Source of the DNA: Escherichia coli
GTDB taxonomy: Bacteria > Pseudomonadota > Gammaproteobacteria > Enterobacterales > Enterobacteriaceae
Strand: one strand, 5' to 3'
Assembly (NCBI RefSeq): GCF_001677475.2
Contig: NZ_CP015229.1
Length of the DNA: 64,000 nucleotides
Shown: one piece after another, positions 1-64,000 of the stretch
Layout of the letters: the number at the start of each line of letters is the position of its first letter
How positions within the stretch are numbered: position 1 is the first letter of the stretch
Notes under the pieces: model-generated
Databases searched by the model: none
What the model was told of the DNA's origin: nothing
The model's input: only the letters and a program-made list of their open reading frames with translations
Program-made: the position numbers and the translations under genes

Positions 1-262
1 CGCTCGGGTCTTATTGCAAAAAAGGCCGAGGGAAGGCTGGCTAACCACGGATGCATTTCTTTACTGGGCGCAGCAGGATTTCTCCGGCGTGAAGCCTCTG
101 GTTGCTCAGGTGAAAGGGCATCTCTTTCCCTATAGCCGCTATTTTACGCTGAGTACGGAAAGTATCAGCGACGAACAATCCCAAGGATGGCAAAGCCATA
201 TTTTCTTCAACCGTAAACAGCAGAGCGCCCAAATCTATCGGCGTACGCTGCAACTCTACTAA
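1..262 (+). CDS. gspK: Type II secretion minor pseudopilin GspK, C-terminal fragment (gene starts upstream of window)
   Basis: Frame open from window start to stop at 260-262; position immediately upstream of gspL-gspM-gspO. Confidence 0.6.
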   Translation, partial: ARVLLQKRPREGWLTTDAFLYWAQQDFSGVKPLVAQVKGHLFPYSRYFTLSTESISDEQSQGWQSHIFFNRKQQSAQIYRRTLQLY

Positions 263-273
263 TCATAAGGATC

Positions 274-1440
274 GTGATGCCTGAATCGTTGATGGTTATA
301 CGTTCTTCCTCGACGCTGCGTAAGCATTGGGAATGGATGACGTTCTCCGCAGATAGCGTATCTTCGGTACATACGCTCACAGACGATCTTCCGCTGGAGT
401 CGCTGGCCGATCAGCCCGGTGCCGGAAATGTTCATCTTTTGATCCCACCAGAGGGCCTTTTATATCGTTCCCTCACGCTGCCCAACGCCAAATACAAACT
501 CACCGCACAAACATTACAATGGCTGGCAGAGGAGACGTTACCCGACAACACCCAGGACTGGCACTGGACGGTTGTCGATAAACAAAACGAAAGTGTCGAG
601 GTGATAGGCATTCAGTCGGAGAAACTCAGTCGTTATCTTGAGCGTTTACATACTGCCGGACTCAACGTGACGCGGGTTTTGCCAGATGGCTGCTATCTTC
701 CCTGGGAAGTAAATAGCTGGACTCTGGTTAACCAGCAAACAAGCTGGCTCATTCGCAGTGCCGCACATGCCTTCAACGAACTGGATGAACACTGGTTAAA
801 GCATCTTGCTGCCCAGTTTCCGCCTGAGAATATGCTTTGTTATGGTGTAGCCCCTCACGGCGTTGCAGCGGCCAATCCACTTATCCAGCATCCTGAAATA
901 CAATCACTGAGTTTGTATTCTGCCGATATTGCATTCCAGCGCTATGACATGCTGCATGGTGTTTTTCGTAAACAGAAAACTGTAAGCAAATCGGGAAAAT
1001 GGCTCGCCCGCCTGGCAGTAAGCTGTCTCGTTCTCGCCATTCTTTCTTTTGTTGGCAGCCGGAGCATCGCGCTCTGGCATACGCTTAAGATTGAAGATCA
1101 ACTTCAGCAACAACAGCAAGAAACCTGGCAACGTTATTTCCCGCAGATCAAACGCACCCACAACTTTCGTTTTTACTTTAAGCAGCAACTCGATCAGCAA
1201 TATCCTGAAGCTGTGCCGTTGCTCTATCATTTACAAACACTTCTGCTGGAACACCCTGAACTGCAGTTAATGGAGGCTAACTATAGCCAGAAGCAAAAGT
1301 CGCTGACCTTAAAAATGAGTGCTAAGAGTGAAGCCAATATCGATCGTTTCTGTGAGTTAACACAGTCCTGGCTTCCGATGGAAAAAACAGAAAAAGATCC
1401 GGTCAGTGGTGTATGGACAGTAAGGAACTCAGGGAAATGA
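274..1440 (+). CDS. gspL: Type II secretion system protein GspL
   Basis: 388-aa ORF; length and position match GspL; single predicted TM segment mid-protein; followed by overlapping gspM. Confidence 0.8.
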   Translation: MMPESLMVIRSSSTLRKHWEWMTFSADSVSSVHTLTDDLPLESLADQPGAGNVHLLIPPEGLLYRSLTLPNAKYKLTAQTLQWLAEETLPDNTQDWHWTVVDKQNESVEVIGIQSEKLSRYLERLHTAGLNVTRVLPDGCYLPWEVNSWTLVNQQTSWLIRSAAHAFNELDEHWLKHLAAQFPPENMLCYGVAPHGVAAANPLIQHPEIQSLSLYSADIAFQRYDMLHGVFRKQKTVSKSGKWLARLAVSCLVLAILSFVGSRSIALWHTLKIEDQLQQQQQETWQRYFPQIKRTHNFRFYFKQQLDQQYPEAVPLLYHLQTLLLEHPELQLMEANYSQKQKSLTLKMSAKSEANIDRFCELTQSWLPMEKTEKDPVSGVWTVRNSGK

Positions 1441-1898
1441 TTAAATCATGGTGGGCAGAAAAATCCACATCGGAAAAACAGATCGTTGCGGCACTGGCGG
1501 TTCTCTCGCTCGGCGTTTTTTGTTGGCTTGGGGTGATAAAACCGATAGATACCTACATTGCAGAGCATCAGTCCCACGCGCAAAAAATTAAGAAGGACAT
1601 CAAATGGATGCAGGATCAAGCGAGCACCCATGGTTTACTTGGTCATCCTGCGCTTACGCAGCCCATCAAAAATATCCTTCTCGAGGAAGCAAAACGTGAG
1701 AATTTGACTATCACGCTGGAAAACGGTCCGGACAATACTCTGACAATTCATCCTGTCACAGCTCCCCTCGAAAACGTCTCCCGCTGGCTCACTACGGCAC
1801 AGATAATACACGGTATTGTTATTGAAGATCTTCAGTTTACTCTTGTCGGAAACGAAGAGATCACCCTCAAGCATTTGTCCTTCAGGGAGCAACAATAA
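1437..1898 (+). CDS. gspM: Type II secretion system protein GspM
   Basis: ORF 1413-1898; likely start MIKSWWAEK at 1437 overlapping gspL stop; N-terminal TM helix. Confidence 0.75.
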   Translation: MIKSWWAEKSTSEKQIVAALAVLSLGVFCWLGVIKPIDTYIAEHQSHAQKIKKDIKWMQDQASTHGLLGHPALTQPIKNILLEEAKRENLTITLENGPDNTLTIHPVTAPLENVSRWLTTAQIIHGIVIEDLQFTLVGNEEITLKHLSFREQQ

Positions 1899-2575
1899 TG
1901 GCAATGCTACTGCCGCTCTTCATTCTGGTTGGTTTTATTGCAGGTTATTTTGTTAATGCCATGGCCTATCACCTCTCGCCTTTGGAGGATAAAACGGCGT
2001 TAACGTTTCGCCAGGTATTGGTTCATTTCCGGCAAAAAAAATATGCCTGGAATGATACAGTGCCCCTGATACTTTGTGTTGCTGCTGCTATCGCCTGCGC
2101 CCTGGCACCTTTCACGCCCATCGTGACTGGCGCACTCTTTCTCTATTTCTGTTTCGTACTCACGCTCAGTGTTATTGATTTTCGCACTCAGCTCCTGCCC
2201 GACAAACTCACCTTACCGCTGCTCTGGCTTGGCTTGGTATTTAATGCGCAGTATGGATTAATTGATTTACATGATGCGGTTTACGGCGCGGTAGCGGGCT
2301 ATGGGGTGCTGTGGTGTGTTTACTGGGGCGTCTGGTTAGTTTGTCACAAAGAGGGATTGGGCTACGGTGATTTCAAGCTACTGGCCGCTGCAGGCGCATG
2401 GTGTGGCTGGCAAACGTTGCCAATGATACTGCTGATTGCCTCGCTGGGTGGCATTGGTTACGCCATCGTTTCACAACTTCTGCAACGCCGGACTATAACC
2501 ACTATCGCATTCGGCCCGTGGCTTGCGCTCGGCAGCATGATAAACCTGGGGTATCTGGCCTGGATCTCTTATTAA
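1898..2575 (+). CDS. gspO: Prepilin leader peptidase/N-methyltransferase (A24 family)
   Basis: 225-aa polytopic membrane ORF with GYGDFKLL motif typical of prepilin peptidases; start overlaps gspM stop. Confidence 0.85.
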   Translation: MAMLLPLFILVGFIAGYFVNAMAYHLSPLEDKTALTFRQVLVHFRQKKYAWNDTVPLILCVAAAIACALAPFTPIVTGALFLYFCFVLTLSVIDFRTQLLPDKLTLPLLWLGLVFNAQYGLIDLHDAVYGAVAGYGVLWCVYWGVWLVCHKEGLGYGDFKLLAAAGAWCGWQTLPMILLIASLGGIGYAIVSQLLQRRTITTIAFGPWLALGSMINLGYLAWISY

Positions 2576-2603
2576 CCGGGAGGGTTCTCCCTCCCGACAC
2601 GGC

Positions 2604-3080
2604 TCAACCTTCTTCGCGGATCTGTGCTTGCAGATAATTTTGCAGGCCCATCTTCTGAATCAGATCAAGTTCCGTTTCCAGCCAGTCGATATGGCCTTCT
2701 TCATCACGCAAAATTTCTATCATCATATCGCGGCTGACGTAATCATGAACGCTATCGGCATAACCAATTGCCTCACGCAAATTCTTCGCGCCATCCAGCT
2801 CAAGTGCCAGATCAGAACGCAGCATTTCCTCAACATCCTCACCAATGTTCAGTTTGCCCAGGTCCTGTAAATTTGGAAGACCTTCCAGAAAAAGAATGCG
2901 CTCAATATAACGATCGGCGTGTTTCATCTCATCAATGGATTCATGATACTCCACATCATTGAGACGTTTGAGACCCCAGTTTTTAAACATTCGGGCATGG
3001 AGAAAGTACTGATTGATTGCGACAAGCTCATTTCCCAACAGTTTGTTGAGATAATTTATAACCTTAGTATCACCTTTCAT
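2604..3080 (-). CDS. bfr: Bacterioferritin
   Basis: 158-aa ORF starting [36 protein letters not shown], recognised as Bfr. Confidence 0.95.
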
Positions 3081-3151
3081 TTTTTGACTCCTTCGCTTCC
3101 ACTCTTTGAAGCGTAGAACGGCTTACGAGTAAGTCAAAAAACACACTCCGT

Positions 3152-3346
3152 TTATGCGGACTCCTTAAACTCCGGCAACTGCATTAATTCATCCTCCATC
3201 ACTTCACGCGCGGCCCGGACACATTTACCGCACTGATTGCCGACCGGAATAAATTTTTTTAATTGCTGGAACGAGTGAGGAGAAAACTGGCGCACAGCCT
3301 GACGAATTTTTTTATCGCTGATACCATTACAAAGACAAACGTACAT
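3152..3346 (-). CDS. bfd: Bacterioferritin-associated ferredoxin
   Basis: 64-aa ORF MYVCLCNGISD...CGKC with Cys spacing of a 2Fe-2S BFD domain; immediately upstream of bfr. Confidence 0.9.
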   Translation of the reverse strand: MYVCLCNGISDKKIRQAVRQFSPHSFQQLKKFIPVGNQCGKCVRAAREVMEDELMQLPEFKESA

Positions 3347-3514
3347 AGAGACTCCCGTATACTTTCTTCAAAAATAAATGAAAATAGTTCTTATTTCAAT
3401 TACGGAAAGACTCTTTTTTAAGCAAAGAATAGAAATATGAATAAAAATAATGGGCTACCAAAAGTAGCCCATTGACAAAAAATGCGGCGATACCGGAAGG
3501 TATCGCCAACACAT

Positions 3515-6217
3515 TTATTGCTTAGTAAACGGCGCGAAGATTTCGCTAAATGCGTACTTCGGTGCCTGTTCTTTAGTCAGGCCGTGGAATTCCGGAGACA
3601 GGTTAGTGCCGCCTGGCAGGTCGCGCGCGATTGACCAGATACCAACCATACCGAGATTACGCTTCTGCGCATCCTGCATGACCAGACGAGCATCAGAGAG
3701 ATAGAACACCTCGCCCTGAACGTCGTTCACGCCAACCATCGGCGTGGTACCCATCATAGCGTCAATTTCTGCATCGCTCTTGTTGGGATGGAGGCCTTTC
3801 AATTGTGAATGCAGGTTGGCAATCGCAGACGTTGCACACTTACCGTGAATGTTCTGGCCTTCGGTATTTGCAGACTGACAAATCGCGTTACCGTAGTCCA
3901 TTGTCATCACGTTCACACCCGCCAGCTCAACACCTTTCGCTTTGGCATCGCTCAGGACATTCATCCCTTCCGGCGTCAGGCCAGTCGGCAGAATTGGCAA
4001 GGTGTACCAGATAGCAATATCTTTGCCTTCTGACTTCCATTTATCCTGCACTTTCTTCACAGCAAGGTTACGACGTTCAATAGATGCCTGATCCGCAACC
4101 CAGGTGCCTTCGATATCGAAGTCCAGGACTCTGAGGTTCAGGTTATCAACGATGTCATAATAATGCTGCATCAGATCGTCTACGTTCTTACAGGAAGCAG
4201 CCAGCGGAGCGTTGTTAGCACCACCGATAGACAGCATCACATCGCCGCCAGCCTCACGCAGGGCTTTGATTTTGCTGTACTGAGCGTAATTTTGCATACC
4301 ATAAGCGGTACCCCATGTCGGCAGACAGGTGTTCGCATCTTTACTCACCACAAACGCCAGCGTGAAGTGGTTGACGTTATGATTCTTAGCCAGCGCAGCC
4401 AGATCCGGGATCGTATTCAGCGTAAAGTCAACATACGGTGCATAAACGTGTTTCGGCCACGCTTTCTTCGGCGTACCTACACGTTCTTTGGTTCCGGTCC
4501 AGTCAACAAAAACACGCCACGGGTTGCTGTCAGAAGGAGAAACTTTCTGCACTTTACTCTGAGAAATGTAGTTCGCACCGTTAAAGCGAATCAGCGTATC
4601 GCTGGTATAAAGCGTTTCTGGATTAAACTGCGGCGCATTATTCAGCTCTTCGTTGCTATAGCTCTGAGCCTTACCTAACGGCTTCCACGGGCGGCTATTG
4701 CTACCGGTGGCGTTTTGGTTCGCAACCAGAGCAGGGTTGTCACTTTGCGTCCAGAACAGCGCTTCATAAGCCTGCCCATCAACAACAACGCGATCACCTT
4801 TCACGTACACAGTGGATGCGGACCATGCTTTCGCCGGTTCGTATTTCTTCCACGGGTTATCACCGCCTGGGACAAAGCCCCATGCGTCTTGATCGACAGA
4901 AGTTTTATAATGTGCATCGTTATAATCTACGATGCTGTCCGCGCTGTACGCTTTGCTGGCCTGGAAACCATCCGCAACAATGACGCCGCCGTTATCAATT
5001 TCACAGGTAGTCGGGTTACCGTACTGACTCAATTCCGCAGCGGTAGCTGTACGCACGAGACGCCATGGGTTATTGGAGTTTTCAGCGCTGGTACCCCGTG
5101 GGCAATCTTTAGACCCAACCCACCAGGCGTTCTTGTAAACATTACCATTGAAAATAACATGGTAAATTTCGCTACCTTCCTGGCCGCTCCACGCTTGCAA
5201 TGAGTAATCGTTACCGCTATCCGCTGGTGTTGATGGCTCGTTGTTATCCGGAGTTGGGGTAACCGGAGTTTCTGGTGTTTCCGGAGTTGGATCAACCGGA
5301 GTCACAGCACCGCCATTATTATCCGGCTTAACGGAACAGGAGCCAGGGTTACCATACTGACTGATTTCTGTTGCCGTTGCCGTGCGAACATAACGCCATG
5401 GGTTACTGGCATCGTTTTCTTTCGCATCGCCTGGGCAATTTGCCGCGCCTACCCACCAGGCGTTCTTATAAATGCCGCCGTTGTAGATAACGTACCATGT
5501 AGAAGAACCTTCCTGACCTTTCCAGGCTACGACAGCATAGTTGTCGTTTGACTTATCAGCTGGGGCTGGCTGAACATCAGGAGCCGGTTTAACGTCCGGT
5601 GCCGGTTTCACATCCGGTGCAGGCTGTGGTGCTGAAGTACAGGACTGTGGATTACTGGTTTGCGTGATTTCCGTTGCCGTAGCGGCACGAACATAACGCC
5701 ATGGGTTGCTGGCATCATTGCCTTTCGCATCACCCGGGCAGTTAGAAGAGGCTACCCACCAGGCATTTTTATATACCGCACCATTAAAGACGACATACCA
5801 GGTCTGACCGCCCTGCTGTTTATTCCAGGCAACTACAGAAGAATTAGACGGAACAGTGCCCTGTGCTGGTGTAGCCGAACCGCCATTAGCCGGCGTATTG
5901 GATGCAGGCGTATTTGAATTTGAAGAAGATGAGCTGCCGCTCTTTTCGCAGGAAAGTGTATTGCCATACTGACTAATTTCAGCAGCTGTCGCGGTACGCT
6001 TTAAACGCCACGGGTTAGTTGCATCATTTGCTTTCGCTTTTCCCGGGCAATTTGTAGAAGAAACCCACCAGGCATTTTCATAAATTTTGCCATCGAAAAT
6101 AACCTGATATTTATTACCACCTTGTTGGTTATTCCATGCTTCCATTGCCAATGCTGGCAGAGCGGAACACACCAGCCCCATACCAATCATAGATTTAGTA
6201 AATATATTTAATTTCAT
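3515..6217 (-). CDS. chiA: Periplasmic endochitinase with N-terminal signal peptide and tandem carbohydrate-binding modules
   Basis: 900-aa ORF; signal peptide; four ~65-aa tandem repeats (AWxxQQGG...NAWWV...NPWR...C) plus further chitin-binding-like modules; C-terminal catalytic domain with DFDIEG motif. Confidence 0.9.
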   Translation of the reverse strand: MKLNIFTKSMIGMGLVCSALPALAMEAWNNQQGGNKYQVIFDGKIYENAWWVSSTNCPGKAKANDATNPWRLKRTATAAEISQYGNTLSCEKSGSSSSSNSNTPASNTPANGGSATPAQGTVPSNSSVVAWNKQQGGQTWYVVFNGAVYKNAWWVASSNCPGDAKGNDASNPWRYVRAATATEITQTSNPQSCTSAPQPAPDVKPAPDVKPAPDVQPAPADKSNDNYAVVAWKGQEGSSTWYVIYNGGIYKNAWWVGAANCPGDAKENDASNPWRYVRTATATEISQYGNPGSCSVKPDNNGGAVTPVDPTPETPETPVTPTPDNNEPSTPADSGNDYSLQAWSGQEGSEIYHVIFNGNVYKNAWWVGSKDCPRGTSAENSNNPWRLVRTATAAELSQYGNPTTCEIDNGGVIVADGFQASKAYSADSIVDYNDAHYKTSVDQDAWGFVPGGDNPWKKYEPAKAWSASTVYVKGDRVVVDGQAYEALFWTQSDNPALVANQNATGSNSRPWKPLGKAQSYSNEELNNAPQFNPETLYTSDTLIRFNGANYISQSKVQKVSPSDSNPWRVFVDWTGTKERVGTPKKAWPKHVYAPYVDFTLNTIPDLAALAKNHNVNHFTLAFVVSKDANTCLPTWGTAYGMQNYAQYSKIKALREAGGDVMLSIGGANNAPLAASCKNVDDLMQHYYDIVDNLNLRVLDFDIEGTWVADQASIERRNLAVKKVQDKWKSEGKDIAIWYTLPILPTGLTPEGMNVLSDAKAKGVELAGVNVMTMDYGNAICQSANTEGQNIHGKCATSAIANLHSQLKGLHPNKSDAEIDAMMGTTPMVGVNDVQGEVFYLSDARLVMQDAQKRNLGMVGIWSIARDLPGGTNLSPEFHGLTKEQAPKYAFSEIFAPFTKQ

Positions 6218-6458
6218 TATAATCCCTTGTGACGTAAAAACTGCAAAACAGAAGTCCTACGCAGGAATTATTTACGTTTTACGAGAACCCTTCAATATGA
6301 ATTAAATTACGGCATTAAAAATAAGAAAAAAGCCTGACAAATGAAGCATTTTAAAAACAGAAACATTCACATTTAAAATATTAAATTGAATTGATATTTT
6401 AAATATGAATAATTTATTCGTTCTGACAGTACGAATAAATTATGCAGTCAACAAATGC

Positions 6459-6484
6459 AAAAAGGGCGCCGAAGCGCCCTTTTC
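6459..6484 (-). terminator. Rho-independent terminator downstream of tufA
   Basis: GC stem gggcgc/gcgccc with cgaa loop followed by T-run on minus strand, 25 bp past tufA stop. Confidence 0.75.
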
Positions 6485-6508
6485 AATTCAAAACTAATTA
6501 ACGTGTAA

Positions 6509-7750
<1,242 letters not shown>

Positions 7751-7763
7751 TTAACCCTGAGGC

Positions 7764-9890
<2,127 letters not shown>

Positions 9891-9974
9891 TTATCTTTTA
9901 GGCGTTCAATTTAAGTAGCCCAAAGCGGGCTGCTTACTGGAAGCGCCCGCCTGGTGACTAAAACTCCGAAGGGA

Positions 9975-10460
<486 letters not shown>

Positions 10461-10541
10461 TTAATTCAGGATTGTCCAAAACTCTACGAGTTTAGTTTGA
10501 CATTTAAGTTAAAACGTTTGGCCTTACTTAACGGAGAACCA

Positions 10542-11018
<477 letters not shown>

Positions 11019-11041
11019 AGAAATATACAACGATCCCGCCA

Positions 11042-11329
11042 TCACCAGGCCATCTGGCTGGAGTGCTTAACCGTAAGTCTGACGAAATCAGTATAGTCAA
11101 TGGGAATGATGTCGTTCGAAATTTGACCAGTCAAACCGCGGGCAATAAGGTCTTCGTTCAGGGCATAGACCTTAATGGGGGCATTACGCAGACTTTCAAG
11201 GTAGCGGTTACCGTCAACTGCGGCAGTTACGCCATCTTGCAATAATAGCAGTTCGTCGCCTTCACTGAACAGACGCAGCAGCGCAGCAAAATCCGTCAGC
11301 CAGGGTGAACGATGTAATGTGTGCAGCAT
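11042..11329 (-). CDS. tusB: Sulfurtransferase complex subunit TusB
   Basis: 95-aa ORF; position and size in tusBCD operon upstream of rpsL. Confidence 0.85.
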
Positions 11330-11335
11330 AACGCC

Positions 11336-11694
11336 TCAAAACCTCAAAATAACATCGTAGTTGGCGAGTTCGCGGCGTAAGGCATCTGCTTCGAGCGGAG
11401 TGGCTTCGACCACAAAGGGTGTCTGCGGATCTAACCCGCGTTCGCGCAGTGAAGCCGCACAAACCCAGCACTGTTCAATGTCGTACAGACCCAACAATTT
11501 AAAAGTGGCAATGTAATCACGCGCCAGCACTGCATCGGGCTTTTGTCCTTGCAGCAGCTGAAAAACGCCATCAGCAATAAAGAAGACGGCCAGATCGTCA
11601 GTTAATGCGGAAGTTGCCAGTAAAGCATCTAAACCTTCCCGACCAGCAGCTGTACCATGAGGTGCAGTAGAAAAAACAAACGCAATTCGTTTCA

Positions 11695-11695
<1 letters not shown>
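11336..11695 (-). CDS. tusC: Sulfurtransferase complex subunit TusC
   Basis: 119-aa DsrF-like ORF; operon position. Confidence 0.85.
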
Positions 11696-12803
<1,108 letters not shown>

Positions 12804-12930
12804 GAAAAAAAACACTCCTTTTCAGGAGCCTGTCGTTAACTTTTCAGGGCAGGCTCATTAATGATGCGGGTAACTAAATTAATACAGCGGAGGTTCCGCT
12901 TTCCAGCACTAATTATATCCGGCCTGTAAT

Positions 12931-12964
12931 AAAAAAACCGCCGCCTGGTCAGGCGGCGGTTCTT
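12931..12964 (-). terminator. Rho-independent terminator downstream of fkpA
   Basis: 10-bp perfect stem accgccgcct/aggcggcggt followed by T7 run on minus strand. Confidence 0.8.
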
Positions 12965-12969
12965 AATGC

Positions 12970-13782
12970 TTATTTTTTAGCAGAATCTGCGGCTTTCGCA
13001 TCAGCTTCCGGCTTTGCATCAGCCTTCGGCGCTGGTTTCACATCCAGCAGCTCTACGTCAAACACCAGGGTAGAATTCGGTGGGATCCCCGGAACACCCG
13101 CTTTGCCGTAAGCCAGTTCTGGTGGAATAACCAGTTTGATCTTACCGCCTTTCTTGATGTTCTTCAGACCTTCTGTCCAACCCGGAATAACACCGTCCAG
13201 ACGGAAAGAGAGCGGTTCACCACGAGTGTAAGAGTTGTCGAACTCTTTACCGTCGATCAGCGTACCTTTGTAGTTCACTACAACAGTATCGCTGTCTTTC
13301 GGTGCTTCGCCTTTACCGGCTTCTACTACCTGATAAACCAGACCAGTGGAAGAGGTTTTCACACCTTTCTCTTTGGCAAATTTCTCGCGGTACTCTTTAC
13401 CTTTCGCTTCGTTATCTGCCGCGTCTTTTTCCATCTTCGCCTGAGCAGAAGACTTCACGCGAGCTTCGAATGCTTGCAGAGTCTGTTCGATCTCTTGGTC
13501 GGAGAGTTTGCTCTTATCAGCAAATGCATCCTGAACACCCGCGATCAGCTGATCTTTATCCAGTTTGATGCCCAGTTTTTCTTGTTCTTTAAGAGAGTTT
13601 TCCATGTAACGACCCAGCGAAGCACCCAGTGCATAAGCTGATTTCTGATCGTCATTTTTGAACGCTGCTTTGCTGTCAGCAGTTGTAGCAGGTTTTGCAG
13701 CTTCAGCAGCAAAAGTGATCGGTGCATGCAGGGCAACGGCCATTGTAGTCGCCAGCAGCGTTACTTTAAACAGTGATTTCAT
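12970..13782 (-). CDS. fkpA: Periplasmic FKBP-type peptidyl-prolyl isomerase FkpA
   Basis: 270-aa ORF with signal peptide and FKBP domain (GKEFDNSY...LVFDVELL). Confidence 0.95.
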   Translation of the reverse strand: MKSLFKVTLLATTMAVALHAPITFAAEAAKPATTADSKAAFKNDDQKSAYALGASLGRYMENSLKEQEKLGIKLDKDQLIAGVQDAFADKSKLSDQEIEQTLQAFEARVKSSAQAKMEKDAADNEAKGKEYREKFAKEKGVKTSSTGLVYQVVEAGKGEAPKDSDTVVVNYKGTLIDGKEFDNSYTRGEPLSFRLDGVIPGWTEGLKNIKKGGKIKLVIPPELAYGKAGVPGIPPNSTLVFDVELLDVKPAPKADAKPEADAKAADSAKK

Positions 13783-14002
13783 CCATATCTCCAGGATCGG
13801 GGCATCTCACCCCAGGGTTAACTATTATCAGAAGGGTACTATAAAGCGTTGTCGAACAAATCTACATACAGACACGCCCTATTATCATCTATTTTCAGAC
13901 TCTTTTTGTTTAAATTAGTTTCGATGACCGCGAAATGAGTGCTGTCTCGGGCGGCAAAGTTAAGTAGAATCCGCGGCGACCATTCGACAAAAGAGGTGAA
14001 TC

Positions 14003-14221
14003 ATGCAGGATTTATCATTGGAAGCACGCCTGGCAGAGCTGGAGAGCCGACTGGCTTTTCAGGAAATCACCATTGAAGAACTGAACGTCACGGTGACCGC
14101 TCATGAAATGGAGATGGCGAAACTGCGCGATCATCTGCGTCTGCTGACCGAGAAGCTAAAAGCCAGCCAGCCGTCGAACATCGCGTCGCAGGCTGAAGAA
14201 ACGCCACCGCCACATTATTGA
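14003..14221 (+). CDS. slyX: Protein SlyX
   Basis: 72-aa coiled-coil [31 protein letters not shown]. Confidence 0.9.
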
Positions 14222-14225
14222 GGCG

Positions 14226-14256
14226 TAAAAAAAGCGGGGATTCCCCCGCTTTTTTG
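14226..14256. terminator. Bidirectional rho-independent terminator between convergent slyX and slyD
   Basis: gcgggg-attc-ccccgc hairpin flanked by A7 on one side and T6 on the other. Confidence 0.75.
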
Positions 14257-14270
14257 TCACTTTTTCGGTA

Positions 14271-14861
14271 TTAGTGGCAACCGCAACCGCCGTTACCTTT
14301 ACCGCCGCAGCAGCCTTCGCCGCCGTGTTCATGACCGTGATCGTGGCCATGACCACCGCAGCAACCGTCGTGGTCGTGATCGTGGTGATGATCGTGCGCA
14401 CCGTGAACGTGGCCATGAGCCAGTTCTTCTTCAGTCGCTTCGCGAATCGCCACAACTTCAACGTTGAATTTCAGGTTCTGACCGGCCAGCATGTGGTTAC
14501 CATCAACCACGACGTGATCGTCTTCAACCGCAGTGATTTCAACCGGTACCGGCCCCTGGTCAGTTTCAGCCAGGAAACGCATGCCTACCTGCAGTTCATC
14601 AACGCCCATAAATACGTCTTTAGGAACGCGTTGCACCAGGTTTTCGTCGTACTGACCGTAAGCGTCGTTCGCGCCAACAGCGACATCAAATTTGTCGCCA
14701 ACTTCGTGACCTTCCAGCGCCGTTTCCAGGCCAGAGATCAGGGAACCGTGACCATGCAGGTAGTCCAGCGGCGCACTCACCGGAGACTCATCAACCAACA
14801 CACCGTCTTCTGTACGTACCTGATAGGCCAGGCTGACCACCAGGTCTTTTGCTACTTTCAT
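14271..14861 (-). CDS. slyD: FKBP-type PPIase / metallochaperone SlyD with His/Cys-rich C-terminal tail
   Basis: 196-aa ORF MKVAKDLVVSLAYQVRTEDG...; C-terminus HGHVHGAHDHHHDHDHDGCCGGHGHDHGHEHGGEGCCGG. Confidence 0.95.
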   Translation of the reverse strand: MKVAKDLVVSLAYQVRTEDGVLVDESPVSAPLDYLHGHGSLISGLETALEGHEVGDKFDVAVGANDAYGQYDENLVQRVPKDVFMGVDELQVGMRFLAETDQGPVPVEITAVEDDHVVVDGNHMLAGQNLKFNVEVVAIREATEEELAHGHVHGAHDHHHDHDHDGCCGGHGHDHGHEHGGEGCCGGKGNGGCGCH

Positions 14862-14955
14862 GATATCTCCTGAGCATGGGAAGAATAGTGGCGCAGATTG
14901 TAGCGGAATTCTGCAGCCGTGTACTCACTAGCTTAAAAAAACTCGGCGCATATCG

Positions 14956-15156
14956 CTAGTCCGGATGAAAAATCCCGATCACTTGCTCATCTTTGCGAAC
15001 GTGATCGCGGGCTTCTTTGTCCGCTTCTCGCATCTGATGTCCGCACTTAACACATTCAACAATATCAATATTATTTTCGCGCCACATCGCCATTGAATCC
15101 TGCGCCTGACAGGCCGGGCATTTTGCGCCCGCAATAAAACGTTTTCGGATTGCCAT
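14956..15156 (-). CDS. yheV: Small zinc-ribbon protein YheV
   Basis: 66-aa ORF with CPAC...CVKCGH motif. Confidence 0.85.
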   Translation of the reverse strand: MAIRKRFIAGAKCPACQAQDSMAMWRENNIDIVECVKCGHQMREADKEARDHVRKDEQVIGIFHPD

Positions 15157-15165
15157 CTTTACCCT

Positions 15166-16971
15166 CTACTCAAATTCATCCCAGCCGTCCAGCTGGCGTC
15201 GTTCTTGTTGCATTTCACGCTGGAAAATCTCTTCCAGTTCGCGTCGGGCTTCCCTGGCGCGAGAAATTTGTACGGTATCGGCATGCATTGGGATGAGCTC
15301 ACGCAACATCCGCATATCCAGGCGACGAAAATGCAGCTGCGCCCGCTGTGCCTGATGCGGATGCATGCCAAGCGTGACCAGCGTCTTGCGCCCCAGCTCT
15401 AACGCACTGGAGAATGTCTCACGAGAAAACTGCGTCACCCCTGCCTGTAATAACTCATGCGCCTCCACACGTCCGCGCGCTCGCGCAAGAATATGTAAAT
15501 GCGGAAAGTGCTGCTGGCATATTTCCACCAGTTTCATGGTGTCTTCCGGCTCGTTACAGGTAATGACGATAGACTCAGCGGCCTCTGCACCCGCAGAACG
15601 TAAAAGATCTACCTGCGTGGCGTCGCCGTAATAAACTTTGTAGCCATATTTACGCATCAGGTTAACGGCGCTGATATCCCGCTCCAGCACGGTAATGCGC
15701 ATTTTATTTGCCATCAGCAAACGACCAATCACCTGACCAAAACGTCCAAAGCCCACGACAATGACCTGCGGTTTATCATCGTTGACCCACGGTTTTTCAT
15801 CCTCTTCTTCCGGTCCGTTAAACTGGCGAGATAGCCATTTATCTACCAGCTTCATCAGCAGCGGCGTGGTCATCATGGAAAGCGTCACCGTCACCAGTAA
15901 CAGCGCCATCTGGTCGCCATGGAATAAGCGTTGTGAAGAAGCGGTAGAAAAGAGCACAAAGGCAAACTCACCGCCCTGACTCAACACGCCAGCAAACTGC
16001 ATCCGCTCTGAGCTACGCACGCCATACAGTCGCGCCAGCAGATACAGCACGAGAATTTTCACCGCCACCAGCACAACCACAGCTATCACTACCCACAACA
16101 GATGGGTATAAAGCACCCCGAGGTTGAGCGACATGCCAACAGAGATAAAGAACAAACCGAGCAGCAAGCCTTTGAAGGGATCGATAGCCGTTTCCAGTTC
16201 GTGGCGATATTCGCTTTCTGCCAGCAACACGCCCGCAATAAACGTACCAAGCGCCATCGACAACCCCAGCGCATCCATAAATAACGCGGAACCCAACACC
16301 AGCAGCAGCGTCGCGGCGGTGAACACTTCCCGCACGCCAGAAGCTGCAATAAAACGGAATACCGGACGCAGTAAATAGCGCCCGCCAATCAGCATGCCGA
16401 CAAACGCCAGCACCTTCATGCCGATCTTCATCCAGTCGAAATGTTCGTCTGCCGACCCCGCCAACAACGGCACTAACGCCAGTGCCGGGATCACCGCCAG
16501 ATCCTGAAACAGCAGTACCGAGAAACCTAACTGGCCGGATTCGCTGCGATTCATCCCTTTCTCACGCATCAGTTGCAGTGCCATTGCGGTTGAGGACATC
16601 GCAAGGCCAATGCCACCGACCACCGCCGCCTGCCAGGCGAAATCCATCAGCATCAATAATCCCGCCAGTAACGCCGCGCTTAGCAGCACCTGTGCCGCGC
16701 CTACGCCAAAAATCGAACGCCGCAGTTGCCAAAGCTTGGAAGGATTCAACTCAAGGCCGATGATAAACATCAGGAACACCACGCCGAGTTCCGAAAAGTG
16801 GAGGATCTCATCGACGTCGCTAATAAAACCCAGCCCCCACGGGCCAATTGCAATCCCTGCCAGCAAATATCCCAACACAGCGCCAATACCCAGCCGCGAT
16901 GCCAGCGGCACCGCAGCCACCGCCGCGAAGAGAAACAACACTCCTGCGAGTAAAAAATCGGAACCTTCCAT
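15166..16971 (-). CDS. kefB: Glutathione-regulated K+ efflux system protein KefB
   Basis: 601-aa ORF; polytopic N-terminal CPA2 antiporter domain plus C-terminal RCK/KTN domain ([11 protein letters not shown]). Confidence 0.95.
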
Positions 16972-17525
16972 CAGCGGCCTCCTGGAGACAGCGGATTTGC
17001 CAGCCAGTCACCGTAGGCTCTGGCGTGACTCGCCAGCTCCTGTGCGCTTTGCCGTCTCGCCCAGTAAATAATGATGGGACTTAACCAATGCATCCGGCAC
17101 ATGCCCGCCGCCAGTTCAAAGGGACGCAGAACATCGCTCATCGGGTAGCGATTCAATGCGTCATAACGGTAAGCACTTTCCGGCTCGCCGGTGGTAATCA
17201 CGCTACGCCAGTACTTTCCCGCCAGTTGGTTTCCTCCCGGCCCGCTGGCAAAACCACGGCTTAATACCCGGTCCAGCCACTCTTTCAGTAGTGCCGGGCA
17301 GCTATAGGTATAAAGAGGATGCTGAAAGACAATCACCTCGTGCTCGCGCAGTAATGCCTGCTCACGGGGGATATCAATAAAAAAGTCGGGATAGTGCGCG
17401 TAAAGGTCGTGCACGGTAACATTGCTGAGCTGCGTGGCCGGTTTAAGCAGTACCCGGTTTGCCACCGAGTCCTGAGATTCCGGATGGGCATACAGCAGCA
17501 AAACTTTCGCTGGCTGAGACATCAT
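16971..17525 (-). CDS. kefG: KefB ancillary protein KefG (flavodoxin-like quinone oxidoreductase fold)
   Basis: 184-aa [23 protein letters not shown]; stop overlaps kefB start. Confidence 0.9.
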
Positions 17526-17652
17526 CCCCCTCCCGGTATGGTTTTTGTGTATAGTCGCTGTTTTGGGCTACCATTGCGCCCGGTGCGGCAGCTCGCCCAT
17601 ACATTACATTATCATAATGATAAGTTAACATAGTCTGAACATACGGCACCTT

Positions 17653-19566
17653 ATGATTGTTTTCTCCTCGTTACAAATTCGTCGCGGCGTGCGCGTCCTG
17701 CTGGATAATGCCACCGCCACCATCAACCCCGGGCAGAAAGTCGGCCTGGTGGGTAAAAACGGCTGTGGTAAATCTACCCTGCTGGCATTGCTGAAAAATG
17801 AAATCAGCGCCGACGGCGGCAGCTACACCTTTCCGGGAAGCTGGCAACTGGCGTGGGTGAATCAGGAAACGCCGGCGTTACCGCAAGCGGCGCTGGAATA
17901 TGTCATTGACGGCGACCGTGAATATCGTCAACTGGAAGCGCAGCTGCACGACGCCAACGAACGTAACGACGGGCACGCCATTGCGACCATTCATGGCAAG
18001 CTGGATGCTATTGACGCATGGAGTATTCGCTCCCGTGCCGCCAGCCTGCTGCACGGCCTCGGTTTCAGCAATGAACAACTGGAGCGCCCGGTAAGTGATT
18101 TCTCCGGTGGCTGGCGTATGCGTCTTAACCTTGCCCAGGCGCTAATTTGCCGTTCAGACTTGCTGCTGCTCGACGAACCGACTAACCACCTCGATCTCGA
18201 TGCCGTTATCTGGCTGGAAAAATGGCTGAAGAGCTATCAGGGCACGCTGATCCTGATCTCTCACGACCGCGACTTCCTCGATCCGATCGTCGATAAAATT
18301 ATTCATATCGAACAACAAAGCATGTTCGAGTACACCGGCAACTACAGTTCGTTTGAAGTACAGCGCGCCACCCGTCTGGCGCAGCAACAAGCGATGTATG
18401 AAAGCCAGCAGGAACGCGTGGCACATCTGCAAAGTTATATCGATCGTTTCCGTGCCAAAGCCACCAAAGCGAAGCAGGCCCAGAGCCGCATTAAGATGCT
18501 GGAGCGTATGGAGCTGATTGCCCCCGCGCACGTCGACAATCCGTTCCGCTTTAGCTTCCGCGCGCCGGAAAGCCTGCCAAATCCGTTACTGAAGATGGAA
18601 AAGGTCAGCGCAGGCTATGGCGATCGCATTATTCTCGACTCGATTAAACTAAATCTGGTCCCCGGCTCGCGCATTGGTCTGCTAGGCCGCAACGGTGCGG
18701 GTAAATCGACATTAATCAAACTGTTAGCCGGTGAACTTGCGCCAGTCAGCGGTGAAATTGGTCTGGCGAAAGGGATCAAGCTCGGCTACTTCGCCCAGCA
18801 TCAACTGGAATACCTGCGCGCCGACGAATCGCCTATTCAACATCTGGCACGTTTAGCGCCGCAGGAGCTGGAGCAAAAACTGCGTGATTACCTCGGCGGC
18901 TTTGGTTTCCAGGGCGATAAAGTAACCGAAGAAACGCGCCGCTTTTCCGGTGGGGAAAAAGCCCGCCTGGTGCTGGCATTAATTGTCTGGCAGCGTCCGA
19001 ATCTGCTGCTGCTCGACGAACCGACTAACCACCTTGACCTCGACATGCGTCAGGCACTCACCGAAGCATTAATCGAGTTCGAAGGCGCGCTGGTTGTCGT
19101 CTCGCACGACCGTCATTTGCTGCGTTCCACCACTGACGATCTCTACCTGGTTCACGATCGTAAAGTCGAACCGTTCGACGGCGATCTGGAAGATTATCAA
19201 CAGTGGTTGAGCGACGTACAAAAGCAGGAAAACCAGACCGACGAAGCGCCAAAAGAGAACGCAAACAGCGCCCAGGCACGTAAAGATCAGAAGCGTCGGG
19301 AAGCGGAGCTGCGTGCGCAAACCCAACCGCTGCGTAAAGAGATCGCCCGTCTGGAAAAAGAGATGGAAAAGCTGAACGCACAGCTGGCGCAGGCGGAAGA
19401 GAAACTCGGCGACAGCGAACTGTATGACCAGAGCCGTAAAGCGGAGTTGACCGCCTGCCTGCAACAGCAAGCCAGCGCCAAATCCGGCCTGGAAGAGTGC
19501 GAAATGGCATGGCTGGAAGCCCAGGAGCAGCTTGAGCAGATGCTGCTGGAAGGCCAAAGCAACTGA
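17653..19566 (+). CDS. yheS: ABC-F family ATPase (translation-associated), two ABC cassettes
   Basis: 637-aa ORF with two Walker A motifs (GKNGCGKST, GRNGAGKST), two LSGG signatures and charged C-terminal coiled coil. Confidence 0.93.
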   Translation: MIVFSSLQIRRGVRVLLDNATATINPGQKVGLVGKNGCGKSTLLALLKNEISADGGSYTFPGSWQLAWVNQETPALPQAALEYVIDGDREYRQLEAQLHDANERNDGHAIATIHGKLDAIDAWSIRSRAASLLHGLGFSNEQLERPVSDFSGGWRMRLNLAQALICRSDLLLLDEPTNHLDLDAVIWLEKWLKSYQGTLILISHDRDFLDPIVDKIIHIEQQSMFEYTGNYSSFEVQRATRLAQQQAMYESQQERVAHLQSYIDRFRAKATKAKQAQSRIKMLERMELIAPAHVDNPFRFSFRAPESLPNPLLKMEKVSAGYGDRIILDSIKLNLVPGSRIGLLGRNGAGKSTLIKLLAGELAPVSGEIGLAKGIKLGYFAQHQLEYLRADESPIQHLARLAPQELEQKLRDYLGGFGFQGDKVTEETRRFSGGEKARLVLALIVWQRPNLLLLDEPTNHLDLDMRQALTEALIEFEGALVVVSHDRHLLRSTTDDLYLVHDRKVEPFDGDLEDYQQWLSDVQKQENQTDEAPKENANSAQARKDQKRREAELRAQTQPLRKEIARLEKEMEKLNAQLAQAEEKLGDSELYDQSRKAELTACLQQQASAKSGLEECEMAWLEAQEQLEQMLLEGQSN

Positions 19567-20588
19567 TGGCGCAGATAACGACGACCGAGGCCAATGAATT
19601 CAGCAGCAGCGCTGAATTCACCCCTATGCGCGGCTTTAGCAATTGTCATCTCCAAACCATGCTGCCGCGTCTGTTTCGTCGTCAGGTGAAATTCACCCCG
19701 TACTGGCAGCGACTGGAGTTGCCCGACGGCGATTTTGTCGATCTCGCGTGGAGTGAAGACCCTGCACAGGCGCGGCATAAACCGCGTTTAGTGGTGTTTC
19801 ACGGGCTGGAAGGCAGTCTCAATAGCCCTTACGCCCACGGTCTGGTTGAGGCGGCGCAAAAGCGCGGCTGGCTGGGCGTGGTGATGCATTTTCGCGGATG
19901 CAGCGGTGAACCAAACCGTATGCACCGCATTTACCATTCGGGCGAAACCGAAGACGCCAGCTGGTTTTTACGCTGGCTGCAACGCGAATTTGGTCATGCG
20001 CCAACGGCTGCCGTCGGCTATTCGCTCGGCGGTAATATGCTGGCCTGTTTGCTGGCAAAAGAAGGCAATGATCTCCCGGTTGATGCGGCGGTGATTGTCT
20101 CTGCGCCGTTTATGCTGGAAGCCTGTAGCTATCATATGGAAAAGGGCTTTTCCCGCGTTTATCAGCGTTACTTGCTGAACCTGTTAAAAGCCAATGCCGC
20201 GCGCAAGCTGGCAGCCTACCCCGGAACACTGCCGATTAATCTCGCGCAGTTAAAATCAGTACGTCGCATCCGTGAATTTGACGATCTAATCACCGCCAGA
20301 ATTCACGGCTACGCCGACGCTATCGACTATTATCGTCAGTGTAGCGCCATGCCGATGCTGAACCGGATCGCCAAACCGACGCTGATTATTCACGCCAAAG
20401 ACGATCCGTTTATGGATCATCAGGTGATCCCGAAACCGGAAAGTCTCCCCCCGCAGGTGGAGTATCAACTGACTGAACATGGCGGTCATGTTGGCTTTAT
20501 TGGCGGTACATTACTTCATCCGCAAATGTGGCTGGAGTCACGCATTCCTGACTGGTTAACAACGTATCTGGAGGCGAAATCATGTTGA
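19566..20588 (+). CDS. yheT: Predicted alpha/beta-fold hydrolase YheT
   Basis: 340-aa ORF; start overlaps yheS stop (ATGA); GYSLGG nucleophile-elbow motif. Confidence 0.85.
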
Positions 20589-20800
20589 TTCCGTGGCAAG
20601 ACCTCTCCCCCGAAACGCTGGAAAATTTAATTGAAAGCTTTGTGTTACGTGAAGGCACCGATTATGGTGAACATGAGCGTACACTTGAACAGAAAGTCGC
20701 CGACGTCAAACGCCAGCTACAGTGCGGAGAAGCGGTGCTGGTATGGTCGGAGCTGCACGAAACGGTCAATATTATGCCGCGCAGTCAGTTTCGCGAATAG
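20582..20800 (+). CDS. yheU: UPF0270 small protein YheU
   Basis: 72-aa ORF overlapping yheT stop by 7 nt. Confidence 0.8.
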
Positions 20801-20853
20801 CCTGCAACCGTCGGCGGACGAGATAATAATGATAGCTAAGTCATGGAGTTACT

Positions 20854-21723
20854 ATGTCTGCCAAACATCCGGTCATTGCGGTAACAGGATCCAGCGGCGC
20901 GGGGACCACCACCACCAGCCTCGCGTTTCGTAAAATATTCGCGCAGTTAAATCTGCATGCAGCTGAGGTGGAAGGCGACAGTTTTCACCGTTACACCCGC
21001 CCGGAAATGGACATGGCGATCCGCAAAGCGCGCGACGCCGGGCGGCATATCAGCTACTTCGGCCCCGAAGCGAACGACTTCGGCCTGCTGGAACAAACCT
21101 TCATTGAATACGGTCAGAGCGGCAAAGGGAAATCTCGCAAATATCTGCATACCTACGATGAAGCCGTACCGTGGAATCAGGTACCGGGGACATTCACCCC
21201 CTGGCAATCTTTACCGGAACCCACTGATGTACTGTTTTATGAAGGTTTACACGGCGGCGTAGTCACGCCACAGCATAACGTTGCGCAGCATGTGGACTTA
21301 CTGGTCGGCGTGGTGCCTATCGTTAACCTTGAGTGGATTCAAAAACTGATCCGCGACACCAGCGAGCGCGGGCACTCACGAGAAGCAGTGATGGACTCGG
21401 TAGTGCGTTCAATGGAAGACTATATCAACTACATCACGCCGCAGTTTTCCCGCACCCATCTTAACTTCCAGCGCGTTCCCACCGTCGACACCTCAAACCC
21501 GTTCGCGGCAAAAGGTATCCCGTCGCTGGATGAAAGCTTTGTGGTGATCCATTTTCGTAATCTGGAAGGGATCGATTTCCCCTGGCTGCTGGCGATGTTG
21601 CAAGGCTCATTCATTTCCCACATCAATACGTTAGTGGTGCCCGGCGGCAAAATGGGTCTGGCAATGGAATTAATTATGCTGCCGCTGGTGCAACGATTGA
21701 TGGAAGGAAAGAAAATCGAGTAA
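20854..21723 (+). CDS. prkB: Phosphoribulokinase homologue
   Basis: 289-aa ORF with N-terminal P-loop VIAVTGSSGAGTTT characteristic of PRK/uridine kinase family. Confidence 0.9.
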   Translation: MSAKHPVIAVTGSSGAGTTTTSLAFRKIFAQLNLHAAEVEGDSFHRYTRPEMDMAIRKARDAGRHISYFGPEANDFGLLEQTFIEYGQSGKGKSRKYLHTYDEAVPWNQVPGTFTPWQSLPEPTDVLFYEGLHGGVVTPQHNVAQHVDLLVGVVPIVNLEWIQKLIRDTSERGHSREAVMDSVVRSMEDYINYITPQFSRTHLNFQRVPTVDTSNPFAAKGIPSLDESFVVIHFRNLEGIDFPWLLAMLQGSFISHINTLVVPGGKMGLAMELIMLPLVQRLMEGKKIE

Positions 21724-21735
21724 CTCTGCTATTAC

Positions 21736-21757
21736 GCCGGATAAAATACTATCCGGC
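21736..21757. repeat. Perfect 8-bp inverted repeat (gccggata...tatccggc), REP-like hairpin between prkB and yhfA
   Basis: Read directly; sits between convergent gene ends. Confidence 0.5.
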
Positions 21758-21777
21758 TTCACAACGGGATAGTTAAA

Positions 21778-22182
21778 TCACGCGGCAACCACTTCATACG
21801 AGTGAGTAATATTCACCGCTTTTTCCAGCATCAACGCCACTGAACAATATTTCTCAGCAGAGAGATCAACCGCACGCGCAACCGCTGCGTCTTTCAGGTC
21901 GCGACCGGTGACGATAAAATGCAGATTAATGTGCGTAAACAGGCGTGGTGCATCTTCGCGGCGTTCAGAGGTCAATTTTACTTCACAATCGACCACATCC
22001 TGACGCCCTTTTTGCAAGATCGAAACCACATCGATGGCACTGCAACCACCCGCCGCCATCAACACCATTTCCATCGGACTTGGTGCTTTATCGCCTGAGT
22101 TGCCGTCCATTAAAATCTGGTGACCAGAGGCGGATTCGCCCAGAAAAGTTAACCCTTCGACCCACTTCACTCGCGCTTGCAT
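21778..22182 (-). CDS. yhfA: OsmC-family protein YhfA
   Basis: 134-aa ORF; OsmC/Ohr-like size and conserved Cys. Confidence 0.85.
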   Translation of the reverse strand: MQARVKWVEGLTFLGESASGHQILMDGNSGDKAPSPMEMVLMAAGGCSAIDVVSILQKGRQDVVDCEVKLTSERREDAPRLFTHINLHFIVTGRDLKDAAVARAVDLSAEKYCSVALMLEKAVNITHSYEVVAA

Positions 22183-22350
22183 TTTTGCTACTCCACTGCG
22201 TCAATTTTCCTGACAGAGTACGCGTACTAACCAAATCGCGCAACGGAAGGCGACCTGGGTCATGCTGAAGCGAGACACCAGGAGACACAAAGCGAAAGCT
22301 ATGCTAAAACAGTCAGGATGCTACAGTAATACATTGATGTACTGCATGTA

Positions 22351-22366
22351 TGCAAAGGACGTCACA
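22351..22366 (+). promoter_or_regulatory. Candidate CRP half-site-bearing operator in crp leader (TGCAA-N6-TCACA)
   Basis: Sequence tgcaaaggacgtcaca ~125 bp upstream of crp ATG; crp is known to be autoregulated via sites in this region. Confidence 0.45.
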
Positions 22367-22483
22367 TTACCGTGCAGTACAGTTGATAGCCCCTTCCCAG
22401 GTAGCGGGAAGCATATTTCGGCAATCCAGAGACAGCGGCGTTATCTGGCTCTGGAGAAAGCTTATAACAGAGGATAACCGCGC

Positions 22484-23116
22484 ATGGTGCTTGGCAAACC
22501 GCAAACAGACCCGACTCTCGAATGGTTCTTGTCTCATTGCCACATTCATAAGTACCCATCCAAGAGCACGCTTATTCACCAGGGTGAAAAAGCGGAAACG
22601 CTGTACTACATCGTTAAAGGCTCTGTGGCAGTGCTGATCAAAGACGAAGAGGGTAAAGAAATGATCCTCTCCTATCTGAATCAGGGTGATTTTATTGGCG
22701 AACTGGGCCTGTTTGAAGAGGGCCAGGAACGTAGCGCATGGGTACGTGCGAAAACCGCCTGTGAAGTGGCTGAAATTTCGTACAAAAAATTTCGCCAATT
22801 GATTCAGGTAAACCCGGACATTCTGATGCGTCTGTCTGCACAGATGGCGCGTCGTCTGCAAGTCACTTCAGAGAAAGTGGGCAACCTGGCGTTCCTCGAC
22901 GTGACGGGCCGCATTGCACAGACTCTGCTGAACCTGGCAAAACAACCAGATGCTATGACTCACCCGGACGGTATGCAAATCAAAATTACCCGTCAGGAAA
23001 TTGGTCAGATTGTCGGCTGTTCTCGTGAAACCGTGGGACGCATTCTGAAGATGCTGGAAGATCAGAACCTGATCTCTGCACACGGTAAAACCATCGTCGT
23101 TTACGGCACTCGTTAA
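22484..23116 (+). CDS. crp: cAMP receptor protein (catabolite activator protein)
   Basis: 210-aa [51 protein letters not shown]...[30 protein letters not shown]. Confidence 0.98.
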
Positions 23117-23154
23117 TCCCGTCGGAGTGGCGCGTTACCTGGTAGCGCGCCATT

Positions 23155-25257
23155 TTGTTTCCCCCGATGTGGCGCAGACTGATTTATCACCCCGATATCA
23201 ACTATGCACTGCGACAAACGCTGGTGCTATGTTTGCCCGTGGCCGTTGGGTTAATGCTTGGCGAATTGCGATTCGGTCTGCTCTTCTCCCTCGTTCCTGC
23301 CTGTTGCAATATTGCGGGCCTTGATACGCCTCATAAACGTTTTTTCAAACGCTTAATCATTGGTGCGTCGCTGTTTGCCACCTGTAGCTTACTGACACAG
23401 CTGCTACTGGCAAAAGATGTTCCCCTGCCCTTTTTGCTGACCGGATTAACGCTGGTACTTGGCGTCACTGCTGAGCTGGGGCCATTGCACGCAAAATTGC
23501 TTCCCGCATCCCTGCTCGCCGCCATTTTTACCCTCAGTCTGGCGGGATACATGCCGGTCTGGGAACCGTTGCTCATCTATGCGTTGGGCACTCTCTGGTA
23601 CGGATTGTTTAACTGGTTTTGGTTCTGGATCTGGCGCGAACAACCGCTGCGCGAGTCACTTAGCCTGCTGTACCGTGAACTGGCAGATTATTGTGAAGCC
23701 AAATACAGCCTGCTTACCCAGCACACCGACCCTGAAAAAGCGCTGCCGCCACTGCTGGTGCGCCAGCAAAAAGCGGTCGATCTAATTACCCAGTGCTATC
23801 AGCAAATGCATATGCTTTCCGCGCAAAATAATACTGACTACAAGCGGATGCTGCGTATTTTCCAGGAGGCGCTGGATTTACAGGAACATATTTCGGTCAG
23901 TTTGCATCAGCCGGAAGAGGTGCAAAAGCTGGTCGAGCGTAGCCATGCGGAAGAAGTTATCCGCTGGAATGCGCAAACCGTCGCCGCTCGCCTGCGCGTG
24001 CTGGCTGATGACATTCTTTACCATCGCCTGCCAACGCGTTTTACGATGGAAAAGCAAATTGGCGCGCTGGAAAAAATCGCCCGCCAGCATCCGGATAATC
24101 CGGTTGGGCAATTCTGCTACTGGCATTTCAGCCGCATCGCCCGCGTGCTGCGCACCCAAAAACCGCTCTATGCCCGTGACTTACTGGCCGATAAACAGCG
24201 GCGAATGCCATTACTTCCGGCGCTGAAAAGTTATCTGTCACTAAAGTCTCCGGCGCTACGCAATGCCGGACGACTCAGTGTGATGTTAAGCGTTGCCAGC
24301 CTGATGGGCACCGCGCTGCATCTGCCGAAGTCGTACTGGATCCTGATGACGGTATTGCTGGTGACGCAAAATGGCTATGGCGCAACCCGTCTGAGGATTG
24401 TGAATCGCTCCGTGGGAACCGTGGTCGGGTTAATCATTGCGGGCGTTGCCCTGCACTTTAAAATTCCCGAAGGTTACACCCTGACCTTGATGCTGATTAC
24501 CACCCTCGCCAGCTACCTGATATTGCGCAAAAACTACGGCTGGGCGACGGTCGGCTTTACCATTACCGCAGTGTATACCCTGCAACTGTTGTGGCTGAAC
24601 GGTGAGCAGTACATCCTTCCGCGTCTTATCGATACCATTATTGGCTGTTTAATTGCTTTCGGCGGTACCGTCTGGCTGTGGCCACAGTGGCAGAGCGGGT
24701 TATTGCGTAAAAACGCCCATGATGCTTTAGAAGCCTATCAGGAAGCGATTCGCTTGATTCTGAGCGAGGACCCGCAACCAACGCCACTGGCCTGGCAGAG
24801 AATGCGGGTAAATCAGGCGCATAACACTCTGTATAACTCATTGAATCAGGCGATGCAGGAACCGGCATTCAACAGCCATTATCTGGCAGATATGAAACTG
24901 TGGGTAACGCACAGTCAGTTTATTGTTGAACATATTAATGCCATGACCACGCTGGCACGGGAACACCGGGCATTGCCACCTGAACTGGCACAAGAGTATT
25001 TACAGTCTTGTGAAATCGCCATTCAGCGTTGTCAGCAGCGACTGGAGTATGACGAACCGGGGAGTTCTGGCGATGCCAATATCATGGATGCGCCGGAGAT
25101 GCAGCCGCACGAAGGCGCGGCAGGTACGCTGGAGCAGCATTTACAACGGGTTATTGGTCATCTGAACACCATGCACACCATTTCGTCGATGGCATGGCGG
25201 CAGCGACCGCATCACGGGATTTGGCTGAGTCGCAAGTTGCGGGATTCGAAGGCGTAA
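23155..25257 (+). CDS. yhfK: Large inner-membrane protein of unknown function (FUSC-like)
   Basis: 700-aa ORF with two hydrophobic multi-helix blocks separated by soluble domain. Confidence 0.85.
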   Translation: MFPPMWRRLIYHPDINYALRQTLVLCLPVAVGLMLGELRFGLLFSLVPACCNIAGLDTPHKRFFKRLIIGASLFATCSLLTQLLLAKDVPLPFLLTGLTLVLGVTAELGPLHAKLLPASLLAAIFTLSLAGYMPVWEPLLIYALGTLWYGLFNWFWFWIWREQPLRESLSLLYRELADYCEAKYSLLTQHTDPEKALPPLLVRQQKAVDLITQCYQQMHMLSAQNNTDYKRMLRIFQEALDLQEHISVSLHQPEEVQKLVERSHAEEVIRWNAQTVAARLRVLADDILYHRLPTRFTMEKQIGALEKIARQHPDNPVGQFCYWHFSRIARVLRTQKPLYARDLLADKQRRMPLLPALKSYLSLKSPALRNAGRLSVMLSVASLMGTALHLPKSYWILMTVLLVTQNGYGATRLRIVNRSVGTVVGLIIAGVALHFKIPEGYTLTLMLITTLASYLILRKNYGWATVGFTITAVYTLQLLWLNGEQYILPRLIDTIIGCLIAFGGTVWLWPQWQSGLLRKNAHDALEAYQEAIRLILSEDPQPTPLAWQRMRVNQAHNTLYNSLNQAMQEPAFNSHYLADMKLWVTHSQFIVEHINAMTTLAREHRALPPELAQEYLQSCEIAIQRCQQRLEYDEPGSSGDANIMDAPEMQPHEGAAGTLEQHLQRVIGHLNTMHTISSMAWRQRPHHGIWLSRKLRDSKA

Positions 25258-25323
25258 TACAGGCTAAACCATCGGATGAGGTGTTCACGCCGCATCCGAC
25301 ATCTTTTGCCTGATGCGTCTTAT

Positions 25324-26559
<1,236 letters not shown>

Positions 26560-26574
26560 TTACGCATAAACCAA

Positions 26575-26615
26575 TATGAAATTATAATCACAAAATATGC
26601 ATAAAAAATCACTGA
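26575..26615 (-). promoter_or_regulatory. Possible ArgR operator (ARG box-like AT-rich imperfect palindromes) in argD promoter
   Basis: Minus-strand tgattataatttcata and attcagtgattttttatgcat resemble TGAAT-N4-ATTCA arrangement; weak. Confidence 0.3.
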
Positions 26616-26629
26616 ATGGCAATCAGAAA

Positions 26630-27193
26630 TCAGCGATGCAGGAAATTAGCCAGCAGTTGATGTCCTTGTTCGCTAAGAATACTTTCTGGATGGAACTGCA
26701 CGCCTTCAAGATCCCACTGGCGATGGCGAATCCCCATAATCTCGCGGGTTTCGCTCCAGGCCGTCACTTCAAAGCACGCTGGTAATGAGTCAGGTTCCAC
26801 CACCAGCGAATGGTAGCGTGTCACGGTAAGTGGATTTGCCAGCCCCCGAAATACGCCCTCACCGCTATGTGTAATCGGTGAGGTTTTGCCGTGCATGACC
26901 TTTGCGGCGCGCACAACTTTGCCGCCAAATGCCTGCGCCATTGCCTGATGACCGAGGCAGACGCCAAGAAGCGGCAAGCGTCCGGCATAGTGACGAATAG
27001 TCTCAAGGGAGATCCCGGCTTCATTGGGCGTACAGGGGCCAGGTGAGATGACAATTTTCTGCGGTTTAAGGGCGTCGATATCCGCCAGCGTCAACGCATC
27101 GTTGCGCTTAACCAGCACATCCGCCCCCAGTTCACAAAAGTACTGGTAGAGGTTCCAGGTGAAAGAATCGTAGTTATCAATAAGCAGGATCAT
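26630..27193 (-). CDS. pabA: Aminodeoxychorismate synthase glutamine amidotransferase component
   Basis: 187-aa class-I GATase [29 protein letters not shown]...GVCLGHQ. Confidence 0.95.
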
Positions 27194-27224
27194 GGCGGCT
27201 CCGGTACGAAAGAACCGCGCTATT

Positions 27225-27827
27225 TTACTCAGATTCCCCGGCTTCGCTTACCACTTTGCTAAATATCGTCTGCAGCGCGGTGAGATCCCCCATTGCCCCA
27301 CTCTGATTTGCCTGATTCCAGGCCTCTTTTTCGATACCCTGCCAGCTCAGTTGGTAGCCCGCATGAATCGCCAGCTGCTCGAAGAAGATCCGCTGTGCCA
27401 GACCACTTCCCACCCGGAAGGGATGCAGCACGTTGATTTCACAATAGTAATGTGCCAGCCGCTCGACGAACTTCCCTTTCTCCAGGCCAACCAGATAACC
27501 TTCTTCCTCCAGATCCTGCATCAGGGCATTGCCCTCTTTTTCGATATAAGCAAAGTGGCAGAACGGCGTATCGCCCTGATAAATATCAACTTCACGCAGT
27601 TGCCCTGCCCAGTCGAAAATATCCTGATACAGCTGGCGATGGATAGTGCGCAAATGCGGTAAACCGCGCACCAGCGGACCAAGCTCAATGGTCGCAGCAC
27701 GCAGCGCCGTCATTTCGTAAGCGGCCTGTTCCAGCCGCTGTTGCTGGCGGATGTTCAGCCGGTTACGCATGATATCAAGGCCAGGATAAAGATACGGATC
27801 GCGCCCTTCGCCGAATTTATCGCTCAT
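27225..27827 (-). CDS. fic: Fic-family protein with non-canonical active-site motif (cell filamentation protein Fic)
   Basis: 200-aa ORF; motif [12 protein letters not shown] in place of canonical HxFx(D/E)GNGRxxR. Confidence 0.92.
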
Positions 27828-27984
27828 AGTGCCTCCTCAGCTCTTCAAGGCGCGCTAAAGCCTCTGCGGCAGTAAGAGTGACTAAAGGCATCTCGACGCC
27901 TTCAAGACGGCGACTGGCCTGGAAATTACGATTACGCTGAAGCTCCCAGAGACGGGACTTTTGCTTATCGGTGAGTTTCTTCAC
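27817..27984 (-). CDS. yhfG: Small Fic-associated protein YhfG (55 aa, GTG start) carrying SxxxEG inhibitory-helix-like motif
   Basis: Hand-translated: [55 protein letters not shown]; stop overlaps fic start by 11 nt; not in ORF track because under 60 aa. Confidence 0.8.
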
Positions 27985-28088
27985 TTGATGCCTCCCTGAA
28001 CGTGTCCATTTGCCACAAGTATAAGCGGCAAATCCGGGTTACGCCGGGAGAGCAGAAGCGCGGGCAAGATTGCCCGCGCGAGAAATCA

Positions 28089-28670
<582 letters not shown>

Positions 28671-28931
28671 TTAACAAACAGAGCAGAAAAAAAGCAAGTG
28701 AAGAGATTCTAAATAGCCTTCAAGAACAAGGCCATCCCTTTACCTAATTTTACGTATCTGAAATATATGTAACCTGACGATCACTTTTTATTCCGTGATC
28801 AAAATCACCTCTTAAAATGCAATTTAGCAACCGATTGCAATAAAACATTTAAACAGATCACAAAATCACCTAAAATCGCCCGCTCGCGGCATATCCCGCT
28901 ATGCCATTTTATTTTTGAACGCAGGCCAATC

Positions 28932-30113
28932 ATGACTAACAGCAATCGCATCAAGCTCACATGGATTAGCTTTCTCTCCTACGCACTGACCGGTGCGTTG
29001 GTTATTGTCACCGGGATGGTGATGGGAAATATCGCCGATTATTTCAATCTGCCTGTTTCCAGTATGAGTAACACCTTCACCTTCCTCAACGCCGGCATTT
29101 TAATCTCTATCTTCCTCAACGCCTGGCTGATGGAAATCGTCCCGTTGAAAACGCAGTTACGTTTTGGCTTTCTCCTGATGGTGCTGGCGGTTGCCGGTTT
29201 GATGTTCAGCCACAGCCTGGCGCTGTTCTCGGCGGCGATGTTCATTCTCGGGGTGGTCAGCGGCATCACCATGTCGATTGGTACATTCCTGATAACACAA
29301 ATGTATGAAGGGCGTCAGCGCGGTTCCCGCCTGTTATTTACCGACTCCTTCTTCAGTATGGCTGGGATGATTTTCCCAATGATCGCCGCGTTTCTACTGG
29401 CGCGCAGCATTGAGTGGTACTGGGTTTATGCCTGCATCGGGTTGGTGTATGTCGCTATTTTTATTCTGACCTTCGGCTGTGAGTTCCCGGCGCTGGGCAA
29501 ACATGCGCCAAAAACGGATGCTCCGGTAGAGAAAGAAAAGTGGGGGATCGGCGTACTGTTTCTCTCTATTGCGGCGCTGTGCTACATCCTCGGTCAGTTA
29601 GGTTTTATCTCCTGGGTGCCTGAGTATGCCAAAGGCCTGGGCATGAGCCTAAACGACGCGGGCACGCTGGTAAGTAACTTCTGGATGTCATACATGGTCG
29701 GTATGTGGGCGTTCAGCTTTATTCTTCGCTTCTTTGATTTGCAACGTATTCTGACCGTACTGGCTGGTCTGGCTGCGATTCTGATGTACGTCTTTAACAC
29801 CGGAACACCAGCACATATGGCGTGGTCAATTCTCGCTCTGGGCTTCTTCTCCAGCGCGATCTATACCACCATCATCACCCTGGGTTCACAGCAGACCAAA
29901 GTACCGTCGCCAAAACTGGTTAACTTTGTCCTGACCTGCGGGACCATCGGTACTATGTTGACCTTTGTGGTTACCGGCCCGATTGTTGAACATAGCGGTC
30001 CGCAGGCGGCACTGCTTACAGCAAACGGTCTGTACGCTGTCGTCTTTGTGATGTGCTTCCTGTTAGGTTTCGTCAGCCGTCACCGTCAGCATAACACCCT
30101 GACCTCTCATTAA
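28932..30113 (+). CDS. tsgA: MFS-type membrane transporter TsgA
   Basis: 393-aa 12-TM-like [24 protein letters not shown]. Confidence 0.9.
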
Positions 30114-30273
30114 TTGTTCATGCCGGGCGGCACTATCGTCGTCCGGCCTTTTCCTCTCTTACCCTGCTACGTACATCTATTTCTATAAATCCGTTCAATT
30201 TGTCTGTTTTTTGCACAAACATGAAATGTCAGACAATTCCGTGACTTAAGAAAATTTATACAAATCAGCAATA

Positions 30274-30289
30274 TACCCCTTAAGGAGTA
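30274..30289 (+). promoter_or_regulatory. NarL/NarP 7-2-7 inverted heptamer site of nirB promoter (TACCCCT-TA-AGGAGTA)
   Basis: Read directly; centred ~27 bp upstream of FNR site as in the described pnir architecture. Confidence 0.75.
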
Positions 30290-30302
30290 TATAAAGGTGA
30301 AT

Positions 30303-30316
30303 TTGATTTACATCAA
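30303..30316 (+). promoter_or_regulatory. FNR binding site (TTGAT-TTAC-ATCAA) of nirB promoter
   Basis: Perfect FNR consensus; -10 hexamer TAAGGT at 30338-30343 places site near -41.5. Confidence 0.9.
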
Positions 30317-30374
30317 TAAGCGGGGTTGCTGAATCGTTAAGGTAGGCGGTAATAGAAAAGAAATCGAGGCAAAA

Positions 30375-32918
30375 ATGAGCAAAGTCAGACTCGCAATTAT
30401 CGGTAACGGTATGGTCGGCCATCGCTTTATCGAAGATCTTCTTGATAAATCTGATGCGGCCAACTTTGATATTACCGTTTTCTGTGAAGAACCGCGCATC
30501 GCTTATGACCGCGTACACCTCTCGTCTTACTTCTCTCACCACACCGCCGAAGAGCTGTCGCTGGTGCGCGAAGGCTTCTACGAGAAACACGGCATCAAAG
30601 TTCTGGTCGGCGAACGCGCTATCACCATCAACCGTCAGGAGAAGGTGATTCACTCCAGCGCCGGGCGCACCGTTTTTTATGACAAGCTGATCATGGCGAC
30701 CGGTTCCTACCCGTGGATCCCGCCAATCAAAGGTTCTGATACTCAGGACTGCTTTGTCTATCGCACCATTGAAGACCTCAACGCCATTGAATCCTGTGCC
30801 CGTCGCAGCAAACGCGGTGCCGTTGTTGGTGGCGGCCTGTTAGGTCTGGAAGCCGCTGGCGCGCTGAAAAACTTAGGCATTGAAACCCACGTTATCGAAT
30901 TTGCCCCTATGCTGATGGCGGAACAGCTTGATCAGATGGGCGGCGAGCAGCTACGTCGCAAAATCGAAAGTATGGGTGTGCGCGTTCACACCAGCAAAAA
31001 CACCCTTGAGATTGTGCAGGAAGGTGTCGAAGCGCGTAAAACCATGCGTTTTGCCGACGGCAGCGAGCTGGAAGTTGACTTTATCGTCTTCTCTACCGGT
31101 ATCCGTCCGCGCGATAAGCTGGCAACCCAGTGTGGTCTGGACGTTGCTCCGCGTGGGGGTATTGTCATTAATGATTCCTGCCAGACTTCCGATCCGGATA
31201 TCTACGCCATCGGTGAATGCGCAAGCTGGAACAACCGTGTATTTGGTCTGGTAGCACCAGGCTACAAAATGGCGCAGGTCGCCGTTGACCACATTCTCGG
31301 TAGCGAAAACGCCTTTGAAGGTGCTGACCTTAGCGCCAAGCTGAAACTGCTGGGCGTAGACGTAGGTGGTATTGGTGATGCGCATGGTCGCACGCCTGGC
31401 GCACGTAGCTACGTTTACCTCGACGAAAGCAAAGAGATCTACAAACGCCTGATTGTCAGCGAAGACAACAAAACCCTGCTCGGTGCGGTACTGGTGGGCG
31501 ATACCAGCGACTACGGCAACCTGCTGCAACTGGTGCTGAACGCTATCGAGCTGCCGGAAAACCCGGATTCTCTGATTCTGCCGGCGCACTCTGGTAGCGG
31601 TAAGCCGTCTATCGGTGTTGATAAACTGCCGGACAGCGCGCAAATCTGCTCCTGCTTCGACGTCACCAAAGGTGATCTGATTGCTGCCATCAACAAAGGC
31701 TGCCACACCGTTGCGGCGCTGAAAGCCGAAACCAAAGCGGGTACTGGCTGCGGTGGCTGTATCCCGCTGGTCACTCAGGTACTGAACGCGGAACTGGCGA
31801 AACAGGGCATCGAAGTTAACAACAACCTGTGCGAACACTTTGCTTATTCGCGTCAGGAACTGTTCCATTTAATCCGCGTTGAAGGCATTAAAACCTTCGA
31901 AGAACTGCTGGCGAAACACGGCAAAGGCTACGGTTGTGAAGTTTGTAAACCGACCGTCGGTTCGCTGCTGGCCTCCTGCTGGAACGAATACATTCTGAAA
32001 CCGGAACATACTCCGCTGCAGGATTCTAACGATAACTTCCTCGCTAACATCCAGAAAGACGGCACCTACTCGGTGATCCCGCGTTCTCCGGGCGGTGAAA
32101 TCACCCCGGAAGGGCTGATGGCGGTAGGTCGTATCGCGCGTGAATTTAATCTCTACACCAAAATCACCGGCTCCCAGCGCCTGGCGATGTTTGGCGCACA
32201 GAAAGACGATCTGCCGGAGATCTGGCGTCAGCTGATTGAAGCCGGCTTCGAAACCGGTCATGCCTATGCGAAAGCACTGCGTATGGCGAAAACCTGCGTG
32301 GGTAGCACCTGGTGCCGCTACGGCGTTGGCGACAGCGTCGGCCTCGGCGTGGAACTGGAAAACCGCTACAAAGGCATCCGTACGCCGCACAAAATGAAGT
32401 TCGGTGTCTCCGGCTGTACCCGTGAATGTTCAGAAGCTCAGGGTAAAGACGTAGGTATTATCGCCACCGAAAAAGGCTGGAACCTGTACGTTTGCGGTAA
32501 CGGCGGCATGAAACCGCGTCATGCAGATCTGCTTGCAGCGGATATCGATCGCGAAACGCTGATCAAATATCTCGACCGCTTCATGATGTTCTACATCCGT
32601 ACCGCCGACAAACTGACGCGTACCGCGCCGTGGTTAGAAAACCTTGAAGGCGGCATCGATTACCTGAAAGCGGTGATCATTGACGACAAACTGGGGCTGA
32701 ACGCACATCTGGAAGAAGAGATGGCGCGCCTGCGTGAAGCGGTAGTATGTGAGTGGACTGAAACGGTCAATACACCGTCCGCGCAGACTCGCTTCAAACA
32801 CTTCATCAACAGCGACAAGCGTGACCCGAACGTGCAGATGGTGCCAGAGCGCGAACAGCACCGTCCGGCAACGCCGTATGAACGTATCCCGGTAACTCTG
32901 GTGGAGGACAACGCATGA
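30375..32918 (+). CDS. nirB: NADH-dependent nitrite reductase large subunit
   Basis: 847-aa ORF MSKVRLAIIGNGMVGHRFIEDLL; FAD/NAD Rossmann motifs, BFD-like 2Fe-2S Cys cluster, sirohaem/4Fe-4S domain. Confidence 0.97.
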   Translation: MSKVRLAIIGNGMVGHRFIEDLLDKSDAANFDITVFCEEPRIAYDRVHLSSYFSHHTAEELSLVREGFYEKHGIKVLVGERAITINRQEKVIHSSAGRTVFYDKLIMATGSYPWIPPIKGSDTQDCFVYRTIEDLNAIESCARRSKRGAVVGGGLLGLEAAGALKNLGIETHVIEFAPMLMAEQLDQMGGEQLRRKIESMGVRVHTSKNTLEIVQEGVEARKTMRFADGSELEVDFIVFSTGIRPRDKLATQCGLDVAPRGGIVINDSCQTSDPDIYAIGECASWNNRVFGLVAPGYKMAQVAVDHILGSENAFEGADLSAKLKLLGVDVGGIGDAHGRTPGARSYVYLDESKEIYKRLIVSEDNKTLLGAVLVGDTSDYGNLLQLVLNAIELPENPDSLILPAHSGSGKPSIGVDKLPDSAQICSCFDVTKGDLIAAINKGCHTVAALKAETKAGTGCGGCIPLVTQVLNAELAKQGIEVNNNLCEHFAYSRQELFHLIRVEGIKTFEELLAKHGKGYGCEVCKPTVGSLLASCWNEYILKPEHTPLQDSNDNFLANIQKDGTYSVIPRSPGGEITPEGLMAVGRIAREFNLYTKITGSQRLAMFGAQKDDLPEIWRQLIEAGFETGHAYAKALRMAKTCVGSTWCRYGVGDSVGLGVELENRYKGIRTPHKMKFGVSGCTRECSEAQGKDVGIIATEKGWNLYVCGNGGMKPRHADLLAADIDRETLIKYLDRFMMFYIRTADKLTRTAPWLENLEGGIDYLKAVIIDDKLGLNAHLEEEMARLREAVVCEWTETVNTPSAQTRFKHFINSDKRDPNVQMVPEREQHRPATPYERIPVTLVEDNA

Positions 32919-33241
32919 GCCAGTGGAAAGACATCTGCAAAATCGATGACATCCTGCCTGAAACCGGCGTCTGCGCGCTGTTAGGTGACGAGCAGGTAGC
33001 AATTTTCCGCCCGTATCACAGCGACCAGGTGTTTGCGATCAGCAACATCGACCCGTTCTTCGAGTCCAGTGTGCTGTCACGCGGGCTGATTGCTGAACAC
33101 CAGGGCGAGCTGTGGGTCGCCAGCCCGCTGAAAAAACAGCGTTTTCGCTTAAGTGATGGCTTGTGCATGGAAGACGAACAGTTTTCCGTAAAGCATTACG
33201 AAGCACGAGTGAAAGACGGCGTGGTACAGCTACGCGGTTAA
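32915..33241 (+). CDS. nirD: Nitrite reductase small subunit (Rieske-like)
   Basis: 108-aa ORF; start overlaps nirB stop. Confidence 0.93.
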   Translation: MSQWKDICKIDDILPETGVCALLGDEQVAIFRPYHSDQVFAISNIDPFFESSVLSRGLIAEHQGELWVASPLKKQRFRLSDGLCMEDEQFSVKHYEARVKDGVVQLRG

Positions 33242-33366
33242 TGTTTTAACGGGAGGCGCAATGCCTCCCCTTTTTGCATGGTCCTGTAATAACCTTCGGT
33301 ATATTGCAGGACATTTTTTAAACTTTTTGTTTTATTTTTTGTTTTTATTTTTTAAAGGATAATCAA

Positions 33367-34173
33367 ATGTTTACAGACACTATTAATAAGTGTGCGGCTA
33401 ACGCTGCGCGCATTGCACGCCTGTCGGCAAATAACCCGCTCGGCTTCTGGGTCAGCTCCGCAATGGCGGGCGCGTATGTGGGTCTTGGGATCATCCTGAT
33501 TTTCACGCTCGGTAATTTGCTCGATCCGTCCATACGTCCTCTGGTGATGGGCGCGACCTTTGGTATCGCCTTAACGCTGGTGATTATCGCCGGTTCTGAA
33601 CTGTTCACCGGACACACCATGTTCCTCACCTTTGGAGTGAAAGCGGGCACTATCAGCCACGGGCAAATGTGGGCAATCCTGCCGCAAACCTGGCTGGGTA
33701 ACCTGGTCGGTTCCGTCTTCGTTGCCATGCTCTATAGCTGGGGTGGCGGTAGCCTGCTGCCGGTAGATACCAGCATCGTTCACTCCGTCGCGCTGGCAAA
33801 AACCACTGCACCGGCAATGGTACTGTTCTTCAAAGGTGCATTGTGTAACTGGCTGGTTTGCCTGGCAATCTGGATGGCGCTGCGCACTGAAGGGGCGGCG
33901 AAATTTATCGCTATCTGGTGGTGTCTGCTGGCATTTATCGCGTCCGGCTACGAGCACTCCATCGCTAACATGACGCTGTTCGCCCTCTCCTGGTTCGGCA
34001 ACCACAGCGAAGCCTACACGCTGGCGGGTATTGGTCATAACCTGCTGTGGGTGACGCTGGGTAATACTTTATCGGGTGCCGTATTCATGGGATTGGGTTA
34101 TTGGTATGCTACGCCGAAAGCGAATCGTCCGGTTGCGGACAAATTTAATCAAACTGAAACAGCTGCCGGTTAA
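33367..34173 (+). CDS. nirC: Nitrite transporter (formate/nitrite transporter family)
   Basis: 268-aa polytopic ORF in nir operon. Confidence 0.93.
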   Translation: MFTDTINKCAANAARIARLSANNPLGFWVSSAMAGAYVGLGIILIFTLGNLLDPSIRPLVMGATFGIALTLVIIAGSELFTGHTMFLTFGVKAGTISHGQMWAILPQTWLGNLVGSVFVAMLYSWGGGSLLPVDTSIVHSVALAKTTAPAMVLFFKGALCNWLVCLAIWMALRTEGAAKFIAIWWCLLAFIASGYEHSIANMTLFALSWFGNHSEAYTLAGIGHNLLWVTLGNTLSGAVFMGLGYWYATPKANRPVADKFNQTETAAG

Positions 34174-34191
34174 TTACTAAGGGGTTTTTAC

Positions 34192-35565
34192 GTGGATCAT
34201 TTGCCTATATTTTGCCAATTACGCGATCGCGACTGTCTGATTGTCGGCGGTGGTGATGTCGCGGAACGCAAAGCAAGGTTGCTGTTAGACGCGGGTGCTC
34301 GCTTAACGGTGAATGCATTAGCGTTTATTCCACAGTTCACCGCATGGGCAGATGCAGGCATGTTAACCCTCGTCGAAGGGCCATTTGATGAAAGCCTTCT
34401 CGACTCCTGCTGGCTGGCGATTGCTGCGACGGATGATGACGCGCTTAACCAGCGCGTCAGTGAAACCGCTGAAGCTCGTCGCATCTTCTGTAACGTGGTC
34501 GATGCGCCGAAAGCCGCCAGCTTTATTATGCCGTCAATTATTGACCGCTCACCGCTCATGGTAGCGGTCTCCTCTGGCGGCACCTCTCCGGTTCTGGCGC
34601 GCCTGTTGCGTGAAAAACTTGAATCACTGCTGCCGCTGCATCTGGGTCAGGTGGCGAAATATGCCGGGCAGTTACGTGGTCGGGTAAAACAGCAGTTCGC
34701 TACAATGGGTGAACGTCGCCGTTTCTGGGAAAAACTGTTCGTTAATGACCGCCTGGCGCAGTCGCTGGCAAACAACGATCAGAAAGCCATTACTGAAACG
34801 ACCGAACAGTTAATCAACGAACCGCTCGACCATCGCGGTGAAGTGGTGCTGGTTGGCGCAGGTCCGGGCGATGCCGGGCTGCTGACACTGAAGGGTCTGC
34901 AACAAATTCAGCAGGCAGATGTGGTGGTCTACGACCGTCTGGTTTCTGACGATATTATGAATCTGGTACGCCGCGATGCTGATCGCGTTTTCGTCGGCAA
35001 ACGCGCGGGATACCACTGCGTACCGCAGGAAGAGATTAACCAGATCCTGCTGCGGGAAGCGCAAAAAGGCAAACGCGTGGTGCGGCTGAAAGGCGGCGAT
35101 CCGTTTATTTTTGGCCGTGGTGGCGAAGAGCTGGAAACACTGTGCAACGCGGGTATTCCGTTCTCGGTGGTTCCGGGTATTACCGCAGCTTCTGGTTGCT
35201 CTGCCTATTCGGGTATTCCGCTCACGCATCGCGATTATGCTCAGAGCGTGCGCTTAATTACCGGACACTTAAAAACTGGTGGCGAGCTGGACTGGGAAAA
35301 CCTGGCGGCAGAAAAACAAACGCTGGTGTTCTATATGGGACTGAATCAGGCTGCGACTATTCAGCAAAAGCTGATTGAACACGGTATGCCTGGCGAAATG
35401 CCGGTGGCAATTGTCGAAAACGGAACAGCAGTCACGCAGCGCGTGATTGACGGTACGCTCACACAGCTGGGCGAACTGGCGCAGCAAATGAACAGTCCAT
35501 CGCTAATTATTATTGGTCGGGTTGTTGGCCTGCGCGATAAACTGAACTGGTTCTCCAACCATTAA
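34192..35565 (+). CDS. cysG: Sirohaem synthase (multifunctional uroporphyrinogen-III methyltransferase/dehydrogenase/ferrochelatase)
   Basis: 457-aa ORF; N-terminal NAD-binding [11 protein letters not shown]-terminal SAM methyltransferase [10 protein letters not shown]. Confidence 0.96.
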
Positions 35566-35573
35566 TTTAACCA

Positions 35574-35597
35574 GGGCCAGAGAATTCTGGCCTTTTT
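35574..35597 (+). terminator. Rho-independent terminator after cysG
   Basis: ggccagag-aatt-ctggcc hairpin followed by TTTTT. Confidence 0.7.
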
Positions 35598-35819
35598 CGT
35601 TTACAACTCTCTTTATATATTCAGCAGATAAAAATATAACTCATTAACAAAAATCATTTGTTTTTGTCCCGTTATATTCACCGTTACAGCGAATTACAAA
35701 ATTAAGTCATTCGCTCACTGACGCCAATTAAATATTCCTGTATCGTTCTAAATGAGCAGTCTGCTTATATTCATATAATCAATGAATATTAATTAATATA
35801 TAATACATAGGGAATGTAA

Positions 35820-35987
35820 ATGAACAAATTTATTAAAGTTGCACTGGTAGGTGCAGTACTGGCTACGTTAACTGCATGTACTGGTCATATTGAAAACCGT
35901 GATAAGAACTGCTCTTACGACTACCTGCTGCACCCGGCAATTTCTATTTCTAAAATCATTGGCGGTTGCGGTCCTACTGCACAGTAA
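35820..35987 (+). CDS. yhfL: Small lipoprotein YhfL (55 aa)
   Basis: Hand-translated MNKFIKVALVGAVLATLTACTGHIENRDKNCSYDYLLHPAISISKIIGGCGPTAQ; lipobox LTAC; not in ORF track (<60 aa). Confidence 0.8.
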   Translation: MNKFIKVALVGAVLATLTACTGHIENRDKNCSYDYLLHPAISISKIIGGCGPTAQ

Positions 35988-36231
35988 GTCTCTGACTGAA
36001 AGCGGCTAACACCGGTTTAATTGCCCGACGCCCTCTGGATTTTCCGAGGGCGTATTTGTTTCTACGTCCTTCTTGCTCCCCGCCCGTAAAAATATTTTCA
36101 CTTTAATTTCAATTGGATAACTACATCCATTAGCCACAGCGCGATCCTGTGCGAAATTTTGTGATCTTCCTCCACATTACATAACATCATATGTTGTTAT
36201 ATTCATCATGCATTGTCATGTTACCTTTTAA

Positions 36232-37620
<1,389 letters not shown>

Positions 37621-37640
37621 TGTTATCTGGAGAAAATAAA

Positions 37641-38663
37641 ATGTTGGATATTGATAAAAGCACCGTGGACTTTCTGGTCACCGAAAATATGGTTCAGGAA
37701 GTGGAAAAAGTTCTCAGCCATGACGTTCCGCTGGTGCACACCATCGTGGAAGAGATGGTGAAGCGCAACATTGATCGTATTTATTTCGTTGCCTGCGGAT
37801 CGCCACTCAACGCGGCGCAAACGGCGAAACATCTGGCGGATCGCTTTTCCGATCTTCAGGTCTACGCCATTTCCGGCTGGGAGTTCTGCGATAACACCCC
37901 GTATCGCCTCGACGATCGTTGCGCAGTAATTGGCGTTTCTGACTACGGTAAAACAGAAGAGGTAATCAAAGCGCTGGAGCTGGGGCGGGCCTGCGGCGCG
38001 CTCACTGCGGCATTCACCAAACGCGCGGATAGCCCGATTACCTCGGCGGCGGAATTTAGCATTGATTATCAGGCCGACTGTATTTGGGAAATTCATCTGC
38101 TGCTCTGCTACAGCGTGGTGCTGGAGATGATCACCCGCCTCGCGCCGAACGCGGAAATCGGCAAGATCAAAAACGATCTCAAGCTGTTGCCGAATGCGCT
38201 CGGTCATCTGGTACGCACCTGGGAAGAAAAAGGCCGCCAGCTTGGTGAACTGGCCAGCCAGTGGCCGATGATTTATACCGTTGCTGCGGGTCCGCTGCGT
38301 CCGCTGGGTTACAAAGAAGGCATTGTAACGCTAATGGAATTTACCTGGACGCACGGCTGCGTGCTCGAAAGCGGAGAGTTCCGCCACGGCCCACTGGAAA
38401 TTGTCGAGCCGGGCATTCCGTTCCTATTCCTGCTCGGCAATGACGAAAGTCGCCACACCACCGAACGCGCCATTAACTTTGTAAAACAGCGTACTGACAA
38501 CGTGATCGTCATTGATTACGCCGAAATTTCGCAAGGGCTGCACCCGTGGCTGGCACCGTTCCTGATGTTCGTGCCAATGGAGTGGCTCTGCTACTACCTG
38601 TCTATTTACAAAGATCACAACCCGGATGAACGCCGCTATTACGGTGGTCTGGTGGAATATTAA
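37641..38663 (+). CDS. frlB: Fructoselysine-6-phosphate deglycase (SIS domains)
   Basis: Probable start [12 protein letters not shown] at 37641 (340 aa). Confidence 0.9.
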
Positions 38664-38712
38664 TCCCTCTCCCGGCCCGGCAACGGGCCGGATTTACGCA
38701 AGGAGTTACCCG

Positions 38713-39543
38713 ATGAAAACAGGTATGTTTACCTGCGGCCACCAGCGGCTGCCTATTGAACACGCATTCCGTGATGCAAGCGAGCTGGGTTACGACGGCA
38801 TCGAAATTTGGGGCGGTCGCCCGCACGCGTTCGCGCCGGACTTAAAAGCGGGCGGCATCAAACAGATCAAGGCGCTGGCGCAGACGTATCAGATGCCGAT
38901 TATCGGTTATACGCCAGAAACCAACGGCTATCCGTATAACATGATGCTGGGCGATGAACATATGCGTCGCGAAAGCCTGGACATGATCAAGCTGGCGATG
39001 GATATGGCAAAAGAGATGAACGCCGGTTATACGCTGATTTCTGCGGCCCACGCGGGCTATCTCACGCCACCTAATGTTATCTGGGGACGGCTGGCAGAGA
39101 ACCTAAGCGAACTGTGTGAGTACGCGGAAAACATCGGCATGGATCTAATCCTCGAACCGTTAACACCGTATGAATCGAACGTCGTGTGTAATGCTAATGA
39201 TGTGCTTCATGCGCTGGCGCTGGTGCCTTCGCCGCGCCTGTTCAGCATGGTCGACATTTGCGCGCCGTATGTCCAGTCGGAACCGGTGATGAGTTATTTC
39301 GACAAACTGAGCGATAAATTGCGTCATTTGCATATTGTCGACAGCGACGGGGCCAGCGACACGCATTACATTCCCGGCGAAGGCAAGATGCCGCTGCGGG
39401 AGTTGATGCGCGATATTATTGATCGGGGCTACGACGGTTACTGCACGGTGGAACTGGTAACGATGTATATGAACGAACCCAGACTCTACGCTCGCCAGGC
39501 GCTGGAACGCTTTCGCGCGCTGCTGCCGGAGGATGCGAGATGA
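38713..39543 (+). CDS. frlC: Fructoselysine 3-epimerase (xylose-isomerase-like TIM barrel)
   Basis: Probable start [19 protein letters not shown] at 38713 (276 aa). Confidence 0.88.
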
Positions 39544-40325
39544 AAAACCTGGCGACAATCGGCGATAACTGCGTCGATATCTACCCGCAACTGAATAAAG
39601 CGTTTTCTGGCGGTAATGCGGTGAACGTGGCGGTGTACTGCACTCGCTACGGCATACAACCCGGATGCATTACCTGGGTGGGTGACGATGACTACGGCAC
39701 AAAGCTGAAGCAGGATCTTGCCCGCATGGGCGTCGATATCAGCCATGTCCATACGAAACACGGCGTTACCGCACAAACTCAGGTGGAACTGCACGACAAC
39801 GATCGCGTTTTTGGCGACTACACCGAAGGCGTGATGGCCGACTTTGCCCTGAGCGAAGAGGATTACGCCTGGCTGGCGCAGTATGACATTGTGCACGCGG
39901 CAATCTGGGGACATGCGGAGGACGCATTCCCGCACCTGCACGCAGCGGGCAAACTTACCGCTTTCGACTTCTCCGACAAGTGGGACAGCCCGCTCTGGCA
40001 GACACTGGTGCCGCATCTCGATTTTGCCTTTGCCTCCGCGCCGCAAGAAGACGAAGCGTTACGTCTGAAGATGAAGGCGATTGTTGCCCGTGGCGCAGGC
40101 GTGGTGATTGTCACGCTGGGCGAAAACAGCAGCATTGCCTGGGATGGCGCGCAGTTCTGGCGTCAGGCTCCTGAACCGGTGACGGTTATCGACACCATGG
40201 GTGCCGGAGATTCGTTCATTGCCGGATTCCTTTGCGGCTGGTCTGCGGGGATGACATTACCGCAGGCGATGGCGCAGGGAACGGCGTGCGCGGCACAAAC
40301 TATTCAGTACCACGGTGCCTGGTAG
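39540..40325 (+). CDS. frlD: Fructoselysine 6-kinase (PfkB family)
   Basis: 261-aa ORF with PfkB motifs (DTMGAGDSF); start overlaps frlC stop. Confidence 0.9.
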
Positions 40326-40424
40326 GCATAACGTTGGCGTGAGCATCTTCACGCCAACGTGCTGTTACTTGCCGGAAAACGACCCTATAATCCGTGTAAT
40401 TCATTCTTTATTTCAGGGTCGATT

Positions 40425-41156
40425 ATGTCAGCTACGGACCGCTACTCTCATCAACTCCTCTACGCTACCGTCCGCCAGCGGCTGCTGGATGATATCGCGC
40501 AGGGGGTTTACCAGGCCGGGCAACAGATCCCTACCGAAAACGAGCTTTGTACGCAATATAACGTCAGCCGCATTACCATTCGCAAAGCCATCAGCGACTT
40601 AGTGGCAGACGGCGTACTGATCCGCTGGCAGGGCAAAGGCACCTTTGTACAAAGCCAGAAAGTTGAAAACGCCCTGCTTACTGTCAGTGGTTTTACCGAT
40701 TTTGGCGTCTCACAAGGCAAGGCGACGAAAGAGAAAGTGATCGAGCAGGAACGGGTCAGCGCCGCGCCGTTTTGCGAAAAGCTGAACATCCCCGGAAACA
40801 GCGAAGTGTTCCATCTCTGCCGGGTGATGTATCTCGATAAAGAGCCGCTGTTTATTGATAGTTCATGGATCCCGCTGTCGCGTTATCCTGACTTTGATGA
40901 GATTTACGCCGAAGGAAGCTCCACCTATCAGTTATTTCAGGAGCGTTTTGACACGCGAGTGGTCAGCGATAAAAAGACCATCGATATTTTTGCCGCCACC
41001 CGCCCGCAGGCAAAATGGCTGAAATGCGAACTGGGCGAACCGCTGTTTCGCATCAGCAAAATCGCCTTTGATCAGAATGACAAACCGGTGCACGTCTCCG
41101 AACTCTTCTGCCGCGCCAATCGCATCACCTTAACGATTGATAATAAAAGACATTAA
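40425..41156 (+). CDS. frlR: GntR-family (HTH + UTRA) transcriptional regulator of frl operon
   Basis: Probable start MSATDRYSHQLLYATVRQRLLDDI at 40425 (243 aa). Confidence 0.88.
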   Translation: MSATDRYSHQLLYATVRQRLLDDIAQGVYQAGQQIPTENELCTQYNVSRITIRKAISDLVADGVLIRWQGKGTFVQSQKVENALLTVSGFTDFGVSQGKATKEKVIEQERVSAAPFCEKLNIPGNSEVFHLCRVMYLDKEPLFIDSSWIPLSRYPDFDEIYAEGSSTYQLFQERFDTRVVSDKKTIDIFAATRPQAKWLKCELGEPLFRISKIAFDQNDKPVHVSELFCRANRITLTIDNKRH

Positions 41157-41159
41157 CCG

Positions 41160-41212
41160 TAGGCCGGATAAGATGCGCCAGCATCGCATCCGGCGATGCT
41201 GGCGCGTTGAGG
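41160..41212. repeat. REP (repetitive extragenic palindromic) element
   Basis: gccggataagatgcgccagcatcgcatccggc-type imperfect palindrome between convergent frlR and yhfS. Confidence 0.7.
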
Positions 41213-41263
41213 GGACCGTCCGGCGCTGAATTTAGCTTGATTGCCGAACGGGGCTATCCAGCA

Positions 41264-42349
41264 TTAAATACTGGCAATACTCTCACGCAAAATCCGCAGC
41301 ACCGTCTCTTCACCGCTGCGATTTGGGTTAATACGAATCGCGTAATGTTCGAGTTGCGGATTCGCCTGGCGAAACGTTCCGGAAAGGCGATAAAAAAGCG
41401 GCGGGATCTCATATTTCGACTCTGCACCAACCGGGTAAGGCAAGGCACCGCGCTTTTGCGCCTCTTCCAGTACTCTGGCGGCAATCGGCTGATGAAACTC
41501 CACAATCAACACCTTCGACTGTGCATTGGCAATCACCGCGCTTTTCACGTCCGCCACTGCGCCACCGTTAAGTAAAGCCAGCAACCGTTCAGATACCCCC
41601 GCCTGCACCGCGTGCATCACTGGCGCAAACACCAGCCCACGCAAGACTTCCAACGCCTGCGCGCCCTGAATCTGGCTGCCGCCGGAGTAAAGCGTGGCGC
41701 GAATACGGTTGATAACATCAGCATCGCCTACCACCGCGCCAACACCCTCTGGCCCAAATAGCTTGAAGCAGGAAAAAGTCGAGACATTCGCCCCGCATTC
41801 GCAGCCGATTCGCGCTACCTTCATCACCGCATAGTTGTCATCGGTTAAGGCTGGAACACTTGCCGCGCGCAACGTTGCCAGCACATCTGCCAGCACATAG
41901 CTATCCTGCGGCTGCTGGCGCGTATGCTGCACCAGCGCGGCATCTGGTTGTTGCTCGTCGACAACCTGCTTCAGTGCCGACAGGTCATTGAAATCAGCAG
42001 TGATAAGCGTCAGCCCCATCTGCTCAATAATGACCTGAGTCGTCGGGTAAACCGGCGCGTCATGCACCAGAAGACGCTGCCCCGGTTTGAGCAAAACCGC
42101 CAACGCCGCACGAATCGCTCCAGTACCCGCGCCCTGCACCAGCGCCGCAGCCTGTGCGTGAAATGCATCAGCCAGCACCTGTTCCACACGCTGGGTAATG
42201 CGCGGTTGATTCAGTCCCGGCGTTAAGCCTAAATCACCGCCAGCAAGAAACTCGCTGCCGGGAAAATGGCGGCAAATCGTGTCCACCAGCGCAAACTGCT
42301 TTTGCTGCGCCTCAATAAGCGTCAGGCTTTGCAGAGGAAACGTCTTCAT
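41264..42349 (-). CDS. yhfS: Predicted PLP-dependent enzyme YhfS (fold-type I-like)
   Basis: 361-aa ORF; candidate PLP-lysine in STFSCFKLFGPEG; last gene of yhf cluster. Confidence 0.8.
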   Translation of the reverse strand: MKTFPLQSLTLIEAQQKQFALVDTICRHFPGSEFLAGGDLGLTPGLNQPRITQRVEQVLADAFHAQAAALVQGAGTGAIRAALAVLLKPGQRLLVHDAPVYPTTQVIIEQMGLTLITADFNDLSALKQVVDEQQPDAALVQHTRQQPQDSYVLADVLATLRAASVPALTDDNYAVMKVARIGCECGANVSTFSCFKLFGPEGVGAVVGDADVINRIRATLYSGGSQIQGAQALEVLRGLVFAPVMHAVQAGVSERLLALLNGGAVADVKSAVIANAQSKVLIVEFHQPIAARVLEEAQKRGALPYPVGAESKYEIPPLFYRLSGTFRQANPQLEHYAIRINPNRSGEETVLRILRESIASI

Positions 42350-42360
42350 AGGTGCCTTCC

Positions 42361-43665
42361 TTAAGCTGGAACAAACAGACCAAGCCAGTAAAGAACATTC
42401 AGCAGAATACCGGTGATCATTACTGCCACGACCGGTGCCGCCATTTTCTGTACCGGACGGCCCAGGGATTCGTTGAAGAAGTAAATGGCAACCGCGATAG
42501 AGAATCCGGTATAATCCGCCATTTTAATTGCTGCGAAAATCGAACCGACCAGCAGCGCCACTTCCATCAGCATATTCATGGCGTTACGGATGTTATCCGA
42601 CGCATTACGCACCGACGGATAGCGCCCCAGCCATTTGCCAATCGAACGAAGCAGTAAGACTTCCGCCGAAATAACCACTGCGCCTAATACCGCTGCAACC
42701 ATCGGATTCGGCGAGAGATAGCCCACCGCATAAACAAAGGTAAAGCCCGCAACTGCATACACGCCAGTGGCTAACGCCGTGGTGGCAATCAACGGCACAA
42801 ACCCCAGTCCGCGCATAAATTCTGCCAGAGCCGCCTGATTAATCAGCGTTTGCGATTGTTCCGGCGTTACGCCTGCGGAATATGCTTTCTCCAGTGTGAA
42901 GATCGAAACTTCGCTACCAGCAAAAATCTTCATGCTGGCAACGGCGGCAATCAATGCTCCCACGATGGCGATATACGGTAAGTTTTTGATAATCCGCGAC
43001 GTGCGTTCTTCAAACACCGAAAGCCCGCTGGCATCAATGTCATTTTCATCACGATGACGCAAGTCGTGAGTTATCGCGATCCCCAGCAGCATCACCATGC
43101 CAATAAAGATTTCGATGGATTCAGGGTTAAGATGTGGGAAATAGCGCACGACGACCACACGGGTCATCAGTACCACCACGGCGGCGATCAGACTTTGCTT
43201 CCAGCCAAACTGGTAGAAAATCGCCACCAGCGGGAACAGTGCAAAAGCTGAAACCACCGGCGAGCTTAATTCCCCCAGGCTACCTAATACATCCACCGGT
43301 AGCGCGGTCAGCAGCTGGTTTACCGGCAACAGGCAAGTAAGGATCTACACGCCCCAGATAGCGCCAAGACCAAACGCCATCAGGCTGTTTATCGCCAGTA
43401 CGCCGAGGATATCGGTAGGAAGAAAGAGTAACCATGCGTTGAGCAGCCCGGTTTTCAGGGTAAACGAGATCCCCACCGAGGCCACAAAACCAATGCTCAG
43501 ACCAAAAGCGATACTCCCCGCCTCGCGACGGTTCATATAGCCTTCAATCAGTTGCGGCAGGATCGGGCGGATACCGTCATGAAAAACGGCCGCCGAGCGA
43601 TGCGCCAGAAGCGATGTCATACCCGTCAGGCACGCCACCACGATAATCTGAATATACAGATCCAT
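42361..43665 (-). pseudogene. yhfT: yhfT membrane transporter-like gene interrupted by in-frame TAG at 43345-43347 (106-aa N-terminal ORF + 322-aa remainder in same frame)
   Basis: ORFs 43345-43665 and 42361-43329 share one reading frame, separated only by TAG plus 5 sense codons; 106+1+5+322 = 434 codons, the length I recall for intact YhfT. Confidence 0.75.
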
Positions 43666-43676
43666 AGTCGTGCCTT

Positions 43677-44030
43677 TTATTTCAGATGGTTAATCAGCAT
43701 CGGAATCGCGTGTTCGACATGCTCAACGGAAAGCCCAAACGCCACTTTCCCTTCGGCGATCATTTTGGCGATATGTTCGTCTTTCGCTTTAATGCCTGGT
43801 TTGGCAATGGTGCAACTTTTGTTATAGCCAATCACCGCGATGGCAATCGACAATGCCGCGCCCGCACCGGTATTACACGCGCCGATGTAGTAATCCAGTT
43901 GCCCGGATTTCACTTTCATTGCCGCTTCCATGTCGTTGTGAATGAAAACTTCAAAACGGCCAGGAGCCGTCGCTTCAATGGTTTTTTTAATCTGCTCACG
44001 CTGTAAGCCTGCAACACCAATCTTTTTCAT
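43677..44030 (-). CDS. yhfU: Uncharacterised protein YhfU (DUF family)
   Basis: ORF 43677-44069; probable start MKKIGVAGLQ at 44030 (117 aa). Confidence 0.8.
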   Translation of the reverse strand: MKKIGVAGLQREQIKKTIEATAPGRFEVFIHNDMEAAMKVKSGQLDYYIGACNTGAGAALSIAIAVIGYNKSCTIAKPGIKAKDEHIAKMIAEGKVAFGLSVEHVEHAIPMLINHLK

Positions 44031-44040
44031 GAGTCTGTCC

Positions 44041-44919
44041 TTATTGGAAAAATTGAGAGGGAGTTTCACGTAACATCACATCCACATCGGCCTGACTGAA
44101 TCCTGACTGGCGCAATTGCGGAATAAAGGTGGTCAATAAATAGTCATAGCCATAACCACCGTTGGCTTTTAAATGGGAGCGGCGCGTAATATCCATCGAC
44201 AGCATGACGCGGTTCAGCAACCCACGGTCGCGTAGCGCATGAAGCATCGCAATACGCATTTCGTCCGGGTAGTAACTGTTCTTACCAATGGTGTCGAACT
44301 GCACATACGCGCCGAGATCGATCATCTTCAAAATGTTGTCGAGGTTGTCTTTCAGATCGCAGTGACCAACGGTGACGCGCGAAAGATCAACTCCGTGGGC
44401 TTGCAGTAGCGCCAGTTGTTCCAGACCCATGGTGCTAAAAGAGGTATGCGTGGAGATCGGACGTCCGGTCTGGTTATGTGCCAGCGCGGCGGCAATAAAC
44501 ACCTTCTCTTCCAGCGGCGTAATCTTCCCTTCGCTGGAGCCGATCTCCGCGATGATCCCGGCTTTCAGCTCCGTGCCATCGATACCCTGTTCAATTTCAT
44601 CGACCATCTCCTGCGCCAGTTCCTGCACGCTGCGGGTCGCCACATGTTGCGGGAAAAACGCGTCCTGGTAATAACCGGTACAGGCCACCACGTTGATCCC
44701 GGTTTCGCGCATTACATCGAGCATAAATTGCGCATTGCGCCCCATATAACGGTTGGTCATCTCAATCACATTACGCACGCCCTGGGCCATCAGGTCGTTC
44801 ATCTCCTGGCAAATGAACGCATACTGATCAAGGCGGCAGTCCACGTTGTTTTTAAAGCCTGAGAGATCAATATGCAGATGCTCATGGGCGAGGGTGTAAC
44901 CCGTCGGATCAAAACTCAT
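44041..44919 (-). CDS. php: Phosphotriesterase-homology protein (amidohydrolase superfamily, binuclear metal centre)
   Basis: Probable start [20 protein letters not shown] (292 aa); HxH metal-ligand motif. Confidence 0.9.
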
Positions 44920-46142
44920 AGGGTGTCTCCTGCAAACCGGAGGGAGGAAAGAAAAGAGCAACCATTTTGTGGCGGTGGCGCACGGAAAAATTCACACACG
45001 GTAGCCCCCACATCAGAAAGCGTGGTGCGCACACCGAGTTGCGTGTGGACCAGCCCTTGCTGATAAACCAGCACCGGCACCATTTCGCGGGTATGGTGGC
45101 TGTGACCGATTGTCGGATCGTTACCATGATCCGCCATCACGACCAGGCAATCATCTGGCTGCATCACCTCAACAAGCCGGGCAAGGTTTCGGTCAACGAC
45201 CTGCAAACGTTCGGCATAACGTGCGACGTCTTCTGCGTGACCAGCGAGGTCGGTTTCCTGGATATTGGTGCAAATAAACGCCGTCGGATGCGTGTTAAAT
45301 TCGTCGAGGGTGATATCCATAATCCGCTGGCTATCCACCAGGTTTTGCCAGCTCACGCCATAAGGATTGCTGGCAATATCCGCCACTTTCCCCACCAGCA
45401 CGGTTGGTACGCCCACTTCATACAGTTTTTGTGGCACCTGCACTTTATCATCGACACCGTAGCCCATATGCACGACCTGGAAGCCGTTGTCATAAGCGCC
45501 TGAACGCGGCGCATTGATACCAATAAAGCGCCCTTCTTTGCTTTCTGCGGCATCGAGAATGCGTTGACTGTCGGGTAACAGGCCGCCAAATGTAATGACC
45601 CGACCGACCTGTACCTGCTCACGCACAATACGACCAATTTTGATTGCGTCGTCAAAAGAGATCACAGAGAGATTGGCGGTGATGTTATAGACCTGGCCTA
45701 AATCCGCCTCGAGATTATCGCCAATCGCAACCGCCTGATTGACCCACAGAAATTGCAGATCATCGCCACGGCGCTCCACCTGCCAGCCTGCGGAAACTAA
45801 TGCCTGCTCAACACGGTCAATCACATCGCGAAAGGGCATCCGCAGCGGCGGTAACGGGCGCGTGCCTAAAATTTCCTGATGCCCCATAAAGGTATCGCCA
45901 CCTTCATGTTGCAGCTCTGCCACGCCCCAGGTTGCGGAGTCTGACGGCTGCATATCTCCAGGCGCATAACCTAATGCGTTGATTAGCCCCATTTTCTCCA
46001 GCATTGGTAGCTGCAAATGCGGCAACTGGCTCAGGATGTGACCACAGGTATTTGCCCCGGCATCCTGCGGACGCACCAACGTGACATCTTTCATTGCCCC
46101 TACGCCAAAGCTATCAATCACTAACACCACAAATCGCGCCAT
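44916..46142 (-). CDS. yhfW: Phosphopentomutase-like protein (alkaline-phosphatase superfamily)
   Basis: 408-aa [22 protein letters not shown] resembling DeoB N-terminus; stop overlaps php start. Confidence 0.85.
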
Positions 46143-47305
46143 TACGCCTCCAGAGGGTTGCCGAGGCTGTCATAACGACCCACAATCTCTGCCGCGCCAC
46201 GCTGAATACCAGACACCAGCACCACATCGCTACGGGTGACAAAAATCTGCGTGCGAAAACAGAGCACCACTGCACTGCTTACCGGATGCTCACCTGCCAG
46301 CGGCAGGGTGTAGTCGATACCGCTGTCATCCACGGCTTTGAGATATGTTTCAGTCACGCTTTGATTCTCTGGCGTAAACACCAACGCATGTTGCGCATGA
46401 CCACGACGGTAATAACCGCCGCCGTAGCAGTAGCTGTCACCACGGAAGTGATGGGAAATTTCGCTCAGCCAAAGCATCGCGATACGTTCAGGCTGGTCTC
46501 CCTGCTGGTTTACCGGAATCGTCCCCGTCAGTGCATGACCGGGTTCGGCATGAGTCACACCGTATTCCGCCAGTAATGGCAGCGAAGTGCAGCTGGTCGC
46601 TGAAGGCGCGTTCAGTTGCTCAATCGCAATACCAGATTTCGCCAGTTGATCCCGTACCTGTATCAGCGTGTGAAGATTCGGTGTCGGCAAAACTTTCCCG
46701 GCAGCCTCATCCCAAAGCAGGCAAGGGAAATGGGTTAGTCCGGCTAAATGCAGCCCCGGCAGTTTCTTAATTTCAGCAACCACCTCGTGCAGCGAATGCT
46801 GTACAAAACCGCTCTCCTGCCCCGGATAAAGAAAATCATCGTCGCTATAAACTTTGAGCAGCACAGACTGGATTCGCCCGGCCTTCACCGCCGCCGCAGA
46901 AACTTCCCGCGCTTTGTCGAGAGTAAACACGGTGATGACGTCGGTGCCCTGTTCAACGGCGTCAGCAACCTGATGACAAGGGATTTGTACCAGATGCCCC
47001 TGATGCGCCACCGGCAAACCAGCGCGGCGCATGACTCGCGCCTCTTTGTAATCCACCGCCACAATGCCGCTGTAGCCCAATGCCAGCAGTTTTTCCGCCA
47101 GCCACGGATTACGACCGAATTGTTTGGTCATCAGATACAGTTCAATGCCGTAAAGCCGTGCCGTCTCAATCAGCCGCTTACCGTTTTCCAGTATCTGATC
47201 CACGTCGATCACCCAGCTGTCCGGGGCGATCTTGCCCTGCTGCCACAGGCTTAGTGCGGCGGAAATCAGCGCCGGGTTCTGGCGTTTCAATGCTTCTACA
47301 AACAT
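46142..47305 (-). CDS. yhfX: Alanine-racemase-fold (fold-type III PLP) protein YhfX
   Basis: 387-aa ORF; overlaps yhfW start. Confidence 0.8.
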
Positions 47306-47388
47306 CTTGTTGCCTCGTTTCTGTTCCTTGAGTTAAATATTCATTTTTTTGAATATTTAGGTTGTGCGACGTGGATTTGTCGGGAGCT

Positions 47389-47751
47389 TCAAACCTCTTC
47401 GTTAGCAGCCATCCATAATCCATAAAGGTTGGCCAGCAAATAGCCTTCTTCACACGGGTTAACTTCCAATGCGAATTCCTTCAACAACACCTGATGCAAT
47501 TGCACAACGGCTTGCCAGTGGCTGGATTGCGCCAGCTCTGCCAGCAACTCGTTATCCAGTGGCTCAATTTCTTCACCACGGCGACTGCGCATAAGTGCAC
47601 TCGCCATATGTGTCATCGCCATCGTTCCTTGCTCACTGCGCACCGGCAGATGGCACTCTTTTTCCAGTACGTTGACGACCTGCATCATGCCTTTGCAGAT
47701 GTCCTTATCGATGACCCCTGCATCGCAAAGCAGGTTGAGTCTGGTTTCCAT
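47389..47751 (-). CDS. yhfY: Small uncharacterised protein YhfY
   Basis: ORF 47389-47871; probable start METRLNLLCDAGVIDKDI at 47751 (120 aa). Confidence 0.7.
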   Translation of the reverse strand: METRLNLLCDAGVIDKDICKGMMQVVNVLEKECHLPVRSEQGTMAMTHMASALMRSRRGEEIEPLDNELLAELAQSSHWQAVVQLHQVLLKEFALEVNPCEEGYLLANLYGLWMAANEEV

Positions 47752-47767
47752 TTCAGATGCCTTTGGT

Positions 47768-48673
47768 TTAATAACTGGGTTCCTGTTCCCCACTGACCAC
47801 TCGTTGTTGATGGGCAAGCAGGGCCTGTTTATCAACAACTGCACGCAGCAATTGTTGCATTGGGTAATCATCGACTCGCGTCAGGACCACGGCTTCGGTG
47901 GCCTGTAAAAATCGCGGATCGTCTGTGAGCGGCGTCGCTTCTAATCCCAGCATGGTCAGTTCGTTTTCCGCCACCACGTTCCAGATCACCGCATCAACAT
48001 CGCCTTTAACAATGCGTTGTAAACTCTCGTGATAAGAGAGATCGACACGTTCCACATCACTATCGCCAAAAAAGACATCGGTCATGATTTTCTGATCCGC
48101 CGAACGGTTATCCAGCCCCACGCGCTTCACGTTTGCGGACTCGCCTTTACGGCATATCAACTGGTGTTCGCCAACGTAGGTGTGCGGCCCCAATTCCAGC
48201 GCGAGGCATAACCCTTTTTGCGTGAGATAACTTTCCGCCGCCAGTCGGGAAACCACCGCCATGTCATACACGCCGTTAAGTAAACACTCCACGCGAATAT
48301 CCGCGCCGCGCATATGCGCATAGTAAAAAGGAATGCCATCAAACTGGGCTTTCAATCCGCTCGCTAAACCTTCGTACAAGCGGGTATAGGGCAAAGGCAT
48401 CGCACATACCACGTTGTTGATATCCACATGGCTCAGCAATGCTTTGTTATCCATCTCGACCAGATAACTGCCATTGCGCCCACGGCGTTCAATCCGTATC
48501 GCTCCGCTTGATTCCAGTGTTTTCAACGCTGCCTGCGTCAGGCCAACGGATGAACGGCATTCAGTTGCCAGCTCATCTATGGTTTTCAACCTATTACCGC
48601 ATTTTTCACCCAACAAATAACGGGCCAGCGTCGTGATAACGACGCCTTCTTTTTTGATAAACGTTCGACGCAT
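47768..48673 (-). CDS. yhfZ: Putative transcriptional regulator YhfZ (N-terminal HTH-like, C-terminal ligand-binding-like)
   Basis: 301-aa ORF, first gene of the yhfZ-yhfS co-directional cluster. Confidence 0.8.
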   Translation of the reverse strand: MRRTFIKKEGVVITTLARYLLGEKCGNRLKTIDELATECRSSVGLTQAALKTLESSGAIRIERRGRNGSYLVEMDNKALLSHVDINNVVCAMPLPYTRLYEGLASGLKAQFDGIPFYYAHMRGADIRVECLLNGVYDMAVVSRLAAESYLTQKGLCLALELGPHTYVGEHQLICRKGESANVKRVGLDNRSADQKIMTDVFFGDSDVERVDLSYHESLQRIVKGDVDAVIWNVVAENELTMLGLEATPLTDDPRFLQATEAVVLTRVDDYPMQQLLRAVVDKQALLAHQQRVVSGEQEPSY

Positions 48674-48791
48674 AATATATTTTCAATAAAATGAATGTTT
48701 ATATCTTCATTAAAATGAAGATAAGTGGCAACTGTGAGATGTGGAAACGGCGAGGCGCTTCACATTTTTTCGGATTATTGCAAATGAGGAT

Positions 48792-48818
48792 AAAAAAACC
48801 GGGTTTCCCCGGTTTTTG
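48792..48818 (-). terminator. Rho-independent terminator downstream of trpS
   Basis: accggg-tttc-cccggt hairpin with T7 run on minus strand (A7 on plus strand). Confidence 0.8.
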
Positions 48819-48832
48819 GCATTAATGTTAAA

Positions 48833-49837
48833 TTACGGCTTCGCCACAAAACCAATCGCTTCGTACACCGCTTTTAGCGTACGGGAAGCGTGTGCGCTGG
48901 CTTTTTCCGCGCCATCTTTCATCACCTGTTGCAGGAAGGCTTCGTCATTGCGGAAACGGTGATAGCGTTCCTGCAATTCAGTCAGCATACCGGAAACGGC
49001 ATCAGCCACTTCGCCTTTCAGATGACCATACATCTTGCCTTCGAACTGTTTTTCCAGTTCCGGGATGCTCTGGCCCGTTACCGCAGAAAGGATATCCAGC
49101 AGGTTGGAAACGCCCGCTTTGTTCTGCACATCGTAGCGAACTACCGGCGGCTCGTCGGAGTCAGTGACCGCGCGTTTGATTTTCTTCACTACCGATTTCG
49201 GATCTTCCAGCAGGCCGATAACGTTATTGCGGTTATCGTCAGACTTGGACATCTTCTTGGTCGGCTCCAGCAGCGACATTACGCGCGCGCCAGATTTCGG
49301 AATAAACGGCTCCGGCACCTTAAAGATCTCACCATACAGCGCGTTGAAACGCTGAGCGATATCGCGGCTCAGTTCCAGGTGCTGTTTCTGGTCTTCACCC
49401 ACAGGTACCAGATTAGTTTGATACAGCAGGATGTCCGCAGCCATCAGCACCGGATAGTCAAACAGACCAGCGTTGATGTTCTCGGCATAACGCGCAGATT
49501 TATCTTTAAACTGCGTCATGCGGCTCAGTTCGCCGAAGTAGGTATAGCAGTTCAGTGCCCAGCCTAACTGCGCATGTTCCGGTACGTGGGACTGAACAAA
49601 AATGGTGCTTTTCTCAGGATCGATACCACAAGCCAGATACAAGGCCAGCGTATCCAGCGTCGCTTTACGCAGCTTCTGTGCATCCTGGCGCACGGTGATC
49701 GCGTGTTGGTCAACGATACAGTAAATGCAATGGTAGTCATCCTGCATGTTTACCCACTGACGCAGCGCACCCATGTAGTTACCAATGGTCAATTCACCTG
49801 AGGGCTGTGCGCCACTAAAAACGATGGGCTTAGTCAT
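48833..49837 (-). CDS. trpS: Tryptophan--tRNA ligase
   Basis: 334-aa class-I aa[30 protein letters not shown] with KMSKS motif. Confidence 0.97.
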
Positions 49838-50588
49838 TTTTCGATTCCTGATTTTCGCTATGCGGAAGCCCTAATGCGGGCAGAAGGTCATTTATAGACT
49901 GATAAATTACATCAGGCTGGCTGAGATCGATAGCCTCGCCGTAGTTATATCCGTAGGTTAAGCCAACGGATGGGCAACCTGCCGCTTTTGCCGCCTGAAT
50001 ATCATTGCGTGAGTCGCCGACAAACAGCATCTGTTGTGGGGCAATTCCCATCCGCTCAGCCACCAGTAACAGCGGGTCCGGATGCGGTTTTTTGTTTTGC
50101 ACATCATCACCGCCGATAACCACACTGAAGTATTTGGCGATATCTAAGGCTTCGAGCAGCGGCGCGACGAACGGCGTCGGTTTGTTGGTGACCAGGCCTA
50201 GCGGCAGGCCTTTAGCCTGCAACGCGCCCAACGTATCGGCAACGTGTGGGAACAAAAACGTCCCCTCTTCGGCAACCTCGCCATAGTAGCGATCGAACAG
50301 TTTACGCAGAATACGTATCTGTTCTTCTGCCGGAATGTCGTCATCAACGGGCGGTTTACCCATTGTTTTACGCTGAGTCGCACGTTCCTGACGCGCCCAG
50401 GTCAATGCGCGCTCCATCAGAACATCTGCGCCGTTACCAATCCAGGTAATAACGCGTTCTTCACCTGCGACGGGCAACTCCAGCGCATACAGCGCCATAT
50501 CTACCGCAGCAGCAAGACCAGGAGCACTGTCGACCAGCGTACCATCAAGATCAAAAGCGACGCCGCGAATATCTTCAAACTTATTCAT
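49830..50588 (-). CDS. gph: Phosphoglycolate phosphatase (HAD family)
   Basis: 252-aa ORF with HAD motif [10 protein letters not shown]. Confidence 0.93.
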
Positions 50589-51258
50589 GACTTACCTTTG
50601 CCAGTTCACTGCGCATTTCATCAATGACTTTTTTGTAGTCTGGCTGGTCGAAGATTGCCGAACCGGCGACGAACATATCCGCGCCCGCCGCAGCGATTTC
50701 GCCAATGTTGTTCACCTTCACACCACCGTCCACTTCCAGACGAATGTCAAAGCCAGACTCGTCGATACGACGACGTACTTCGCGCAGTTTATCCAGTGTT
50801 TGAGGAATGAAAGACTGACCGCCGAAACCAGGATTGACGGACATCAGCAGGATCACATCCAGCTTATCCATCACGTAATCCAGATAGCTCAGCGGTGTCG
50901 CCGGGTTAAATACCAGACCCGCTTTACAGCCATTTTCTTTAATCAGTTGCAGCGTGCGGTCAACATGCTCGGAGGCTTCTGGATGAAAGGTAATGATGCT
51001 GGCACCAGCGGCAGCGAAATCAGGCACAATGCGATCGACGGGTTTCACCATCAGATGTACGTCGATAGGGGCGGTAATGCCGTAGTTACGCAAGGATTTC
51101 AGCACCATTGGCCCAATCGTCAGATTGGGAACATAGTGGTTATCCATGACGTCAAAATGCACGACATCAGCGCCAGCTGCCAGGGCTTTTGCGGTATCTT
51201 CACCCAGGCGGGCAAAATCAGCCGACAGAATTGAGGGGGCAATCAAATACTGTTTCAT
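50581..51258 (-). CDS. rpe: Ribulose-phosphate 3-epimerase
   Basis: 225-aa [25 protein letters not shown]. Confidence 0.96.
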
Positions 51259-51275
51259 CCGCTTCTCCTTGAGAA

Positions 51276-52112
51276 TTATTTTTTCGCGGGTGAAACGACT
51301 CCTGGTTTGTACAAAGCCAGCAGTTCGTCCACCTTTTTACGTGTGCCGCCGTTGCTGCTTATACTGCGTCGAACTTTGACGACATGCAATTTTGCGCGCT
51401 GATACCACTCACGCGTTAACATCGTATCGTGATTGGAGATCAGCACAGGAATATGGCGATCAACCAGACCTTCGGCGATCTCCGCCAGATGCGCTTGTTG
51501 TTCAAGCGTAAAACTGTTTGTGTGATACGCCGTAAAGTTGGCGGTCGCAGACAGCGGTGCATAAGGCGGATCGCAATAGACGACGGATGCATCATCTGCG
51601 CGCGCCATGCTATCGGCGTAAGACTCACAATAGAAAAAGGCATTCTGCGCTTTTTCAGCGAAGTGATACAACTCTGCTTCCGGGAAATAGGGTTTTTTGT
51701 AGCGGCCAAACGGCACGTTAAACTCACCGCGCAGATTGTAACGACACAGGCCGTTGTAACCGTAGCGGTTCAAATATAAAAACAGTACCGCCCGACGGAA
51801 CGGATCCTGGCTTTTGTTGAACTCTTCGCGGAACTGATAGTAAACCTCGGCGCAATTTGTTTCGGGAACAAACAGCTCGCGTGCGGCCTGTACGTACTCA
51901 TCAGTACGCATTTTCACAATGTTATAGAGACTGATCAGGTCGCTATTGATATCGGCAAGGATATAACGAGAAAAGTCGGTGTTGAGAAACACCGACCCGG
52001 CACCTACAAAAGGCTCAACCAGACATTCGCCCTTGGGCAAATGCCGTTTAATATCATCAAGCAGGGGATACTTGCCCCCTGCCCACTTCAAAAAAGCGCG
52101 ATTTTTCTTCAT
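51276..52112 (-). CDS. dam: DNA adenine methyltransferase (GATC)
   Basis: 278-aa [20 protein letters not shown] with DPPY catalytic motif. Confidence 0.97.
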
Positions 52113-52218
52113 GCTGACTAACTAATTACACCTTCTCCGGCTGTGGAGAAAGCTCCGACAGCATCCAGCGCTTCAGGCAGCTCCCGCAACGATAACCCAT
52201 TGCGGGAGATAACCTTGA

Positions 52219-53505
52219 TTACTTCAGATCGGCCTGTACCTGACGCAGCGGTTTCGCCCACGGGTTTTTGGCCTGGACATCTGCTGGCAATGTAGATACC
52301 GCTTTTTTCGCCTCTTCTTTCGAAGCGTACACGCCAGAAACCAGGACATACCACGGCTGACCATTACGCGTCGTTTCATAGACAACGTAGTTTTTCAGAT
52401 TCTCTTTCTTCGCCCAACCGTTCAGGTTGTCGTAGTTAGAGGAACTGCTCAGCTGCAGAGTGTAATGGCTGGACGGTGCCGATTTCAACGAACCAACATT
52501 ACCTGCGGTCTTCGCCCCAGCAGCGGGTGTTGCTGTGGTTTGCGCCGGGGATGCCGTCTGTACTGGAGCCGTAGTCGCCGTCTCTTTTGGTGCTGGCGTA
52601 GAAGTCGCAGCCGGTGCCTTCGTGCTCGCCACAGGGGCAGCTGGTTCAGTACGCTTCGGCGTCTGTGCTACCGGCTTCGGCTCCGTTTTCACGGTTGCTT
52701 GCGGTTTTTTCGGTTCAATCACCGCCTGCTGACGAGCTGGGCGCGTAGTGGCCGGACGTTCAGCGGTTTGCGTTTTCGCCGTGTCACGCGATGCATTGCC
52801 ATTGCGAACAGGCGCGACAGTCGCGGGTTCAGTCGGCAACGTGGAATTGACCGCCACATTGTTCAGCTGTTGCTGATTTTGTGGCTGGGTCAGCGCATTG
52901 TTCAGGTCACCCTGCACTTCAACACGTTGTTGACCATCCGTTGCCGCCGGGGTTTGCCCTTGAGTCGGCGTAGAAGAGATCGGTGGCAGAGAAACATCCT
53001 GCTGAGTATTTTCCGCAGACGTGGTTCCCGGCGCTGGCTGCACGCCATTCGCCTGATCGGTCGCATTGCCAGCAAGATCAATACTCTTCTCGCCAGACGC
53101 GGTTTGATCGCTGGAAGAGGTCGAGGGGGCTTTTAGCGCAGAACCGATACCGATGATCAACAGCAGTAGAACCAGAATGCCGACGCCCATCATCATATAC
53201 TGACGAGAAGCGGGTTTACTGGCTGCTTTTTTGCGCTTACGCGGACGACGCTCTACGCGCTCTTCATCCACGGTTTCATCTTCGGATTCGTCAATTTCTT
53301 CTTCGATTTCCGGTTCCTCATTGCGCTCTTTTTGCGCACGAGTCGGACGGCGATCGTCAGTGTCATCAAGTTCAATATCATCAAAATTGATCTGCGGTTC
53401 GCCACGTTCAGTACGCTCAGAACGTTCAGAAGATTGACGAGAACGACCAGTACGACGATCGCTGGGATCGGGTTTCAGCTCGTCTTCTGGTTTGAATTCA
53501 TCCAT
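52219..53505 (-). CDS. damX: Cell-division protein DamX (low-complexity linker, C-terminal SPOR domain)
   Basis: 428-aa ORF with acidic N-terminus, TM segment, Pro/Thr/Ala/Gln-rich linker and C-terminal SPOR-like domain. Confidence 0.93.
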
Positions 53506-53596
53506 TTAACACCCCACTAAAAGGTTAATGCTTACCACGTTGCAATTAACCTGAAGCTAATAGACCGCTTGATAAGCGGCCTGACCTTTCTTGTTG

Positions 53597-54685
53597 TTAC
53601 GCTGATTGACAATCGGCAATGGCGTTAAGAACAAGCTCGTGCGAAACGCCGCTGCGAACTTCACTCTTACCAATTGCCAACGGAAGAATTAAGCGTATCT
53701 CTCCCGCAAGGACTTTCTTGTCACGCAGCATATGCGGTAAATACGCCTGCGCGGACATTTCGCGCGGCCCATTGACCGGTAACCCAGCCCGCTTGAGCAG
53801 GGTTATAATACGCTGCGTTTCGGCAGAACTAAACTGCCCGAGACGTTCCGACGTCCGCGCCGCCATCACCATACCCGCAGCGACCGCTTCACCATGTAAC
53901 CAATTGCCATACCCCATTTCAGCTTCAATGGCATGACCAAAGGTGTGTCCCAGATTCAGTAAAGCACGTAACCCGGTTTCGCGCTCGTCGGCGGCGACAA
54001 CTTCTGCTTTCAGCTCACAACAACGGCGGATACAGTACGCCATTGCCGGACCGTCCAGACGCAACAACGCATCCAGATTCTCTTCCAGCCAGTTGAAAAA
54101 CGCACCGTCAAGAATAATGCCGTATTTGATGACTTCTGCCAGCCCCGACGCTAACTCACGCGGGGGAAGCGTTTTCAGACAGTCGAGATCCACCACCACT
54201 GAAGCAGGCTGGTAGAACGCGCCAATCATGTTTTTACCGAGGGGATGGTTGACCGCAGTTTTGCCGCCAACGGAGGAATCGACCTGCGACAGTAACGTCG
54301 TCGGGACTTGAATGAAACGTACGCCGCGCTGATAACTCGCCGCCGCGAAGCCGGTCAGATCGCCCACTACGCCGCCGCCAAGCGCCACCAACGTAGTATC
54401 GCGACCATGCGGCTTTTGTAACAACGCCGTAAAGACGGTATCGAGTACAGCCAGGCTTTTATACTGCTCGCCGTCAGGGAGGATAACGCTATCGACGTTA
54501 ACACCCGCCTGTTCAAGTACGCCGCGGACCTTATCGAGATACAGAGGAGCCAGGGTTTCGTTGGTGACCAACATGACCTGCTCGCCCGATTTCAGCGGTA
54601 AGAATGAAGCTGGTTCATTAAACAAACCAGATGCGATGGTAATTGGGTAACTACGTTCCCCGAGAGTAACGACAATCCTCTCCAT
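53597..54685 (-). CDS. aroB: 3-dehydroquinate synthase
   Basis: 362-aa [25 protein letters not shown]. Confidence 0.96.
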
Positions 54686-54741
54686 AACGCGACATCCACC
54701 TTAATTACTGTACCCGCAGACGAGTGTATATAAAGCCAGAA

Positions 54742-55263
54742 TTAGTTGCTTTCCAGCATGTGAATAATCTGGTTAGCGACCACTTTAGCGCTTTGATCAT
54801 CAGTACGAATGGTCACGTCGGCAATCTCTTCATACAGCGGATTGCGTTCATTGGCCAACGCTTCCAGAACTTCACGCGGCGGTGTTTCAACGTGCAGCAA
54901 CGGGCGTTTTTTATCACGCTGCGTGCGTGCAAGTTGCTTTTCGATGGTCGTTTCAAGATAAACGACAACGCCACGAGCGGAAAGACGGTTACGCGTTTCA
55001 CGGGATTTCACAGAGCCGCCGCCAGTAGCCAGCACAATACCCTGTTTCTCGGTCAACTCATTGATGACCTTTTCTTCGCGATCGCGGAAGCCTTCTTCGC
55101 CTTCTAAATCGAAAACCCAGCCCACATCAGCTCCGGTTCGTTTCTCAATCTCTTGATCGGAATCGTAAAATTCCATATTGAGTTGTTGAGCTAACTGGCG
55201 CCCAATAGTGCTTTTTCCGGCACCCATAGGCCCAACCAGAAAGATATTGCGTTTCTCTGCCAT
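54742..55263 (-). CDS. aroK: Shikimate kinase I
   Basis: ORF track starts far upstream; probable start [26 protein letters not shown] at 55261-55263 (173 aa). Confidence 0.95.
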
Positions 55264-55663
55264 TTTTTCGGTACTACTAAGACTATTCGTTAATGATAAA
55301 CCCGCTTCGCTCAGAGAGCGCCGCAGGACATGAACTGAAACCTCATAAGATATTGCGAGAGTCAGACTGAAAATTATCTCAATACTCCAGCGGGTTTGGC
55401 AACTGAATAAATCACCCATCCCTCTGCATATCTGGTCGCTGCAAGCGCGCTGCCTTGCTACCACCGCTCTGGCGATAAATCACCGGGTAAGATTAGCGTA
55501 AAAAAGACAGCAAAATGCCGCCTGAATGATAAATCATCATCATGGAACGCAGGCAGCGAAGAGCACCAACTCTCAAATCGGTACTCCTTGTATGCTAAAT
55601 ACCTGCGCGCGTCAAATAGATGAAACACGTTCAGCGTAAAAACATTACCGCTTTTACGGCTGT

Positions 55664-56902
55664 TTACTCACTGGAAACCAGTCGTGGCGTGATAAACACC
55701 ACTAACTCGCGTCGTTCATCTTCTTTTCCGTCATGACGAAATAATTGCCCGAACCAGGGAATGTCGCCAAGCAACGGTACGCTATCCTGACCCGATTTAT
55801 TTTTACGGGTAAAAATGCCGCCCAGCGCCAACGTTTCTCCGCTTTTGACCTCGACCTGCGTTTCGATCTCCTGCTTATCAATCGCCAGCACTTCCCCATC
55901 AGCCTGCTGTAGCACCTGCCCCGGAACGTTCTGGCTGATGTGTAATTTCAGCCGGATGCGACCTTTATGTAACACCGTGGGCGTGACCTCCATCCCCAGG
56001 ACGGCCTCTTTAAATTCCACCGACGTCGCGCCACTTTCCCCGCTGGAAACCTGATATGGAATTTCGCTCCCCTGTTTAATGCTGGCAGGCTGAAGATGTG
56101 AGGCCAGCAGACGCGGACTGGCGATAATATCCAGCTGCTGTTTTTGTTCGAGCGCGGAAAGCTCAAGATCCAGCAAACGTCCGTTGATGCGTCCAATGTT
56201 AAAACCGACATGCGTTGTCGCCGTCGCTACGGAGAGGTCACTGCCAAGCGTGGTGACTTGCCCAACGCCACCAGCGTGTTGCGCATCAGCCAACGTCCAT
56301 TTCACGCCTAACTCACGCAAACTTTTTTCATTAATGGTGACAATATGCGCCGACAGCTCAACCTGCCCGACCGGCAGATCCATTTGCGCTACCCACTGTT
56401 CAAGCGCGCTTAACGCCGTTTTGTTATCTCGCAGCAAAAGGCGATTGGTGCGTTTATCGACGGTCATACTCCCTTTGGCACTCAGTAGCTTCTCCCCCGC
56501 TTTCGCCAGTTCTCCCGCGTCGGCGTATTGCAGGGTTATACTGCGATTTTCCAGCGGCAGATTTGCCTGCGCCCGCGCCTGCTCCGCCTCCTGACGGGCG
56601 ATATTGTCATTCTGCCAGGCAACGGAATGCACCGAGAGAATGTTGCCCTCCTGACGCGTTATCAGTCCGGCGCTTTTCACTACAGTTTGTAGTGCTTGCT
56701 TCCAGGGAACATCTGTTAGATGTAACGACACCGTACCGCTGACGTCTGGCGATACGACCAGGTTCAACTTCTCCTGTTCAGCCAGCGCCTGCAACACCTG
56801 AGCTACCGGAACGTCATCCACCATCAGCGTCACTTTTTGCGGCTTTGCCGCCTGTACGCCGGGTATCAGCATCAACAGTAGTGCGGCTATCCATTGCTTC
56901 AT
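55664..56902 (-). CDS. hofQ: Secretin-family outer-membrane channel (DNA-uptake / type IV pilus-like)
   Basis: 412-aa ORF with signal peptide and C-terminal secretin domain. Confidence 0.9.
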   Translation of the reverse strand: MKQWIAALLLMLIPGVQAAKPQKVTLMVDDVPVAQVLQALAEQEKLNLVVSPDVSGTVSLHLTDVPWKQALQTVVKSAGLITRQEGNILSVHSVAWQNDNIARQEAEQARAQANLPLENRSITLQYADAGELAKAGEKLLSAKGSMTVDKRTNRLLLRDNKTALSALEQWVAQMDLPVGQVELSAHIVTINEKSLRELGVKWTLADAQHAGGVGQVTTLGSDLSVATATTHVGFNIGRINGRLLDLELSALEQKQQLDIIASPRLLASHLQPASIKQGSEIPYQVSSGESGATSVEFKEAVLGMEVTPTVLHKGRIRLKLHISQNVPGQVLQQADGEVLAIDKQEIETQVEVKSGETLALGGIFTRKNKSGQDSVPLLGDIPWFGQLFRHDGKEDERRELVVFITPRLVSSE

Positions 56903-57218
56903 TTGTATCTCCTTGCCGTTGCCACAACCAGTGTGGCGGTTCGCAGTTTGTCCCGGTTCCCAGCGTTAGTGCGTCTGGCGTCAGCTGTAAGATCGTCCAG
57001 CCGTTTTCCAGCACATCGTTTTGCTGCACCCGTCGCCATTTTTTTTGCCCATCTTTTATTACACCGATGATGCGCTCGCCTCGCCCTACCATCCCCTGAT
57101 AGCGCCACTGGCTAAGTTCGCTAATCCGGCATAGATCTTCCGGCGGTTTAAAAGGGTCACGCATACCGGTTAAAAGGCACAATGCAATACCTGCCAACAA
57201 CCAGCGTTTAACCCTCAT
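56814..57218 (-). CDS. hofP: HofP (pilus-assembly-like lipoprotein)
   Basis: ORF 56814-57257; probable start MRVKRWLLAGIALC (134 aa); 3' end overlaps hofQ 5' end by ~89 nt. Confidence 0.75.
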   Translation of the reverse strand: MRVKRWLLAGIALCLLTGMRDPFKPPEDLCRISELSQWRYQGMVGRGERIIGVIKDGQKKWRRVQQNDVLENGWTILQLTPDALTLGTGTNCEPPHWLWQRQGDTNEAMDSRTTVDADTRRTGGKAAKSDADGG

Positions 57219-57648
57219 GCGGCGTCTCCAGTTGTAGCGTGAACAAAAGGTCATCACCTTCCACGCTTAACGAAAAACGGCTCACTCTGACGTTGCGCTC
57301 TGCCAGCCGTGTAAATGCCAACGGCACTGCTTCCCACAGCGTTTTCAACGCCAACTCGCCTCCCTGCGCGGATGGATGCCAGTAAACCAGTTGTGCGTCG
57401 GGCAACTGAAAATCCAGTGGCGAAAAGAGCAGCGTTTTTTCCTCGCTGAAGGGGGTGGAGTCAACCAGGCGATACAGTGCGGCCCACTGCTGGTGATGAC
57501 TTGCCCGTAGTCGAATTAATGCGTCGCTCTCTTCCTGGTGTGTCGATGACAGAAAAATGAGCGTAACTAACATCAGCAACCAGACTGCCCAGCAAAGCTG
57601 GCGGAGGCGGGGTGATGTGGCGAACCACCAGTCAAAGAGCATGTCCAT
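57208..57648 (-). CDS. hofO: HofO (PilO-like)
   Basis: 146-aa ORF with N-terminal TM helix. Confidence 0.75.
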   Translation of the reverse strand: MDMLFDWWFATSPRLRQLCWAVWLLMLVTLIFLSSTHQEESDALIRLRASHHQQWAALYRLVDSTPFSEEKTLLFSPLDFQLPDAQLVYWHPSAQGGELALKTLWEAVPLAFTRLAERNVRVSRFSLSVEGDDLLFTLQLETPHEG

Positions 57649-58171
57649 CGCTAACCTTCCTTGTTAACTGATACTCAAATTGCCAGCGTCCCTGCGCATC
57701 CTGCTGCGTGGCTCCCCTCTGATTGAGATGAAAAGATGCATCCTGGCGGAGTGACGTTTCTAGTGCGTTTAACGCGGTAATGCTTGTTGTCAGCCCCTTG
57801 ATCTCCAGCGTTCCCTGCTGCCAGCTTATCGTTGTCAGCCAGGCATGTTCGGGTAAAAGCGCCGCCAGTGCTTCCAGCGCAGATTGCCAGTCGCGGGTAA
57901 ATTCTCGCTGGCGCTGCCGTTGCAAACGCTGTTCGCGTAACTGCTGTTGCTCCAGCAAACGTGGTTTCGTTATCTGTAAGCTGTGGGCGAGTTGTTGTTC
58001 CGCCTGAAGCAAAACGGTGTTTACGCGTGCTTCGGCGTTGCTTGTCAGACGCAGTATTAGCGTTATCCCGACGGCCAGCAGCAGAGGTGCAACGAACATC
58101 AGCAACCAGAAACGAAGAAAAGCGGTCCGGCGTTGCTGTCGCCAGGGCAAAAAATTAATTGGCGGGTTCAT
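57632..58171 (-). CDS. hofN: HofN (PilN-like)
   Basis: 179-aa ORF with N-terminal TM and coiled coil. Confidence 0.75.
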   Translation of the reverse strand: MNPPINFLPWRQQRRTAFLRFWLLMFVAPLLLAVGITLILRLTSNAEARVNTVLLQAEQQLAHSLQITKPRLLEQQQLREQRLQRQRQREFTRDWQSALEALAALLPEHAWLTTISWQQGTLEIKGLTTSITALNALETSLRQDASFHLNQRGATQQDAQGRWQFEYQLTRKVSDGHAL

Positions 58172-58950
58172 CAGTACGCCTTCCCAAGCGCCAGCCCCAG
58201 CGCGATGGCAAAGTCTCCACCTGGCGGCGGTAGCGGCGGCTGACGAACAGAAACGGCCTCCCAGGGGTCAAATCCGCCTTCGCCACATATCGCGACGCTT
58301 TCGGGATCAACGGATAACGCTGCCGCCAGCTCCTTCGCGCTAGTCATCCCCACCGCCAGTTTGCGCCCCCAGCGATAGCGCGTCGCCCACAGCCACTGTT
58401 CGTTATCACGCCAGGCCAGACATTGCTGATGAGAAGGCAAAAAAGGCAGGAATCGCTGTAATGCACTGGCATCCGGGGTGATCGCGCTAACATGAACGCG
58501 CAACCTTTCTGCCAGAGTAAGCAGCATTGCCAGCTCTTTGCTTTGCGCGGCAGTCACGTTATAAGCGGGGCTGAGTGAGTCTTCGCTGTAATCGAAGCGC
58601 AGGGAGTCCGGATCCATATCCAGCTCGCGGGCCATCGTCCCGGACAGCCAGGCCGTTTGCTCCCTCTCACCAAGGGACAACGACGGGCGCGGAAATGACC
58701 GCTGTAATGTGCGACTGGCGGGAAACGCCAACATAATATGATGACGCTGCGGCAGTTCGCGACTCCACGGTAACAACGTGTTAGCCAGCCGCTGCACATC
58801 GACAATCCGCCCATCTTTGATAATGTCGTTCTCCAGTGGCAACCGCCACCAGCGTTGCAATAAGCATTCTTTTGCGCCCCGCACGATAGCAACCGCTACC
58901 GCTTCTTGCTGTTGTAAATGCAAACCAATTTGCCAGATCTTAAATGCCAT
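58171..58950 (-). CDS. hofM: HofM (PilM-like, actin-fold)
   Basis: ORF 58171-58977; probable start MAFKIWQIGLHLQQ (259 aa). Confidence 0.75.
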   Translation of the reverse strand: MAFKIWQIGLHLQQQEAVAVAIVRGAKECLLQRWWRLPLENDIIKDGRIVDVQRLANTLLPWSRELPQRHHIMLAFPASRTLQRSFPRPSLSLGEREQTAWLSGTMARELDMDPDSLRFDYSEDSLSPAYNVTAAQSKELAMLLTLAERLRVHVSAITPDASALQRFLPFLPSHQQCLAWRDNEQWLWATRYRWGRKLAVGMTSAKELAAALSVDPESVAICGEGGFDPWEAVSVRQPPLPPPGGDFAIALGLALGKAY

Positions 58951-59069
58951 TGTGATGATCTCCTTATCACCCGTCACTCTGACGGGTATATCAATGCGTC
59001 TGGCTTGCCTTTATACTACCGCGCGTTTGTTTATAAACTGCCCAAATGAAACTAAATGGGAAATTTCCA

Positions 59070-61622
59070 GTGAAGTTCGTAAAGTATTTTTTGATCCTTG
59101 CAGTCTGTTGCATTCTGCTGGGAGCAGGCTCGATTTATGGCCTATACCGCTACATCGAGCCACAACTGCCGGATGTGGCGACATTAAAAGATGTTCGCCT
59201 GCAAATTCCGATGCAGATTTACAGCGCCGATGGCGAGCTGATTGCTCAATACGGTGAGAAACGTCGTATTCCGGTTACGTTGGATCAAATCCCACCGGAG
59301 ATGGTGAAAGCCTTTATCGCGACGGAAGACAGCCGCTTCTACGAGCATCACGGCGTTGACCCGGTGGGGATCTTCCGTGCAGCAAGCGTGGCGCTGTTCT
59401 CCGGCCATGCGTCACAAGGGGCGAGTACCATTACCCAGCAGCTGGCGAGAAACTTCTTCCTCAGTCCAGAACGCACACTGATGCGTAAGATTAAGGAAGT
59501 CTTCCTCGCGATTCGCATTGAACAGTTGCTGACGAAAGACGAGATCCTCGAGCTTTATCTGAACAAGATTTACCTCGGTTACCGCGCCTATGGTGTTGGT
59601 GCTGCGGCACAAGTCTATTTCGGTAAAACGGTCGACCAACTGACGCTGAACGAAATGGCGGTGATAGCCGGGCTGCCGAAAGCGCCTTCCACCTTCAACC
59701 CGCTCTACTCGATGGATCGTGCCGTCGCGCGGCGTAACGTCGTGCTGTCGCGGATGCTGGATGAAGGGTATATCACCCAACAACAGTTCGATCAGACACG
59801 CACTGAGGCGATTAACGCTAACTATCACGCGCCGGAGATTGCTTTCTCTGCGCCGTACCTGAGCGAAATGGTGCGCCAGGAGATGTATAACCGTTATGGC
59901 GAAAGTGCCTATGAAGACGGTTATCGCATTTACACCACCATCACCCGCAAAGTGCAGCAGGCCGCACAGCAGGCGGTACGTAATAACGTGCTGGACTACG
60001 ACATGCGCCACGGCTATCGCGGCCCGGCAAATGTGCTGTGGAAAGTGGGCGAGTCGGCGTGGGATAACAACAAGATTACCGATACGCTGAAGGCGCTGCC
60101 GACTTATGGTCCGCTGCTGCCTGCCGCAGTCACCAGCGCCAATCCTCAGCAAGCGACGGCGATGCTGGCGGACGGGTCGACCGTCGCATTGAGCATGGAA
60201 GGCGTTCGCTGGGCGCGTCCTTACCGTTCGGATACTCAGCAGGGACCGACACCGCGTAAAGTGACCGATGTTCTGCAAACGGGTCAGCAAATCTGGGTTC
60301 GTCAGGTTGGCGATACATGGTGGCTGGCACAAGTGCCGGAAGTGAACTCGGCGCTGGTGTCGATCAATCCGCAAAATGGTGCCGTTATGGCGCTGGTCGG
60401 TGGCTTTGATTTCAATCAGAGCAAGTTTAACCGCGCCACCCAGGCACTGCGTCAGGTGGGTTCCAACATCAAACCGTTCCTCTATACCGCGGCGATGGAT
60501 AAAGGTCTGACGCTGGCAAGTATGTTGAACGATGTGCCAATTTCCCGCTGGGATGCAGGTGCCGGTTCTGACTGGCAGCCGAAAAACTCGCCGCCACAAT
60601 ATGCTGGTCCAATTCGCTTACGTCAGGGGCTAGGTCAGTCGAAAAACGTGGTGATGGTACGCGCAATGCGGGCGATGGGCGTCGACTACGCTGCAGAATA
60701 TCTGCAACGCTTCGGCTTCCCGGCACAAAACATTGTCCACACCGAATCGCTGGCGCTGGGTTCAGCGTCCTTCACTCCAATGCAGGTGGCGCGCGGCTAC
60801 GCGGTCATGGCGAACGGCGGCTTCCTGGTGGACCCGTGGTTTATCAGCAAAATTGAAAACGATCAGGGCGGCGTGATTTTCGAAGCGAAACCGAAAGTAG
60901 CCTGCCCGGAATGCGATATTCCGGTGATTTACGGTGATACGCAGAAATCGAACGTGCTGGAAAATAACGATGTTGAAGATGTCGCTATCTCCCGCGAGCA
61001 GCAGAATGTTTCTGTACCAATGCCGCAGCTGGAGCAGGCAAATCAGGCGTTAGTGGCGAAGACTGGCGCGCAGGAGTACGCACCGCACGTCATCAACACT
61101 CCGCTGGCATTCCTGATTAAGAGTGCTTTGAACACCAATATCTTTGGTGAGCCAGGCTGGCAGGGTACCGGCTGGCGTGCAGGTCGTGATTTGCAGCGTC
61201 GCGATATCGGCGGGAAAACCGGTACCACTAACAGTTCGAAAGATGCGTGGTTCTCGGGTTACGGTCCGGGCGTTGTGACCTCGGTCTGGATTGGCTTTGA
61301 TGATCACCGTCGTAATCTCGGTCATACAACGGCTTCCGGAGCAATTAAAGATCAGATCTCAGGTTACGAAGGCGGTGCCAAGAGTGCCCAGCCTGCATGG
61401 GACGCTTATATGAAAGCCGTTCTTGAAGGTGTGCCGGAGCAGCCGTTGACGCCGCCACCGGGTATTGTGACGGTGAATATCGATCGCAGCACCGGGCAGT
61501 TAGCTAATGGTGGCAACAGCCGCGAAGAGTATTTCATCGAAGGTACGCAGCCGACACAACAGGCGGTGCACGAGGTGGGAACGACCATTATCGATAATGG
61601 CGAGGCACAGGAATTGTTCTGA
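59070..61622 (+). CDS. mrcA: Penicillin-binding protein 1A (bifunctional glycosyltransferase/transpeptidase)
   Basis: ORF track starts 59046; probable GTG start at 59070 (850 aa, MKFVKYFLILAVCC); GT51 motifs and SxxK transpeptidase motif. Confidence 0.95.
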   Translation: MKFVKYFLILAVCCILLGAGSIYGLYRYIEPQLPDVATLKDVRLQIPMQIYSADGELIAQYGEKRRIPVTLDQIPPEMVKAFIATEDSRFYEHHGVDPVGIFRAASVALFSGHASQGASTITQQLARNFFLSPERTLMRKIKEVFLAIRIEQLLTKDEILELYLNKIYLGYRAYGVGAAAQVYFGKTVDQLTLNEMAVIAGLPKAPSTFNPLYSMDRAVARRNVVLSRMLDEGYITQQQFDQTRTEAINANYHAPEIAFSAPYLSEMVRQEMYNRYGESAYEDGYRIYTTITRKVQQAAQQAVRNNVLDYDMRHGYRGPANVLWKVGESAWDNNKITDTLKALPTYGPLLPAAVTSANPQQATAMLADGSTVALSMEGVRWARPYRSDTQQGPTPRKVTDVLQTGQQIWVRQVGDTWWLAQVPEVNSALVSINPQNGAVMALVGGFDFNQSKFNRATQALRQVGSNIKPFLYTAAMDKGLTLASMLNDVPISRWDAGAGSDWQPKNSPPQYAGPIRLRQGLGQSKNVVMVRAMRAMGVDYAAEYLQRFGFPAQNIVHTESLALGSASFTPMQVARGYAVMANGGFLVDPWFISKIENDQGGVIFEAKPKVACPECDIPVIYGDTQKSNVLENNDVEDVAISREQQNVSVPMPQLEQANQALVAKTGAQEYAPHVINTPLAFLIKSALNTNIFGEPGWQGTGWRAGRDLQRRDIGGKTGTTNSSKDAWFSGYGPGVVTSVWIGFDDHRRNLGHTTASGAIKDQISGYEGGAKSAQPAWDAYMKAVLEGVPEQPLTPPPGIVTVNIDRSTGQLANGGNSREEYFIEGTQPTQQAVHEVGTTIIDNGEAQELF

Positions 61623-61625
61623 TTA

Positions 61626-61648
61626 AAAAGGCGCTTCGGCGCCTTTTC
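61626..61648 (+). terminator. Rho-independent terminator after mrcA
   Basis: aggcgc-ttcg-gcgcct hairpin followed by TTT. Confidence 0.75.
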
Positions 61649-61671
61649 AGTTTACTGACAAAGCGCACTTG

Positions 61672-61786
61672 TTTATGCCGGATACGGGTGAACGCGTTAT
61701 CCGGCTAACAAAATCGTGAAAATTCAATATATTGCAGGAACCCCATAAGCCTGATAAGCGTTGTGCATCAGGCAAACTTCACGCAT
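61672..61786. repeat. REP-type palindromic units between mrcA and nudE
   Basis: tgccggatacgggtgaacgcgttatccggc and gcctgataagcgttgtgcatcaggc-type imperfect palindromes. Confidence 0.65.
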
Positions 61787-62347
61787 TTACACTCGCCCCT
61801 GCCCTTTCAACCATTCGCGCACGAGGAAAAGCGCACTGACATTGCGCGCTTCATTGAAATCAGGGTCTTCCAGCAAATCCATCATATGAGCCAGCGGCCA
61901 GCGCACCTGTGGTAGCGGCTCTGGCTCATCGCCTTCCAGCGATTCCGGGTAGAGATCTTGCGCTACCACGATATTCATTTTGCTGGAAAAGTAAGACGGT
62001 GCCATGCTGAGCTTCTTCAAAAAAGTCAGATCGTTCGCACCAAATCCAACCTCTTCTTTTAGCTCGCGGTTAGCGGCTTCGTAGACGCTTTCACCCGGAT
62101 CAATTAATCCTTTCGAAAAACCTAATTCGTAGGATTCAGTTCCCACTGCGTATTCGCGGATCAGGATCAGGTGATCGTCCACAATCGGTACAATCATCAC
62201 TGCTTCCCGGTTGGTTGGACGCATTCGTTCATAAACACGCCGCACGCCATTGCTGAACTCCAGATCCACACTTTCGACGGTAAATAGTCGGGAACGGGCT
62301 ACAGTTTCAACATTCAGAATGGTGGGTTTTTGTAATGATTTGCTCAT
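61787..62347 (-). CDS. nudE: Nudix hydrolase (ADP-sugar diphosphatase type)
   Basis: 186-aa ORF with Nudix box GLIDPGESVYEAANRELKEEVGF. Confidence 0.93.
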   Translation of the reverse strand: MSKSLQKPTILNVETVARSRLFTVESVDLEFSNGVRRVYERMRPTNREAVMIVPIVDDHLILIREYAVGTESYELGFSKGLIDPGESVYEAANRELKEEVGFGANDLTFLKKLSMAPSYFSSKMNIVVAQDLYPESLEGDEPEPLPQVRWPLAHMMDLLEDPDFNEARNVSALFLVREWLKGQGRV

Positions 62348-62666
62348 CGTGGGATCTATGCTGTGAAATCAGCGGTTATTGTGCGATATCGGACACGCTT
62401 TCGGCAATGTGAATTGCATGTTATTTACATTTATGTAACTTAATAAATAATCGTCCTCAAATCAAATTAAAAGTCAATAGGTTGAAATAACTCCAGGAAT
62501 TTGCTGATATTCCGCCTTCAGAGGGTTTGCTATGATCAGCGGTTACTGTGATGTGCTTAATGATGCTCAAGTTAAACTCCACGCTTGCCGATAGCCAACC
62601 GCAGAATCATGTATTGTGTCCGGTGCGACTGACCACGCCTGACAGACTAAGTAAGATGGGGAAAGC

Positions 62667-64000
62667 ATGAGCACCATTGTAATTTTTTTAGCTGCTTTGC
62701 TGGCCTGCTCACTACTTGCGGGATGGCTGATAAAAGTGCGATCCAGACGGCGTCAGCTGCCCTGGACCAACGCCTTCGCGGATGCGCAAACGCGTAAACT
62801 CACACCTGAAGAACGTAGCGCCGTTGAAAATTATCTTGAGAGCCTGACGCAGGTATTACAGGTGCCTGGCCCAACGGGAGCCAGCGCGGCACCGATCTCT
62901 CTGGCGCTGAATGCCGAAAGCAACAACGTCATGATGCTGACACACGCTATCACGCGTTACGGCATCTCTACCGACGATCCGAATAAATGGCGTTACTACC
63001 TCGATTCGGTAGAAGTCCACCTGCCCCCTTTCTGGGAGCAGTACATCAACGATGAGAATACTGTTGAACTGATTCATACCGATTCGCTGCCGCTGGTTAT
63101 TTCACTCAACGGTCATACGCTGCAGGAGTACATGCAGGAAACGCGCGGCTATGCCTTGCAACCTGTTCCGTCAACGCAGGCGTCGATTCACGGGGAAGAG
63201 AGTGAGCAAATCGAGCTACTCAATATTCGCAAAGAAACGCACGAAGAGTATGCGCTGAGTCGTCCGCGCGGGCTGCGTGAAGCATTGCTGATCGTCGCCT
63301 CCTTCCTGATGTTCTTTTTCTGCCTGATTACCCCGGATGTCTTTGTTCCGTGGCTGGCAGGCGGCGCATTACTGCTGCTGGGCGCAGGTCTGTGGGGGCT
63401 ATTCGCGCCACCGGCAAAATCCTCCCTGCGGGAAATTCATTGTCTGCGCGGTACACCCCGTCGTTGGGGATTGTTTGGCGAAAACGATCAGGAACAGATC
63501 AACAATATTTCACTCGGTATTATCGACCTGGTCTATCCCGCACACTGGCAGCCATACATTGCTCAGGATCTCGGTCAACAAACCGATATTGATATCTATC
63601 TCGACCGCCACGTAGTGCGTCAGGGGCGATATCTTTCGCTGCATGATGAAGTAAAAAACTTTCCGTTACAGCACTGGCTGCGCAGTACGATTATCGCTGC
63701 GGGCTCGCTGCTGGTGCTGTTTATGCTGTTATTCTGGATCCCGCTGGATATGCCGCTGAAATTCACCCTCTCGTGGATGAAAGGCGCGCAGACCATTGAA
63801 GCCACCAGCGTAAAACAACTGGCTGACGCTGGCGTGCGGGTAGGCGATACATTGCGTATTAGCGGTACGGGAATGTGCAATATTCGCACTTCCGGAACCT
63901 GGAGCGCGAAAACCAATTCACCTTTTTTACCGTTTGACTGCTCGCAGATCATCTGGAATGACGCCCGCTCATTGCCATTACCAGAATCTGAGCTGGTCAA
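62667..64000 (+). CDS. igaA: Inner-membrane Rcs-system attenuator IgaA (YrfF), 5' portion; continues past window end
   Basis: Open frame from ATG 62667 (MSTIVIFLAALLACSLLAGWLIKVRSRRRQLPWTNAFADAQTRKLT) with no stop before 64000; not in ORF track because unterminated. Confidence 0.85.
   Translation, partial: MSTIVIFLAALLACSLLAGWLIKVRSRRRQLPWTNAFADAQTRKLTPEERSAVENYLESLTQVLQVPGPTGASAAPISLALNAESNNVMMLTHAITRYGISTDDPNKWRYYLDSVEVHLPPFWEQYINDENTVELIHTDSLPLVISLNGHTLQEYMQETRGYALQPVPSTQASIHGEESEQIELLNIRKETHEEYALSRPRGLREALLIVASFLMFFFCLITPDVFVPWLAGGALLLLGAGLWGLFAPPAKSSLREIHCLRGTPRRWGLFGENDQEQINNISLGIIDLVYPAHWQPYIAQDLGQQTDIDIYLDRHVVRQGRYLSLHDEVKNFPLQHWLRSTIIAAGSLLVLFMLLFWIPLDMPLKFTLSWMKGAQTIEATSVKQLADAGVRVGDTLRISGTGMCNIRTSGTWSAKTNSPFLPFDCSQIIWNDARSLPLPESELV

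Follow-up and report, generated by a model that had tools for sequence, protein, structure and literature searches.

The 64,000-nucleotide stretch of Escherichia coli DNA analysed here (the window) very probably contains, in the gene chiA, the determinant of a secreted GH18 endochitinase that has a Sec signal and seven binding modules, that carries these modules on repeat linkers with rare clonal length alleles, that is expressed from an AT-rich promoter silenced by H-NS, and that is exported by Gsp. The identity of chiA, its silencing and the Gsp (T2SS-alpha) export of its product have essentially been known since 2000, and E. coli associated with Crohn's disease has been the subject of work on the binding domains, so there is little gain in this for basic biology; small additions to the known picture are that the linker repeats have other lengths in a few strains and that modules 1-4 belong to a rare family for which there is no Pfam model.

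The chiA locus

The chiA open reading frame occupies positions 3515..6217 on the minus strand (900 aa, stop codon included in the coordinates), and all features given below lie on that strand unless another is named. The matching E. coli gene, at 97-99% identity, is annotated in RefSeq as 'chiA: bifunctional chitinase/lysozyme', and NCBIfam assigns no family to ChiA. The intrinsic terminator of tufA (6458..6485) forms the upstream boundary of the chiA cassette, and two terminator-like hairpins (3449..3508) lie immediately downstream of the chiA stop codon; an Rfam scan of 3300-6600 at E ≤ 1 gave no match. The first-pass annotation, which was made from the sequence before this work, had chiA adjoining gsp secretion genes, and this is the case: gspL, gspM and gspO, the end of the T2SS-alpha operon, are on the plus strand at 274..2575, with bfr and bfd between them and chiA.

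The E. coli K-12 protein (YheB; WP_000773156.1, 897 aa) is encoded by the same gene in the same position (bfd-chiA-tufA, by gspC-O) and has the same layout of seven modules plus a GH18 domain. The window and K-12 genes have 98.85% nucleotide identity over aligned positions and their products differ by 12 amino-acid substitutions; the window ChiA has 900 rather than 897 residues because of an extra ETP unit in linker 3 (below), which is common to B2-type strains.

Domain architecture of ChiA

ChiA is laid out as follows: a signal peptide, four 66-aa modules with Ser/Pro/Thr linkers, three CBM5/12-type modules and the GH18 domain. The putative Sec-type signal peptide (aa 1-24, MKLNIFTKSMIGMGLVCSALPALA; 6146..6217) was read by eye from the sequence and has typical n-, h- and c-regions and an Ala-Leu-Ala cleavage motif. 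The expectation that a catalytic domain and further binding-like modules follow the N-terminal repeats was borne out. The catalytic domain (aa 587-898; 3524..4459) scores 40.9 bits with the Pfam GH18 profile PF00704 over aa 612-808 (cutoff 29.6 bits), and GH18 chitinases in the PDB align over aa 587-898 (9buf_A, E 1.9e-46; 2dsk_A, E 6.8e-38). Its DFDIE sequence (aa 699-703; 4109-4123), the catalytic DxDxE motif with the acid/base Glu, aligns to the DFDIE of 9buf_A. Module 6 (aa 462-515; 4673..4834) is a canonical CBM5/12 domain (39.5 bits against a gathering score of 26.2 for PF02839) and matches the chitin-binding domain of S. griseus ChiC (2d49). Module 5 (aa 418-459; 4841..4966) matches CBM_5_12 weakly and below the cutoff (18.7 bits, E 0.0017), and module 7 (aa 528-570; 4508..4636), which carries the polymorphic position 548, is CBM5/12-like by pattern only, having no Pfam CBM_5_12 match at E ≤ 10. 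Seven chitin-binding domains have been reported in ChiA, the last of them under the name 'domain 7' (PMC11486038).

A protein so built would be a secreted GH18 endochitinase with a Sec signal, in which seven small carbohydrate-binding modules precede the catalytic domain on flexible low-complexity linkers. Multivalent binding would keep it on GlcNAc-containing polymers, namely chitin, to which the AIEC literature adds mucin and N-glycosylated CHI3L1 (binding of ChiA to CHI3L1/mucin is reported in PMC11486038).

The upstream region and the link to Gsp

The upstream/promoter region of chiA (6218..6457) is as strongly AT-rich as it had appeared at first sight. Its GC content is 0.271, compared with 0.52 for the 64-kb window as a whole; just 0.1% of 240-bp windows reach so low a value, and the minimum of the entire window, 0.242, falls here. 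The upstream region, which is 291 bp in 10 of the 10 sequences compared, has two sigma-70-like sites (6377-6348 and 6295-6267), a ribosome-binding site of sequence AAGGGA and two inverted repeats of 20 nt. By its base composition the putative promoter region fits the reported H-NS silencing of chiA: a passage of PMC5797941, citing Francetic et al. 2000, speaks of 'ChiA, a product of another H-NS silenced gene', as being exported by Gsp. Transcription would start within the 240-bp AT-rich region and, with H-NS silencing it as the literature describes, chiA would be cryptic in laboratory culture.

On the basis of the literature, ChiA would be exported by the neighbouring Gsp (T2SS-alpha) machinery; an excerpt of PMC3707838 names a 'Chitinase-secreting T2SS-alpha' and calls GspO 'functional in facilitating ChiA secretion'. 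Of 5,426 complete E. coli genomes, 3,122 have gspLMO and about 3,121-3,125 have chiA (a comparison of totals), and in the one O157:H7 genome inspected chiA is absent and the gsp operon is nearly all gone (a truncated gspO remnant is left), while bfr-bfd is kept. The near-equal totals, taken with this one inspected genome, fit a functional link between chiA and gsp, and such comparative-genomic support is a modest practical addition.

The N-terminal modules 1-4

Modules 1 (aa 25-90; 5948..6145), 2 (aa 128-193; 5639..5836), 3 (aa 229-294; 5336..5533) and 4 (aa 340-405; 5003..5200; 'chitin-binding domain 4' of the literature) are CBM5/12-like domains of the same type as the N-terminal domain (NTD) of the Yersinia entomophaga chitinase Chi2. 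Modules 2-4 share 56-60% identity with module 1, and 26 columns, including AW, NAWWV, CP, NPWR, ATA-E and C, are invariant. The first-pass annotation had described four tandem repeats of ~65 aa; four 66-aa modules with the pattern that it listed are present, but they are not strictly tandem because linkers of 35-45 aa lie between them. None of the four matches Pfam CBM_5_12 (PF02839), even at E ≤ 10.

Module 3 was the copy used for structure modelling, and its AF2 model has a pLDDT of 95.1. The best Foldseek match of this model is Y. entomophaga Chi2 (9c4k_C; TM 0.81, 39% identity over 69 columns), its fold matches are chitin-binding CBM5/12 domains, and the sequence profile of the modules matches Chi2 residues 25-92 with an E value of 1.3e-17. 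As judged from profile and model, modules 1-4 and the docking domain at the N-terminus of Chi2 are homologous; in the predicted structure a beta core of the CBM5/12 kind, which bears a conserved Trp-Trp pair, is joined to a C-terminal helix, and two conserved Cys presumably form a disulfide. The Trp-Trp pair is largely kept across the family (consensus NAWWV), and hhalign places the AWW of the modules on the LFW of module 6 (30% probability, E 5.6e-4), which itself aligns to the KWW of the ChiC chitin-binding domain; we infer a role for this pair in modules 1-4.

A first search for homologues of the module profile gave nothing but short fragments from E. coli/Shigella; diverse full-length relatives were not among them. 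The family is rare, with only 46 cluster representatives among 1.84 billion proteins in an exhaustive representative search, and in the homologues the module is nearly always on a GH18 chitinase, beginning at residue ~25. The toxin-complex-type members (Chi2 and proteins of Xenorhabdus and Endobugula) have lost the Cys pair and have YW in place of WW.

Relative to the CBM5/CBM12 modules (S. griseus ChiC ChBD 2d49, S. marcescens ChiB CBM5, PF02839), modules 1-4 are ~20 residues longer and have the C-terminal helix and two conserved Cys. We know of no four-fold array of Chi2-NTD-type modules in Vibrio cholerae ChiA2, Legionella ChiA or Salmonella ChiA. These enzymes resemble E. coli ChiA by description, since the literature presents them as secreted or virulence-associated GH18 enzymes whose targets are mucin or host glycans and some of which are exported by a T2SS. 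The Chi2 domain (9c4k chain C; 6ogd_C sequence) is, like modules 1-4, N-terminal on a GH18 chitinase, but it is a single copy, without the conserved Cys pair and with YW for WW. The catalytic domain that it accompanies is, unlike that of ChiA, a GH18 of the classical type that matches Pfam strongly, and the domain is reported to dock Chi2 on the TcA subunit of a toxin complex, whereas the immediate chiA locus of E. coli holds no such toxin partner.

Linkers and their length variation

Each of the three linkers that separate modules 1-4 contains a short repeat. Linker 1 (aa 91-127; 5837..5947) is Ser/Asn/Thr-rich and includes the Ser tract SGSSSSSNSN, correctly remarked on at the outset and located at aa 93-102 (5912-5941), together with a 15-bp repeat for TPASN (about 5888-5911), of which 25 E. 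coli genomes have 3 copies. Linker 2 (aa 194-228; 5534..5638) is Pro/Ala/Asp-rich and encodes APDVKP-APDVKP-APDVQP in three imperfect 18-bp units (5567..5620; units at 5620-5603, 5602-5585 and 5584-5567), for which TRF gives a period of 18, 2.7 copies, 83% matches and a score of 68 over 5573-5620. This is the 18-bp repeat that had been placed at about 5580-5640, so the repeat is real but those coordinates were ~15-20 nt off. Linker 3 (aa 295-339; 5201..5335) is Pro/Thr-rich and has a 9-bp ETP duplication (about 5267-5284) that 1078 genomes have and 2037 lack.

A comparison of repeat copy number across strains had been suggested as a check on the first-pass annotation, and we surveyed it in the about 3,121 chiA-bearing genomes among the 5,426 complete E. 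coli genomes, with variants verified by alignment. Length polymorphism was found but is rare: the 18-bp unit has 3 copies in ~98.5% of these genomes, 2 copies in ~29 and 4 copies in 17. The 4-copy alleles of cq9 and MB51 duplicate different units (GATGTG and GACGTT, respectively) and are therefore independent, so that this allele arose at least twice. Twenty-five of the ~29 two-copy genomes also carry the same 15-bp gain, with 100% identity. The commonest length polymorphism of chiA is not in the 18-bp unit but is the 9-bp ETP indel of linker 3. Repeat indels occur in all three linkers and, in the alignments, every linker indel is in frame. A 5-copy allele of the 18-bp repeat was considered, but under the 80% identity band for the native query there was no record, hence no evidence for it. 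Changes in module number by recombination are unlikely, the module DNA copies having a mean column identity of 77% without a long identical stretch and chiA presence counts being equal over the linker 2 and linker 3 regions. A full-text literature search for published work on the linker repeats of E. coli chiA returned nothing relevant.

The linker-repeat variation is slow and clonal rather than phase variation, and slippage is its probable mutational mechanism. The imperfect 15-, 18- and 9-bp tandem repeats would sometimes gain or lose one unit in frame, through replication slippage or unequal recombination, and the outcome would be rare length alleles that are inherited clonally; nothing points to a function in rapid switching. 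The three in-frame indel sites explain the 894, 897, 899, 900 and 903-aa length variants of ChiA in databases, and they shift residue numbering between K-12 and LF82-type alleles. The published polymorphic positions are all invariant when read on K-12 numbering, and it is the 900-aa numbering that fits. With the latter the window ChiA has K, K, A and V at module 4 positions 362, 370, 378 and 388, a mixed 'pathogenic polymorphism' pattern in which K362, K370 and A378 are K-12-like, V388 is LF82/CFT073-like and A548 is a third state.

Alternative interpretations

Could modules 1-4 be mainly protein-protein docking, adhesion or secretion-targeting domains and not chitin binders? The precedent is the sole solved homologue, the Chi2 N-terminal domain, which anchors the chitinase to the YenTc toxin shell and is described as a protein-docking domain, not a sugar binder, that docks onto TcA by beta-strand addition (PMC12705794). 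The absence of a Pfam CBM match to modules 1-4 and the position of the module in homologues, where it is almost always the first mature domain, right after the signal peptide, are in keeping with such a role, as is the report that ChiA binds the host protein CHI3L1 with an affinity that polymorphic residues of module 4 affect (PMC11486038). That binding, however, is reported in the same paper to be via the N-glycan of CHI3L1, and the chitin-binding nature of the fold matches, the largely retained Trp-Trp pair that aligns with the aromatic pair of the ChiC domain and the near-constant association with GH18 chitinases all argue for carbohydrate binding. In addition, the loss of the Cys pair and the change of WW to YW suggest that the toxin-complex members are a derived, co-opted branch. 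We consider a mainly docking role improbable, and prefer to read modules 1-4 as carbohydrate-binding modules of the CBM5/12 kind.

The variation in the linkers allows two other readings of the gene, both of them much less probable than a docking role. It is very unlikely that the repeats are a contingency (hypermutable) locus, in which frequent gain and loss of the 18-bp unit adaptively tunes the reach or antigenicity of ChiA between or within strains. Copy number does vary between 2, 3 and 4 units, the 4-copy allele has at least two origins and in-frame indels are present in all three linkers, but ~98.5% of the ~3,121 genomes have exactly 3 units, three imperfect units with 83% matches are neither numerous nor alike enough for frequent slippage, the variants are clonal (as in the shared, identical 15-bp gain of 25 of the ~29 two-copy genomes) and the 9-bp indel has just two states across the species. 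Phase-variable loci change at high frequency within lineages and usually have many perfect units, neither of which is seen for the 18-bp repeat, and the linker changes never alter the reading frame and therefore give no on/off switching. Even less credible is that chiA is a decaying cryptic remnant without current function, its repeats and their variation being neutral debris. The gene is reported in a passage of PMC5797941 to be silent in the laboratory, about 42% of complete genomes lack it, and in some strains it is a pseudogene, disrupted by IS1, by a nonsense codon or by a frameshift; its function is therefore dispensable. Nevertheless the 900-aa open reading frame is intact, all linker indels are in frame, in vivo phenotypes of AIEC chiA mutants have been published (PMC11486038), and decay is refuted by the purifying selection seen on chiA, for which dN/dS comes to 0.09-0.18 over the whole gene and to about 0-0.06 for the GH18 domain, with lineages having dS of up to 0.12. 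Slow, clonal length change in a selected gene remains our reading of the linkers.

Implications

A more speculative idea, which we hold as possible but on balance doubtful, is that modules 1-4 are an uncatalogued CBM5/12 offshoot (beta core plus helix and disulfide) with two functions, binding glycans in E. coli ChiA and, after co-option, serving as a protein-docking adaptor in toxin-complex chitinases, and that their four-fold amplification in Escherichia and the in-frame linker-length alleles would adjust the multivalent hold of ChiA on host mucus or CHI3L1. If this is true, it would give the 'pathogenic polymorphisms' of ChiA from AIEC a place on a defined structural surface. That the N-terminal 'chitin-binding domains' of ChiA and the docking domain of YenTc Chi2 share a family could in turn aid work on AIEC ChiA-host interaction or on Tc toxin assembly.

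Architecture of ChiA and its locus

The chiA open reading frame occupies 3515-6217 on the minus strand and encodes a 900-residue protein, annotated in the matched E. coli genomes as "chiA: bifunctional chitinase/lysozyme". It lies in the K-12-type arrangement gsp-bfr-bfd-chiA-tufA (gspL, gspM and gspO at 274-2575, plus strand; bfr, 2604-3080; bfd, 3152-3346; tufA, 6509-7738; followed by fusA, 7764-9878). Of the 5,426 complete E. coli genomes searched by megablast, about 3,125 have the chiA region, between bfd and tuf. The top match to window positions 30000-50000 among the same genomes has only 97.2% identity over 20 kb, compared with up to 99.1% for gspLMO and about 99% for chiA; the window may come from a divergent Escherichia lineage, or its gsp-chiA region may be mosaic.

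The only Pfam matches in ChiA are CBM_5_12 (two stretches) and GH18 (40.9 bits; cutoff 29.6), and a scan against NCBIfam returned no family. The C-terminal 312 residues align with the solved GH18 chitinases 9buf_A (E 1.9e-46) and 2dsk_A (E 6.8e-38), and the catalytic motif DFDIE is kept. Upstream of this domain, a Sec signal peptide predicted by reading the sequence (residues 1-24, ending Ala-Leu-Ala) is followed by four 66-residue modules (modules 1-4: residues 25-90, 128-193, 229-294 and 340-405), separated by linker 1 (37 residues, Ser/Asn-rich), linker 2 (35 residues, Pro/Ala/Asp-rich) and linker 3 (45 residues, Pro/Thr-rich). Modules 2-4 each share 56-60% identity with module 1, and the 26 positions invariant among the four agree with the residue pattern described in the first-pass annotation. 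Three further modules are a weak CBM_5_12 match (module 5, 418-459), a clear one (module 6, 462-515) and one recognized by pattern only (module 7, 528-570). The 4 + 3 modules are the seven "chitin-binding domains" of the AIEC literature, in which domain 4 contains positions 362-388 and domain 7 position 548 (PMC11486038; PMC6393329); these published polymorphic positions agree with the numbering of the 900-residue protein.

Family and fold of modules 1-4

Modules 1-4 have no Pfam match, even in a scan of the modules by themselves at E<=10. A profile built from all four matches one solved protein, Chi2, a GH18 chitinase of the Yersinia entomophaga YenTc toxin complex (residues 25-92, E 1.3e-17), and when 1.84 billion cluster representatives were searched exhaustively by profile, only 46 proteins were found at E<=0.001. 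The full-length relatives are nearly all GH18 chitinases in which the module, mostly in single copy, starts near residue 25, immediately past the signal peptide; the highest copy number among them is four, as in Escherichia. They occur in the Enterobacterales genera Superficieibacter, Chimaeribacter, Scandinavium, Yersinia and Xenorhabdus, and also in Aeromonas schubertii, Candidatus Endobugula and a myxobacterial MAG.

Module 3, modelled with AlphaFold2 from a 34-sequence alignment, gave a confident structure (pLDDT 95.1) with three strands and a C-terminal helix. Its top Foldseek match is 9c4k_C, which is Chi2 in the YenTc holotoxin (TM 0.81, 39% identity), with CBM5/12 domains ranked below it. 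In hhalign the AWW of the module falls on module 6's LFW (30% probability), and module 6 itself pairs with the KWW of the ChiC chitin-binding domain from Streptomyces griseus. Our conclusion is that modules 1-4 form a subtype derived from CBM5/12 and extended by a helix plus two conserved Cys residues, CBM5/12 membership being suggested at the level of fold only. The Chi2 N-terminal docking domain and modules 1-4 form one rare family, which has no Pfam model, and each looks derived from CBM5/12. The Chi2 homologue is reported to act in protein docking onto the toxin shell, and the YenTc structure paper does not call it carbohydrate-binding (PMC12705794). Because the Cys pair has gone from the toxin-type copies and their WW pair is altered, we infer that they are a co-opted branch; "binding module" is the best reading of modules 1-4 in ChiA.

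Length variation in the linkers

At 5573-5620, in linker 2, Tandem Repeats Finder reports 2.7 copies of period 18 with 83% matches; the units, on the minus strand, are 5620-5603 (APDVKP), 5602-5585 (APDVKP) and 5584-5567 (APDVQP). When the native sequence and synthetic 2-copy and 4-copy queries were searched against all complete E. coli genomes, the region was present in about 3,121, almost all of them gapless and full-length on the 3-copy form, while 29 and 17 records matched the 2-copy and 4-copy queries, respectively, end to end; nine retrieved and aligned alleles bear out these variants. In strain cq9 the 4-copy allele duplicates the GATGTG unit and in strain MB51 a different one, GACGTT, so these are independent events. 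In linker 1 a 15-bp TPASN unit has been gained (window 5888-5911; 25 genomes carry 3 copies, at 100% identity), and nearly all of these genomes also carry the 2-copy 18-bp allele, which indicates one lineage. In linker 3 a 9-bp ETP unit (window 5267-5284) is present in 1,078 "long" genomes (as in the window allele, CFT073, Nissle and ST131) and absent from 2,037 "short" ones (as in K-12); because of it, residue numbers in K-12-type and LF82-type ChiA differ by 3.

The prediction that the 18-bp repeat would vary in length among strains was thus right in kind, with 2, 3 and 4 copies found, but length changes are rare (about 1.5% for this repeat), clonal and always in frame, and for these reasons we rejected a contingency locus. 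The linker variation is best read as ordinary slippage in low-complexity DNA. The DNA copies of the modules (77% column identity) are too diverged to be likely to promote frequent recombination between them.

Window ChiA and its K-12 counterpart are separated by 12 substitutions and by the ETP insertion of the window allele, whose residues at the "pathogenic polymorphism" sites of AIEC form a mixed pattern (K362, K370, A378, V388, A548). The 2-copy 18-bp allele is found on the LF82/CFT073-type ("pathogenic") haplotype (Q362, E370, V378, V388, E548), and the 4-copy alleles are on K-12-like, ETP-short backgrounds (in cq9, K, K, A, V and V at 362, 370, 378, 388 and 548).

Selection, presence and absence of chiA

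Nei-Gojobori dN/dS, estimated at dS up to 0.12, is 0.09-0.18 over the whole gene; the binding region gives 0.11-0.24 and the GH18 domain 0-0.06. Judged from these sequences, chiA is maintained by selection where present. Inactivated copies have an internal stop (ET650), a 1-nt frameshift (MB51) or IS1 insertions (STS63-2-E and B27); these loci are L007 616-3309, L003 2084-4794 and hits H2 and H14.

An O157:H7 genome (locus L010 8871-9052) has the gsp operon down to a truncated prepilin-peptidase gene and keeps the intervening bfr-bfd, without chiA; about 73 unrelated nt replace roughly window 3401-6456, from directly past the tufA terminator, a segment spanning the chiA terminators, open reading frame and AT-rich region. 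About 42% of complete genomes lack chiA together with its terminators and AT-rich promoter. This replacement and the presence counts thus make chiA and its AT-rich promoter a discrete presence/absence cassette, which appears to travel with the secretion operon: gspLMO (at least 80% coverage) is present in 3,122 and chiA in about 3,121-3,125 of 5,426 genomes (totals over the whole set), near-equal counts that suggest the two are kept or lost together. The export route proposed for ChiA through the neighboring gsp genes is in print, the system having been named "chitinase-secreting T2SS-alpha" and GspO found functional in ChiA secretion (PMC3707838).

The AT-rich upstream region

GC content is 0.271 over the 240 bp at 6218-6457 (window mean 0.52), and the lowest 240-bp value in the window (0.242) falls in this region, which is bounded by the tufA terminator (6485-6458). 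A second AT-rich block, at 35537-35924, has a comparable minimum (0.262, 240-bp windows). On its coding strand the upstream region has two sigma-70-like sites, and it also carries an AAGGGA ribosome-binding site; it is exactly 291 bp long in 10 of 10 sequences compared, with 6-10 substitutions, and matches no Rfam family. Two adjacent, imperfect 20-nt inverted repeats (6365-6384/6391-6410 and 6406-6425/6427-6446, each 90% complementary) are candidate regulator sites, for the most part conserved across nine E. coli strains. The suggested nucleoid-protein silencing is likewise published: PMC5797941, citing Francetic et al. 2000, describes chiA as silenced by H-NS.

Since each proposal of the first-pass annotation was confirmed here or is already in print, the observation is real, correctly interpreted and already known, and its interest is low. 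What the analysis adds is small: a catalogue of linker indels, the near-equal chiA and gsp counts and the family assignment of modules 1-4.

Follow-up and report, generated by a model that had tools for sequence, protein, structure and literature searches.

The ribosomal protein gene rpsG in the window, by which is meant here the whole 64,000-nucleotide stretch of Escherichia coli DNA that was analysed, has an ordinary end: on this reading, to which we give a probability of about 0.95, UAA followed by U terminates S7 after residue 156, the spacer beyond it is non-coding and the K-12 branch has mutated the TAA to TTA. In terms of mechanism, termination of S7 translation at UAA-U is the ancestral state, shared by E. 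coli and all the relatives sampled, and the absence of an in-frame stop over the next 22 codons of the 96-nt spacer lies within what chance would give. In one branch of laboratory K-12, which comprises EMG2, MG1655 and W3110 with the strains derived from them, TAA has become TTA (Leu) through an A-to-T mutation, and at this allele the ribosome continues over the 22 codons to a UGA, yielding an S7 of 179 residues. The polymorphism in S7 length is itself published and well known, and the observation made in the window is both real and ordinary.

The minus-strand reading, the list of open reading frames and the translation agree on a uS7 frame of 156 codons that opens with the ATG at 10445 and ends in ...KAFAHYRW (Table 1). 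The reading made earlier from the sequence alone (hereafter the sequence-only reading) had placed a TAA directly after ...AHYRW, which is exact to the base by the sequence, the open reading frames and the translation; it had further described a frame staying open for 22 codons up to a TGA 27 nt ahead of the fusA ATG, and here too all its coordinates are correct, the 27 nt being 9905..9879. The rpsG-fusA spacer of the window measures 96 nt, and the open run past the stop, which is non-coding in the window and lies within this spacer, corresponds to residues 158–179 of S7 in K-12 MG1655. The S7 of the window is a member of the ribosomal protein uS7 family, matching the Pfam profile PF00177 (Ribosomal_S7) at a score of 212.8 bits where 24 is the cut-off (E=2e-63), with residues 2–149 of the protein covering positions 1–148 of the 148 in the profile. 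As the domain ends at residue 149, the K-12 extension lies beyond the uS7 fold.

Table 1. Features at the end of rpsG and the start of fusA, in positions of the window
Feature	Position	Strand	Basis
rpsG CDS, short wild-type uS7	9975..10445	-	ORF list, translation of 9906-10445, Pfam
TAA stop, codon 157 of rpsG	9977..9975	-	sequence, 611-bp alignment with MG1655
+4 base T after the rpsG stop, giving UAAU	9974	-	sequence
22 sense codons SLRSFSHQAGASSKQPALGYLN in the rpsG frame past the TAA	9974..9909	-	translation
RNA stem-loop CCAGGCGGG / CCCGC-U-UUGG, inner helix GCUU/AAGC, loop CCAGU	9954..9920	-	single-sequence fold
TGA closing the open run; S7 stop of K-12 MG1655	9908..9906	-	sequence, comparison with MG1655
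GAGG, fusA Shine-Dalgarno	9888..9885	-	sequence; invariant in the 23-species alignment
fusA CDS, EF-G, 704 aa; ATG 9878..9876	7764..9878	-	ORF list, MG1655 annotation of the collinear region

From rpsG through the spacer into the first part of fusA, a length of 611 bp, the alignment of the window with MG1655 holds a single mismatch, at base 9976, where the window reads TAA and MG1655 TTA; the K-12 derivative ER1821R, aligned over the same 611 bp, again differs only in having TTA for TAA. The MG1655 record annotates rpsG with 540 nt and 179 aa, with TTA (Leu157), and the encoded S7 is that of the window (residues 1–156 identical) plus a 23-residue tail, LSLRSFSHQAGASSKQPALGYLN. This bears out the statement in the sequence-only reading that K-12 has a sense codon (Leu) at this position and makes a 179-aa S7. 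Its companion statement, that B-type and most other strains make the 156-aa form, agrees with E. coli B REL606, whose rpsG has 471 nt with TAA and a product matching the window S7 exactly, and with the count of complete genomes given below; the comparison of rpsG with K-12 and B genomes, which it had proposed as its own check, thus gives TTA for MG1655 and TAA for REL606. The K-12 strain NCM3722 (NZ_CP011495; L131 29951-30421) has TAA, an rpsG of 471 nt and a 156-residue S7, and the S7 proteins of the window, REL606 and NCM3722 are identical (annotated WP_001138043.1).

The window, stopping at codon 157 with a 156-residue product, accordingly carries the short wild-type (B-type) allele. The short allele, as found in E. 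coli B and in the majority of the species, shares with the window its S7, its TAA stop and its spacer, and REL606 and NCM3722 show no difference from the window at the locus. The long allele of K-12 MG1655, W3110 and EMG2 has 610 of the 611 nucleotides as in the window; it differs in Leu157, in the tail that follows and in a UGA stop 27 nt from fusA, and the TAA of the window, set against the TTA of MG1655 and ER1821R, places it outside this class. Among the E. coli S7 chains in the PDB both lengths, 179 aa and 156 aa, are present. An rpsG mutation extending the S7 C-terminus is listed as common to EMG2, MG1655 and W3110 by Browning et al. 2023 (PMC9997739), where WG1, NCM3722 and LS5218 are assigned to a separate branch. 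Since NCM3722 has TAA, the TTA allele marks only the EMG2/MG1655/W3110 branch of K-12. As relayed in that paper from Collier 2002 and Schaub and Hayes 2011, the extended K-12 S7 is tied to SsrA tagging and to the weak RF2 of K-12, the long protein terminating poorly at its UGA and being SsrA-tagged.

A separate observation concerns annotation. In all three K-12 derivatives examined, namely ER1821R, NEB 5-alpha and BW25113 (L001 256-723, L133 1-326 and L134 1-326, respectively), the automatic RefSeq annotation calls rpsG a pseudogene ('incomplete; missing C-terminus'), unlike the curated record of MG1655, which carries an intact 179-aa rpsG CDS. This flag on an essential gene looks like an artefact of matching the TTA allele to a 156-aa reference.

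The distribution of the two alleles was assessed among complete E. coli genomes. A 251-bp query spanning the stop recovers the locus at no less than 99% identity in 5,425 of 5,426 such genomes, and about 90% of the rows sampled match it at 100%. The alleles were then counted with 55-mers centred on the variable base, in which arrangement the 28-base exact word of megablast must cover that base: the TAA 55-mer is found in 5,077 genomes and the TTA 55-mer in 348 (sum 5,425), giving TAA a share of 93.6%. An off-centre TTA query returns the same split, with 348 genomes identical throughout (100%) and 5,063 that carry a single mismatch. From the 348 genomes with TTA, sixty taken at even intervals through the list were inspected by name, along with four from the off-centre query; K-12 names or traits, as distinct from genome-wide ancestry, are borne by 60 of the 60. 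They include DH5alpha, DH1, BW25113, MC4100, TG1, AB1157, HB101 and XL1-Blue-like strains, as well as J53-type transconjugants and serotype O16:H48, and the chromosomes of the sampled genomes range from 4.46 to 4.74 Mb.

The same base had been put forward in the sequence-only reading as a lineage marker showing that the window does not come from K-12 MG1655/W3110. That part stands in so far as TAA rather than TTA at codon 157 would exclude the MG1655/W3110/EMG2 branch; it does not extend to all of K-12, NCM3722 having TAA, and the marker is superfluous, given some 1,236 further differences between the window and MG1655. The window runs collinear to positions 3,463,646-3,527,800 of MG1655 and is free of insertion elements, and its differences from MG1655 fall in nearly every kilobase (98.25% identity). 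From REL606 it differs at about 700 positions (98.27% identity), and in its first 25 kb the nearest of the 5,426 complete E. coli genomes is at most 98.8% identical. By these comparisons the window is evidently neither K-12 MG1655/W3110 nor B.

Two other regions of the window may be recorded here in their own right. The yhfS-yhfZ region (41248-48815) has 95.6% identity to K-12, with 332 mismatches, as against about 98.2–98.7% elsewhere in the window; in REL606 this region is interrupted by IS1 (L132 48478-49175). The chiA frame (3515-6217, minus strand) has 900 codons versus 897 in MG1655 (2,694 nt), with an identical ChiA in NCBI draft assemblies, e.g., GCA_019140575.1 and GCA_016125675.1; the neighbouring gspO is intact in the window (1898-2575) and uncalled in several drafts with the identical ChiA.

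Within E. coli the rpsG-fusA spacer is near-invariant, a constraint that we attribute to an RNA stem-loop together with the ribosome-binding site of fusA rather than to coding. A reading that complements the ordinary end of rpsG is that the spacer sequence is kept as a stem-loop acting on the str mRNA, with candidate roles such as keeping this mRNA stable, guiding its processing or influencing how fusA translation starts; we regard the chances for and against such a functional RNA as evenly poised. The window stem-loop in full is CCAGGCGGG(C)GCUU-CCAGU-AAGC(A)(G)CCCGC(U)UUGG, with 9954..9946 and 9929..9920 as the two sides of its helix. What favours a function is, to begin with, its recurrence: a G+C-rich hairpin is found at the same place each time in the Enterobacterales, with z < −2 versus shuffles in 29 of 34 spacers. 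The window taken by itself tells against it, the folding of 9870-9985 (which contains the spacer) not being significant at z = −1.45. In the Morganellaceae the hairpin is preserved with unrelated sequence (GGGUAGC/GCUACCC and CUGGGYGGC/GCCRCCCAG), a further point in favour. Covariation points the same way: in an alignment of 23 spacers made with MAFFT, 97.1% of the cells of the 9-pair helix are paired, with five of the nine pairs compensatory, and when 31 spacers are fitted to a covariance model built from that alignment the helix is 97.6% paired, with double changes in eight of the nine pairs (29 cells). None of 500 shuffles reaches the values observed in this larger alignment, and shifted registers give at most 6 cells; being fitted to the structure by construction, however, the larger alignment leans towards it. 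Downstream of the rpsG stop it is an RNA stem-loop, rather than a reading frame, that has been conserved.

Other observations weigh on the opposite side. In the endosymbionts Ca. Hartigia and Ca. Steffania the hairpin is found in a degraded form. As a plain matter of distribution, it is absent where the spacer is only 15–30 nt long (Pseudoalteromonas, Glaciecola). A search with the covariance models of Rfam 15 gives no match at E <= 1 on either strand of 9700-11100, which sets aside a curated RNA family as its identity. An intrinsic (Rho-independent) terminator was likewise considered and rejected: the terminator scan calls no site in the rpsG-fusA spacer, and the hairpin is not directly followed by a U-tract, the tail after it in the window being UUUGGGCU, with no U-run in the Morganellaceae and no U-tract conserved overall. 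In the searchable literature no mention of an rpsG-fusA stem-loop in E. coli was found, the matches falling instead on the rpsL leader, the S7 site between rpsL and rpsG and, in streptococci, a candidate attenuator ahead of fusA. The nearest parallel is the S7-binding regulatory structure in the rpsL-rpsG spacer of the str operon (PMC3616713; PMC10931766). This is also a structured intercistronic RNA of the same operon, but it lies upstream of rpsG, whereas the window stem-loop lies downstream, between rpsG and fusA, and S7 binding is not indicated for it. Outside the Enterobacterales, Vibrio sp. S17_S38 has two hairpins after rpsG, the second with a T-run resembling a terminator, and, unlike the Enterobacterales, has no fusA start within 260 nt of rpsG.

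The classical picture of rpsG-fusA coupling was presumably worked out in K-12. Ribosomes making S7 stop 27 nt before fusA in K-12 MG1655 as compared with 96 nt in the wild type, and because the branch mutation shifts the stop in this manner, K-12 would translate through the stem-loop, a tolerance that speaks against the functional RNA. Since the translation of fusA is coupled to rpsG, according to a review (PMC10931766), and the S7 stop has moved, the K-12 arrangement may be unrepresentative. One might then go further and combine the two: a conserved stem-loop absent from Rfam, as an Enterobacterales-wide spacer element, would act in cis on how stable the str mRNA is, on its processing or on the translation of fusA, and the K-12-based picture of coupling would perhaps be invalid for wild-type E. 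coli. This wider proposal is tentative, and we hold it to be somewhat doubtful.

Much further down in probability comes the suggestion, made in the sequence-only reading, that the rpsG stop is a natural site of readthrough. In its full form, some ribosomes would decode the UAA as sense in a programmed or regulated way, so that wild-type strains too would make a functional 179-residue S7. The 22 codons open in the rpsG frame are what such a site calls for, the long S7 is viable in that K-12 lives with it, and there is structured RNA downstream of the stop. The stem-loop begins 20 nt past the stop, however, whereas known readthrough stimulators are spaced about 8 nt from it. Programmed readthrough takes place at a UGA in the phage Qbeta coat/A1 case, and such sites resemble rpsG in having a stop codon and then an open in-frame extension; rpsG differs in that its UAA-U is the strongest signal rather than a leaky one and that its extension is unconserved in length and phase. 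UAA followed by U is reported to be the most efficient termination signal in bacteria, UAA being read by both release factors (PMC5289835).

Nor does the length of the open run call for an explanation beyond chance. The base composition of the spacer implies 0.049 stops per codon, from which the probability of at least 22 open codons is 0.33, and shuffling the 96-nt spacer 100,000 times gives 0.32. After the 55 stop-to-stop frames of at least 200 codons in the same window, the in-frame open run has a median of 19 codons and reaches 22 in 42% of cases. Among the matches listed, 14 of 33 other Enterobacterales have at least 22 open codons past the S7 stop, the run being 0, 2, 3, 5, 6, 9, 11, 12, 13, 16, 17, 18, 21, 22, 23, 25, 27, 28 or 42 codons depending on the species. 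Spacer lengths in the relatives span 78–100 nt and in many cases are not divisible by three, which means that the reading phase is not kept downstream of the S7 stop. A tandem TAATAA ends rpsG in four Enterobacterales species. The carriers are Enterobacter sp. Ag1, Klebsiella sp. BIGb0407, Enterobacter sp. BIGb0383 and Cedecea neteri. The stop context, the chance expectation and the unconserved frame with its tandem stops leave the idea of a readthrough site unsupported; we consider it highly improbable, and readthrough of UAA-U in the strain of the window would be negligible.

The direction of the change was read from an outgroup scan with the codons of AFAHYRW, taking one genome per species in a random sample of at least 120 loci, the loci listed containing no Escherichia, Shigella or Salmonella species except E. 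coli itself. Among the matches listed, a stop codon directly follows ...AHYRW in all 120 outgroup loci; the other Enterobacterales, counted by distinct spacers, use TAA in 33 of 33 and have T as the +4 base in 32 of 33. Because every sampled outgroup locus stops at codon 157, TAA is ancestral and the K-12 branch the mutant, such that the rpsG of the window ends at the normal ancestral stop and TTA is an A-to-T mutation of the K-12 branch. The converse, in which the long S7 came first and was truncated in the window by a nonsense mutation, might appeal to the intact downstream frame, as expected soon after a truncating mutation, but it has virtually no probability left, being ruled out by these outgroup loci (n=120, including the 33 Enterobacterales) that among the matches listed stop at the same codon, with TTA met, among the genomes inspected, solely in K-12-type laboratory strains against TAA in the great majority of complete E. 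coli genomes, TAA present even in the K-12 strain NCM3722 and the S7 Pfam domain already over before the point of the supposed truncation.

Thus, the biological weight of the finding is small, as the window represents the ancestral state of a published polymorphism. In practical terms, base 9976 offers a rapid means of excluding the MG1655/W3110/EMG2 branch, though not all K-12, and the TTA allele would explain the automatic RefSeq pseudogene calls on the essential rpsG of K-12 derivatives. The spacer stem-loop is the sole part of the finding that might repay experiment. For E. coli itself, K-12 may be seen as an atypical strain, both in the length of its S7 and in where the translation of S7 ends relative to fusA.

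Follow-up and report, generated by a model that had tools for sequence, protein, structure and literature searches.

The window analysed here, a stretch of 64,000 nucleotides from Escherichia coli (GCF_001677475.2 NZ_CP015229.1), carries slyD on its minus strand, where the sole sizeable ORF terminating at position 14271 is 14271..14861, with a coding capacity of 196 aa. The product is an FKBP-type peptidyl-prolyl isomerase (PPIase) and chaperone with a metal-binding tail. It matches the NCBIfam equivalog model NF008008 (PRK10737) over its full length (E=1e-128; 426.8 bits, cut-off 174; residues 1-196 aligned with model positions 1-196), and Pfam FKBP_C over residues 4-78 only, a partial match that is expected for a domain split by the IF (insert-in-flap) domain. 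It also matches the solved E. coli SlyD structures 2KFW (residues 1-196), 2K8I (about 1-165/166) and 8G01 (a truncated form, 1-154) end to end. The translation is that of SlyD from K-12 MG1655 and from three or four other E. coli strains, all of which carry RefSeq WP_000861334.1; the UniProt accession of the K-12 protein is presumably P0A9K9. The gene order fkpA-slyX-slyD-yheV-kefB is the same in the ORFs of the window and in 18 annotated E. coli genomes, with kefG likewise among the genes that adjoin slyD in the window, in what is the standard E. coli arrangement. Full-length family match, split FKBP/IF domain, His/Cys/Asp tail and locus context all agree with membership of the SlyD family (NF008008). 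The best-matching complete E. coli genomes show 99.5% identity to the window over 2.3 kb around slyD, and none is identical. The features referred to below are as follows.

12970..13782, minus strand: fkpA (ORF list)
14003..14221, plus strand: slyX, convergent with slyD (ORF list)
14228..14255, no strand assigned: G+C-rich hairpin between slyX and slyD, with an A-run on one side and a T-run on the other (terminator-like site, 12 pairs)
14271..14861, minus strand: slyD coding sequence, 196 codons and a TAA stop (ORF list, NF008008, FKBP_C, PDB 2KFW)
14418..14861, minus strand: codons 1-148, the folded PPIase domain into which the IF chaperone domain is inserted (FKBP_C, solved truncated structures)
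14274..14417, minus strand: codons 149-196, the His/Cys/Asp/Gly-rich C-terminal metal-binding tail (composition, literature)
14367..14396, minus strand: His/Asp run HDHHHDHDHD, gene nt 466-495 (Tandem Repeats Finder arrays, variant alignments, census)
14375..14385, minus strand: first copy of the 11-nt repeat CCACGATCACG, gene nt 477-487 (repeat lists)
14336..14346, minus strand: second copy of the same repeat, gene nt 516-526 (repeat lists)
14277..14288, minus strand: two-copy perfect tandem GGTTGC GGTTGC (Gly-Cys-Gly-Cys), gene nt 574-585 (repeat list)

The hairpin between slyX and slyD is probably a bidirectional intrinsic terminator shared by the two convergent genes, to judge from its match to the consensus; the terminator scan returned this one site, against 1.2 expected from shuffled sequences. 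Between strains the hairpin shows a 1-nt length difference and a few substitutions in its G-run and loop (GCGGGGGAATCCCCGC, GCGGGGAATCCCCGC, GCGGGGATTCCCCGC). Two further ORFs overlap slyD, one of 199 aa on the opposite strand that spans the whole gene (14274..14873, plus strand) and one of 101 aa that overlaps the tail in another frame (14156..14461, minus strand); both are mechanical ORFs in G+C-rich coding DNA, and nothing suggests that they are genes. In strain M21170 (NZ_CP133919.1, 477785..481157) an interruption of about 1.07 kb in the fkpA-slyX-slyD-yheV region carries the annotation of an IS30-like ISApl1 transposase.

The tail of this protein is well known. It is unstructured and binds up to seven Ni(II) ions with sub-micromolar affinity, Ni(II) binding reversibly inhibits the PPIase activity, and the tail, described as "variable among SlyDs", stimulates the release of Ni from HypB (PMC7055735); the same account of an intrinsically disordered Ni(II)-binding tail is given elsewhere (PMC12284835; PMC11198818). 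SlyD is also a common contaminant of Ni and Co immobilised metal affinity chromatography (IMAC), which is why SlyD is truncated in the LOBSTR strain (PMC13397214). Both the role in nickel handling and the contamination of IMAC preparations, which the earlier note had put forward as known biology, are thus established in the literature (PMC7055735; PMC12284835; PMC13397214). Because SlyD of the window is identical to the characterised protein, the known properties of the tail carry over to it, and on the strength of this identity it would be expected to bind several Ni(II) ions and to support [NiFe]-hydrogenase maturation via HypB. The His, Cys and Asp side chains of the tail would chelate several Ni(II), and also Zn, Co and Cu, so that SlyD could act with HypB as a nickel reservoir and donor in hydrogenase maturation; the same chelation would make it the classic contaminant of Ni and Co affinity resins. 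In short, this is textbook E. coli SlyD, whose tail, metal binding, hydrogenase role and nuisance value in IMAC were all known already.

The last 48 residues of the translation, HGHVHGAHDHHHDHDHDGCCGGHGHDHGHEHGGEGCCGGKGNGGCGCH, agree exactly with the string given in the earlier note, and the range 14271..14420 that it attached to them comprises the stop codon, the 48 tail codons and one extra codon (Ala148). The tail consists of 15 His, 6 Cys, 5 Asp, 16 Gly and 2 Glu among other residues, and the remaining 148 residues of SlyD hold 5 His and no Cys. The G+C content of the tail DNA is 62%, compared to 53.5% for the rest of slyD and 52% for the window. The 150 nt of the tail contain 12 repeated 8-mer pairs and 43 repeated 6-mer pairs; the means for 1,277 other 150-nt windows of the 64 kb are 0.44 and 4.6, respectively, and none of these attains the values for the tail, which is the most internally repetitive 150-nt stretch of the window. 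The description of the tail as a low-complexity segment encoded by repetitive GC-rich DNA is therefore borne out by composition, G+C content and k-mer counts alike. The word "repetitive" needs some qualification, however. Tandem Repeats Finder reports only weak arrays in 14367..14396, of period 6 and 12, with 2.4-3.3 copies and scores of 33-44, and the longest direct repeats of the tail are two in-frame 11-mers, CCACGATCACG at gene positions 477 and 516 and TCATGGCCACG at 444 and 510.

The earlier note had also supposed that the repetitive coding sequence would be a hotspot for length variation between strains. We looked for such variation in 5,426 complete E. coli genomes, of which 5,425 match a 249-nt query laid over the tail (the single remaining genome has no match to this region at all). 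In an evenly spaced sample, 59 of 59 full-coverage matches span either 248 or 249 nt. This 1-nt difference lies outside the gene and arises because the terminator hairpin differs in length by 1 nt; the uniform span puts tail variants of at least 3 nt below about 5%. For the census itself, the queries were predicted repeat-mediated junctions with flanks too short to seed on full-length alleles, screened locally against known haplotypes and positive controls; the counts are accordingly a lower bound, covering predicted junctions on known haplotypes. A ranking query made of the del39 allele did not serve, as carriers are inseparable from non-carriers when two-piece matches tie at 100%.

At least 38 of the 5,426 genomes (0.70%) have an in-frame indel in the tail (36 with deletion junctions and 2 more with duplication junctions), and about 99.3% keep 196 aa. 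The variants amount to at least seven length alleles, of 183, 192 (two kinds), 194 (two kinds), 202 and 209 aa, no single one of which exceeds 0.3% of the complete genomes. Each variant type was confirmed by translation and by the length of the RefSeq CDS, and every indel of the census is in frame and bounded by short direct repeats (3-11 nt). The genome with the weakest match to the 249-nt query, HCP4S3_I4, has a slyD of 552 nt with a 39-nt in-frame deletion lying exactly between the two copies of CCACGATCACG. A 65-nt tile over the tail leaves 34 genomes unmatched; known variants explain some of these, and the remaining dozen or so may have indels that were not predicted, or rare SNPs disrupting the 28-nt seed. 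Exact-sequence look-ups were also made in a collection of 15 billion proteins, for which the numbers given are counts of contigs, not of strains. The results of both searches are listed together below.

196-aa SlyD: at least 1,000 contigs
del39, 183 aa: 3 genomes (11-nt repeat, spacing 39); 174 contigs
del12a, 192 aa, ...AHDHDHDGCC...: 12 genome records, 5 of them from derivatives of one isolate (8-9 nt repeat, spacing 12); 693 contigs
del12b, 192 aa, ...AHDHHHDGCC...: 3 genomes (7 nt repeat, spacing 12); 454 contigs
delHD, 194 aa: 17 genomes (5-6 nt repeat, spacing 6); 330 contigs
delHH, 194 aa: 1 genome; 26 contigs
+18 nt, 202 aa, GHDHGH duplication: 1 genome, CP61_Sichuan (7-8 nt repeat, spacing 18); absent from the protein collection
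+39 nt, 209 aa: 1 genome, ERP001 (11-nt repeat, spacing 39; exact reciprocal of del39); 3 contigs
+HD, 198 aa: none of the 5,426 genomes; 375 contigs
C-terminal delGC, 194 aa: none of the 5,426 genomes; 34 contigs
+GC, 198 aa: none of the 5,426 genomes; 8 contigs
del51 product, 179 aa: 33 contigs
Two +12 products, 200 aa: 17 and 10 contigs
del66 products, 174 aa: 6 and 2 contigs
190-aa product: 5 contigs
Three other repeat-mediated variants: 1 contig each

The collection thus holds at least 19 length alleles, and 18 of the 21 repeat-mediated variants that were looked up are present in it. By contrast, none of six in-frame deletions (6 or 12 nt) that served as controls, all lacking flanking microhomology, is on record there (Fisher p = 3e-4, the controls having been looked up via a different index of the same collection). 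The HDHHHDHDHD run is the origin of most length variants (del12a, del12b, delHD, delHH and +HD), and the copies of CCACGATCACG, which lie 39 nt apart, bound the 39-nt deletion as well as its reciprocal, the 39-nt duplication. At the GGTTGC tandem, loss of one unit gives a 194-aa protein ending in ...GGCH (P0005, the delGC allele) and gain of one unit a 198-aa protein ending in ...GCGCGCH (P0034, +GC), neither of which the junction searches found in the complete genomes. The +HD query was shown in a local test to detect its allele, which is carried by a complete genome outside the set of 5,426 (CP057953). A 90%-identity cluster of SlyD in the collection also lists a 66-aa zinc-ribbon protein, YheV (P0040), the product of the slyD neighbour; this looks like a clustering artefact, possibly due to fused or mis-called genes.

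Some records place slyD on plasmids. We rejected the idea of a mobile copy, since these records are either 4.8-5.4 Mb in length or chromosome fragments filed as plasmids. In PLSDB, the "plasmids" NZ_CP141089.1, NZ_CP134663.1, NZ_OL790696.1 and CP125156.1 that carry slyD are all of 4.8-5.4 Mb and evidently mislabelled chromosomes, and the one match labelled "plasmid" among the E. coli genomes is probably another.

Several of the variants have arisen more than once. The three carriers of del39 have three different SNP haplotypes, one of which differs from the other two only 3 nt from the deletion, and one carrier is an O157:H7 strain, other O157:H7 genomes being of full length. The del12a allele occurs on two haplotypes, distinguished by several SNPs to either side of the deletion, of which the closest lies 16 nt from it (upstream of the junction). 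The same protein variant can also result from different changes in the DNA: delHD is due to loss of GATCAC in 4 genomes (the O127:H6 E2348/69 records) and to loss of CACGAC in 13, and +HD is due to two different duplications, on at least five haplotypes. Different SNP backgrounds and different DNA events together indicate that these alleles recur independently, a pattern that recombination does not easily explain. Two separate 6-nt deletions, delHD and delGH, occur together in a 192-aa Escherichia allele (P0022, 23 contigs), so slippage products can accumulate in one lineage.

The breakpoints at direct repeats, the indel lengths equal to repeat spacing, the independent recurrence and the preference for repeats over non-repeat positions are all as expected for a slippage site, and we infer that slippage is the mechanism of the tail indels. 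The tail is made of few amino acids encoded by few codons, and its DNA is accordingly rich in in-frame direct repeats, each 3-11 nt long. If two of these became misaligned during replication (slipped-strand mispairing), the interval between the copies would be deleted or duplicated, and the outcome would be the in-frame alleles, which range from 174 to 209 aa. The prediction that tail length varies between strains has therefore held, the tail not being identical in all of them, with at least seven length alleles among complete genomes. The word "hotspot" needs more care: it is justified in so far as the variants sit at direct repeats and recur, but not as a description of standing variation, which is small. 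We therefore regard the tail as a modest slippage hotspot, the term referring to the mutation process, for which recurrence and repeat specificity are the evidence.

The tail does not qualify as a contingency or phase-variable locus. It has no long repeat tract, its best arrays having 2.4-3.3 copies and its repeats being otherwise dispersed and of at most 11 nt. Only 38 of the 5,426 genomes vary, all by multiples of 3 nt in a screen made for in-frame alleles, and clonal sets keep a single allele, as seen for E2348/69 in four records and for EC0026B in five.

The encoded protein sequence is nearly constant at the level of substitutions. An alignment of 22 alleles contains 24-26 synonymous SNPs (two of which may be alignment artefacts), one real amino-acid change, H175Y, and no indel in codons 1-148. 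The sampled full-length alleles, which diverge by up to about 5% at the DNA level, all encode the same tail, except for the one H175Y allele. This allele is a full-length slyD from E. coli M8 (L015, 210..800), and two further substitutions are listed outside the 22 aligned alleles; strains RSHH22 and SK6988 give the same match as M8, for which alone the translation was made, and all three strains are mouse-derived. Synonymous polymorphism reaches 0.076 per nt in the tail and 0.034 per nt in the body of the gene, a ratio of about 2.3, and consists almost wholly of C/T changes at third positions; this may simply reflect the two-fold degenerate codons of His, Asp and Cys, or a weaker constraint on codon usage. 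This high density implies that the tail DNA is neither young nor invariant, and that it is the protein sequence that is conserved.

The rarity of the length variants and the unchanged tail of the full-length alleles are most likely explained by purifying selection on the length and content of the tail, i.e. on the number and arrangement of its ligands. The rarity could partly reflect a young age of the variant alleles, and the exact form of the tail is not universally constrained, since its length and sequence differ between genera. Four other explanations, namely artefact, single origin with recombination, adaptive tuning and drift, are less well supported than purifying selection. That errors of sequencing or assembly in this repetitive, G+C-rich DNA have produced the variants might be suspected from the abundance of repeats, from the uneven quality of some of the long-read assemblies among the carriers and from the +18 allele, with its one genome and no counterpart in the protein collection. 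Against this, the indels are clean ones of 6-39 nt that keep the frame and end at repeats, unlike the homopolymer errors typical of long reads; the same alleles are present in independent assemblies of one lineage (four of E2348/69 O127:H6 and five of the EC0026B derivatives) and, in the protein collection, on 693, 454, 375, 330 and 174 contigs of several sources, with del12a of Shigella dysenteriae found together with a linked Met-to-Ile change on 113 contigs. An artefact thus appears extremely improbable to us. It is unlikely, too, that each variant arose once and was spread by homologous recombination, in a tail that is not unusually mutable. E. coli does recombine often, so that some shared alleles could owe their spread to recombination, and del12b, delHH, +18 and +39, each seen on only one or two haplotypes, may well have a single origin each, but SNPs at distances of 3 nt (del39) and 16 nt (del12a) would require imported tracts of less than about 90 nt; delHD and +HD each go back to different DNA events; and 18 of the 21 repeat-mediated variants exist, compared to none of the six controls.

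If the tail were a tunable, contingency-like locus, with indels selected by lineage for Ni/Zn storage or for regulation of the chaperone, one would point to the variants that look fixed in lineages (delHD in EPEC E2348/69, del12a in Shigella dysenteriae), to the group of about ten genomes of 5.0-5.4 Mb with delHD, to the different tails of different genera, with SlyD of 190 to 205 aa in Enterobacterales, and to the fact that each indel changes the ligand count. We hold this to be very unlikely, given repeats of only 2-3 copies, far short of the tracts of true contingency loci, changes that are all in frame and hence allow no on/off switching, an overall frequency of 0.7% with each allele rare, and no evident link to host or niche in the host entries of the match tables. 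The more specific proposal that recurrent in-frame indels act as a low-rate tuning knob, by which EPEC E2348/69, Shigella dysenteriae and the +HD carriers have fixed altered ligand counts, seems highly unlikely; if true, it would mean altered Ni/Zn buffering, hydrogenase maturation or Ni-regulated chaperone activity in the niche concerned. A further view is that the tail is functionally loose and drifts neutrally in length, its uniformity in E. coli being due to recent common ancestry. In its favour, the tail is a disordered one that varies from genus to genus and is missing in Thermus SlyD, and an E. coli SlyD reduced to a single metal site has been characterised for hydrogenase maturation (PMC7055735). 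Neutral drift nevertheless strikes us as improbable, because synonymous diversity is highest in the tail of all parts of the gene and yet a single amino-acid change was found in 22 alleles, and because the common length is shared by 99.3% of genomes. Many slippage products arise and each of them stays rare, which is the pattern expected under purifying selection and not under drift. Taken together, we are highly confident in an account in which a Ni-binding tail generates repeat-driven slippage alleles that are kept rare, in a manner that fits purifying selection.

What this adds to the known biology of SlyD is that the tail repeatedly yields repeat-mediated in-frame variants, and that more than 99% of E. 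coli genomes keep 196 residues all the same, which suggests that the number and arrangement of ligands are under selection. In the literature searched, we found no published report of a natural length polymorphism of the SlyD tail, which is not proof that none exists. The length-variant result is a small population-genetic footnote to known biology. The natural alleles of 183, 192, 194, 198, 200, 202 and 209 aa form a ready series for relating Ni(II) stoichiometry or hydrogenase maturation to tail content, and strains with the shorter alleles might show weaker binding to IMAC resins.

The closest comparison is with SlyD of K-12, which has all of its 196 residues, its flanking genes and its terminator hairpin in common with the window; 12 of the 591 nt of slyD differ, all synonymously and 7 of them in the tail, and one extra G in the terminator stem is a further difference. 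The natural length alleles of E. coli and Shigella (among them WP_023063096.1, WP_032201519.1, WP_000861330.1, WP_000861331.1 and WP_193579140.1) share the gene, the locus and residues 1-148 with the window, which represents the common 196-aa form, and derive from an allele of the window type by one repeat-mediated in-frame indel, with loss or gain of 2-13 tail residues, including several His, Asp or Cys ligands. In other Enterobacterales the architecture of the window protein is retained (SlyD of 195 aa in Klebsiella, 198-205 in Citrobacter, 191-200 in Serratia and 199 in Rahnella) and the tails are built from the same kinds of motif, namely HGHVHG, runs of HD and HG, GCCGG and a terminal GGCGCH; the HD, HG and GCC units differ in number and order, however, so that the length and sequence of the tail clearly diverge between genera, in line with the literature. 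Further afield, SlyD of Helicobacter pylori has the FKBP and IF domains and a His/Cys-rich tail that takes part in nickel trafficking with HypB (PMC7055735; PMC3292732), and its tail binds about 2.4 Ni, compared to up to 7 in E. coli (PMC7055735), whereas SlyD of Thermus thermophilus has the FKBP and IF domains without an extended tail, and a single HGHxH site (PMC7055735; PDB 3CGM). [quoted passage not shown]

Follow-up and report, generated by a model that had tools for sequence, protein, structure and literature searches.

The yheS-yheT-yheU locus of Escherichia coli: a conserved yheT-yheU pair and a yheS/yheT overlap found only in Escherichia among sampled genomes

INTRODUCTION

The closest described counterpart of the locus analysed here is the E. 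coli K-12 operon presented in a preprint by Ousalem et al. (2023, bioRxiv 10.1101/2023.06.11.543863), where yheS, yheT and yheU form a co-transcribed operon, prkB, which lies downstream, is treated as co-cistronic with yheS, and yheT and yheU are said to adjoin yheS often in other organisms. The product of the first gene, YheS, has been solved on the ribosome (PDB 9vvi and 9nlh) and is treated in published work as acting there alone (Chadani et al. 2024; Iso et al. 2026). Release of the SecM arrest, in particular, was obtained with purified YheS alone in the reconstituted PURE system (PUREfrex). The YheS subfamily is reported from several phyla, a C-terminal extension being the published rule that separates YheS from YbiT, and what YheS does in the cell's physiology is still described as open in the literature. 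Our literature search returned no report of a YheT assay; YheT, YheU, UPF0270, DUF2390 and the ABHD relatives appeared in gene lists only or not at all.

An earlier note, made from the letters of the same DNA, had proposed that the three genes are co-translated and that their overlaps mark the hydrolase YheT as a dedicated partner of the ABC-F protein, possibly with a small-molecule or peptidyl-tRNA-related function. Here, we examine the locus and its relatives in the light of that proposal.

RESULTS

Organization of the locus

The window, i.e. the whole stretch of 64,000 nt of E. coli DNA that was analysed, carries yheS-yheT-yheU(-prkB), an ordinary transcription unit of Escherichia for which annotation already exists: genes, gene order and the statement of co-transcription are all shared with the K-12 operon of Ousalem et al. 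(2023), no difference from it was found at the locus itself, and the RefSeq annotation is identical. The genes, all on the + strand, are yheS (17653-19566, 637 aa), yheT (19566-20588, 340 aa) and yheU (20582-20800, 72 aa); on these coordinates the open reading frames, the sequence and the annotation that RefSeq gives for an E. coli genome of 98.7% identity agree. The divergent intergenic region between kefG and yheS (17526-17652) presumably holds the yheS promoter and 5′ UTR. A promoter scan found no + strand site in it, and the yheS ATG is preceded by no recognisable Shine-Dalgarno (SD) sequence (best anti-SD duplex of -1.7 kcal/mol).

At the other end, prkB (20854-21723, + strand), a phosphoribulokinase homologue with its own GGAG, starts 53 nt after yheU and is probably the last gene of the transcription unit. 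From 20800 to 20854 a sequence scan detected nothing terminator-like on the + strand, and the yheT-yheU-prkB adjacency is kept in Enterobacterales and Vibrionaceae. Further searches gave little else: there was no Rfam match across 16900-22600, even at E values up to 1; among the anti-phage defence models of PADLOC, YheS displayed generic ATPase similarity only, and YheT, YheU and DUF2390 had no match; as to repeats, nothing relevant was seen besides a Walker B duplication inside yheS.

The three products

YheS is a ribosome-binding ABC-F factor of the YheS subfamily, the one already solved on the ribosome. The Pfam family ABC_tran (PF00005) matches two stretches of it (E = 2e-50), the ABC_tran_Xtn/PtIM linker (PF12848) covers residues 217-299 (E = 1.7e-29), and the charged C-terminal extension is matched by ABC_tran_CTD over residues 560-622 (E = 6e-7; 30 bits, below the cut-off of 32). 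Together with the match to the NCBIfam equivalog PRK10636 (1407 bits for a cut-off of 917, residues 1-636), the latter places the protein on the YheS side of the rule separating it from YbiT. Further matches of the sequence are the YheS chains in the ribosome complexes 9vvi and 9nlh, and cassettes, PtIM linker and C-terminal extension are all shared with the published YheS (Chadani et al. 2024; Iso et al. 2026), from which no difference was found. On the basis of Pfam, none of its 14 matches is to a membrane-domain family. The description of an ABC-F protein with two ABC cassettes, a charged C-terminal tail and no membrane domain was thus correct.

The assignment of YheT to the alpha/beta hydrolases also holds, with matches to Abhydrolase_1 (PF00561, 143 bits) and to NCBIfam PRK10985 (648 bits for a cut-off of 267, residues 15-338). 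The protein has a GxSxG nucleophile elbow, G151-Y-S153-L-G155, and its Ser153/Asp280/His308 triad is invariant across 60 diverse homologues with identities as low as 36%. Residues 1-14 lack conservation and are predicted to be disordered. No relative was found in the PDB by sequence. In a Foldseek search, the AlphaFold2 model (pLDDT 93.8) was similar to many hydrolases with a probability of 1.0, the nearest solved folds being monoglyceride lipases and aryl esterases, at about 15% identity and a TM score of about 0.5 to any solved structure. The fold, nucleophile elbow and Ser/Asp/His triad are common to YheT and to lipid esterases (the monoglyceride lipases Rv0183 and human MGL, ABHD6 and aryl esterases), and the top 50 structural matches listed consist of lipases, esterases, haloperoxidases and dehalogenases. 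YheT presumably belongs with ABHD1/ABHD3 and yeast Eht1/Eeb1 in the family that UniProt names 'AB hydrolase 4'. From sequence and model, YheT is predicted to be an active alpha/beta serine hydrolase, and its most probable activity, as the model suggests, would be that of an esterase or lipase on small acyl esters. A macrolide esterase was considered and rejected: EstT and EstX came only at ranks 22 and 28, with TM scores of 0.42-0.44, like generic hydrolases.

YheU, the 72-aa open reading frame, is the small protein that had been described. It matches the UPF0270 family (PF06794) and carries the conserved motifs LREGTDYG and SELHE; among solved structures it matches only 1Y0N, the structure of the UPF0270 protein PA3463 of Pseudomonas aeruginosa, whose fold it shares and which is its closest known relative listed. 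The suggested peptidyl-tRNA-related role found no echo in these comparisons. YheT and YheU match only Abhydrolase families and UPF0270, respectively, the listed folds of YheT are lipase/esterase-like, and neither protein displays sequence or fold similarity to the peptidyl-tRNA hydrolase families (Pth, Pth2, ArfB/RF-like) in Pfam, NCBIfam or the structure search.

The yheT/yheU junction

The 7-nt overlap between yheT and yheU was borne out (ATGTTGA, 20582-20588, + strand). A strong SD sequence, GGAGG (20570-20574, + strand; anti-SD duplex of -9.3 kcal/mol), lies within the 3′ end of yheT and is separated from the yheU ATG by 7 nt. Tight junctions of this type are the rule: of 149 loci, 124 have the yheU start at a distance of -7 to +8 nt from the yheT stop, the values including -4 (ATGA or GTGA) in 75, -7 in 5, -1 in 7, 0 in 6 and +1 in 15. 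The two genes stay together even where their order is swapped (L087). Judging from these sequences, the ATGTTGA of E. coli is a variant of a junction conserved family-wide, and yheT-yheU appears as an evolutionarily stable, tightly coupled unit. Distant YheT-like genes (41% identity or less) are solitary, with neither an ABC-F nor a yheU neighbour. Among 10 long YheT homologues checked, none is a fusion to an ABC-F protein; they are tandem hydrolases or BamB-like, GDSL or DUF2390 fusions.

The yheS/yheT junction in E. coli

The earlier note was right that the yheS stop and the yheT start overlap, but not as the ATGA that it gave: bases 19563-19569 read CTGATGG, so that the junction is TGATG (19564-19568, + strand), where the stop TGA (19564-19566) and the start ATG (19566-19568) share 1 nt. 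This ATG is the sole ATG, GTG or TTG between the in-frame stop TGA at 19533-19535 and the codon of the invariant F18, and the sequence comparison indicates that the start at 19566 is secure. Initiation at M21 was rejected because the invariant F18 and P20 precede it and relatives have L or I at that position. The SD-like sequence available to yheT, GGAAGG (19548-19553, + strand), lies within yheS, 12 nt 5′ of the ATG; it is weak (anti-SD duplex of -5.5 kcal/mol) and its spacing is suboptimal.

Overlaps of this kind are common in the region. Around the locus, 50 kb of annotated E. coli sequence contain 45 co-directional neighbour pairs, of which 11 (24%) overlap; the overlaps in yheS-yheT-yheU are not above chance expectation. 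In the same 50 kb, the functionally unrelated genes of rpe-gph-trpS (dam operon) have stop/start overlaps of 1-8 nt, that of gph/trpS being 8 nt.

Since the E. coli genes abut or overlap, co-transcription and termination-reinitiation coupling are plausible, and the preprint describes an operon; the co-translation proposed in the earlier note stands to that extent, but the yheS/yheT overlap on which it partly relied is not conserved beyond Escherichia in our sample.

Spacing of yheS and yheT in 80 species genomes

To what extent the yheS/yheT overlap is confined to Escherichia can be seen from 80 species genomes, whose loci are not phylogenetically independent. An overlap was found in one only (E. 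albertii), and TGATG junctions occur, among the loci examined, in E. coli (L001, L117) and E. albertii (L002) alone. A gene-free gap of 15-400 nt separates yheS from yheT in 6 genomes; in 21 the gap is 0.4-1.3 kb, with a divergent LysE-family gene (17) or, in Vibrionaceae, DUF2390 (4); in 22 it is 1.3-7 kb and contains unrelated genes. In 24 others yheS is absent within 6 kb or more upstream of yheT, and in the last 6 the upstream flank is too short to judge. An opposite-strand gene stands directly 5′ of yheT in 47 of the 80 genomes and also in Salmonella, where a ydhR-like gene separates the two. Most Enterobacterales besides Escherichia, Salmonella included, show one of four arrangements instead: a hairpin resembling a terminator, a divergent gene of the LysE family, an island of 3-6 kb, or no yheS up to 6 kb upstream.

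In near relatives, a hairpin with a T-run behind it stands immediately 3′ of the yheS stop (fold z = -4.3 in L006 and -4.85 in L078), and a conserved promoter-like sequence, GGTATAGTA, is found some 35 nt upstream of the yheT start codon. This promoter-like site, together with the 'Internal Promoter' (an RNA polymerase binding site) that Genomic SELEX reports between yheS and yheT of E. coli and the SD sequences that yheU and prkB have of their own, could mean that yheT-yheU(-prkB) is expressed in E. coli mainly from a promoter located within the 3′ portion of yheS, and through its own ribosome-binding sites, the 1-nt overlap having no coupling effect. We consider this highly improbable: the GGTATAGTA spacer of the relatives is absent from the window, a consensus scan found no promoter-like hexamer pair in the 3′ end of yheS, the yheT SD sequence is both weak and 12 nt away from its ATG, and co-transcription is described in the preprint (Ousalem et al. 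2023).

The cluster in non-enteric gammaproteobacteria

Because the genome scan, built on a 15-sequence YheT alignment, yielded mostly Enterobacterales, a metagenome scan anchored on a marine YheU was added. Of 29 non-enteric gammaproteobacterial loci (contigs), 23 have yheS upstream of yheT/yheU on the same strand. A compact yheS-TIGR02444(DUF2390)-yheT-yheU cluster with overlaps of 1-8 nt is frequent there (L082, L083/84, L130, L154, L163 and L168). In one lineage, a DUF2390-YheT fusion, present in contigs of several sequencing runs, lies directly 3′ of yheS, its start overlapping the yheS stop by 1 nt, and is followed by yheU. In L156/L165, yheU itself overlaps yheS, by 4 nt. The sequences of these clusters keep yheS with yheT/yheU, and an older functional link is therefore possible; the adjacency would fit an ancestral functional operon.

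Carried further, these arrangements could point to an ancient functional module, in which YheS, YheT and YheU would serve one translation-linked pathway with the TIGR02444/DUF2390 protein, since lost by Enterobacterales, and the E. coli overlap would keep their co-expression stoichiometric; that the role of YheS is still regarded as open leaves room for it. Several observations make this module unlikely, however. The yheS-yheT link is repeatedly interrupted by opposite-strand or unrelated genes, YheS alone suffices in the reconstituted system, and YheT is lipase/esterase-like and unlike any peptidyl-tRNA hydrolase. The YheS subfamily is found in several phyla, whereas the YheU relatives that were recovered and could be placed come from Enterobacterales, Vibrionaceae and Pseudomonas. 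The wider block around yheS-yheT-yheU (slyX, yheV, kefGB, prkB and crp) is syntenic too, so that proximity may be inherited gene order. That the four genes are the remains of an ancient gammaproteobacterial module, of which the E. coli version has been reduced to three, is more doubtful still. No DUF2390 remnant was found in the window (best E = 1.5).

DISCUSSION

To what was known of the operon, the present comparison adds three observations: the yheS/yheT overlap exists in Escherichia only, among the genomes sampled; yheT and yheU are a conserved coupled pair; and in non-enteric relatives a TIGR02444 gene sits between yheS and yheT. The reading that we favour, with a probability of about 0.7, is that the locus is an ordinary, known unit, made of a stable YheT-YheU pair and of a recent packing of yheS against yheT without any partnership between their products. 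YheU would be the conserved small partner of YheT, translated by coupling to the end of yheT. The yheS/yheT overlap would have arisen recently and, in our sample, is peculiar to Escherichia. Judging from the outgroups, Escherichia would have lost the spacer and with it the yheS terminator and the yheT promoter, both still present in near relatives, which would have set the yheT ATG onto the yheS stop codon. With its ATG so placed, E. coli yheT probably receives most of its ribosomes through termination on yheS followed by re-initiation. The junction would thus reflect operon packing and not a mechanistic association of an ABC-F factor with a hydrolase. The claim that the overlap marks a dedicated hydrolase partner found no support in the comparison: among 80 genomes the overlap is limited to Escherichia, genes are frequently interposed, the hairpin and the promoter-like site of close relatives separate the two genes, an internal polymerase site is reported even for E. 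coli, YheS is sufficient by itself on SecM, and the folds closest to YheT are those of lipases and esterases.

To conclude, the comparison lowers the prospect of a functional link between YheS and YheT in E. coli, where the overlap resembles a local accident of packing. If such a link were real, it would provide a housekeeping ABC-F factor with its first accessory enzymes. The most informative subjects would be the YheT-YheU pair itself and the marine gammaproteobacteria and Vibrionaceae that possess the compact cluster.

The yheS-yheT-yheU-prkB locus and its junctions

The locus is of the E. coli type, with kefB-kefG, yheS-yheT-yheU-prkB, yhfA and crp. Gene calls, based on the ORF list, the sequence and the RefSeq annotation of a genome with 98.7% identity over 3.6 kb, place yheS at 17653-19566 (637 aa), yheT at 19566-20588 (340 aa), yheU at 20582-20800 (72 aa) and prkB at 20854-21723 (289 aa). 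That value was the best identity given by positions 17400-21000 against 5,426 complete E. coli genomes, none of which reached 99%; the source therefore has no close match to any of them.

Both gene overlaps described in the earlier note are real, but the first was misread: since 19563-19569 is CTGATGG, the yheS/yheT junction is TGATG (1-nt overlap) and not ATGA. The yheT/yheU overlap is of 7 nt (ATGTTGA), as had been stated. There is little doubt about where yheT starts: from the in-frame stop at 19533-19535 to F18, a residue invariant across 22 enterobacterial homologues, ATG 19566 is the sole start codon. M21 was rejected as an alternative start because L or I is found there in several of these homologues. 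The first 14 residues show no conservation, fall outside the NCBIfam model and are predicted to be disordered.

The transcription unit probably comprises four genes, one more than the earlier note had listed, prkB having been reported as co-cistronic with the operon (Ousalem et al. 2023, bioRxiv 10.1101/2023.06.11.543863). The yheU-prkB gap (20800-20854) is 53 nt long, without a terminator-like site. An internal site for RNA polymerase, between yheS and yheT, is listed by Genomic SELEX.

The YheS and YheT products

YheS carries two ABC_tran domains, the ABC_tran_Xtn linker and a C-terminal ABC_tran_CTD match (Pfam), scores above the cut-off of NCBIfam equivalog PRK10636 and matches the YheS chains of ribosome structures 9vvi and 9nlh. 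Its action on the ribosome and its sufficiency in vitro are known from the literature: purified YheS alone releases SecM arrest in the PURE system. Deletion of yheS left SecM arrest unaffected in the conditions tested, and the stationary-phase restart defect of ettA and uup deletions is absent from the yheS deletion. The subfamily has been reported from Proteobacteria, Bacteroidetes, Cyanobacteria and other groups. Within yheS, a 40-nt direct repeat (18161-18200 and 19004-19043, 38/40 identical) codes for LLLLDEPTNHLDLD, in the Walker B region, in each ABC cassette; an ancient internal duplication would not usually retain so much DNA identity.

YheT belongs to Abhydrolase_1 (Pfam; NCBIfam equivalog PRK10985). 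Its catalytic triad, Ser153 (in GYSLG), Asp280 and His308, shows no variation across 60 homologues with identities down to 36%. A search for a solved structure related by sequence found none; the structure model is confident (pLDDT 93.8) and, among solved structures, the folds closest to it are those of monoglyceride lipases, aryl esterases and other lipases (identity ~15%, TM ~0.5). An acyl-ester substrate is suggested, and nothing in the family or in these folds points to the peptidyl-tRNA chemistry that had been proposed.

Overlap frequency and initiation signals

Of 45 co-directional neighbour pairs in the 50 kb of annotated E. coli sequence that surround the locus, 11 overlap, among them kefG/kefB, yheO/tusD and tusD/tusC (each by 1 nt) and the functionally unrelated gph/trpS (by 8 nt). 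The yheS/yheT overlap is therefore not unusual, and the feature as a whole is already known and ordinary. In the window, kefG/kefB (minus strand, 16971) has the same type of 1-nt stop/start junction as yheS/yheT.

No Shine-Dalgarno sequence is recognisable before yheS (anti-SD duplex of -1.7 kcal/mol). Those of the next three genes are GGAAGG, 12 nt from the yheT ATG (-5.5 kcal/mol), GGAGG, 7 nt from that of yheU (-9.3 kcal/mol), and GGAG, 5 nt from that of prkB (-5.9 kcal/mol). These signals fit a scheme in which E. coli yheT would be translated by re-initiation and yheU by efficient coupled initiation. The co-translation read from the overlaps in the earlier note is plausible in E. coli, but the reading of the yheS/yheT overlap as the mark of a dedicated hydrolase partner is not supported.

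Variation of the yheS-yheT spacing

A YheT-alignment scan with one genome per species gave 80 loci, 71 of them in Enterobacterales and 9 in Vibrionaceae. The order yheT-yheU, then usually prkB, yhfA and crp, is kept in essentially all of them. The distance from yheS stop to yheT start varies and is not conserved: the genes overlap in one genome (E. albertii), are 15-400 nt apart with no intervening gene in six, 0.4-1.3 kb apart in 21 (the gap having a divergent LysE-family gene in 17 and, in 4 Vibrionaceae, a DUF2390 gene) and 1.3-7 kb apart in 22, with unrelated genes in between (nicotinamide phosphoribosyltransferase island, taurine-type ABC transporter, others). No yheS was found within at least 6 kb upstream of yheT in 24 genomes, and the flank was too short to judge in six. 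Among the sampled genomes, the overlap is restricted to Escherichia.

The gap is an insertion hot spot (e.g. L004:3640-6919 and L029:2726-6148), two of its genes being identified by Pfam and the remainder by reading translations. In 47 of the 80 genomes, the immediate upstream neighbour of yheT is the divergent LysE-family gene; it encodes an exporter of ~200 aa (e.g. L017:6338-6958, minus strand) and is missing here from Escherichia. The nicotinamide phosphoribosyltransferase island occurs in Citrobacter, Pluralibacter and Mangrovibacter, a four-gene cluster including a taurine-type periplasmic binding protein in Erwinia, Rahnella, Serratia and Pantoea, and a 73-aa ORF with an opposite-strand ydhR-like gene in Salmonella enterica.

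Three near relatives with short spacers (L024, L006 and L011) have a hairpin and T-run after the yheS stop and a conserved GGTATAGTA ~35 nt upstream of the yheT ATG; in the L024 spacer, a consensus scan called a terminator-like site as well as a promoter-like one. The spacer hairpins are much more stable than shuffled sequence, with z = -4.3 (L006) and z = -4.85 (Photobacterium L078). The simplest reading, with its direction taken from the outgroups, is that Escherichia lost the spacer by deletion, the yheT ATG thereby landing on the yheS stop.

Clusters outside the enterics

Some gene arrangements are consistent with an older link; in its boldest form, yheS, TIGR02444, yheT and yheU would make up an ancient module that acts on an ester linked to the ribosome. 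More distant YheT relatives from marine samples (45-48% identity) are found in compact yheS-TIGR02444(DUF2390)-yheT-yheU clusters with 4- or 8-nt overlaps. In a metagenome scan anchored on marine YheU, yheS was upstream on the same strand in 23 of the 29 non-enteric loci having at least 5 kb upstream, 11 of them also with DUF2390 and the others with inserted Sel1-repeat, flagellin-like, oxidoreductase or transporter genes; among enteric-like loci the figure was only 4 of 14. One lineage, seen on contigs of several sequencing runs, has a DUF2390-YheT fusion (P0135, 480 aa) that at its start shares 1 nt with the yheS stop and is followed by yheU. In two loci without yheT (L165 and the ocean metagenome locus L156:4091-6237), yheU directly overlaps yheS (in L156, 4091-6004 and 6001-6237; 4 nt, ATGA, with a GGAGGA Shine-Dalgarno). 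However, synteny also extends to slyX, yheV and kefGB on the upstream side and to prkB and crp on the downstream side, so that proximity may be inherited order; YheT-like genes whose identity is 41% or lower are solitary, none of 10 long homologues proved to be an ABC-F/YheT fusion and no DUF2390 remnant was found in the window. We consider a module with a ribosome-linked ester as its target improbable.

The TIGR02444/DUF2390 gene between yheS and yheT occurs in Vibrionaceae and marine gammaproteobacterial contigs and usually overlaps both neighbours (L082:4516-5004, L083:4451-5008, L073:6482-6988, L075:6321-6809, L173:5001-6443). The L156 arrangement would amount to direct yheS-yheU coupling. 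One stand-alone YheT-like gene (L085:5001-7819, 41% identity) is convergent with bipA/typA; a genetic interaction of YheS with bipA has been reported, and this neighbourhood is probably due to chance.

yheT and yheU as a conserved pair

The distance from yheT stop to yheU start was measured over 149 loci having both genes. It was -4 nt (ATGA or GTGA) in 75, -7 nt in 5, -1 nt in 7, 0 nt in 6, +1 nt in 15 and +2 to +8 nt in 16, i.e. from -7 to +8 nt in 124 of 149, counts that are descriptive because the loci are phylogenetically non-independent. One locus without yheS (L087:4787-5978) has the reversed order yheU-yheT (23-nt overlap)-prkB, followed by an OsmC-family gene and crp, the two genes remaining paired even after rearrangement. 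From the conservation of the junction and this pairing, we conclude that yheT-yheU is the stable and probably translationally coupled unit; YheT and YheU may well be partners.

What the first reader, a model, noticed from the sequence alone, without database searches (positions are those of the whole stretch)
20854..21723. Orphan phosphoribulokinase homologue (prkB) in a genome region with no Calvin-cycle partners
The ORF has a clear PRK/uridine-kinase type P-loop (GSSGAGTTT) and PRK-like length, but no RuBisCO or other CBB genes are nearby. The physiological substrate is therefore unclear (ribulose-5-P salvage, or an alternative sugar-phosphate). It is flanked by REP-like hairpin 21736-21757 and lies close upstream of crp on the same strand.
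Basis: partly seen in the sequence, partly recalled or inferred. Interest (0 to 1): 0.3.

Follow-up and report, generated by a model that had tools for sequence, protein, structure and literature searches.

The report
E. coli prkB, orphan phosphoribulokinase gene
This is the long-annotated E. coli gene prkB, a well-conserved Calvin-cycle-type sugar-phosphate kinase in a bacterium that has no RuBisCO; the gene is ordinary and already known, although what the enzyme does in the cell has never been worked out.

Summary
The ORF at 20854-21723 (+) is real. It is the E. coli core gene prkB, found as a single copy in 5425 of 5426 complete E. coli genomes and annotated "phosphoribulokinase". It aligns end to end (50% identity) with the solved Rhodobacter sphaeroides PRK (1A7J). 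The P-loop and every catalytic and ribulose-5-P-binding residue are invariant in 81 orthologues. No RuBisCO lies in the 64-kb window or within 10 kb of prkB in 80 other species. I found no evidence for control by CRP. The orphan gene forms a monophyletic clade across Enterobacterales, Aeromonas, Vibrionaceae and Alteromonadales with conserved gene order. It is under strong purifying selection (dN/dS 0.016-0.047), so it is not a relic. Two positions invariant in other bacterial-type PRKs are replaced in all 81 members (His69 to Tyr, Arg187 to Ser). Most likely it is a tightly restrained ribulose-5-P kinase, but a changed substrate is not excluded. Verdict: already known, low interest, with an open physiological question.

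The parts
20854..21723 (+). prkB coding sequence (289 aa plus stop), a bacterial-type (class I) phosphoribulokinase orthologue
   Evidence: ORF. 99.5% identical to annotated prkB; present in 5425 of 5426 complete E. coli genomes. PF00485 at E=1.8e-76. NCBIfam NF011997 at 523.9 bits against a cut-off of 362. PDB 1a7j_A at E=5.7e-94 over residues 1-288.
20887..20913 (+). Walker A / P-loop, GSSGAGTTT (residues 12-20)
   Evidence: Translation. G12, S13, S14, G15 and G17 are invariant in 81 orthologues.
20845..20848 (+). GGAG Shine-Dalgarno-like motif, 5 nt before the prkB ATG, inside the 53-bp yheU-prkB spacer
   Evidence: Read directly from the sequence. No sigma-70-like site in the spacer.
21736..21757 (.). 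REP-like hairpin between the convergent genes prkB and yhfA (8-bp stem, 6-nt loop). Probably a 3'-end or mRNA-stabilising structure for both transcripts.
   Evidence: Perfect inverted repeat. The 60-nt stretch containing it has fold z = -4.2 and -4.9. It shares its outer stem with the hairpins at 41163-41194 and 61677-61705. Hairpins of different sequence occupy the same position in E. albertii, Citrobacter and Pseudescherichia. It is not called a terminator because there is no T-run.
17653..19566 (+). yheS (ABCF ATPase), first gene of the same-strand run yheS-yheT-yheU-prkB
   Evidence: ORF, annotation. A preprint states that yheS, yheT and yheU are co-transcribed and lists prkB as a downstream co-cistronic gene (bioRxiv 10.1101/2023.06.11.543863).
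19566..20588 (+). yheT (alpha/beta hydrolase). Its start overlaps the yheS stop and its end overlaps the yheU start.
   Evidence: Found upstream of prkB in 53 of 81 loci.
20582..20800 (+). yheU (UPF0270), ending 53 bp before prkB
   Evidence: Found upstream of prkB in 51 of 81 loci.
21778..22182 (-). yhfA (OsmC-family protein), convergent with prkB.
   Evidence: Downstream and convergent in 58 of 81 loci, including Alteromonadales that have no crp nearby.
22484..23116 (+). crp, a separate transcription unit divergent from yhfA
   Evidence: Conserved near prkB in 57 of 81 loci.
22351..22366 (.). CRP-consensus-like site TGCAAAGGACGTCACA in the yhfA-crp intergenic region. It belongs to the crp/yhfA control region, not to prkB.
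   Evidence: Two mismatches to TGTGA-N6-TCACA. Assignment to the crp autoregulatory/divergent promoter region is from my own knowledge and was not tested.
50581..51258 (-). rpe (ribulose-phosphate 3-epimerase). It makes the presumed PrkB substrate and is the cbbE homologue. Not linked in an operon with prkB.
   Evidence: TIGR01163 at 319.6 bits against a cut-off of 212.6. Annotation.
49830..50588 (-). gph (phosphoglycolate phosphatase), the cbbZ homologue, in the dam-rpe-gph-trpS cluster
   Evidence: NF009694 at 556.7 bits against a cut-off of 415. Annotation.

Best explanation
The ORF is the E. coli core gene prkB. It encodes a bacterial-type (class I, R. sphaeroides-like) phosphoribulokinase with an intact active site.

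Most likely mechanism (inferred): an adenylate-kinase-like P-loop kinase that transfers the gamma-phosphate of ATP to C1 of D-ribulose 5-phosphate to give ribulose 1,5-bisphosphate.

E. coli has no RuBisCO, and heterologous Prk activity is toxic to it. The native enzyme is therefore probably held at low flux, by modest expression as the last gene after yheS-yheT-yheU and by allosteric restraint. It serves a non-Calvin role that is still unidentified.

Shown here: gene identity, active-site conservation, lack of a RuBisCO partner, conserved gene order and strong purifying selection. Inferred: the substrate, the low flux and the operon structure.
For: Identity: 99.5% to annotated prkB, one copy in 5425 of 5426 genomes. 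Annotated neighbourhood kefG, yheS-yheT-yheU-prkB, yhfA, crp.

Family: PF00485 at 1.8e-76. NF011997 at 523.9 bits against 362. 1A7J at 5.7e-94, collinear over 288 residues, 50% identity.

Active site: D42, H45, R49, E131, K165, R168, D169 and R173 (R. sphaeroides numbering) are conserved in E. coli and invariant in 81 of 81 orthologues from four orders; 108 of 289 positions are invariant. The roles of these residues come from the Miziorko-laboratory mutagenesis papers, whose titles are listed; the details are from my memory.

Selection: dN/dS is 0.016-0.047 against E. albertii, Citrobacter, Enterobacter, Pluralibacter and Serratia. That is lower than yheS, yheT, yheU, yhfA, yhfK and argD, and higher only than crp.

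No RuBisCO: none in the window or within 10 kb in 80 species.

Low flux: RuBP is described as not natively made by E. coli, and even weakly expressed heterologous Prk is toxic. An evolved hemiautotrophic strain does not grow when prkA is deleted from the plasmid, so chromosomal prkB does not replace it.

Transcription: the yheU-prkB gap is 53 bp with a GGAG and no promoter-like site. A preprint lists prkB as co-cistronic downstream of yheS.

Origin: GC content is typical of the surrounding DNA, so there is no sign of recent transfer.
Against: No biochemical or genetic study of E. coli PrkB was found, so the activity is inferred from homology only.

The NCBIfam 'equivalog' model is built on this same uncharacterised enteric group.

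No known E. coli enzyme consumes ribulose 1,5-bisphosphate, and Prk activity is toxic there. It is therefore hard to see why a true PRK is kept under such strong selection.

Native prkB did not substitute for prkA.

Two positions invariant in 11 of 11 other intact class I representatives are replaced in 81 of 81 clade members: His69 to Tyr and Arg187 to Ser. As I recall, Arg187 lies in the mobile lid and affects ATP binding.

The positions I recall as the NADH site (R234, R257) are His and His in E. coli.
Confidence: 0.6

Rival explanations
1. Changed specificity. The enteric/vibrio/alteromonad PrkB clade keeps the PRK fold and chemistry but acts in vivo on a different acceptor (another ketose or pentose phosphate) or with a different phosphoryl donor. 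Ribulose 1,5-bisphosphate is then not its physiological product.
For: There is no RuBisCO or other known RuBP consumer, and Prk activity is toxic in E. coli. Chromosomal prkB does not replace plasmid prkA. Two clade-wide fixed substitutions fall at positions invariant in all other intact class I representatives (H69Y, R187S). The conserved neighbours are a hydrolase (yheT), UPF0270 (yheU) and an OsmC protein (yhfA), not pentose-phosphate enzymes.
Against: All residues assigned to ribulose-5-P binding and catalysis are invariant in 81 of 81 orthologues. Identity to a proven PRK is 50% over the full length with one single-residue gap. The sister lineage P0126 is also an orphan but keeps His69 and Arg187, so losing RuBisCO does not by itself require these changes.
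Confidence: 0.27
2. Evolutionary relic. prkB (with rpe and gph) is a decaying leftover of an ancestral Calvin-cycle gene set and has no present function.
For: Three cbb-type homologues (prkB, rpe, gph) lie within 30 kb of each other in a genome without RuBisCO. A 53%-identical relative, P0128, sits directly beside a RuBisCO large-subunit gene and a LysR regulator.
Against: dN/dS is 0.016-0.047, lower than most neighbours. The active site is invariant across four orders. The gene is present in 5425 of 5426 E. coli genomes. Position and length are conserved in 80 species. rpe and gph have housekeeping roles of their own (established knowledge).
Confidence: 0.03
3. CRP-linked regulatory role. PrkB is functionally coupled to catabolite control, either as a CRP-regulon member or as the maker of a signal metabolite, and that is why it stays next to crp.
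For: prkB, yhfA and crp adjacency is kept in Enterobacterales, Aeromonas and Vibrionaceae (57 of 81 loci). In autotrophs RuBP is an effector of the LysR regulator CbbR (PMC4806589), so a signalling role for the product has a precedent. An antisense transcript 'prkB-as' is reported (PMC13170351). It could arise by read-through from yhfA across the hairpin, which has no T-run; that link is my inference.
Against: prkB and crp are separate transcription units with yhfA on the other strand between them. CRP-like sites occur at the chance rate and none lies in the yheU-prkB spacer. Most Alteromonadales keep prkB, often with yhfA, but have no crp within 10 kb, so the adjacency looks like inherited gene order.
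Confidence: 0.08

Closest known systems
Rhodobacter sphaeroides phosphoribulokinase (PDB 1A7J): class I / bacterial-type PRK, octameric, NADH-activated, AMP-inhibited
   Same: Length is 289 aa against 290 aa. The two are collinear over the full length at 50% identity, E=5.7e-94. The P-loop is the same, and so are D42, H45, R49, E131, K165, R168, D169 and R173.
   Different: Not encoded in a cbb operon, and no RuBisCO is present. Rs His69 is Tyr and Rs Arg187 is Ser throughout the clade. The positions I recall as the NADH site (R234, R257) are His and His in E. coli and variable within the clade. Activity, oligomeric state and allostery are untested.
PrkB orthologues of other RuBisCO-less Gammaproteobacteria (Salmonella/Citrobacter, Yersinia, Photorhabdus, Aeromonas, Vibrio, Photobacterium, Shewanella, Idiomarina, Colwellia, Pseudoalteromonas)
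   Same: Identity is 67-99%. They form a monophyletic clade, have the same length, and carry the same two diagnostic substitutions. Gene order is the same or partly the same (yheT-yheU-prkB, convergent yhfA, then crp). Photorhabdus and Photobacterium PRKs already appear in a published PRK tree (PMC5241800).
   Different: Nothing of substance. The window's gene is simply the E. coli member.
cbb-operon PRK (CbbP) of autotrophic proteobacteria, for example P0128, which sits next to a RuBisCO large-subunit gene and a LysR regulator
   Same: The family and active site are the same, and identity is 53%.
   Different: CbbP is co-located and co-regulated with RuBisCO. E. coli prkB is not, and it lies outside that group in the NJ tree.
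Uridine kinase (Udk), the other major branch of Pfam PF00485
   Same: Same P-loop kinase superfamily and same Pfam family.
   Different: The uridine-kinase models score only 27.8 bits (cut-off 180) and 22.8 bits (cut-off 220.3). This is not a Udk.

Membership tests
Phosphoribulokinase, bacterial type (class I; EC 2.7.1.19; Pfam PF00485, NCBIfam NF011997) | Full-length sequence match above the curated family cut-offs | tested here: met
   PF00485 at 256.8 bits against 22. NF011997 at 523.9 bits against 362. 1A7J at E=5.7e-94 over residues 1-288.
Phosphoribulokinase, bacterial type (class I; EC 2.7.1.19; Pfam PF00485, NCBIfam NF011997) | Walker A P-loop near the N-terminus | tested here: met
   GSSGAGTTT at residues 12-20. 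The Gly and Ser core is invariant in 81 orthologues.
Phosphoribulokinase, bacterial type (class I; EC 2.7.1.19; Pfam PF00485, NCBIfam NF011997) | Catalytic acid/base and Walker-B residues (Rs D42, E131, K165, D169) | tested here: met
   Present in E. coli as D42, E130, K164 and D168. Conserved in 81 of 81 orthologues.
Phosphoribulokinase, bacterial type (class I; EC 2.7.1.19; Pfam PF00485, NCBIfam NF011997) | Ribulose-5-phosphate-binding basic residues (Rs H45, R49, R168, R173) | tested here: met
   Present in E. coli as H45, R49, R167 and R172. Conserved in 81 of 81 orthologues.
Phosphoribulokinase, bacterial type (class I; EC 2.7.1.19; Pfam PF00485, NCBIfam NF011997) | Lid-domain arginine Rs R187 (Arg in all other intact class I representatives examined) | tested here: not met
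   Ser186 in E. coli and in 81 of 81 clade members. Arg in 11 of 11 other representatives. The adjacent R185 (Rs R186) is kept in 80 of 81. I treat this as a subgroup difference, not as exclusion from the family.
Phosphoribulokinase, bacterial type (class I; EC 2.7.1.19; Pfam PF00485, NCBIfam NF011997) | ATP-dependent conversion of ribulose 5-phosphate to ribulose 1,5-bisphosphate | not testable with these tools
   No enzymology for E. coli PrkB was found in the held literature.
Phosphoribulokinase, bacterial type (class I; EC 2.7.1.19; Pfam PF00485, NCBIfam NF011997) | [quoted passage not shown] | not testable with these tools
   The subunit size fits (289 aa). The residues I recall as the NADH site (R234, R257) are His in E. 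coli. Allostery and oligomeric state are unknown.
Calvin-Benson-Bassham cycle gene set | RuBisCO large subunit encoded with or near prk | tested here: not met
   The validated RbcL probe gives no hit better than E=1.5 in the window and none in 80 loci with 10-kb flanks. The active-site motif has 0 hits.
Uridine kinase (Udk) | Score above the Udk equivalog cut-offs | tested here: not met
   NF004018 at 27.8 bits against 180. TIGR00235 at 22.8 bits against 220.3.
REP (repetitive extragenic palindromic) element, for the hairpin 21736-21757 | Imperfect palindrome of about 30-35 nt with the conserved GCCGGAT...ATCCGGC outer stem, in an extragenic position | tested here: inconclusive
   The outer stem is identical to two REP-type hairpins in the window (3 matches, 0 expected), and the position is extragenic. 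However, it is only 22 nt long and lacks the inner stem. Citrobacter carries a longer version at the same place.
Intrinsic (rho-independent) terminator, for the hairpin 21736-21757 | GC-rich stem followed by a run of T | tested here: not met
   Not reported by the terminator scan. The hairpin is followed by TTCACAAC on the + strand and GTAATAGC on the - strand.

The most novel reading that the evidence does not exclude
The PrkB clade of RuBisCO-less Gammaproteobacteria may no longer be a Calvin-type phosphoribulokinase in vivo. The clade is under strong purifying selection, keeps its position beside yheT-yheU and yhfA, and carries two fixed substitutions (His69 to Tyr, Arg187 to Ser) at positions invariant in other bacterial PRKs. 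It may have acquired a different acceptor or donor, or it may make small regulated amounts of ribulose 1,5-bisphosphate for an undiscovered consumer or sensor. Either would reveal a piece of enterobacterial central metabolism that is currently missing from the maps.
Probability: 0.3. Interest if true: 0.55.

Novelty: already known. Interest (0 to 1): 0.2.

Why it matters
As a finding it adds nothing new: prkB has been annotated in E. coli since the genome was sequenced, and Prk without RuBisCO is common among bacteria.

The residual value is a genuine unanswered question about a model organism. Engineers treat E. coli as unable to make RuBP and find heterologous Prk toxic. Yet E. coli and its relatives keep a PRK with an intact active site under stronger constraint than most of its neighbours.

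Resolving this would fill a gap in the E. coli 'y-ome'. It could also matter for synthetic-autotrophy strains, where native PrkB is usually ignored.

Tried and rejected
One search was badly designed and returned only noise. The Miziorko mutagenesis papers are not held, so the residue roles rest on their titles and my memory.
- The 50%-identity representative library gave mostly fragments. Only about a dozen intact full-length sequences were usable.
- Context look-ups of representatives: P0124 sits on a 1.5-kb contig and was uninformative.
- CRP-site scan: 2 sites with at most 2 mismatches in 5.1 kb against about 2.1 expected. Rejected as evidence for CRP control of prkB.
- Promoter and terminator scans: only one promoter-like site (20556-20583, at the yheT/yheU junction) against 2.7 expected, and no terminator call at the hairpin. 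Neither is informative.
- Rfam at the permissive threshold over 19000-23500 found nothing.
- Base composition shows no horizontal-transfer signal.
- A search for a conserved enzyme partner that could consume RuBP, by clustering all ORFs within 5 kb of prkB in 81 loci, found only yhfA, crp, yheT, yheU, argD and shadow ORFs.
- I did not run structure prediction. 50% identity to a solved structure makes the fold certain, and the tool returns no coordinates with which to measure the Tyr68-Ser186 distance.

Full report
**What is there**

The window is Escherichia coli chromosome. The ORF at 20854..21723 (+) starts with ATG and encodes 289 aa. Its DNA is 99.5% identical to the gene annotated 'prkB: phosphoribulokinase'. 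The gene is present once in 5425 of 5426 complete E. coli genomes.

The annotated neighbourhood in E. coli LF82 matches the window gene for gene: kefB-kefG (-), yheS-yheT-yheU-prkB (+), yhfA (-), crp-yhfK (+), argD (-).

The protein matches:
- Pfam PF00485 (PRK/uridine kinase) at E=1.8e-76;
- the NCBIfam phosphoribulokinase model NF011997 at 523.9 bits against a cut-off of 362, while the uridine-kinase models fall far below their cut-offs;
- the solved R. sphaeroides PRK (1A7J) at E=5.7e-94, collinear over residues 1-288 and 50% identical with one single-residue gap.

**Checking the rest of the observation**

A RuBisCO large-subunit probe, written from memory, was first shown to be RuBisCO: it matches spinach 1aa1_L at 1118 bits. 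It finds nothing in the 64-kb window better than E=1.5, and the active-site motif is absent.

The hairpin at 21736-21757 is real. It has a perfect 8-bp stem and a 6-nt loop. The 60-nt intergenic stretch that contains it folds better than all 200 shuffles on both strands. 'REP-like' is a fair description. The pattern GCCGGAT...ATCCGGC occurs three times in the window against none expected, and the other two copies (41163-41194 and 61677-61705) are longer REP-type palindromes. Relatives carry hairpins of different sequence at the same spot. There is no T-run, so it is not a textbook terminator.

- yhfA (21778..22182, minus strand, OsmC family) lies between prkB and crp and converges on prkB.
- prkB follows yheU after only 53 bp, with a GGAG and no promoter-like site in the gap. 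A preprint lists prkB as co-cistronic downstream of yheS-yheT-yheU.
- rpe and gph lie 29 kb downstream in the same window. These are the housekeeping homologues of the Calvin-operon genes cbbE and cbbZ. They are not operon partners of prkB.

**Is the enzyme intact?**

The residues that define PRK catalysis and ribulose-5-P binding in the R. sphaeroides enzyme are D42, H45, R49, E131, K165, R168, D169 and R173. Their roles come from the Miziorko-laboratory papers whose titles appear; the details are from my memory. All are present in E. coli.

One scan of 100,044 species genomes returned the 80 best loci. They come from Enterobacterales, Aeromonas, Vibrionaceae and many Alteromonadales, and are 67-99% identical. 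In the 81 orthologues (those 80 plus E. coli LF82), every one of these residues is invariant, and 108 of 289 positions are invariant overall.

dN/dS for prkB against five Enterobacterales genera, from E. albertii to Serratia, is 0.016-0.047. That is lower than yheS, yheT, yheU, yhfA, yhfK and argD, and higher only than crp. Base composition is ordinary. The gene is therefore neither a relic nor a recent import.

**Context across species**

None of the 80 loci has RuBisCO within 10 kb. The order yheT-yheU-prkB, convergent yhfA, then crp holds throughout Enterobacterales, Aeromonas and Vibrionaceae. Many Alteromonadales keep the convergent prkB/yhfA pair but have no crp nearby. In Colwellia and Thalassotalea, prkB follows the rpoA-rplQ ribosomal cluster.

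Clustering all ORFs within 5 kb of prkB revealed no other conserved partner, and in particular no candidate consumer of RuBP.

CRP-like sites in 17.4-22.5 kb occur at the chance rate. One is inside yheT and the other is in the yhfA-crp control region. The adjacency to crp therefore looks like inherited gene order rather than a regulatory link.

**How this clade differs from other bacterial PRKs**

The 81 orthologues are monophyletic in a neighbour-joining tree. Their sister is a marine orphan lineage, P0126, which has no RuBisCO on its contigs. Another relative at 53% identity, P0128, sits directly beside a RuBisCO large-subunit gene and a LysR regulator.

I compared the clade with 11 intact representatives of other class I PRKs. 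Exactly two positions are fixed differently: Rs His69 is Tyr in 81 of 81, and Rs Arg187 is Ser in 81 of 81, against His and Arg in 11 of 11. Arg187 belongs to the 'invariant arginines of the mobile lid' (title). I recall that mutating it raises the ATP requirement. P0126 keeps both residues, so these changes are not simply what happens when RuBisCO is lost.

**How it most likely works**

The best-supported reading is that PrkB is a genuine ATP:ribulose-5-phosphate 1-phosphotransferase held at low flux.

The tension is real. Bacterial PRKs are NADH-activated and AMP-inhibited. RuBP is described as not natively made by E. coli, and heterologous Prk is toxic even at weak expression. In evolved hemiautotrophic E. 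coli, deleting prkA from the plasmid abolishes growth although chromosomal prkB is present.

These facts fit either a tightly restrained PRK (my estimate 0.6) or a changed substrate or donor (0.27). The relic idea (0.03) is contradicted by the selection data. The CRP-coupling idea (0.08) lacks support.

**Novelty**

The gene, its annotation and its orphan status are all known. Published PRK trees already include Photorhabdus and Photobacterium sequences. One study remarks that putative PRKs occur in heterotrophic prokaryotes. A survey found Prk in 4,284 genomes but Prk together with Rubisco in only 1,490.

I found no study of the E. coli enzyme itself. The clade-wide H69Y and R187S substitutions and the strength of selection are small additions that sharpen an open 'y-ome' question. 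They do not change the classification: already known, low interest.

Noticed in passing
window 20854-21723 (codons 68 and 186: 21055-21057 and 21409-21411): Two positions invariant in 11 of 11 other intact bacterial-type PRK representatives are replaced in all 81 members of the E. coli-type clade: Rs His69 to Tyr68 and Rs Arg187 to Ser186. The sister orphan lineage P0126 keeps His and Arg.
   Followed up: partly
window 49830-51258 (-): gph and rpe, homologues of the Calvin-operon genes cbbZ and cbbE, sit in the dam-rpe-gph-trpS cluster 29 kb from prkB. Three cbb-type homologues therefore share this window although RuBisCO is absent.
   Followed up: partly
window 21778-22182 (-): yhfA (OsmC family) converges on prkB and is its most widely conserved neighbour (58 of 81 loci), even where crp is not adjacent. 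No functional link is known.
   Followed up: partly
window 41163-41194 and 61677-61705: Two REP-type palindromes (GCCGGATAAGATGCGCCAGCATCGCATCCGGC and GCCGGATACGGGTGAACGCGTTATCCGGC) share the outer stem of the short prkB/yhfA hairpin.
   Followed up: no
window 22351-22366: A CRP-consensus-like site, TGCAAAGGACGTCACA, lies in the yhfA-crp intergenic region. From memory, this corresponds to the known CRP site downstream of the crp start that drives the divergent transcript towards yhfA. Read-through past the hairpin, which has no T-run, could produce the reported 'prkB-as' antisense RNA (PMC13170351).
   Followed up: no
window 41000-64000: This 23-kb stretch is at best 97.6% identical to any of 5426 complete E. 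coli genomes, whereas prkB reaches 99.5%. The strain's yhf/frl-to-igaA region is comparatively divergent or mosaic.
   Followed up: no
L067 and L061 (Colwellia, Thalassotalea), about 4800-10900: In these Alteromonadales prkB lies immediately after the rpsM-rpsK-rpsD-rpoA-rplQ ribosomal-protein cluster instead of after yheT-yheU.
   Followed up: no
L084 and L085 (marine metagenome contigs): P0126 represents a second orphan PRK lineage, 53% identical to PrkB. It lies between leuS and a uvrD-type helicase gene with no RuBisCO on the contig, and it is sister to the E. coli-type clade in the NJ tree.
   Followed up: partly

Follow-up and report, generated by a model that had tools for sequence, protein, structure and literature searches.

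A strong, conserved and experimentally mapped intrinsic terminator separates crp from yhfK in Escherichia coli, and YhfK, the membrane protein encoded beyond it, consists of two internal copies of a unit with six membrane helices and a helical cytosolic domain. Taking the explanation as a whole, we consider it reasonably probable that YhfK is a fused-dimer protein of the ALMT/FUSC type that exports organic anions and is expressed at a low level by read-through tied to crp. Positions given here refer to the window, which is the entire 64,000-nucleotide stretch of E. coli DNA that was analyzed. Little of this is new, as yhfK is already annotated, its protein family is named after YhfK, and published datasets already contain both the crp terminator and the effect of Rho. 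What is gained is a corrected premise and a sharper hypothesis, in which a conserved terminator precedes yhfK and the gene has no ribosome-binding site.

The yhfK gene and its start codon

The ORF list contains an uninterrupted reading frame of 700 amino acids with a TTG start on the + strand (23155..25257), and b3358 in the K-12 MG1655 record has the same coordinates. The initial annotation placed this start 39 nucleotides beyond the end of the crp stop codon (23116), which is borne out by the ORF list and the sequence. The ORF is real, and yhfK is a known, annotated core gene of Escherichia. All but one of 5426 complete E. coli genomes (5425) contain the region, and comparison with K-12 reveals 37 synonymous and no non-synonymous codon differences. 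Base composition is unremarkable, and therefore the region gives no sign of horizontal origin.

The conserved start of yhfK is the ATG at 23167, which is annotated by RefSeq/PGAP, leads to a protein of 696 amino acids and fits the N-terminus MWRRLIYHP that is conserved in orthologs. The coding sequence is then 23167..25257 on the + strand (696 codons and a stop), as indicated by RefSeq, the conserved N-terminus, and matches to TIGR01667 and to the Pfam families FUSC-like and FUSC_2. The TTG of the 700-amino-acid form in the K-12 annotation (23155..23157, + strand) is probably unused as a start, since it lies inside the T-tract of the crp terminator and is paired in the extended stem, is rare across genera, and is passed over by PGAP in favor of the ATG. 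Escherichia, Salmonella and Citrobacter account for most cases of an in-frame TTG at the equivalent position, which most other genera do not have. Deletion and overexpression work on yhfK should use ATG 23167 and expect very low native expression.

YhfK is one among many uncharacterized E. coli membrane proteins. No functional study of it was found in the searchable literature, and searches under the names yccS and b3358 matched unrelated acronyms only. Many papers that name "YhfK" treat an unrelated, epimerase-like protein of Bacillus or Listeria.

An intrinsic terminator between crp and yhfK

The upstream neighbor, crp (22484..23116, + strand, 210 amino acids), is present in the ORF list and carries that name in matching E. 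coli records. RNA folding, covariation and Term-seq all identify its intrinsic terminator at 23123..23160 on the + strand. The extended hairpin occupies 23123-23157 and contains an 11-bp GC-rich core, in which 23128-23138 pairs with 23142-23152 around a CUG loop (23139-23141). The T-tract, TTTTGTTT at 23153-23160, directly follows the core stem. The predicted free energy of the hairpin is -24 kcal/mol (z = -5.46 against shuffled sequences).

The stem covaries across 35 Enterobacteriaceae sequences from different genera and species, with 93.1% of cells paired. Compensatory changes have altered both sides of 12 of the 15 stem pairs, and none of 500 shuffles scored equally well. Conservation was judged by RNAfold and pair counting because a perfect-stem detector missed bulged stems. 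Term-seq data map the primary crp 3' end to K-12 position 3486794, which is 23158 in the window and 6 nucleotides past the stem; the intrinsic terminator score at this end is 8.1 and the Rho score is 2.36 (Adams et al. 2021). The gap thus has a GC-rich stem-loop, a U-tract and an RNA 3' end within the U-tract, which are the features by which Rho-independent terminators are recognized.

A scan for consensus promoters and terminators overlooked the terminator in the crp-yhfK gap, a false negative that arises because G-U and A-U pairing prolongs the stem into the T-tract, so that too few T residues are left after the "stem". Both folding and a separate custom scan recovered the terminator. The initial annotation had seen no obvious terminator hairpin here, which does not hold in view of a covarying -24 kcal/mol hairpin with a T-tract and a Term-seq-mapped end. 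By its own account, mapping of a strong terminator to the crp-yhfK gap would count against its interpretation, and the Term-seq 3' end is evidence of just that.

Probable read-through, leader and Rho

In E. coli the gene order is prkB, yhfA, crp, yhfK, argD, pabA, fic. We find crp directly upstream of yhfK in 82 of 82 loci, and the separation is 45 to 62 nucleotides in 80 of these; the survey of related loci covered the best 80, all from Enterobacteriaceae. The arrangement is also kept at orthologs of 57% and 40% identity. This adjacency, the shared strand, the short gap, and RNA coverage that runs on into yhfK would suit a plain two-gene operon that has no terminator and makes YhfK in proportion to CRP. 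However, the covarying hairpin and T-tract in the gap coincide with the mapped primary crp 3' end, Rho terminates transcription within yhfK, and the leader has no Shine-Dalgarno (SD) sequence. As stated, the plain-operon reading is refuted, and we give it practically no credence.

The leader between the terminator and the ATG, TTTCCCCCG (23158..23166, + strand), is pyrimidine-rich and SD-less, as are its counterparts in orthologs. Among 76 orthologous yhfK leaders from 76 species, none has an SD-like tetramer at -16..-4, and the 15 nucleotides before the ATG average 19% purine. The end of the terminator is 6 nucleotides from the ATG, and therefore no sigma-70 promoter fits between them. Because there is no room for a promoter after the terminator, yhfK mRNA is expected to come from terminator read-through.

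Published data place a Rho-dependent termination peak inside yhfK, at 23365 on the + strand (K-12 position 3487001), with a Rho score of 3.06 and p = 4.9e-32 (Adams et al. 2021, supplement 2). Coverage upstream and downstream of this peak is 675/217 without the Rho inhibitor bicyclomycin and 587/578 with it, while around the terminator the corresponding values are 754/399 and 580/725 (Adams et al. 2021), where such steady-state ratios mix termination with RNA stability. The C/G ratio is 1.2-1.5 across 23267-23400. A published crp-yhfK lacZ fusion driven by an artificial constitutive promoter was 1.6- to 1.8-fold more highly expressed in a rhoR66S strain.

These observations suggest that yhfK is probably transcribed by read-through of the crp terminator and that the transcript is then trimmed by Rho. 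A joint crp-yhfK transcript of this kind is plausible, its demonstration being confined to the fusion with the artificial constitutive promoter. yhfK does not qualify as a member of the crp operon, either by a terminator-free gap or by a demonstrated joint transcript. The initial annotation reasoned that the two genes may be co-transcribed because nothing intervenes; the reasoning fails with the terminator, but the conclusion may still hold in the form of read-through, to judge from the coverage and the lacZ fusion.

As a mechanism, we propose that yhfK is expressed at a low level by design, in a way that is tied to crp. All yhfK mRNA would arise from transcripts that pass the intrinsic terminator of crp, so that the gene would depend on the crp promoters. 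The SD-less leader that abuts the hairpin would leave the read-through RNA poorly translated, and Rho would cut this RNA back about 200 nucleotides into yhfK; weak translation may thus be the cause of the Rho sensitivity.

Alternatively, a promoter belonging to yhfK itself could lie within the crp coding sequence or overlap the terminator, and yhfK would then be expressed without regard to the crp promoters or to CRP autoregulation. When Rho is inhibited, coverage of 580 upstream and 725 downstream of the terminator exceeds what one would expect if polymerase simply read through an efficient terminator, and weak or non-sigma-70 promoters are missed by consensus scans. However, our consensus scan of the + strand from 22000 to 25700, which a weak promoter within crp could escape, found no promoter-like site, the T-tract region as read from the sequence lacks a -10 hexamer that could serve transcription starting close to the ATG, and transcripts that start upstream of 23123 must still pass the terminator. 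We found no published transcription start site for yhfK, and the transcription-start and operon tables that we examined make no mention of the gene. An independent promoter therefore seems unlikely to us, if worth bearing in mind.

A leaderless or terminator-overlapping yhfK promoter was also considered as a specific candidate and rejected, as the -10 position relative to the ATG reads TTTGTT/TTTCCC, in which position 2 is not A.

The proposed arrangement resembles leaky intrinsic terminators that are backed by Rho. In both, a hairpin and U-tract end the upstream gene, some residual read-through occurs, and Rho terminates RNA that is untranslated or poorly translated. At yhfK, however, Rho acts on the beginning of a conserved protein-coding gene for which read-through is the only apparent source of mRNA, and the Enterobacteriaceae have kept both the spacing from terminator to ATG and the absence of an SD sequence from the leader.

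Protein family and domain architecture

YhfK matches TIGR01667, the YccS/YhfK family, over profile positions 1-700 of 701 (926.5 bits versus a cutoff of 467.8; E = 8.7e-279). Amino acids 63-330 match Pfam FUSC-like (PF12805; 240.5 bits versus 22.1; E = 2.5e-71), and C-terminal to this, amino acids 377-498 match FUSC_2 (PF13515; 78.1 bits versus 25.6; E = 8e-22). The score for FUSC proper, the fusaric acid resistance family (PF04632), is below the cutoff (25.9 versus 30.9 bits). The Pfam and TIGR01667 matches agree with the earlier description of a FUSC/aromatic-acid-exporter-like membrane protein that has no assigned substrate. A precomputed database annotation of the YhfK cluster does list PF04632.

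E. coli YccS shares with YhfK the family TIGR01667, for which both are namesakes, as well as the two-repeat length class and the FUSC-like and FUSC_2 domains. YhfK scores below the cutoff of the YccS equivalog TIGR01666 (165.5 versus 470.75 bits), and is therefore a paralog of YccS that belongs to a distinct orthologous group. Linkage to crp, unlike these shared features, is specific to yhfK.

The AlphaFold2 (AF2) model of YhfK (pLDDT 88.9, pTM 0.88) is all-helical. Membrane domain 1 (amino acids 9-155; 23191..23631, + strand) has six helices according to AF2, hydropathy and the conservation table, and is a diverged repeat with few conserved polar residues. It is followed by cytosolic helical domain 1 (amino acids 159-357; 23641..24237, + strand), with a near-invariant E240 in the motif DLQEHIS. 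Membrane domain 2 (amino acids 362-503; 24250..24675, + strand) is the canonical FUSC_2/ALMT-like repeat, as supported by the Pfam FUSC_2 match. Cytosolic helical domain 2 (amino acids 509-695; 24691..25251, + strand) is defined by AF2, the alignment of the two halves as profiles, and invariant residues in orthologs; motifs in this region are PQW (506-508), QEP (564-566) and IVEHIN (586-591). Thus the two hydrophobic blocks described in the initial annotation exist, at approximately amino acids 9-155 and 362-503, but they do not flank a single soluble domain. In the AF2 model the order is membrane domain, helical bundle, membrane domain, helical bundle.

Profile-profile alignment of the N-terminal and C-terminal halves with hhalign gives a probability of 95.5% and E = 1.5e-8 over 269 columns. 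A BLASTP comparison of the halves returned an artefact only, arising from ranges that overlapped by 17 residues, and the duplication is visible at the profile level only. Half-size homologs of 322 to 445 amino acids match just the C-terminal half of YhfK. Through its two cytosolic bundles, which are PhoU-like, YhfK might act primarily as a membrane-anchored sensor or regulator and not as a transporter; we rate this as highly improbable.

Resemblance to ALMT channels

The only solved structural relatives of YhfK that include a membrane domain are plant ALMT channels. The predicted model of YhfK has the elements of the ALMT fold, namely six membrane helices and a cytosolic helical domain. At the sequence level, YhfK falls below the cutoff of the ALMT Pfam family (PF11744; 16.8 versus 20.6 bits), and a phmmer search of PDB sequences gives a marginal match to GmALMT12 (E = 0.016).

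Two arginines, R414 (codon 24406-24408) and R486 (codon 24622-24624), are invariant in 55 of 55 sequences, and membrane domain 1 has no such residue. R414 is on the third helix of the C-terminal repeat and R486 is on the sixth. A weak HMMER alignment places R410/R414 on K109/R113 of GmALMT12, and R486 on R198. The GmALMT12 residues concerned are described as pore-lining (PMC8890709), and conserved arginines of TM3 and TM6 coordinate malate in ALMTs (bioRxiv 10.64898/2026.03.10.710584). The conserved pore arginines of ALMT helices 3 and 6 therefore appear to be present in YhfK, in the C-terminal repeat only. Because the ALMT sequence matches are sub-cutoff or marginal, this correspondence is drawn from the weak alignment together with similarity of fold.

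YhfK also differs from the ALMTs of solved structure (AtALMT1, 7vq7/7voj; AtALMT9, 8hiw; GmALMT12/QUAC1, 7w6k). These are homodimers of one unit, whereas YhfK has two diverged units in one chain, of which the second alone keeps the arginines. Regulation by aluminium, malate or voltage is not known for YhfK.

Among bacterial members that act alone, the closest precedent for function is Rv2571c ("AKGC") of Mycobacterium tuberculosis, an ALMT-like channel with a FUSC domain that is reported to export alpha-ketoglutarate (bioRxiv 10.64898/2026.03.10.710584). Like YhfK it is a bacterial FUSC-domain protein; its best structural match is ALMT1, and its conserved sixth-helix arginine is essential (same preprint). 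When the two are compared by their descriptions, Rv2571c is a single unit of 355 amino acids that is predicted to form a homodimer and lacks the third-helix arginine, whereas YhfK is a fused protein of 696 amino acids with both arginines in its second repeat.

Possible function of YhfK

We propose that YhfK is a conserved inner-membrane protein in which two copies of an ALMT/FUSC unit would form a single-chain "fused dimer". By analogy with the ALMT homodimers, a single anion pathway is probably formed at the center of each chain by its two membrane domains. This pathway would be asymmetric, because the C-terminal repeat alone keeps the two invariant pore-type arginines. Most likely, YhfK serves to export an organic anion, for instance a carboxylate, which would leave the cell down the inside-negative membrane potential, and the protein would work alone, without a periplasmic adaptor of the AaeA type. 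The architecture and the arginines point to di- or tricarboxylates or keto acids as the substrate class, and R414 and R486 provide concrete mutants to test.

Some observations count against this explanation. The characterized E. coli family member AaeB is described as an efflux pump that uses an adaptor, and not as a channel. Published phenotypes of YhfK are slight and heterogeneous: overexpression lowered the trimethoprim MIC 2-fold, Tn-seq detected a fitness effect of yhfK in Salmonella under moderate iron chelation, and the protein was less abundant in urine-grown UPEC.

AaeB (YhcP), the p-hydroxybenzoate efflux subunit of E. coli, and FusC of Burkholderia are similar to YhfK in size and two-repeat layout and belong to the same FUSC Pfam clan. 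The aaeB gene belongs to the aaeXAB operon, which also encodes an adaptor and is controlled by the regulator AaeR. On this model, YhfK might act in the inner membrane as one component of an AaeAB/FusABC-type multi-component efflux pump that removes aromatic or other toxic acids, with an adaptor borrowed from elsewhere. Its FUSC-family domains fit such a role, which agrees with the aromatic-acid-exporter idea of the initial annotation, and FUSC proteins are known from tripartite and tetrapartite pumps (PMC7682875). However, no adaptor, outer-membrane-factor or AaeX-like gene lies beside yhfK in E. coli or at the 40%-identical ortholog, whose neighbors are crp and an HGLS/aldehyde dehydrogenase/AstA cluster. 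Moreover, PF04632 remains below its cutoff in YhfK, and stand-alone channels are the only homologs with a membrane domain whose structures have been solved. We therefore find the pump reading quite improbable, and continue to favor a stand-alone ALMT/FUSC-type exporter.

More speculatively, enterobacterial yhfK could be a promoterless gene for which the leaky terminator, the SD-less leader and Rho constitute a dosing device, setting YhfK at a fixed small fraction of crp transcription. The product would be a single-chain ALMT-type channel that lets out carboxylates of the TCA cycle or alpha-keto acids, as Rv2571c reportedly does. In E. coli, cAMP signalling is reportedly inhibited by alpha-keto acids. 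If the proposal is correct, YhfK would link the CRP system by feedback to the metabolites that control it, but we regard the combination as very unlikely.

The convergent yhfK-argD spacer

Downstream of yhfK, the convergent spacer that precedes argD contains a REP-like GC-rich hairpin (25272..25299, + strand), identified by RNA folding and followed by ACATCTTTTG. An Rfam search of 21700-25700 gave nothing above threshold; a sub-threshold match to naRNA4 covers 25270-25330 (24.4 versus 59.5 bits). The segment 25250-25330 folds with a free energy of -32.5 kcal/mol (z = -4.66).

yhfK and its relation to crp

The yhfK gene is already annotated, and its function is unknown. Its ORF from a TTG codon (23155-25257; 700 amino acids) follows crp (22484-23116) and is the exact equivalent of b3358 in the K-12 MG1655 record (3486791-3488893), as the initial annotation had placed it. 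The family proposed there is also confirmed: the protein scores 926.5 bits against TIGR01667 ("YccS/YhfK family putative transporter", cutoff 467.8), and the Pfam domains FUSC-like and FUSC_2 are both far over threshold. Codon differences from K-12 (locus L002) across 23167-25257 comprise 37 synonymous and 0 non-synonymous changes. Given these scores, domains and exclusively synonymous differences, yhfK is a real gene under strong constraint. At the nucleotide level, crp differs from K-12 at 4 positions and the crp-yhfK spacer at 0. The window is Escherichia DNA: positions 22400-25400 have matches in 5425/5426 complete E. coli genomes (95-99% identity), beneath which crp, yhfK and argD are annotated. 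The top identity of this 3-kb stretch among the 5426 genomes is only 98.8%, and the lineage of the window is therefore not closely represented among them.

An intrinsic terminator conserved after crp

RNA folding predicts a hairpin after crp (23123-23157), whose GC-rich core stem of 11 bp pairs 23128-23138 with 23142-23152 around a CUG loop and is directly followed by the T-tract TTTTGTTT (23153-23160). For the 40-nt terminator segment, the folding energy is -24 kcal/mol (z = -5.5 versus dinucleotide shuffles), and the identical hairpin is obtained from a 71-nt context. In Term-seq data for E. coli MG1655 (Adams et al., eLife 2021, PMC7815308), a dominant RNA 3' end maps to 3486794 (+). It is assigned to crp as primary 3' end, and its intrinsic terminator score is 8.1 (scores of at least 3 denote intrinsic termination). 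This end corresponds to window base 23158, within the T-tract and 6 nt past the core stem. The published data thus agree with a strong terminator between crp and yhfK, the very observation that the initial annotation said would speak against its reading, and its statement that no hairpin is evident there is wrong. A consensus scanner does not report a terminator at 23123-23160, because the T-tract is drawn into the stem through weak G-U and A-U pairing. This negative is a tool artefact rather than evidence of absence, and since a textbook, experimentally mapped terminator was missed, other negatives of that scan should not be taken as absence either.

We compared 80 loci from species-representative genomes, all Enterobacteriaceae, and two E. 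coli records. crp is immediately upstream of yhfK on the same strand in 82/82 loci, and the spacer measures 45-62 nt in all except two. Folding gives a hairpin straight after the crp stop in 78/78 distinct spacers, and 72/76 short spacers carry a run of at least 4 T. The stem sequence varies from genus to genus; in a 35-sequence alignment, 93.1% of cells are paired and 12/15 pairs show changes on both sides, values reached by 0/500 shuffles, while slid controls give 33-56% pairing. crp, hairpin and T-tract also precede two more distant orthologs (57% and 40% protein identity). The loci from Cedecea sulfonylureivorans (L073) and a Buttiauxella MAG (L080) have an extra insert of ~135-145 nt after the terminator, which moves the yhfK ATG away from it. 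The insert is highly structured, the whole spacer folding at -65 to -75 kcal/mol, and includes ...CTGGGGTGAGGGAG..., which resembles an ERIC/IRU-type intergenic repeat.

Start codon and expression of yhfK

The TTG (23155-23157) is inside the T-tract and base-paired in the extended stem. In-frame TTG codons at this site are found chiefly in Escherichia, Salmonella and Citrobacter, and no alternative start is in frame in the ortholog spacers of Klebsiella, Kosakonia, Raoultella and others. Since all orthologs share the N-terminus MWRRLIYHP, the likely start is the ATG at 23167, 12 nt downstream, as in RefSeq/PGAP (696 aa), leaving a true spacer of 50 nt.

With just 6 nt between the T-tract and this ATG, a sigma-70 promoter is not possible downstream of the terminator, and a consensus scan found no promoter-like site on the + strand of 22000-25700. 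We therefore infer that yhfK mRNA derives from transcripts that pass through the crp terminator. In DirectRNA-seq, upstream/downstream counts in 800-nt windows around 3486794 are 754/399 without and 580/725 with the Rho inhibitor bicyclomycin, and the Rho score of 2.36 is significant (PMC7815308). A distinct peak of Rho termination is found at 3487001 (675/217 without, 587/578 with bicyclomycin, p 4.9e-32; PMC7815308), which is window 23365, ~200 nt inside yhfK. A lacZ fusion under a constitutive promoter, covering the region between the crp transcription start and the end of yhfK, is 1.6-1.8-fold higher in rhoR66S (PMC7815308). Published coverage thus supports substantial read-through and a second layer of control. 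Co-transcription, initially proposed on the false premise that no terminator intervenes, may hold in this modified form.

The yhfK leader lacks a Shine-Dalgarno (SD) sequence. An SD-like tetramer at -16..-4 is present in 0/76 orthologous yhfK leaders, purines make up on average 19% of the 15 nt preceding the ATG, and the ribosome-binding region abuts the terminator hairpin. Translation initiation is therefore probably weak, which would make read-through RNA accessible to Rho; overall, little YhfK would be made, in proportion to transcription of crp. YhfK has nonetheless been detected by proteomics in a uropathogenic strain. The conserved terminator, SD-less leader and Rho arrangement together are a modest addition to what is known of this gene. 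Within 22000-25700, the sole promoter-like match falls inside crp on the - strand (22717..22689); it does not correspond to AsCRP, an antisense RNA annotated in the K-12 record at 3485953-3486231 (window 22317-22595, - strand) that overlaps the crp 5' UTR and start.

Architecture and possible function of YhfK

AlphaFold2, run on an alignment of 55 sequences, predicts a wholly helical protein with good confidence (pLDDT 88.9, pTM 0.88). Six-helix membrane domains (residues about 9-155 and 362-503) alternate with cytosolic helical bundles (159-357 and 509-695); the two hydrophobic blocks around a soluble domain described initially are thus present, but that description omits the second soluble domain. 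Profile-profile comparison of the N- and C-terminal halves gives a probability of 95.5% (E 1.5e-8, 269 columns) and matches DLQEHIS (237-243) to IVEHIN (586-591). The halves are, judged by these profiles, homologous, a duplication that plain BLASTP of one half against the other does not detect. Half-size relatives (322-445 aa) match the C-terminal half only.

Plant ALMT anion channels are homodimers in which conserved basic residues line a single central pore (PMC8890709). The homodimer unit is of the same type as each YhfK half, whereas YhfK carries two in one chain. R414 and R486 are invariant in 55/55 YhfK sequences, and conservation is at least 90% at W391, T395, T407, G417, T418, G421, D489, G493, P506 and W508. 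All these residues are inside or just past membrane domain 2, and no charged residue of membrane domain 1 is conserved to a comparable degree in these sequences. A HMMER alignment places R410/R414 on K109/R113 and R486 on R198 of GmALMT12, which form positive rings of the pore (PMC8890709); in sequence, YhfK matches the Pfam ALMT family below its threshold. According to a 2026 preprint (bioRxiv 10.64898/2026.03.10.710584), malate in ALMTs is coordinated by third- and sixth-helix arginines, and the single-unit FUSC-domain protein Rv2571c of Mycobacterium tuberculosis forms a homodimeric, ALMT-like channel through which alpha-ketoglutarate can be exported.

YhfK is most likely a single-chain, asymmetric counterpart of the ALMT dimer and, by analogy, probably lets an organic anion out of the cytoplasm. 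A pump of the AaeAB type is less likely, because no adaptor or outer-membrane partner gene lies near yhfK in E. coli or near the 40%-identical ortholog. The fused-dimer, ALMT-like architecture also adds two testable arginines, R414 and R486. Our literature search found scattered screen results and no dedicated study of yhfK function. The trimethoprim MIC is halved by overexpression. In Salmonella, yhfK insertion mutants are less fit when iron is moderately chelated. In UPEC grown in urine or living inside cells, YhfK ranks with the most strongly down-regulated proteins. Sorting for c-di-GMP depleted or enriched a transposon insertion located between argD and yhfK. None of these results points to a specific substrate.

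The yhfK-argD spacer

The convergent yhfK-argD spacer contains a GC-rich hairpin, CGGATGAGGTGTTCACGCCGCATCCG followed by ACATCTTTTG (25272-25299). An 81-nt stretch around it has a folding energy of -32.5 kcal/mol (z = -4.7). The hairpin resembles a REP-type element, with a weak, sub-threshold match to the REP-derived Rfam family naRNA4 (24.4 bits versus 59.5), and may double as a terminator for yhfK and argD. Adams et al. also list Rho-dependent termination antisense to argD, on the + strand at K-12 3489306 (Rho score 4.33; PMC7815308), or window about 25670, which suggests that transcription out of yhfK enters argD antisense and is stopped by Rho. The K-12 record also annotates yrfJ (b4820, 17 codons), a small protein gene overlapping the 5' end of argD, whose window equivalent is about 26496-26549 on the - strand.
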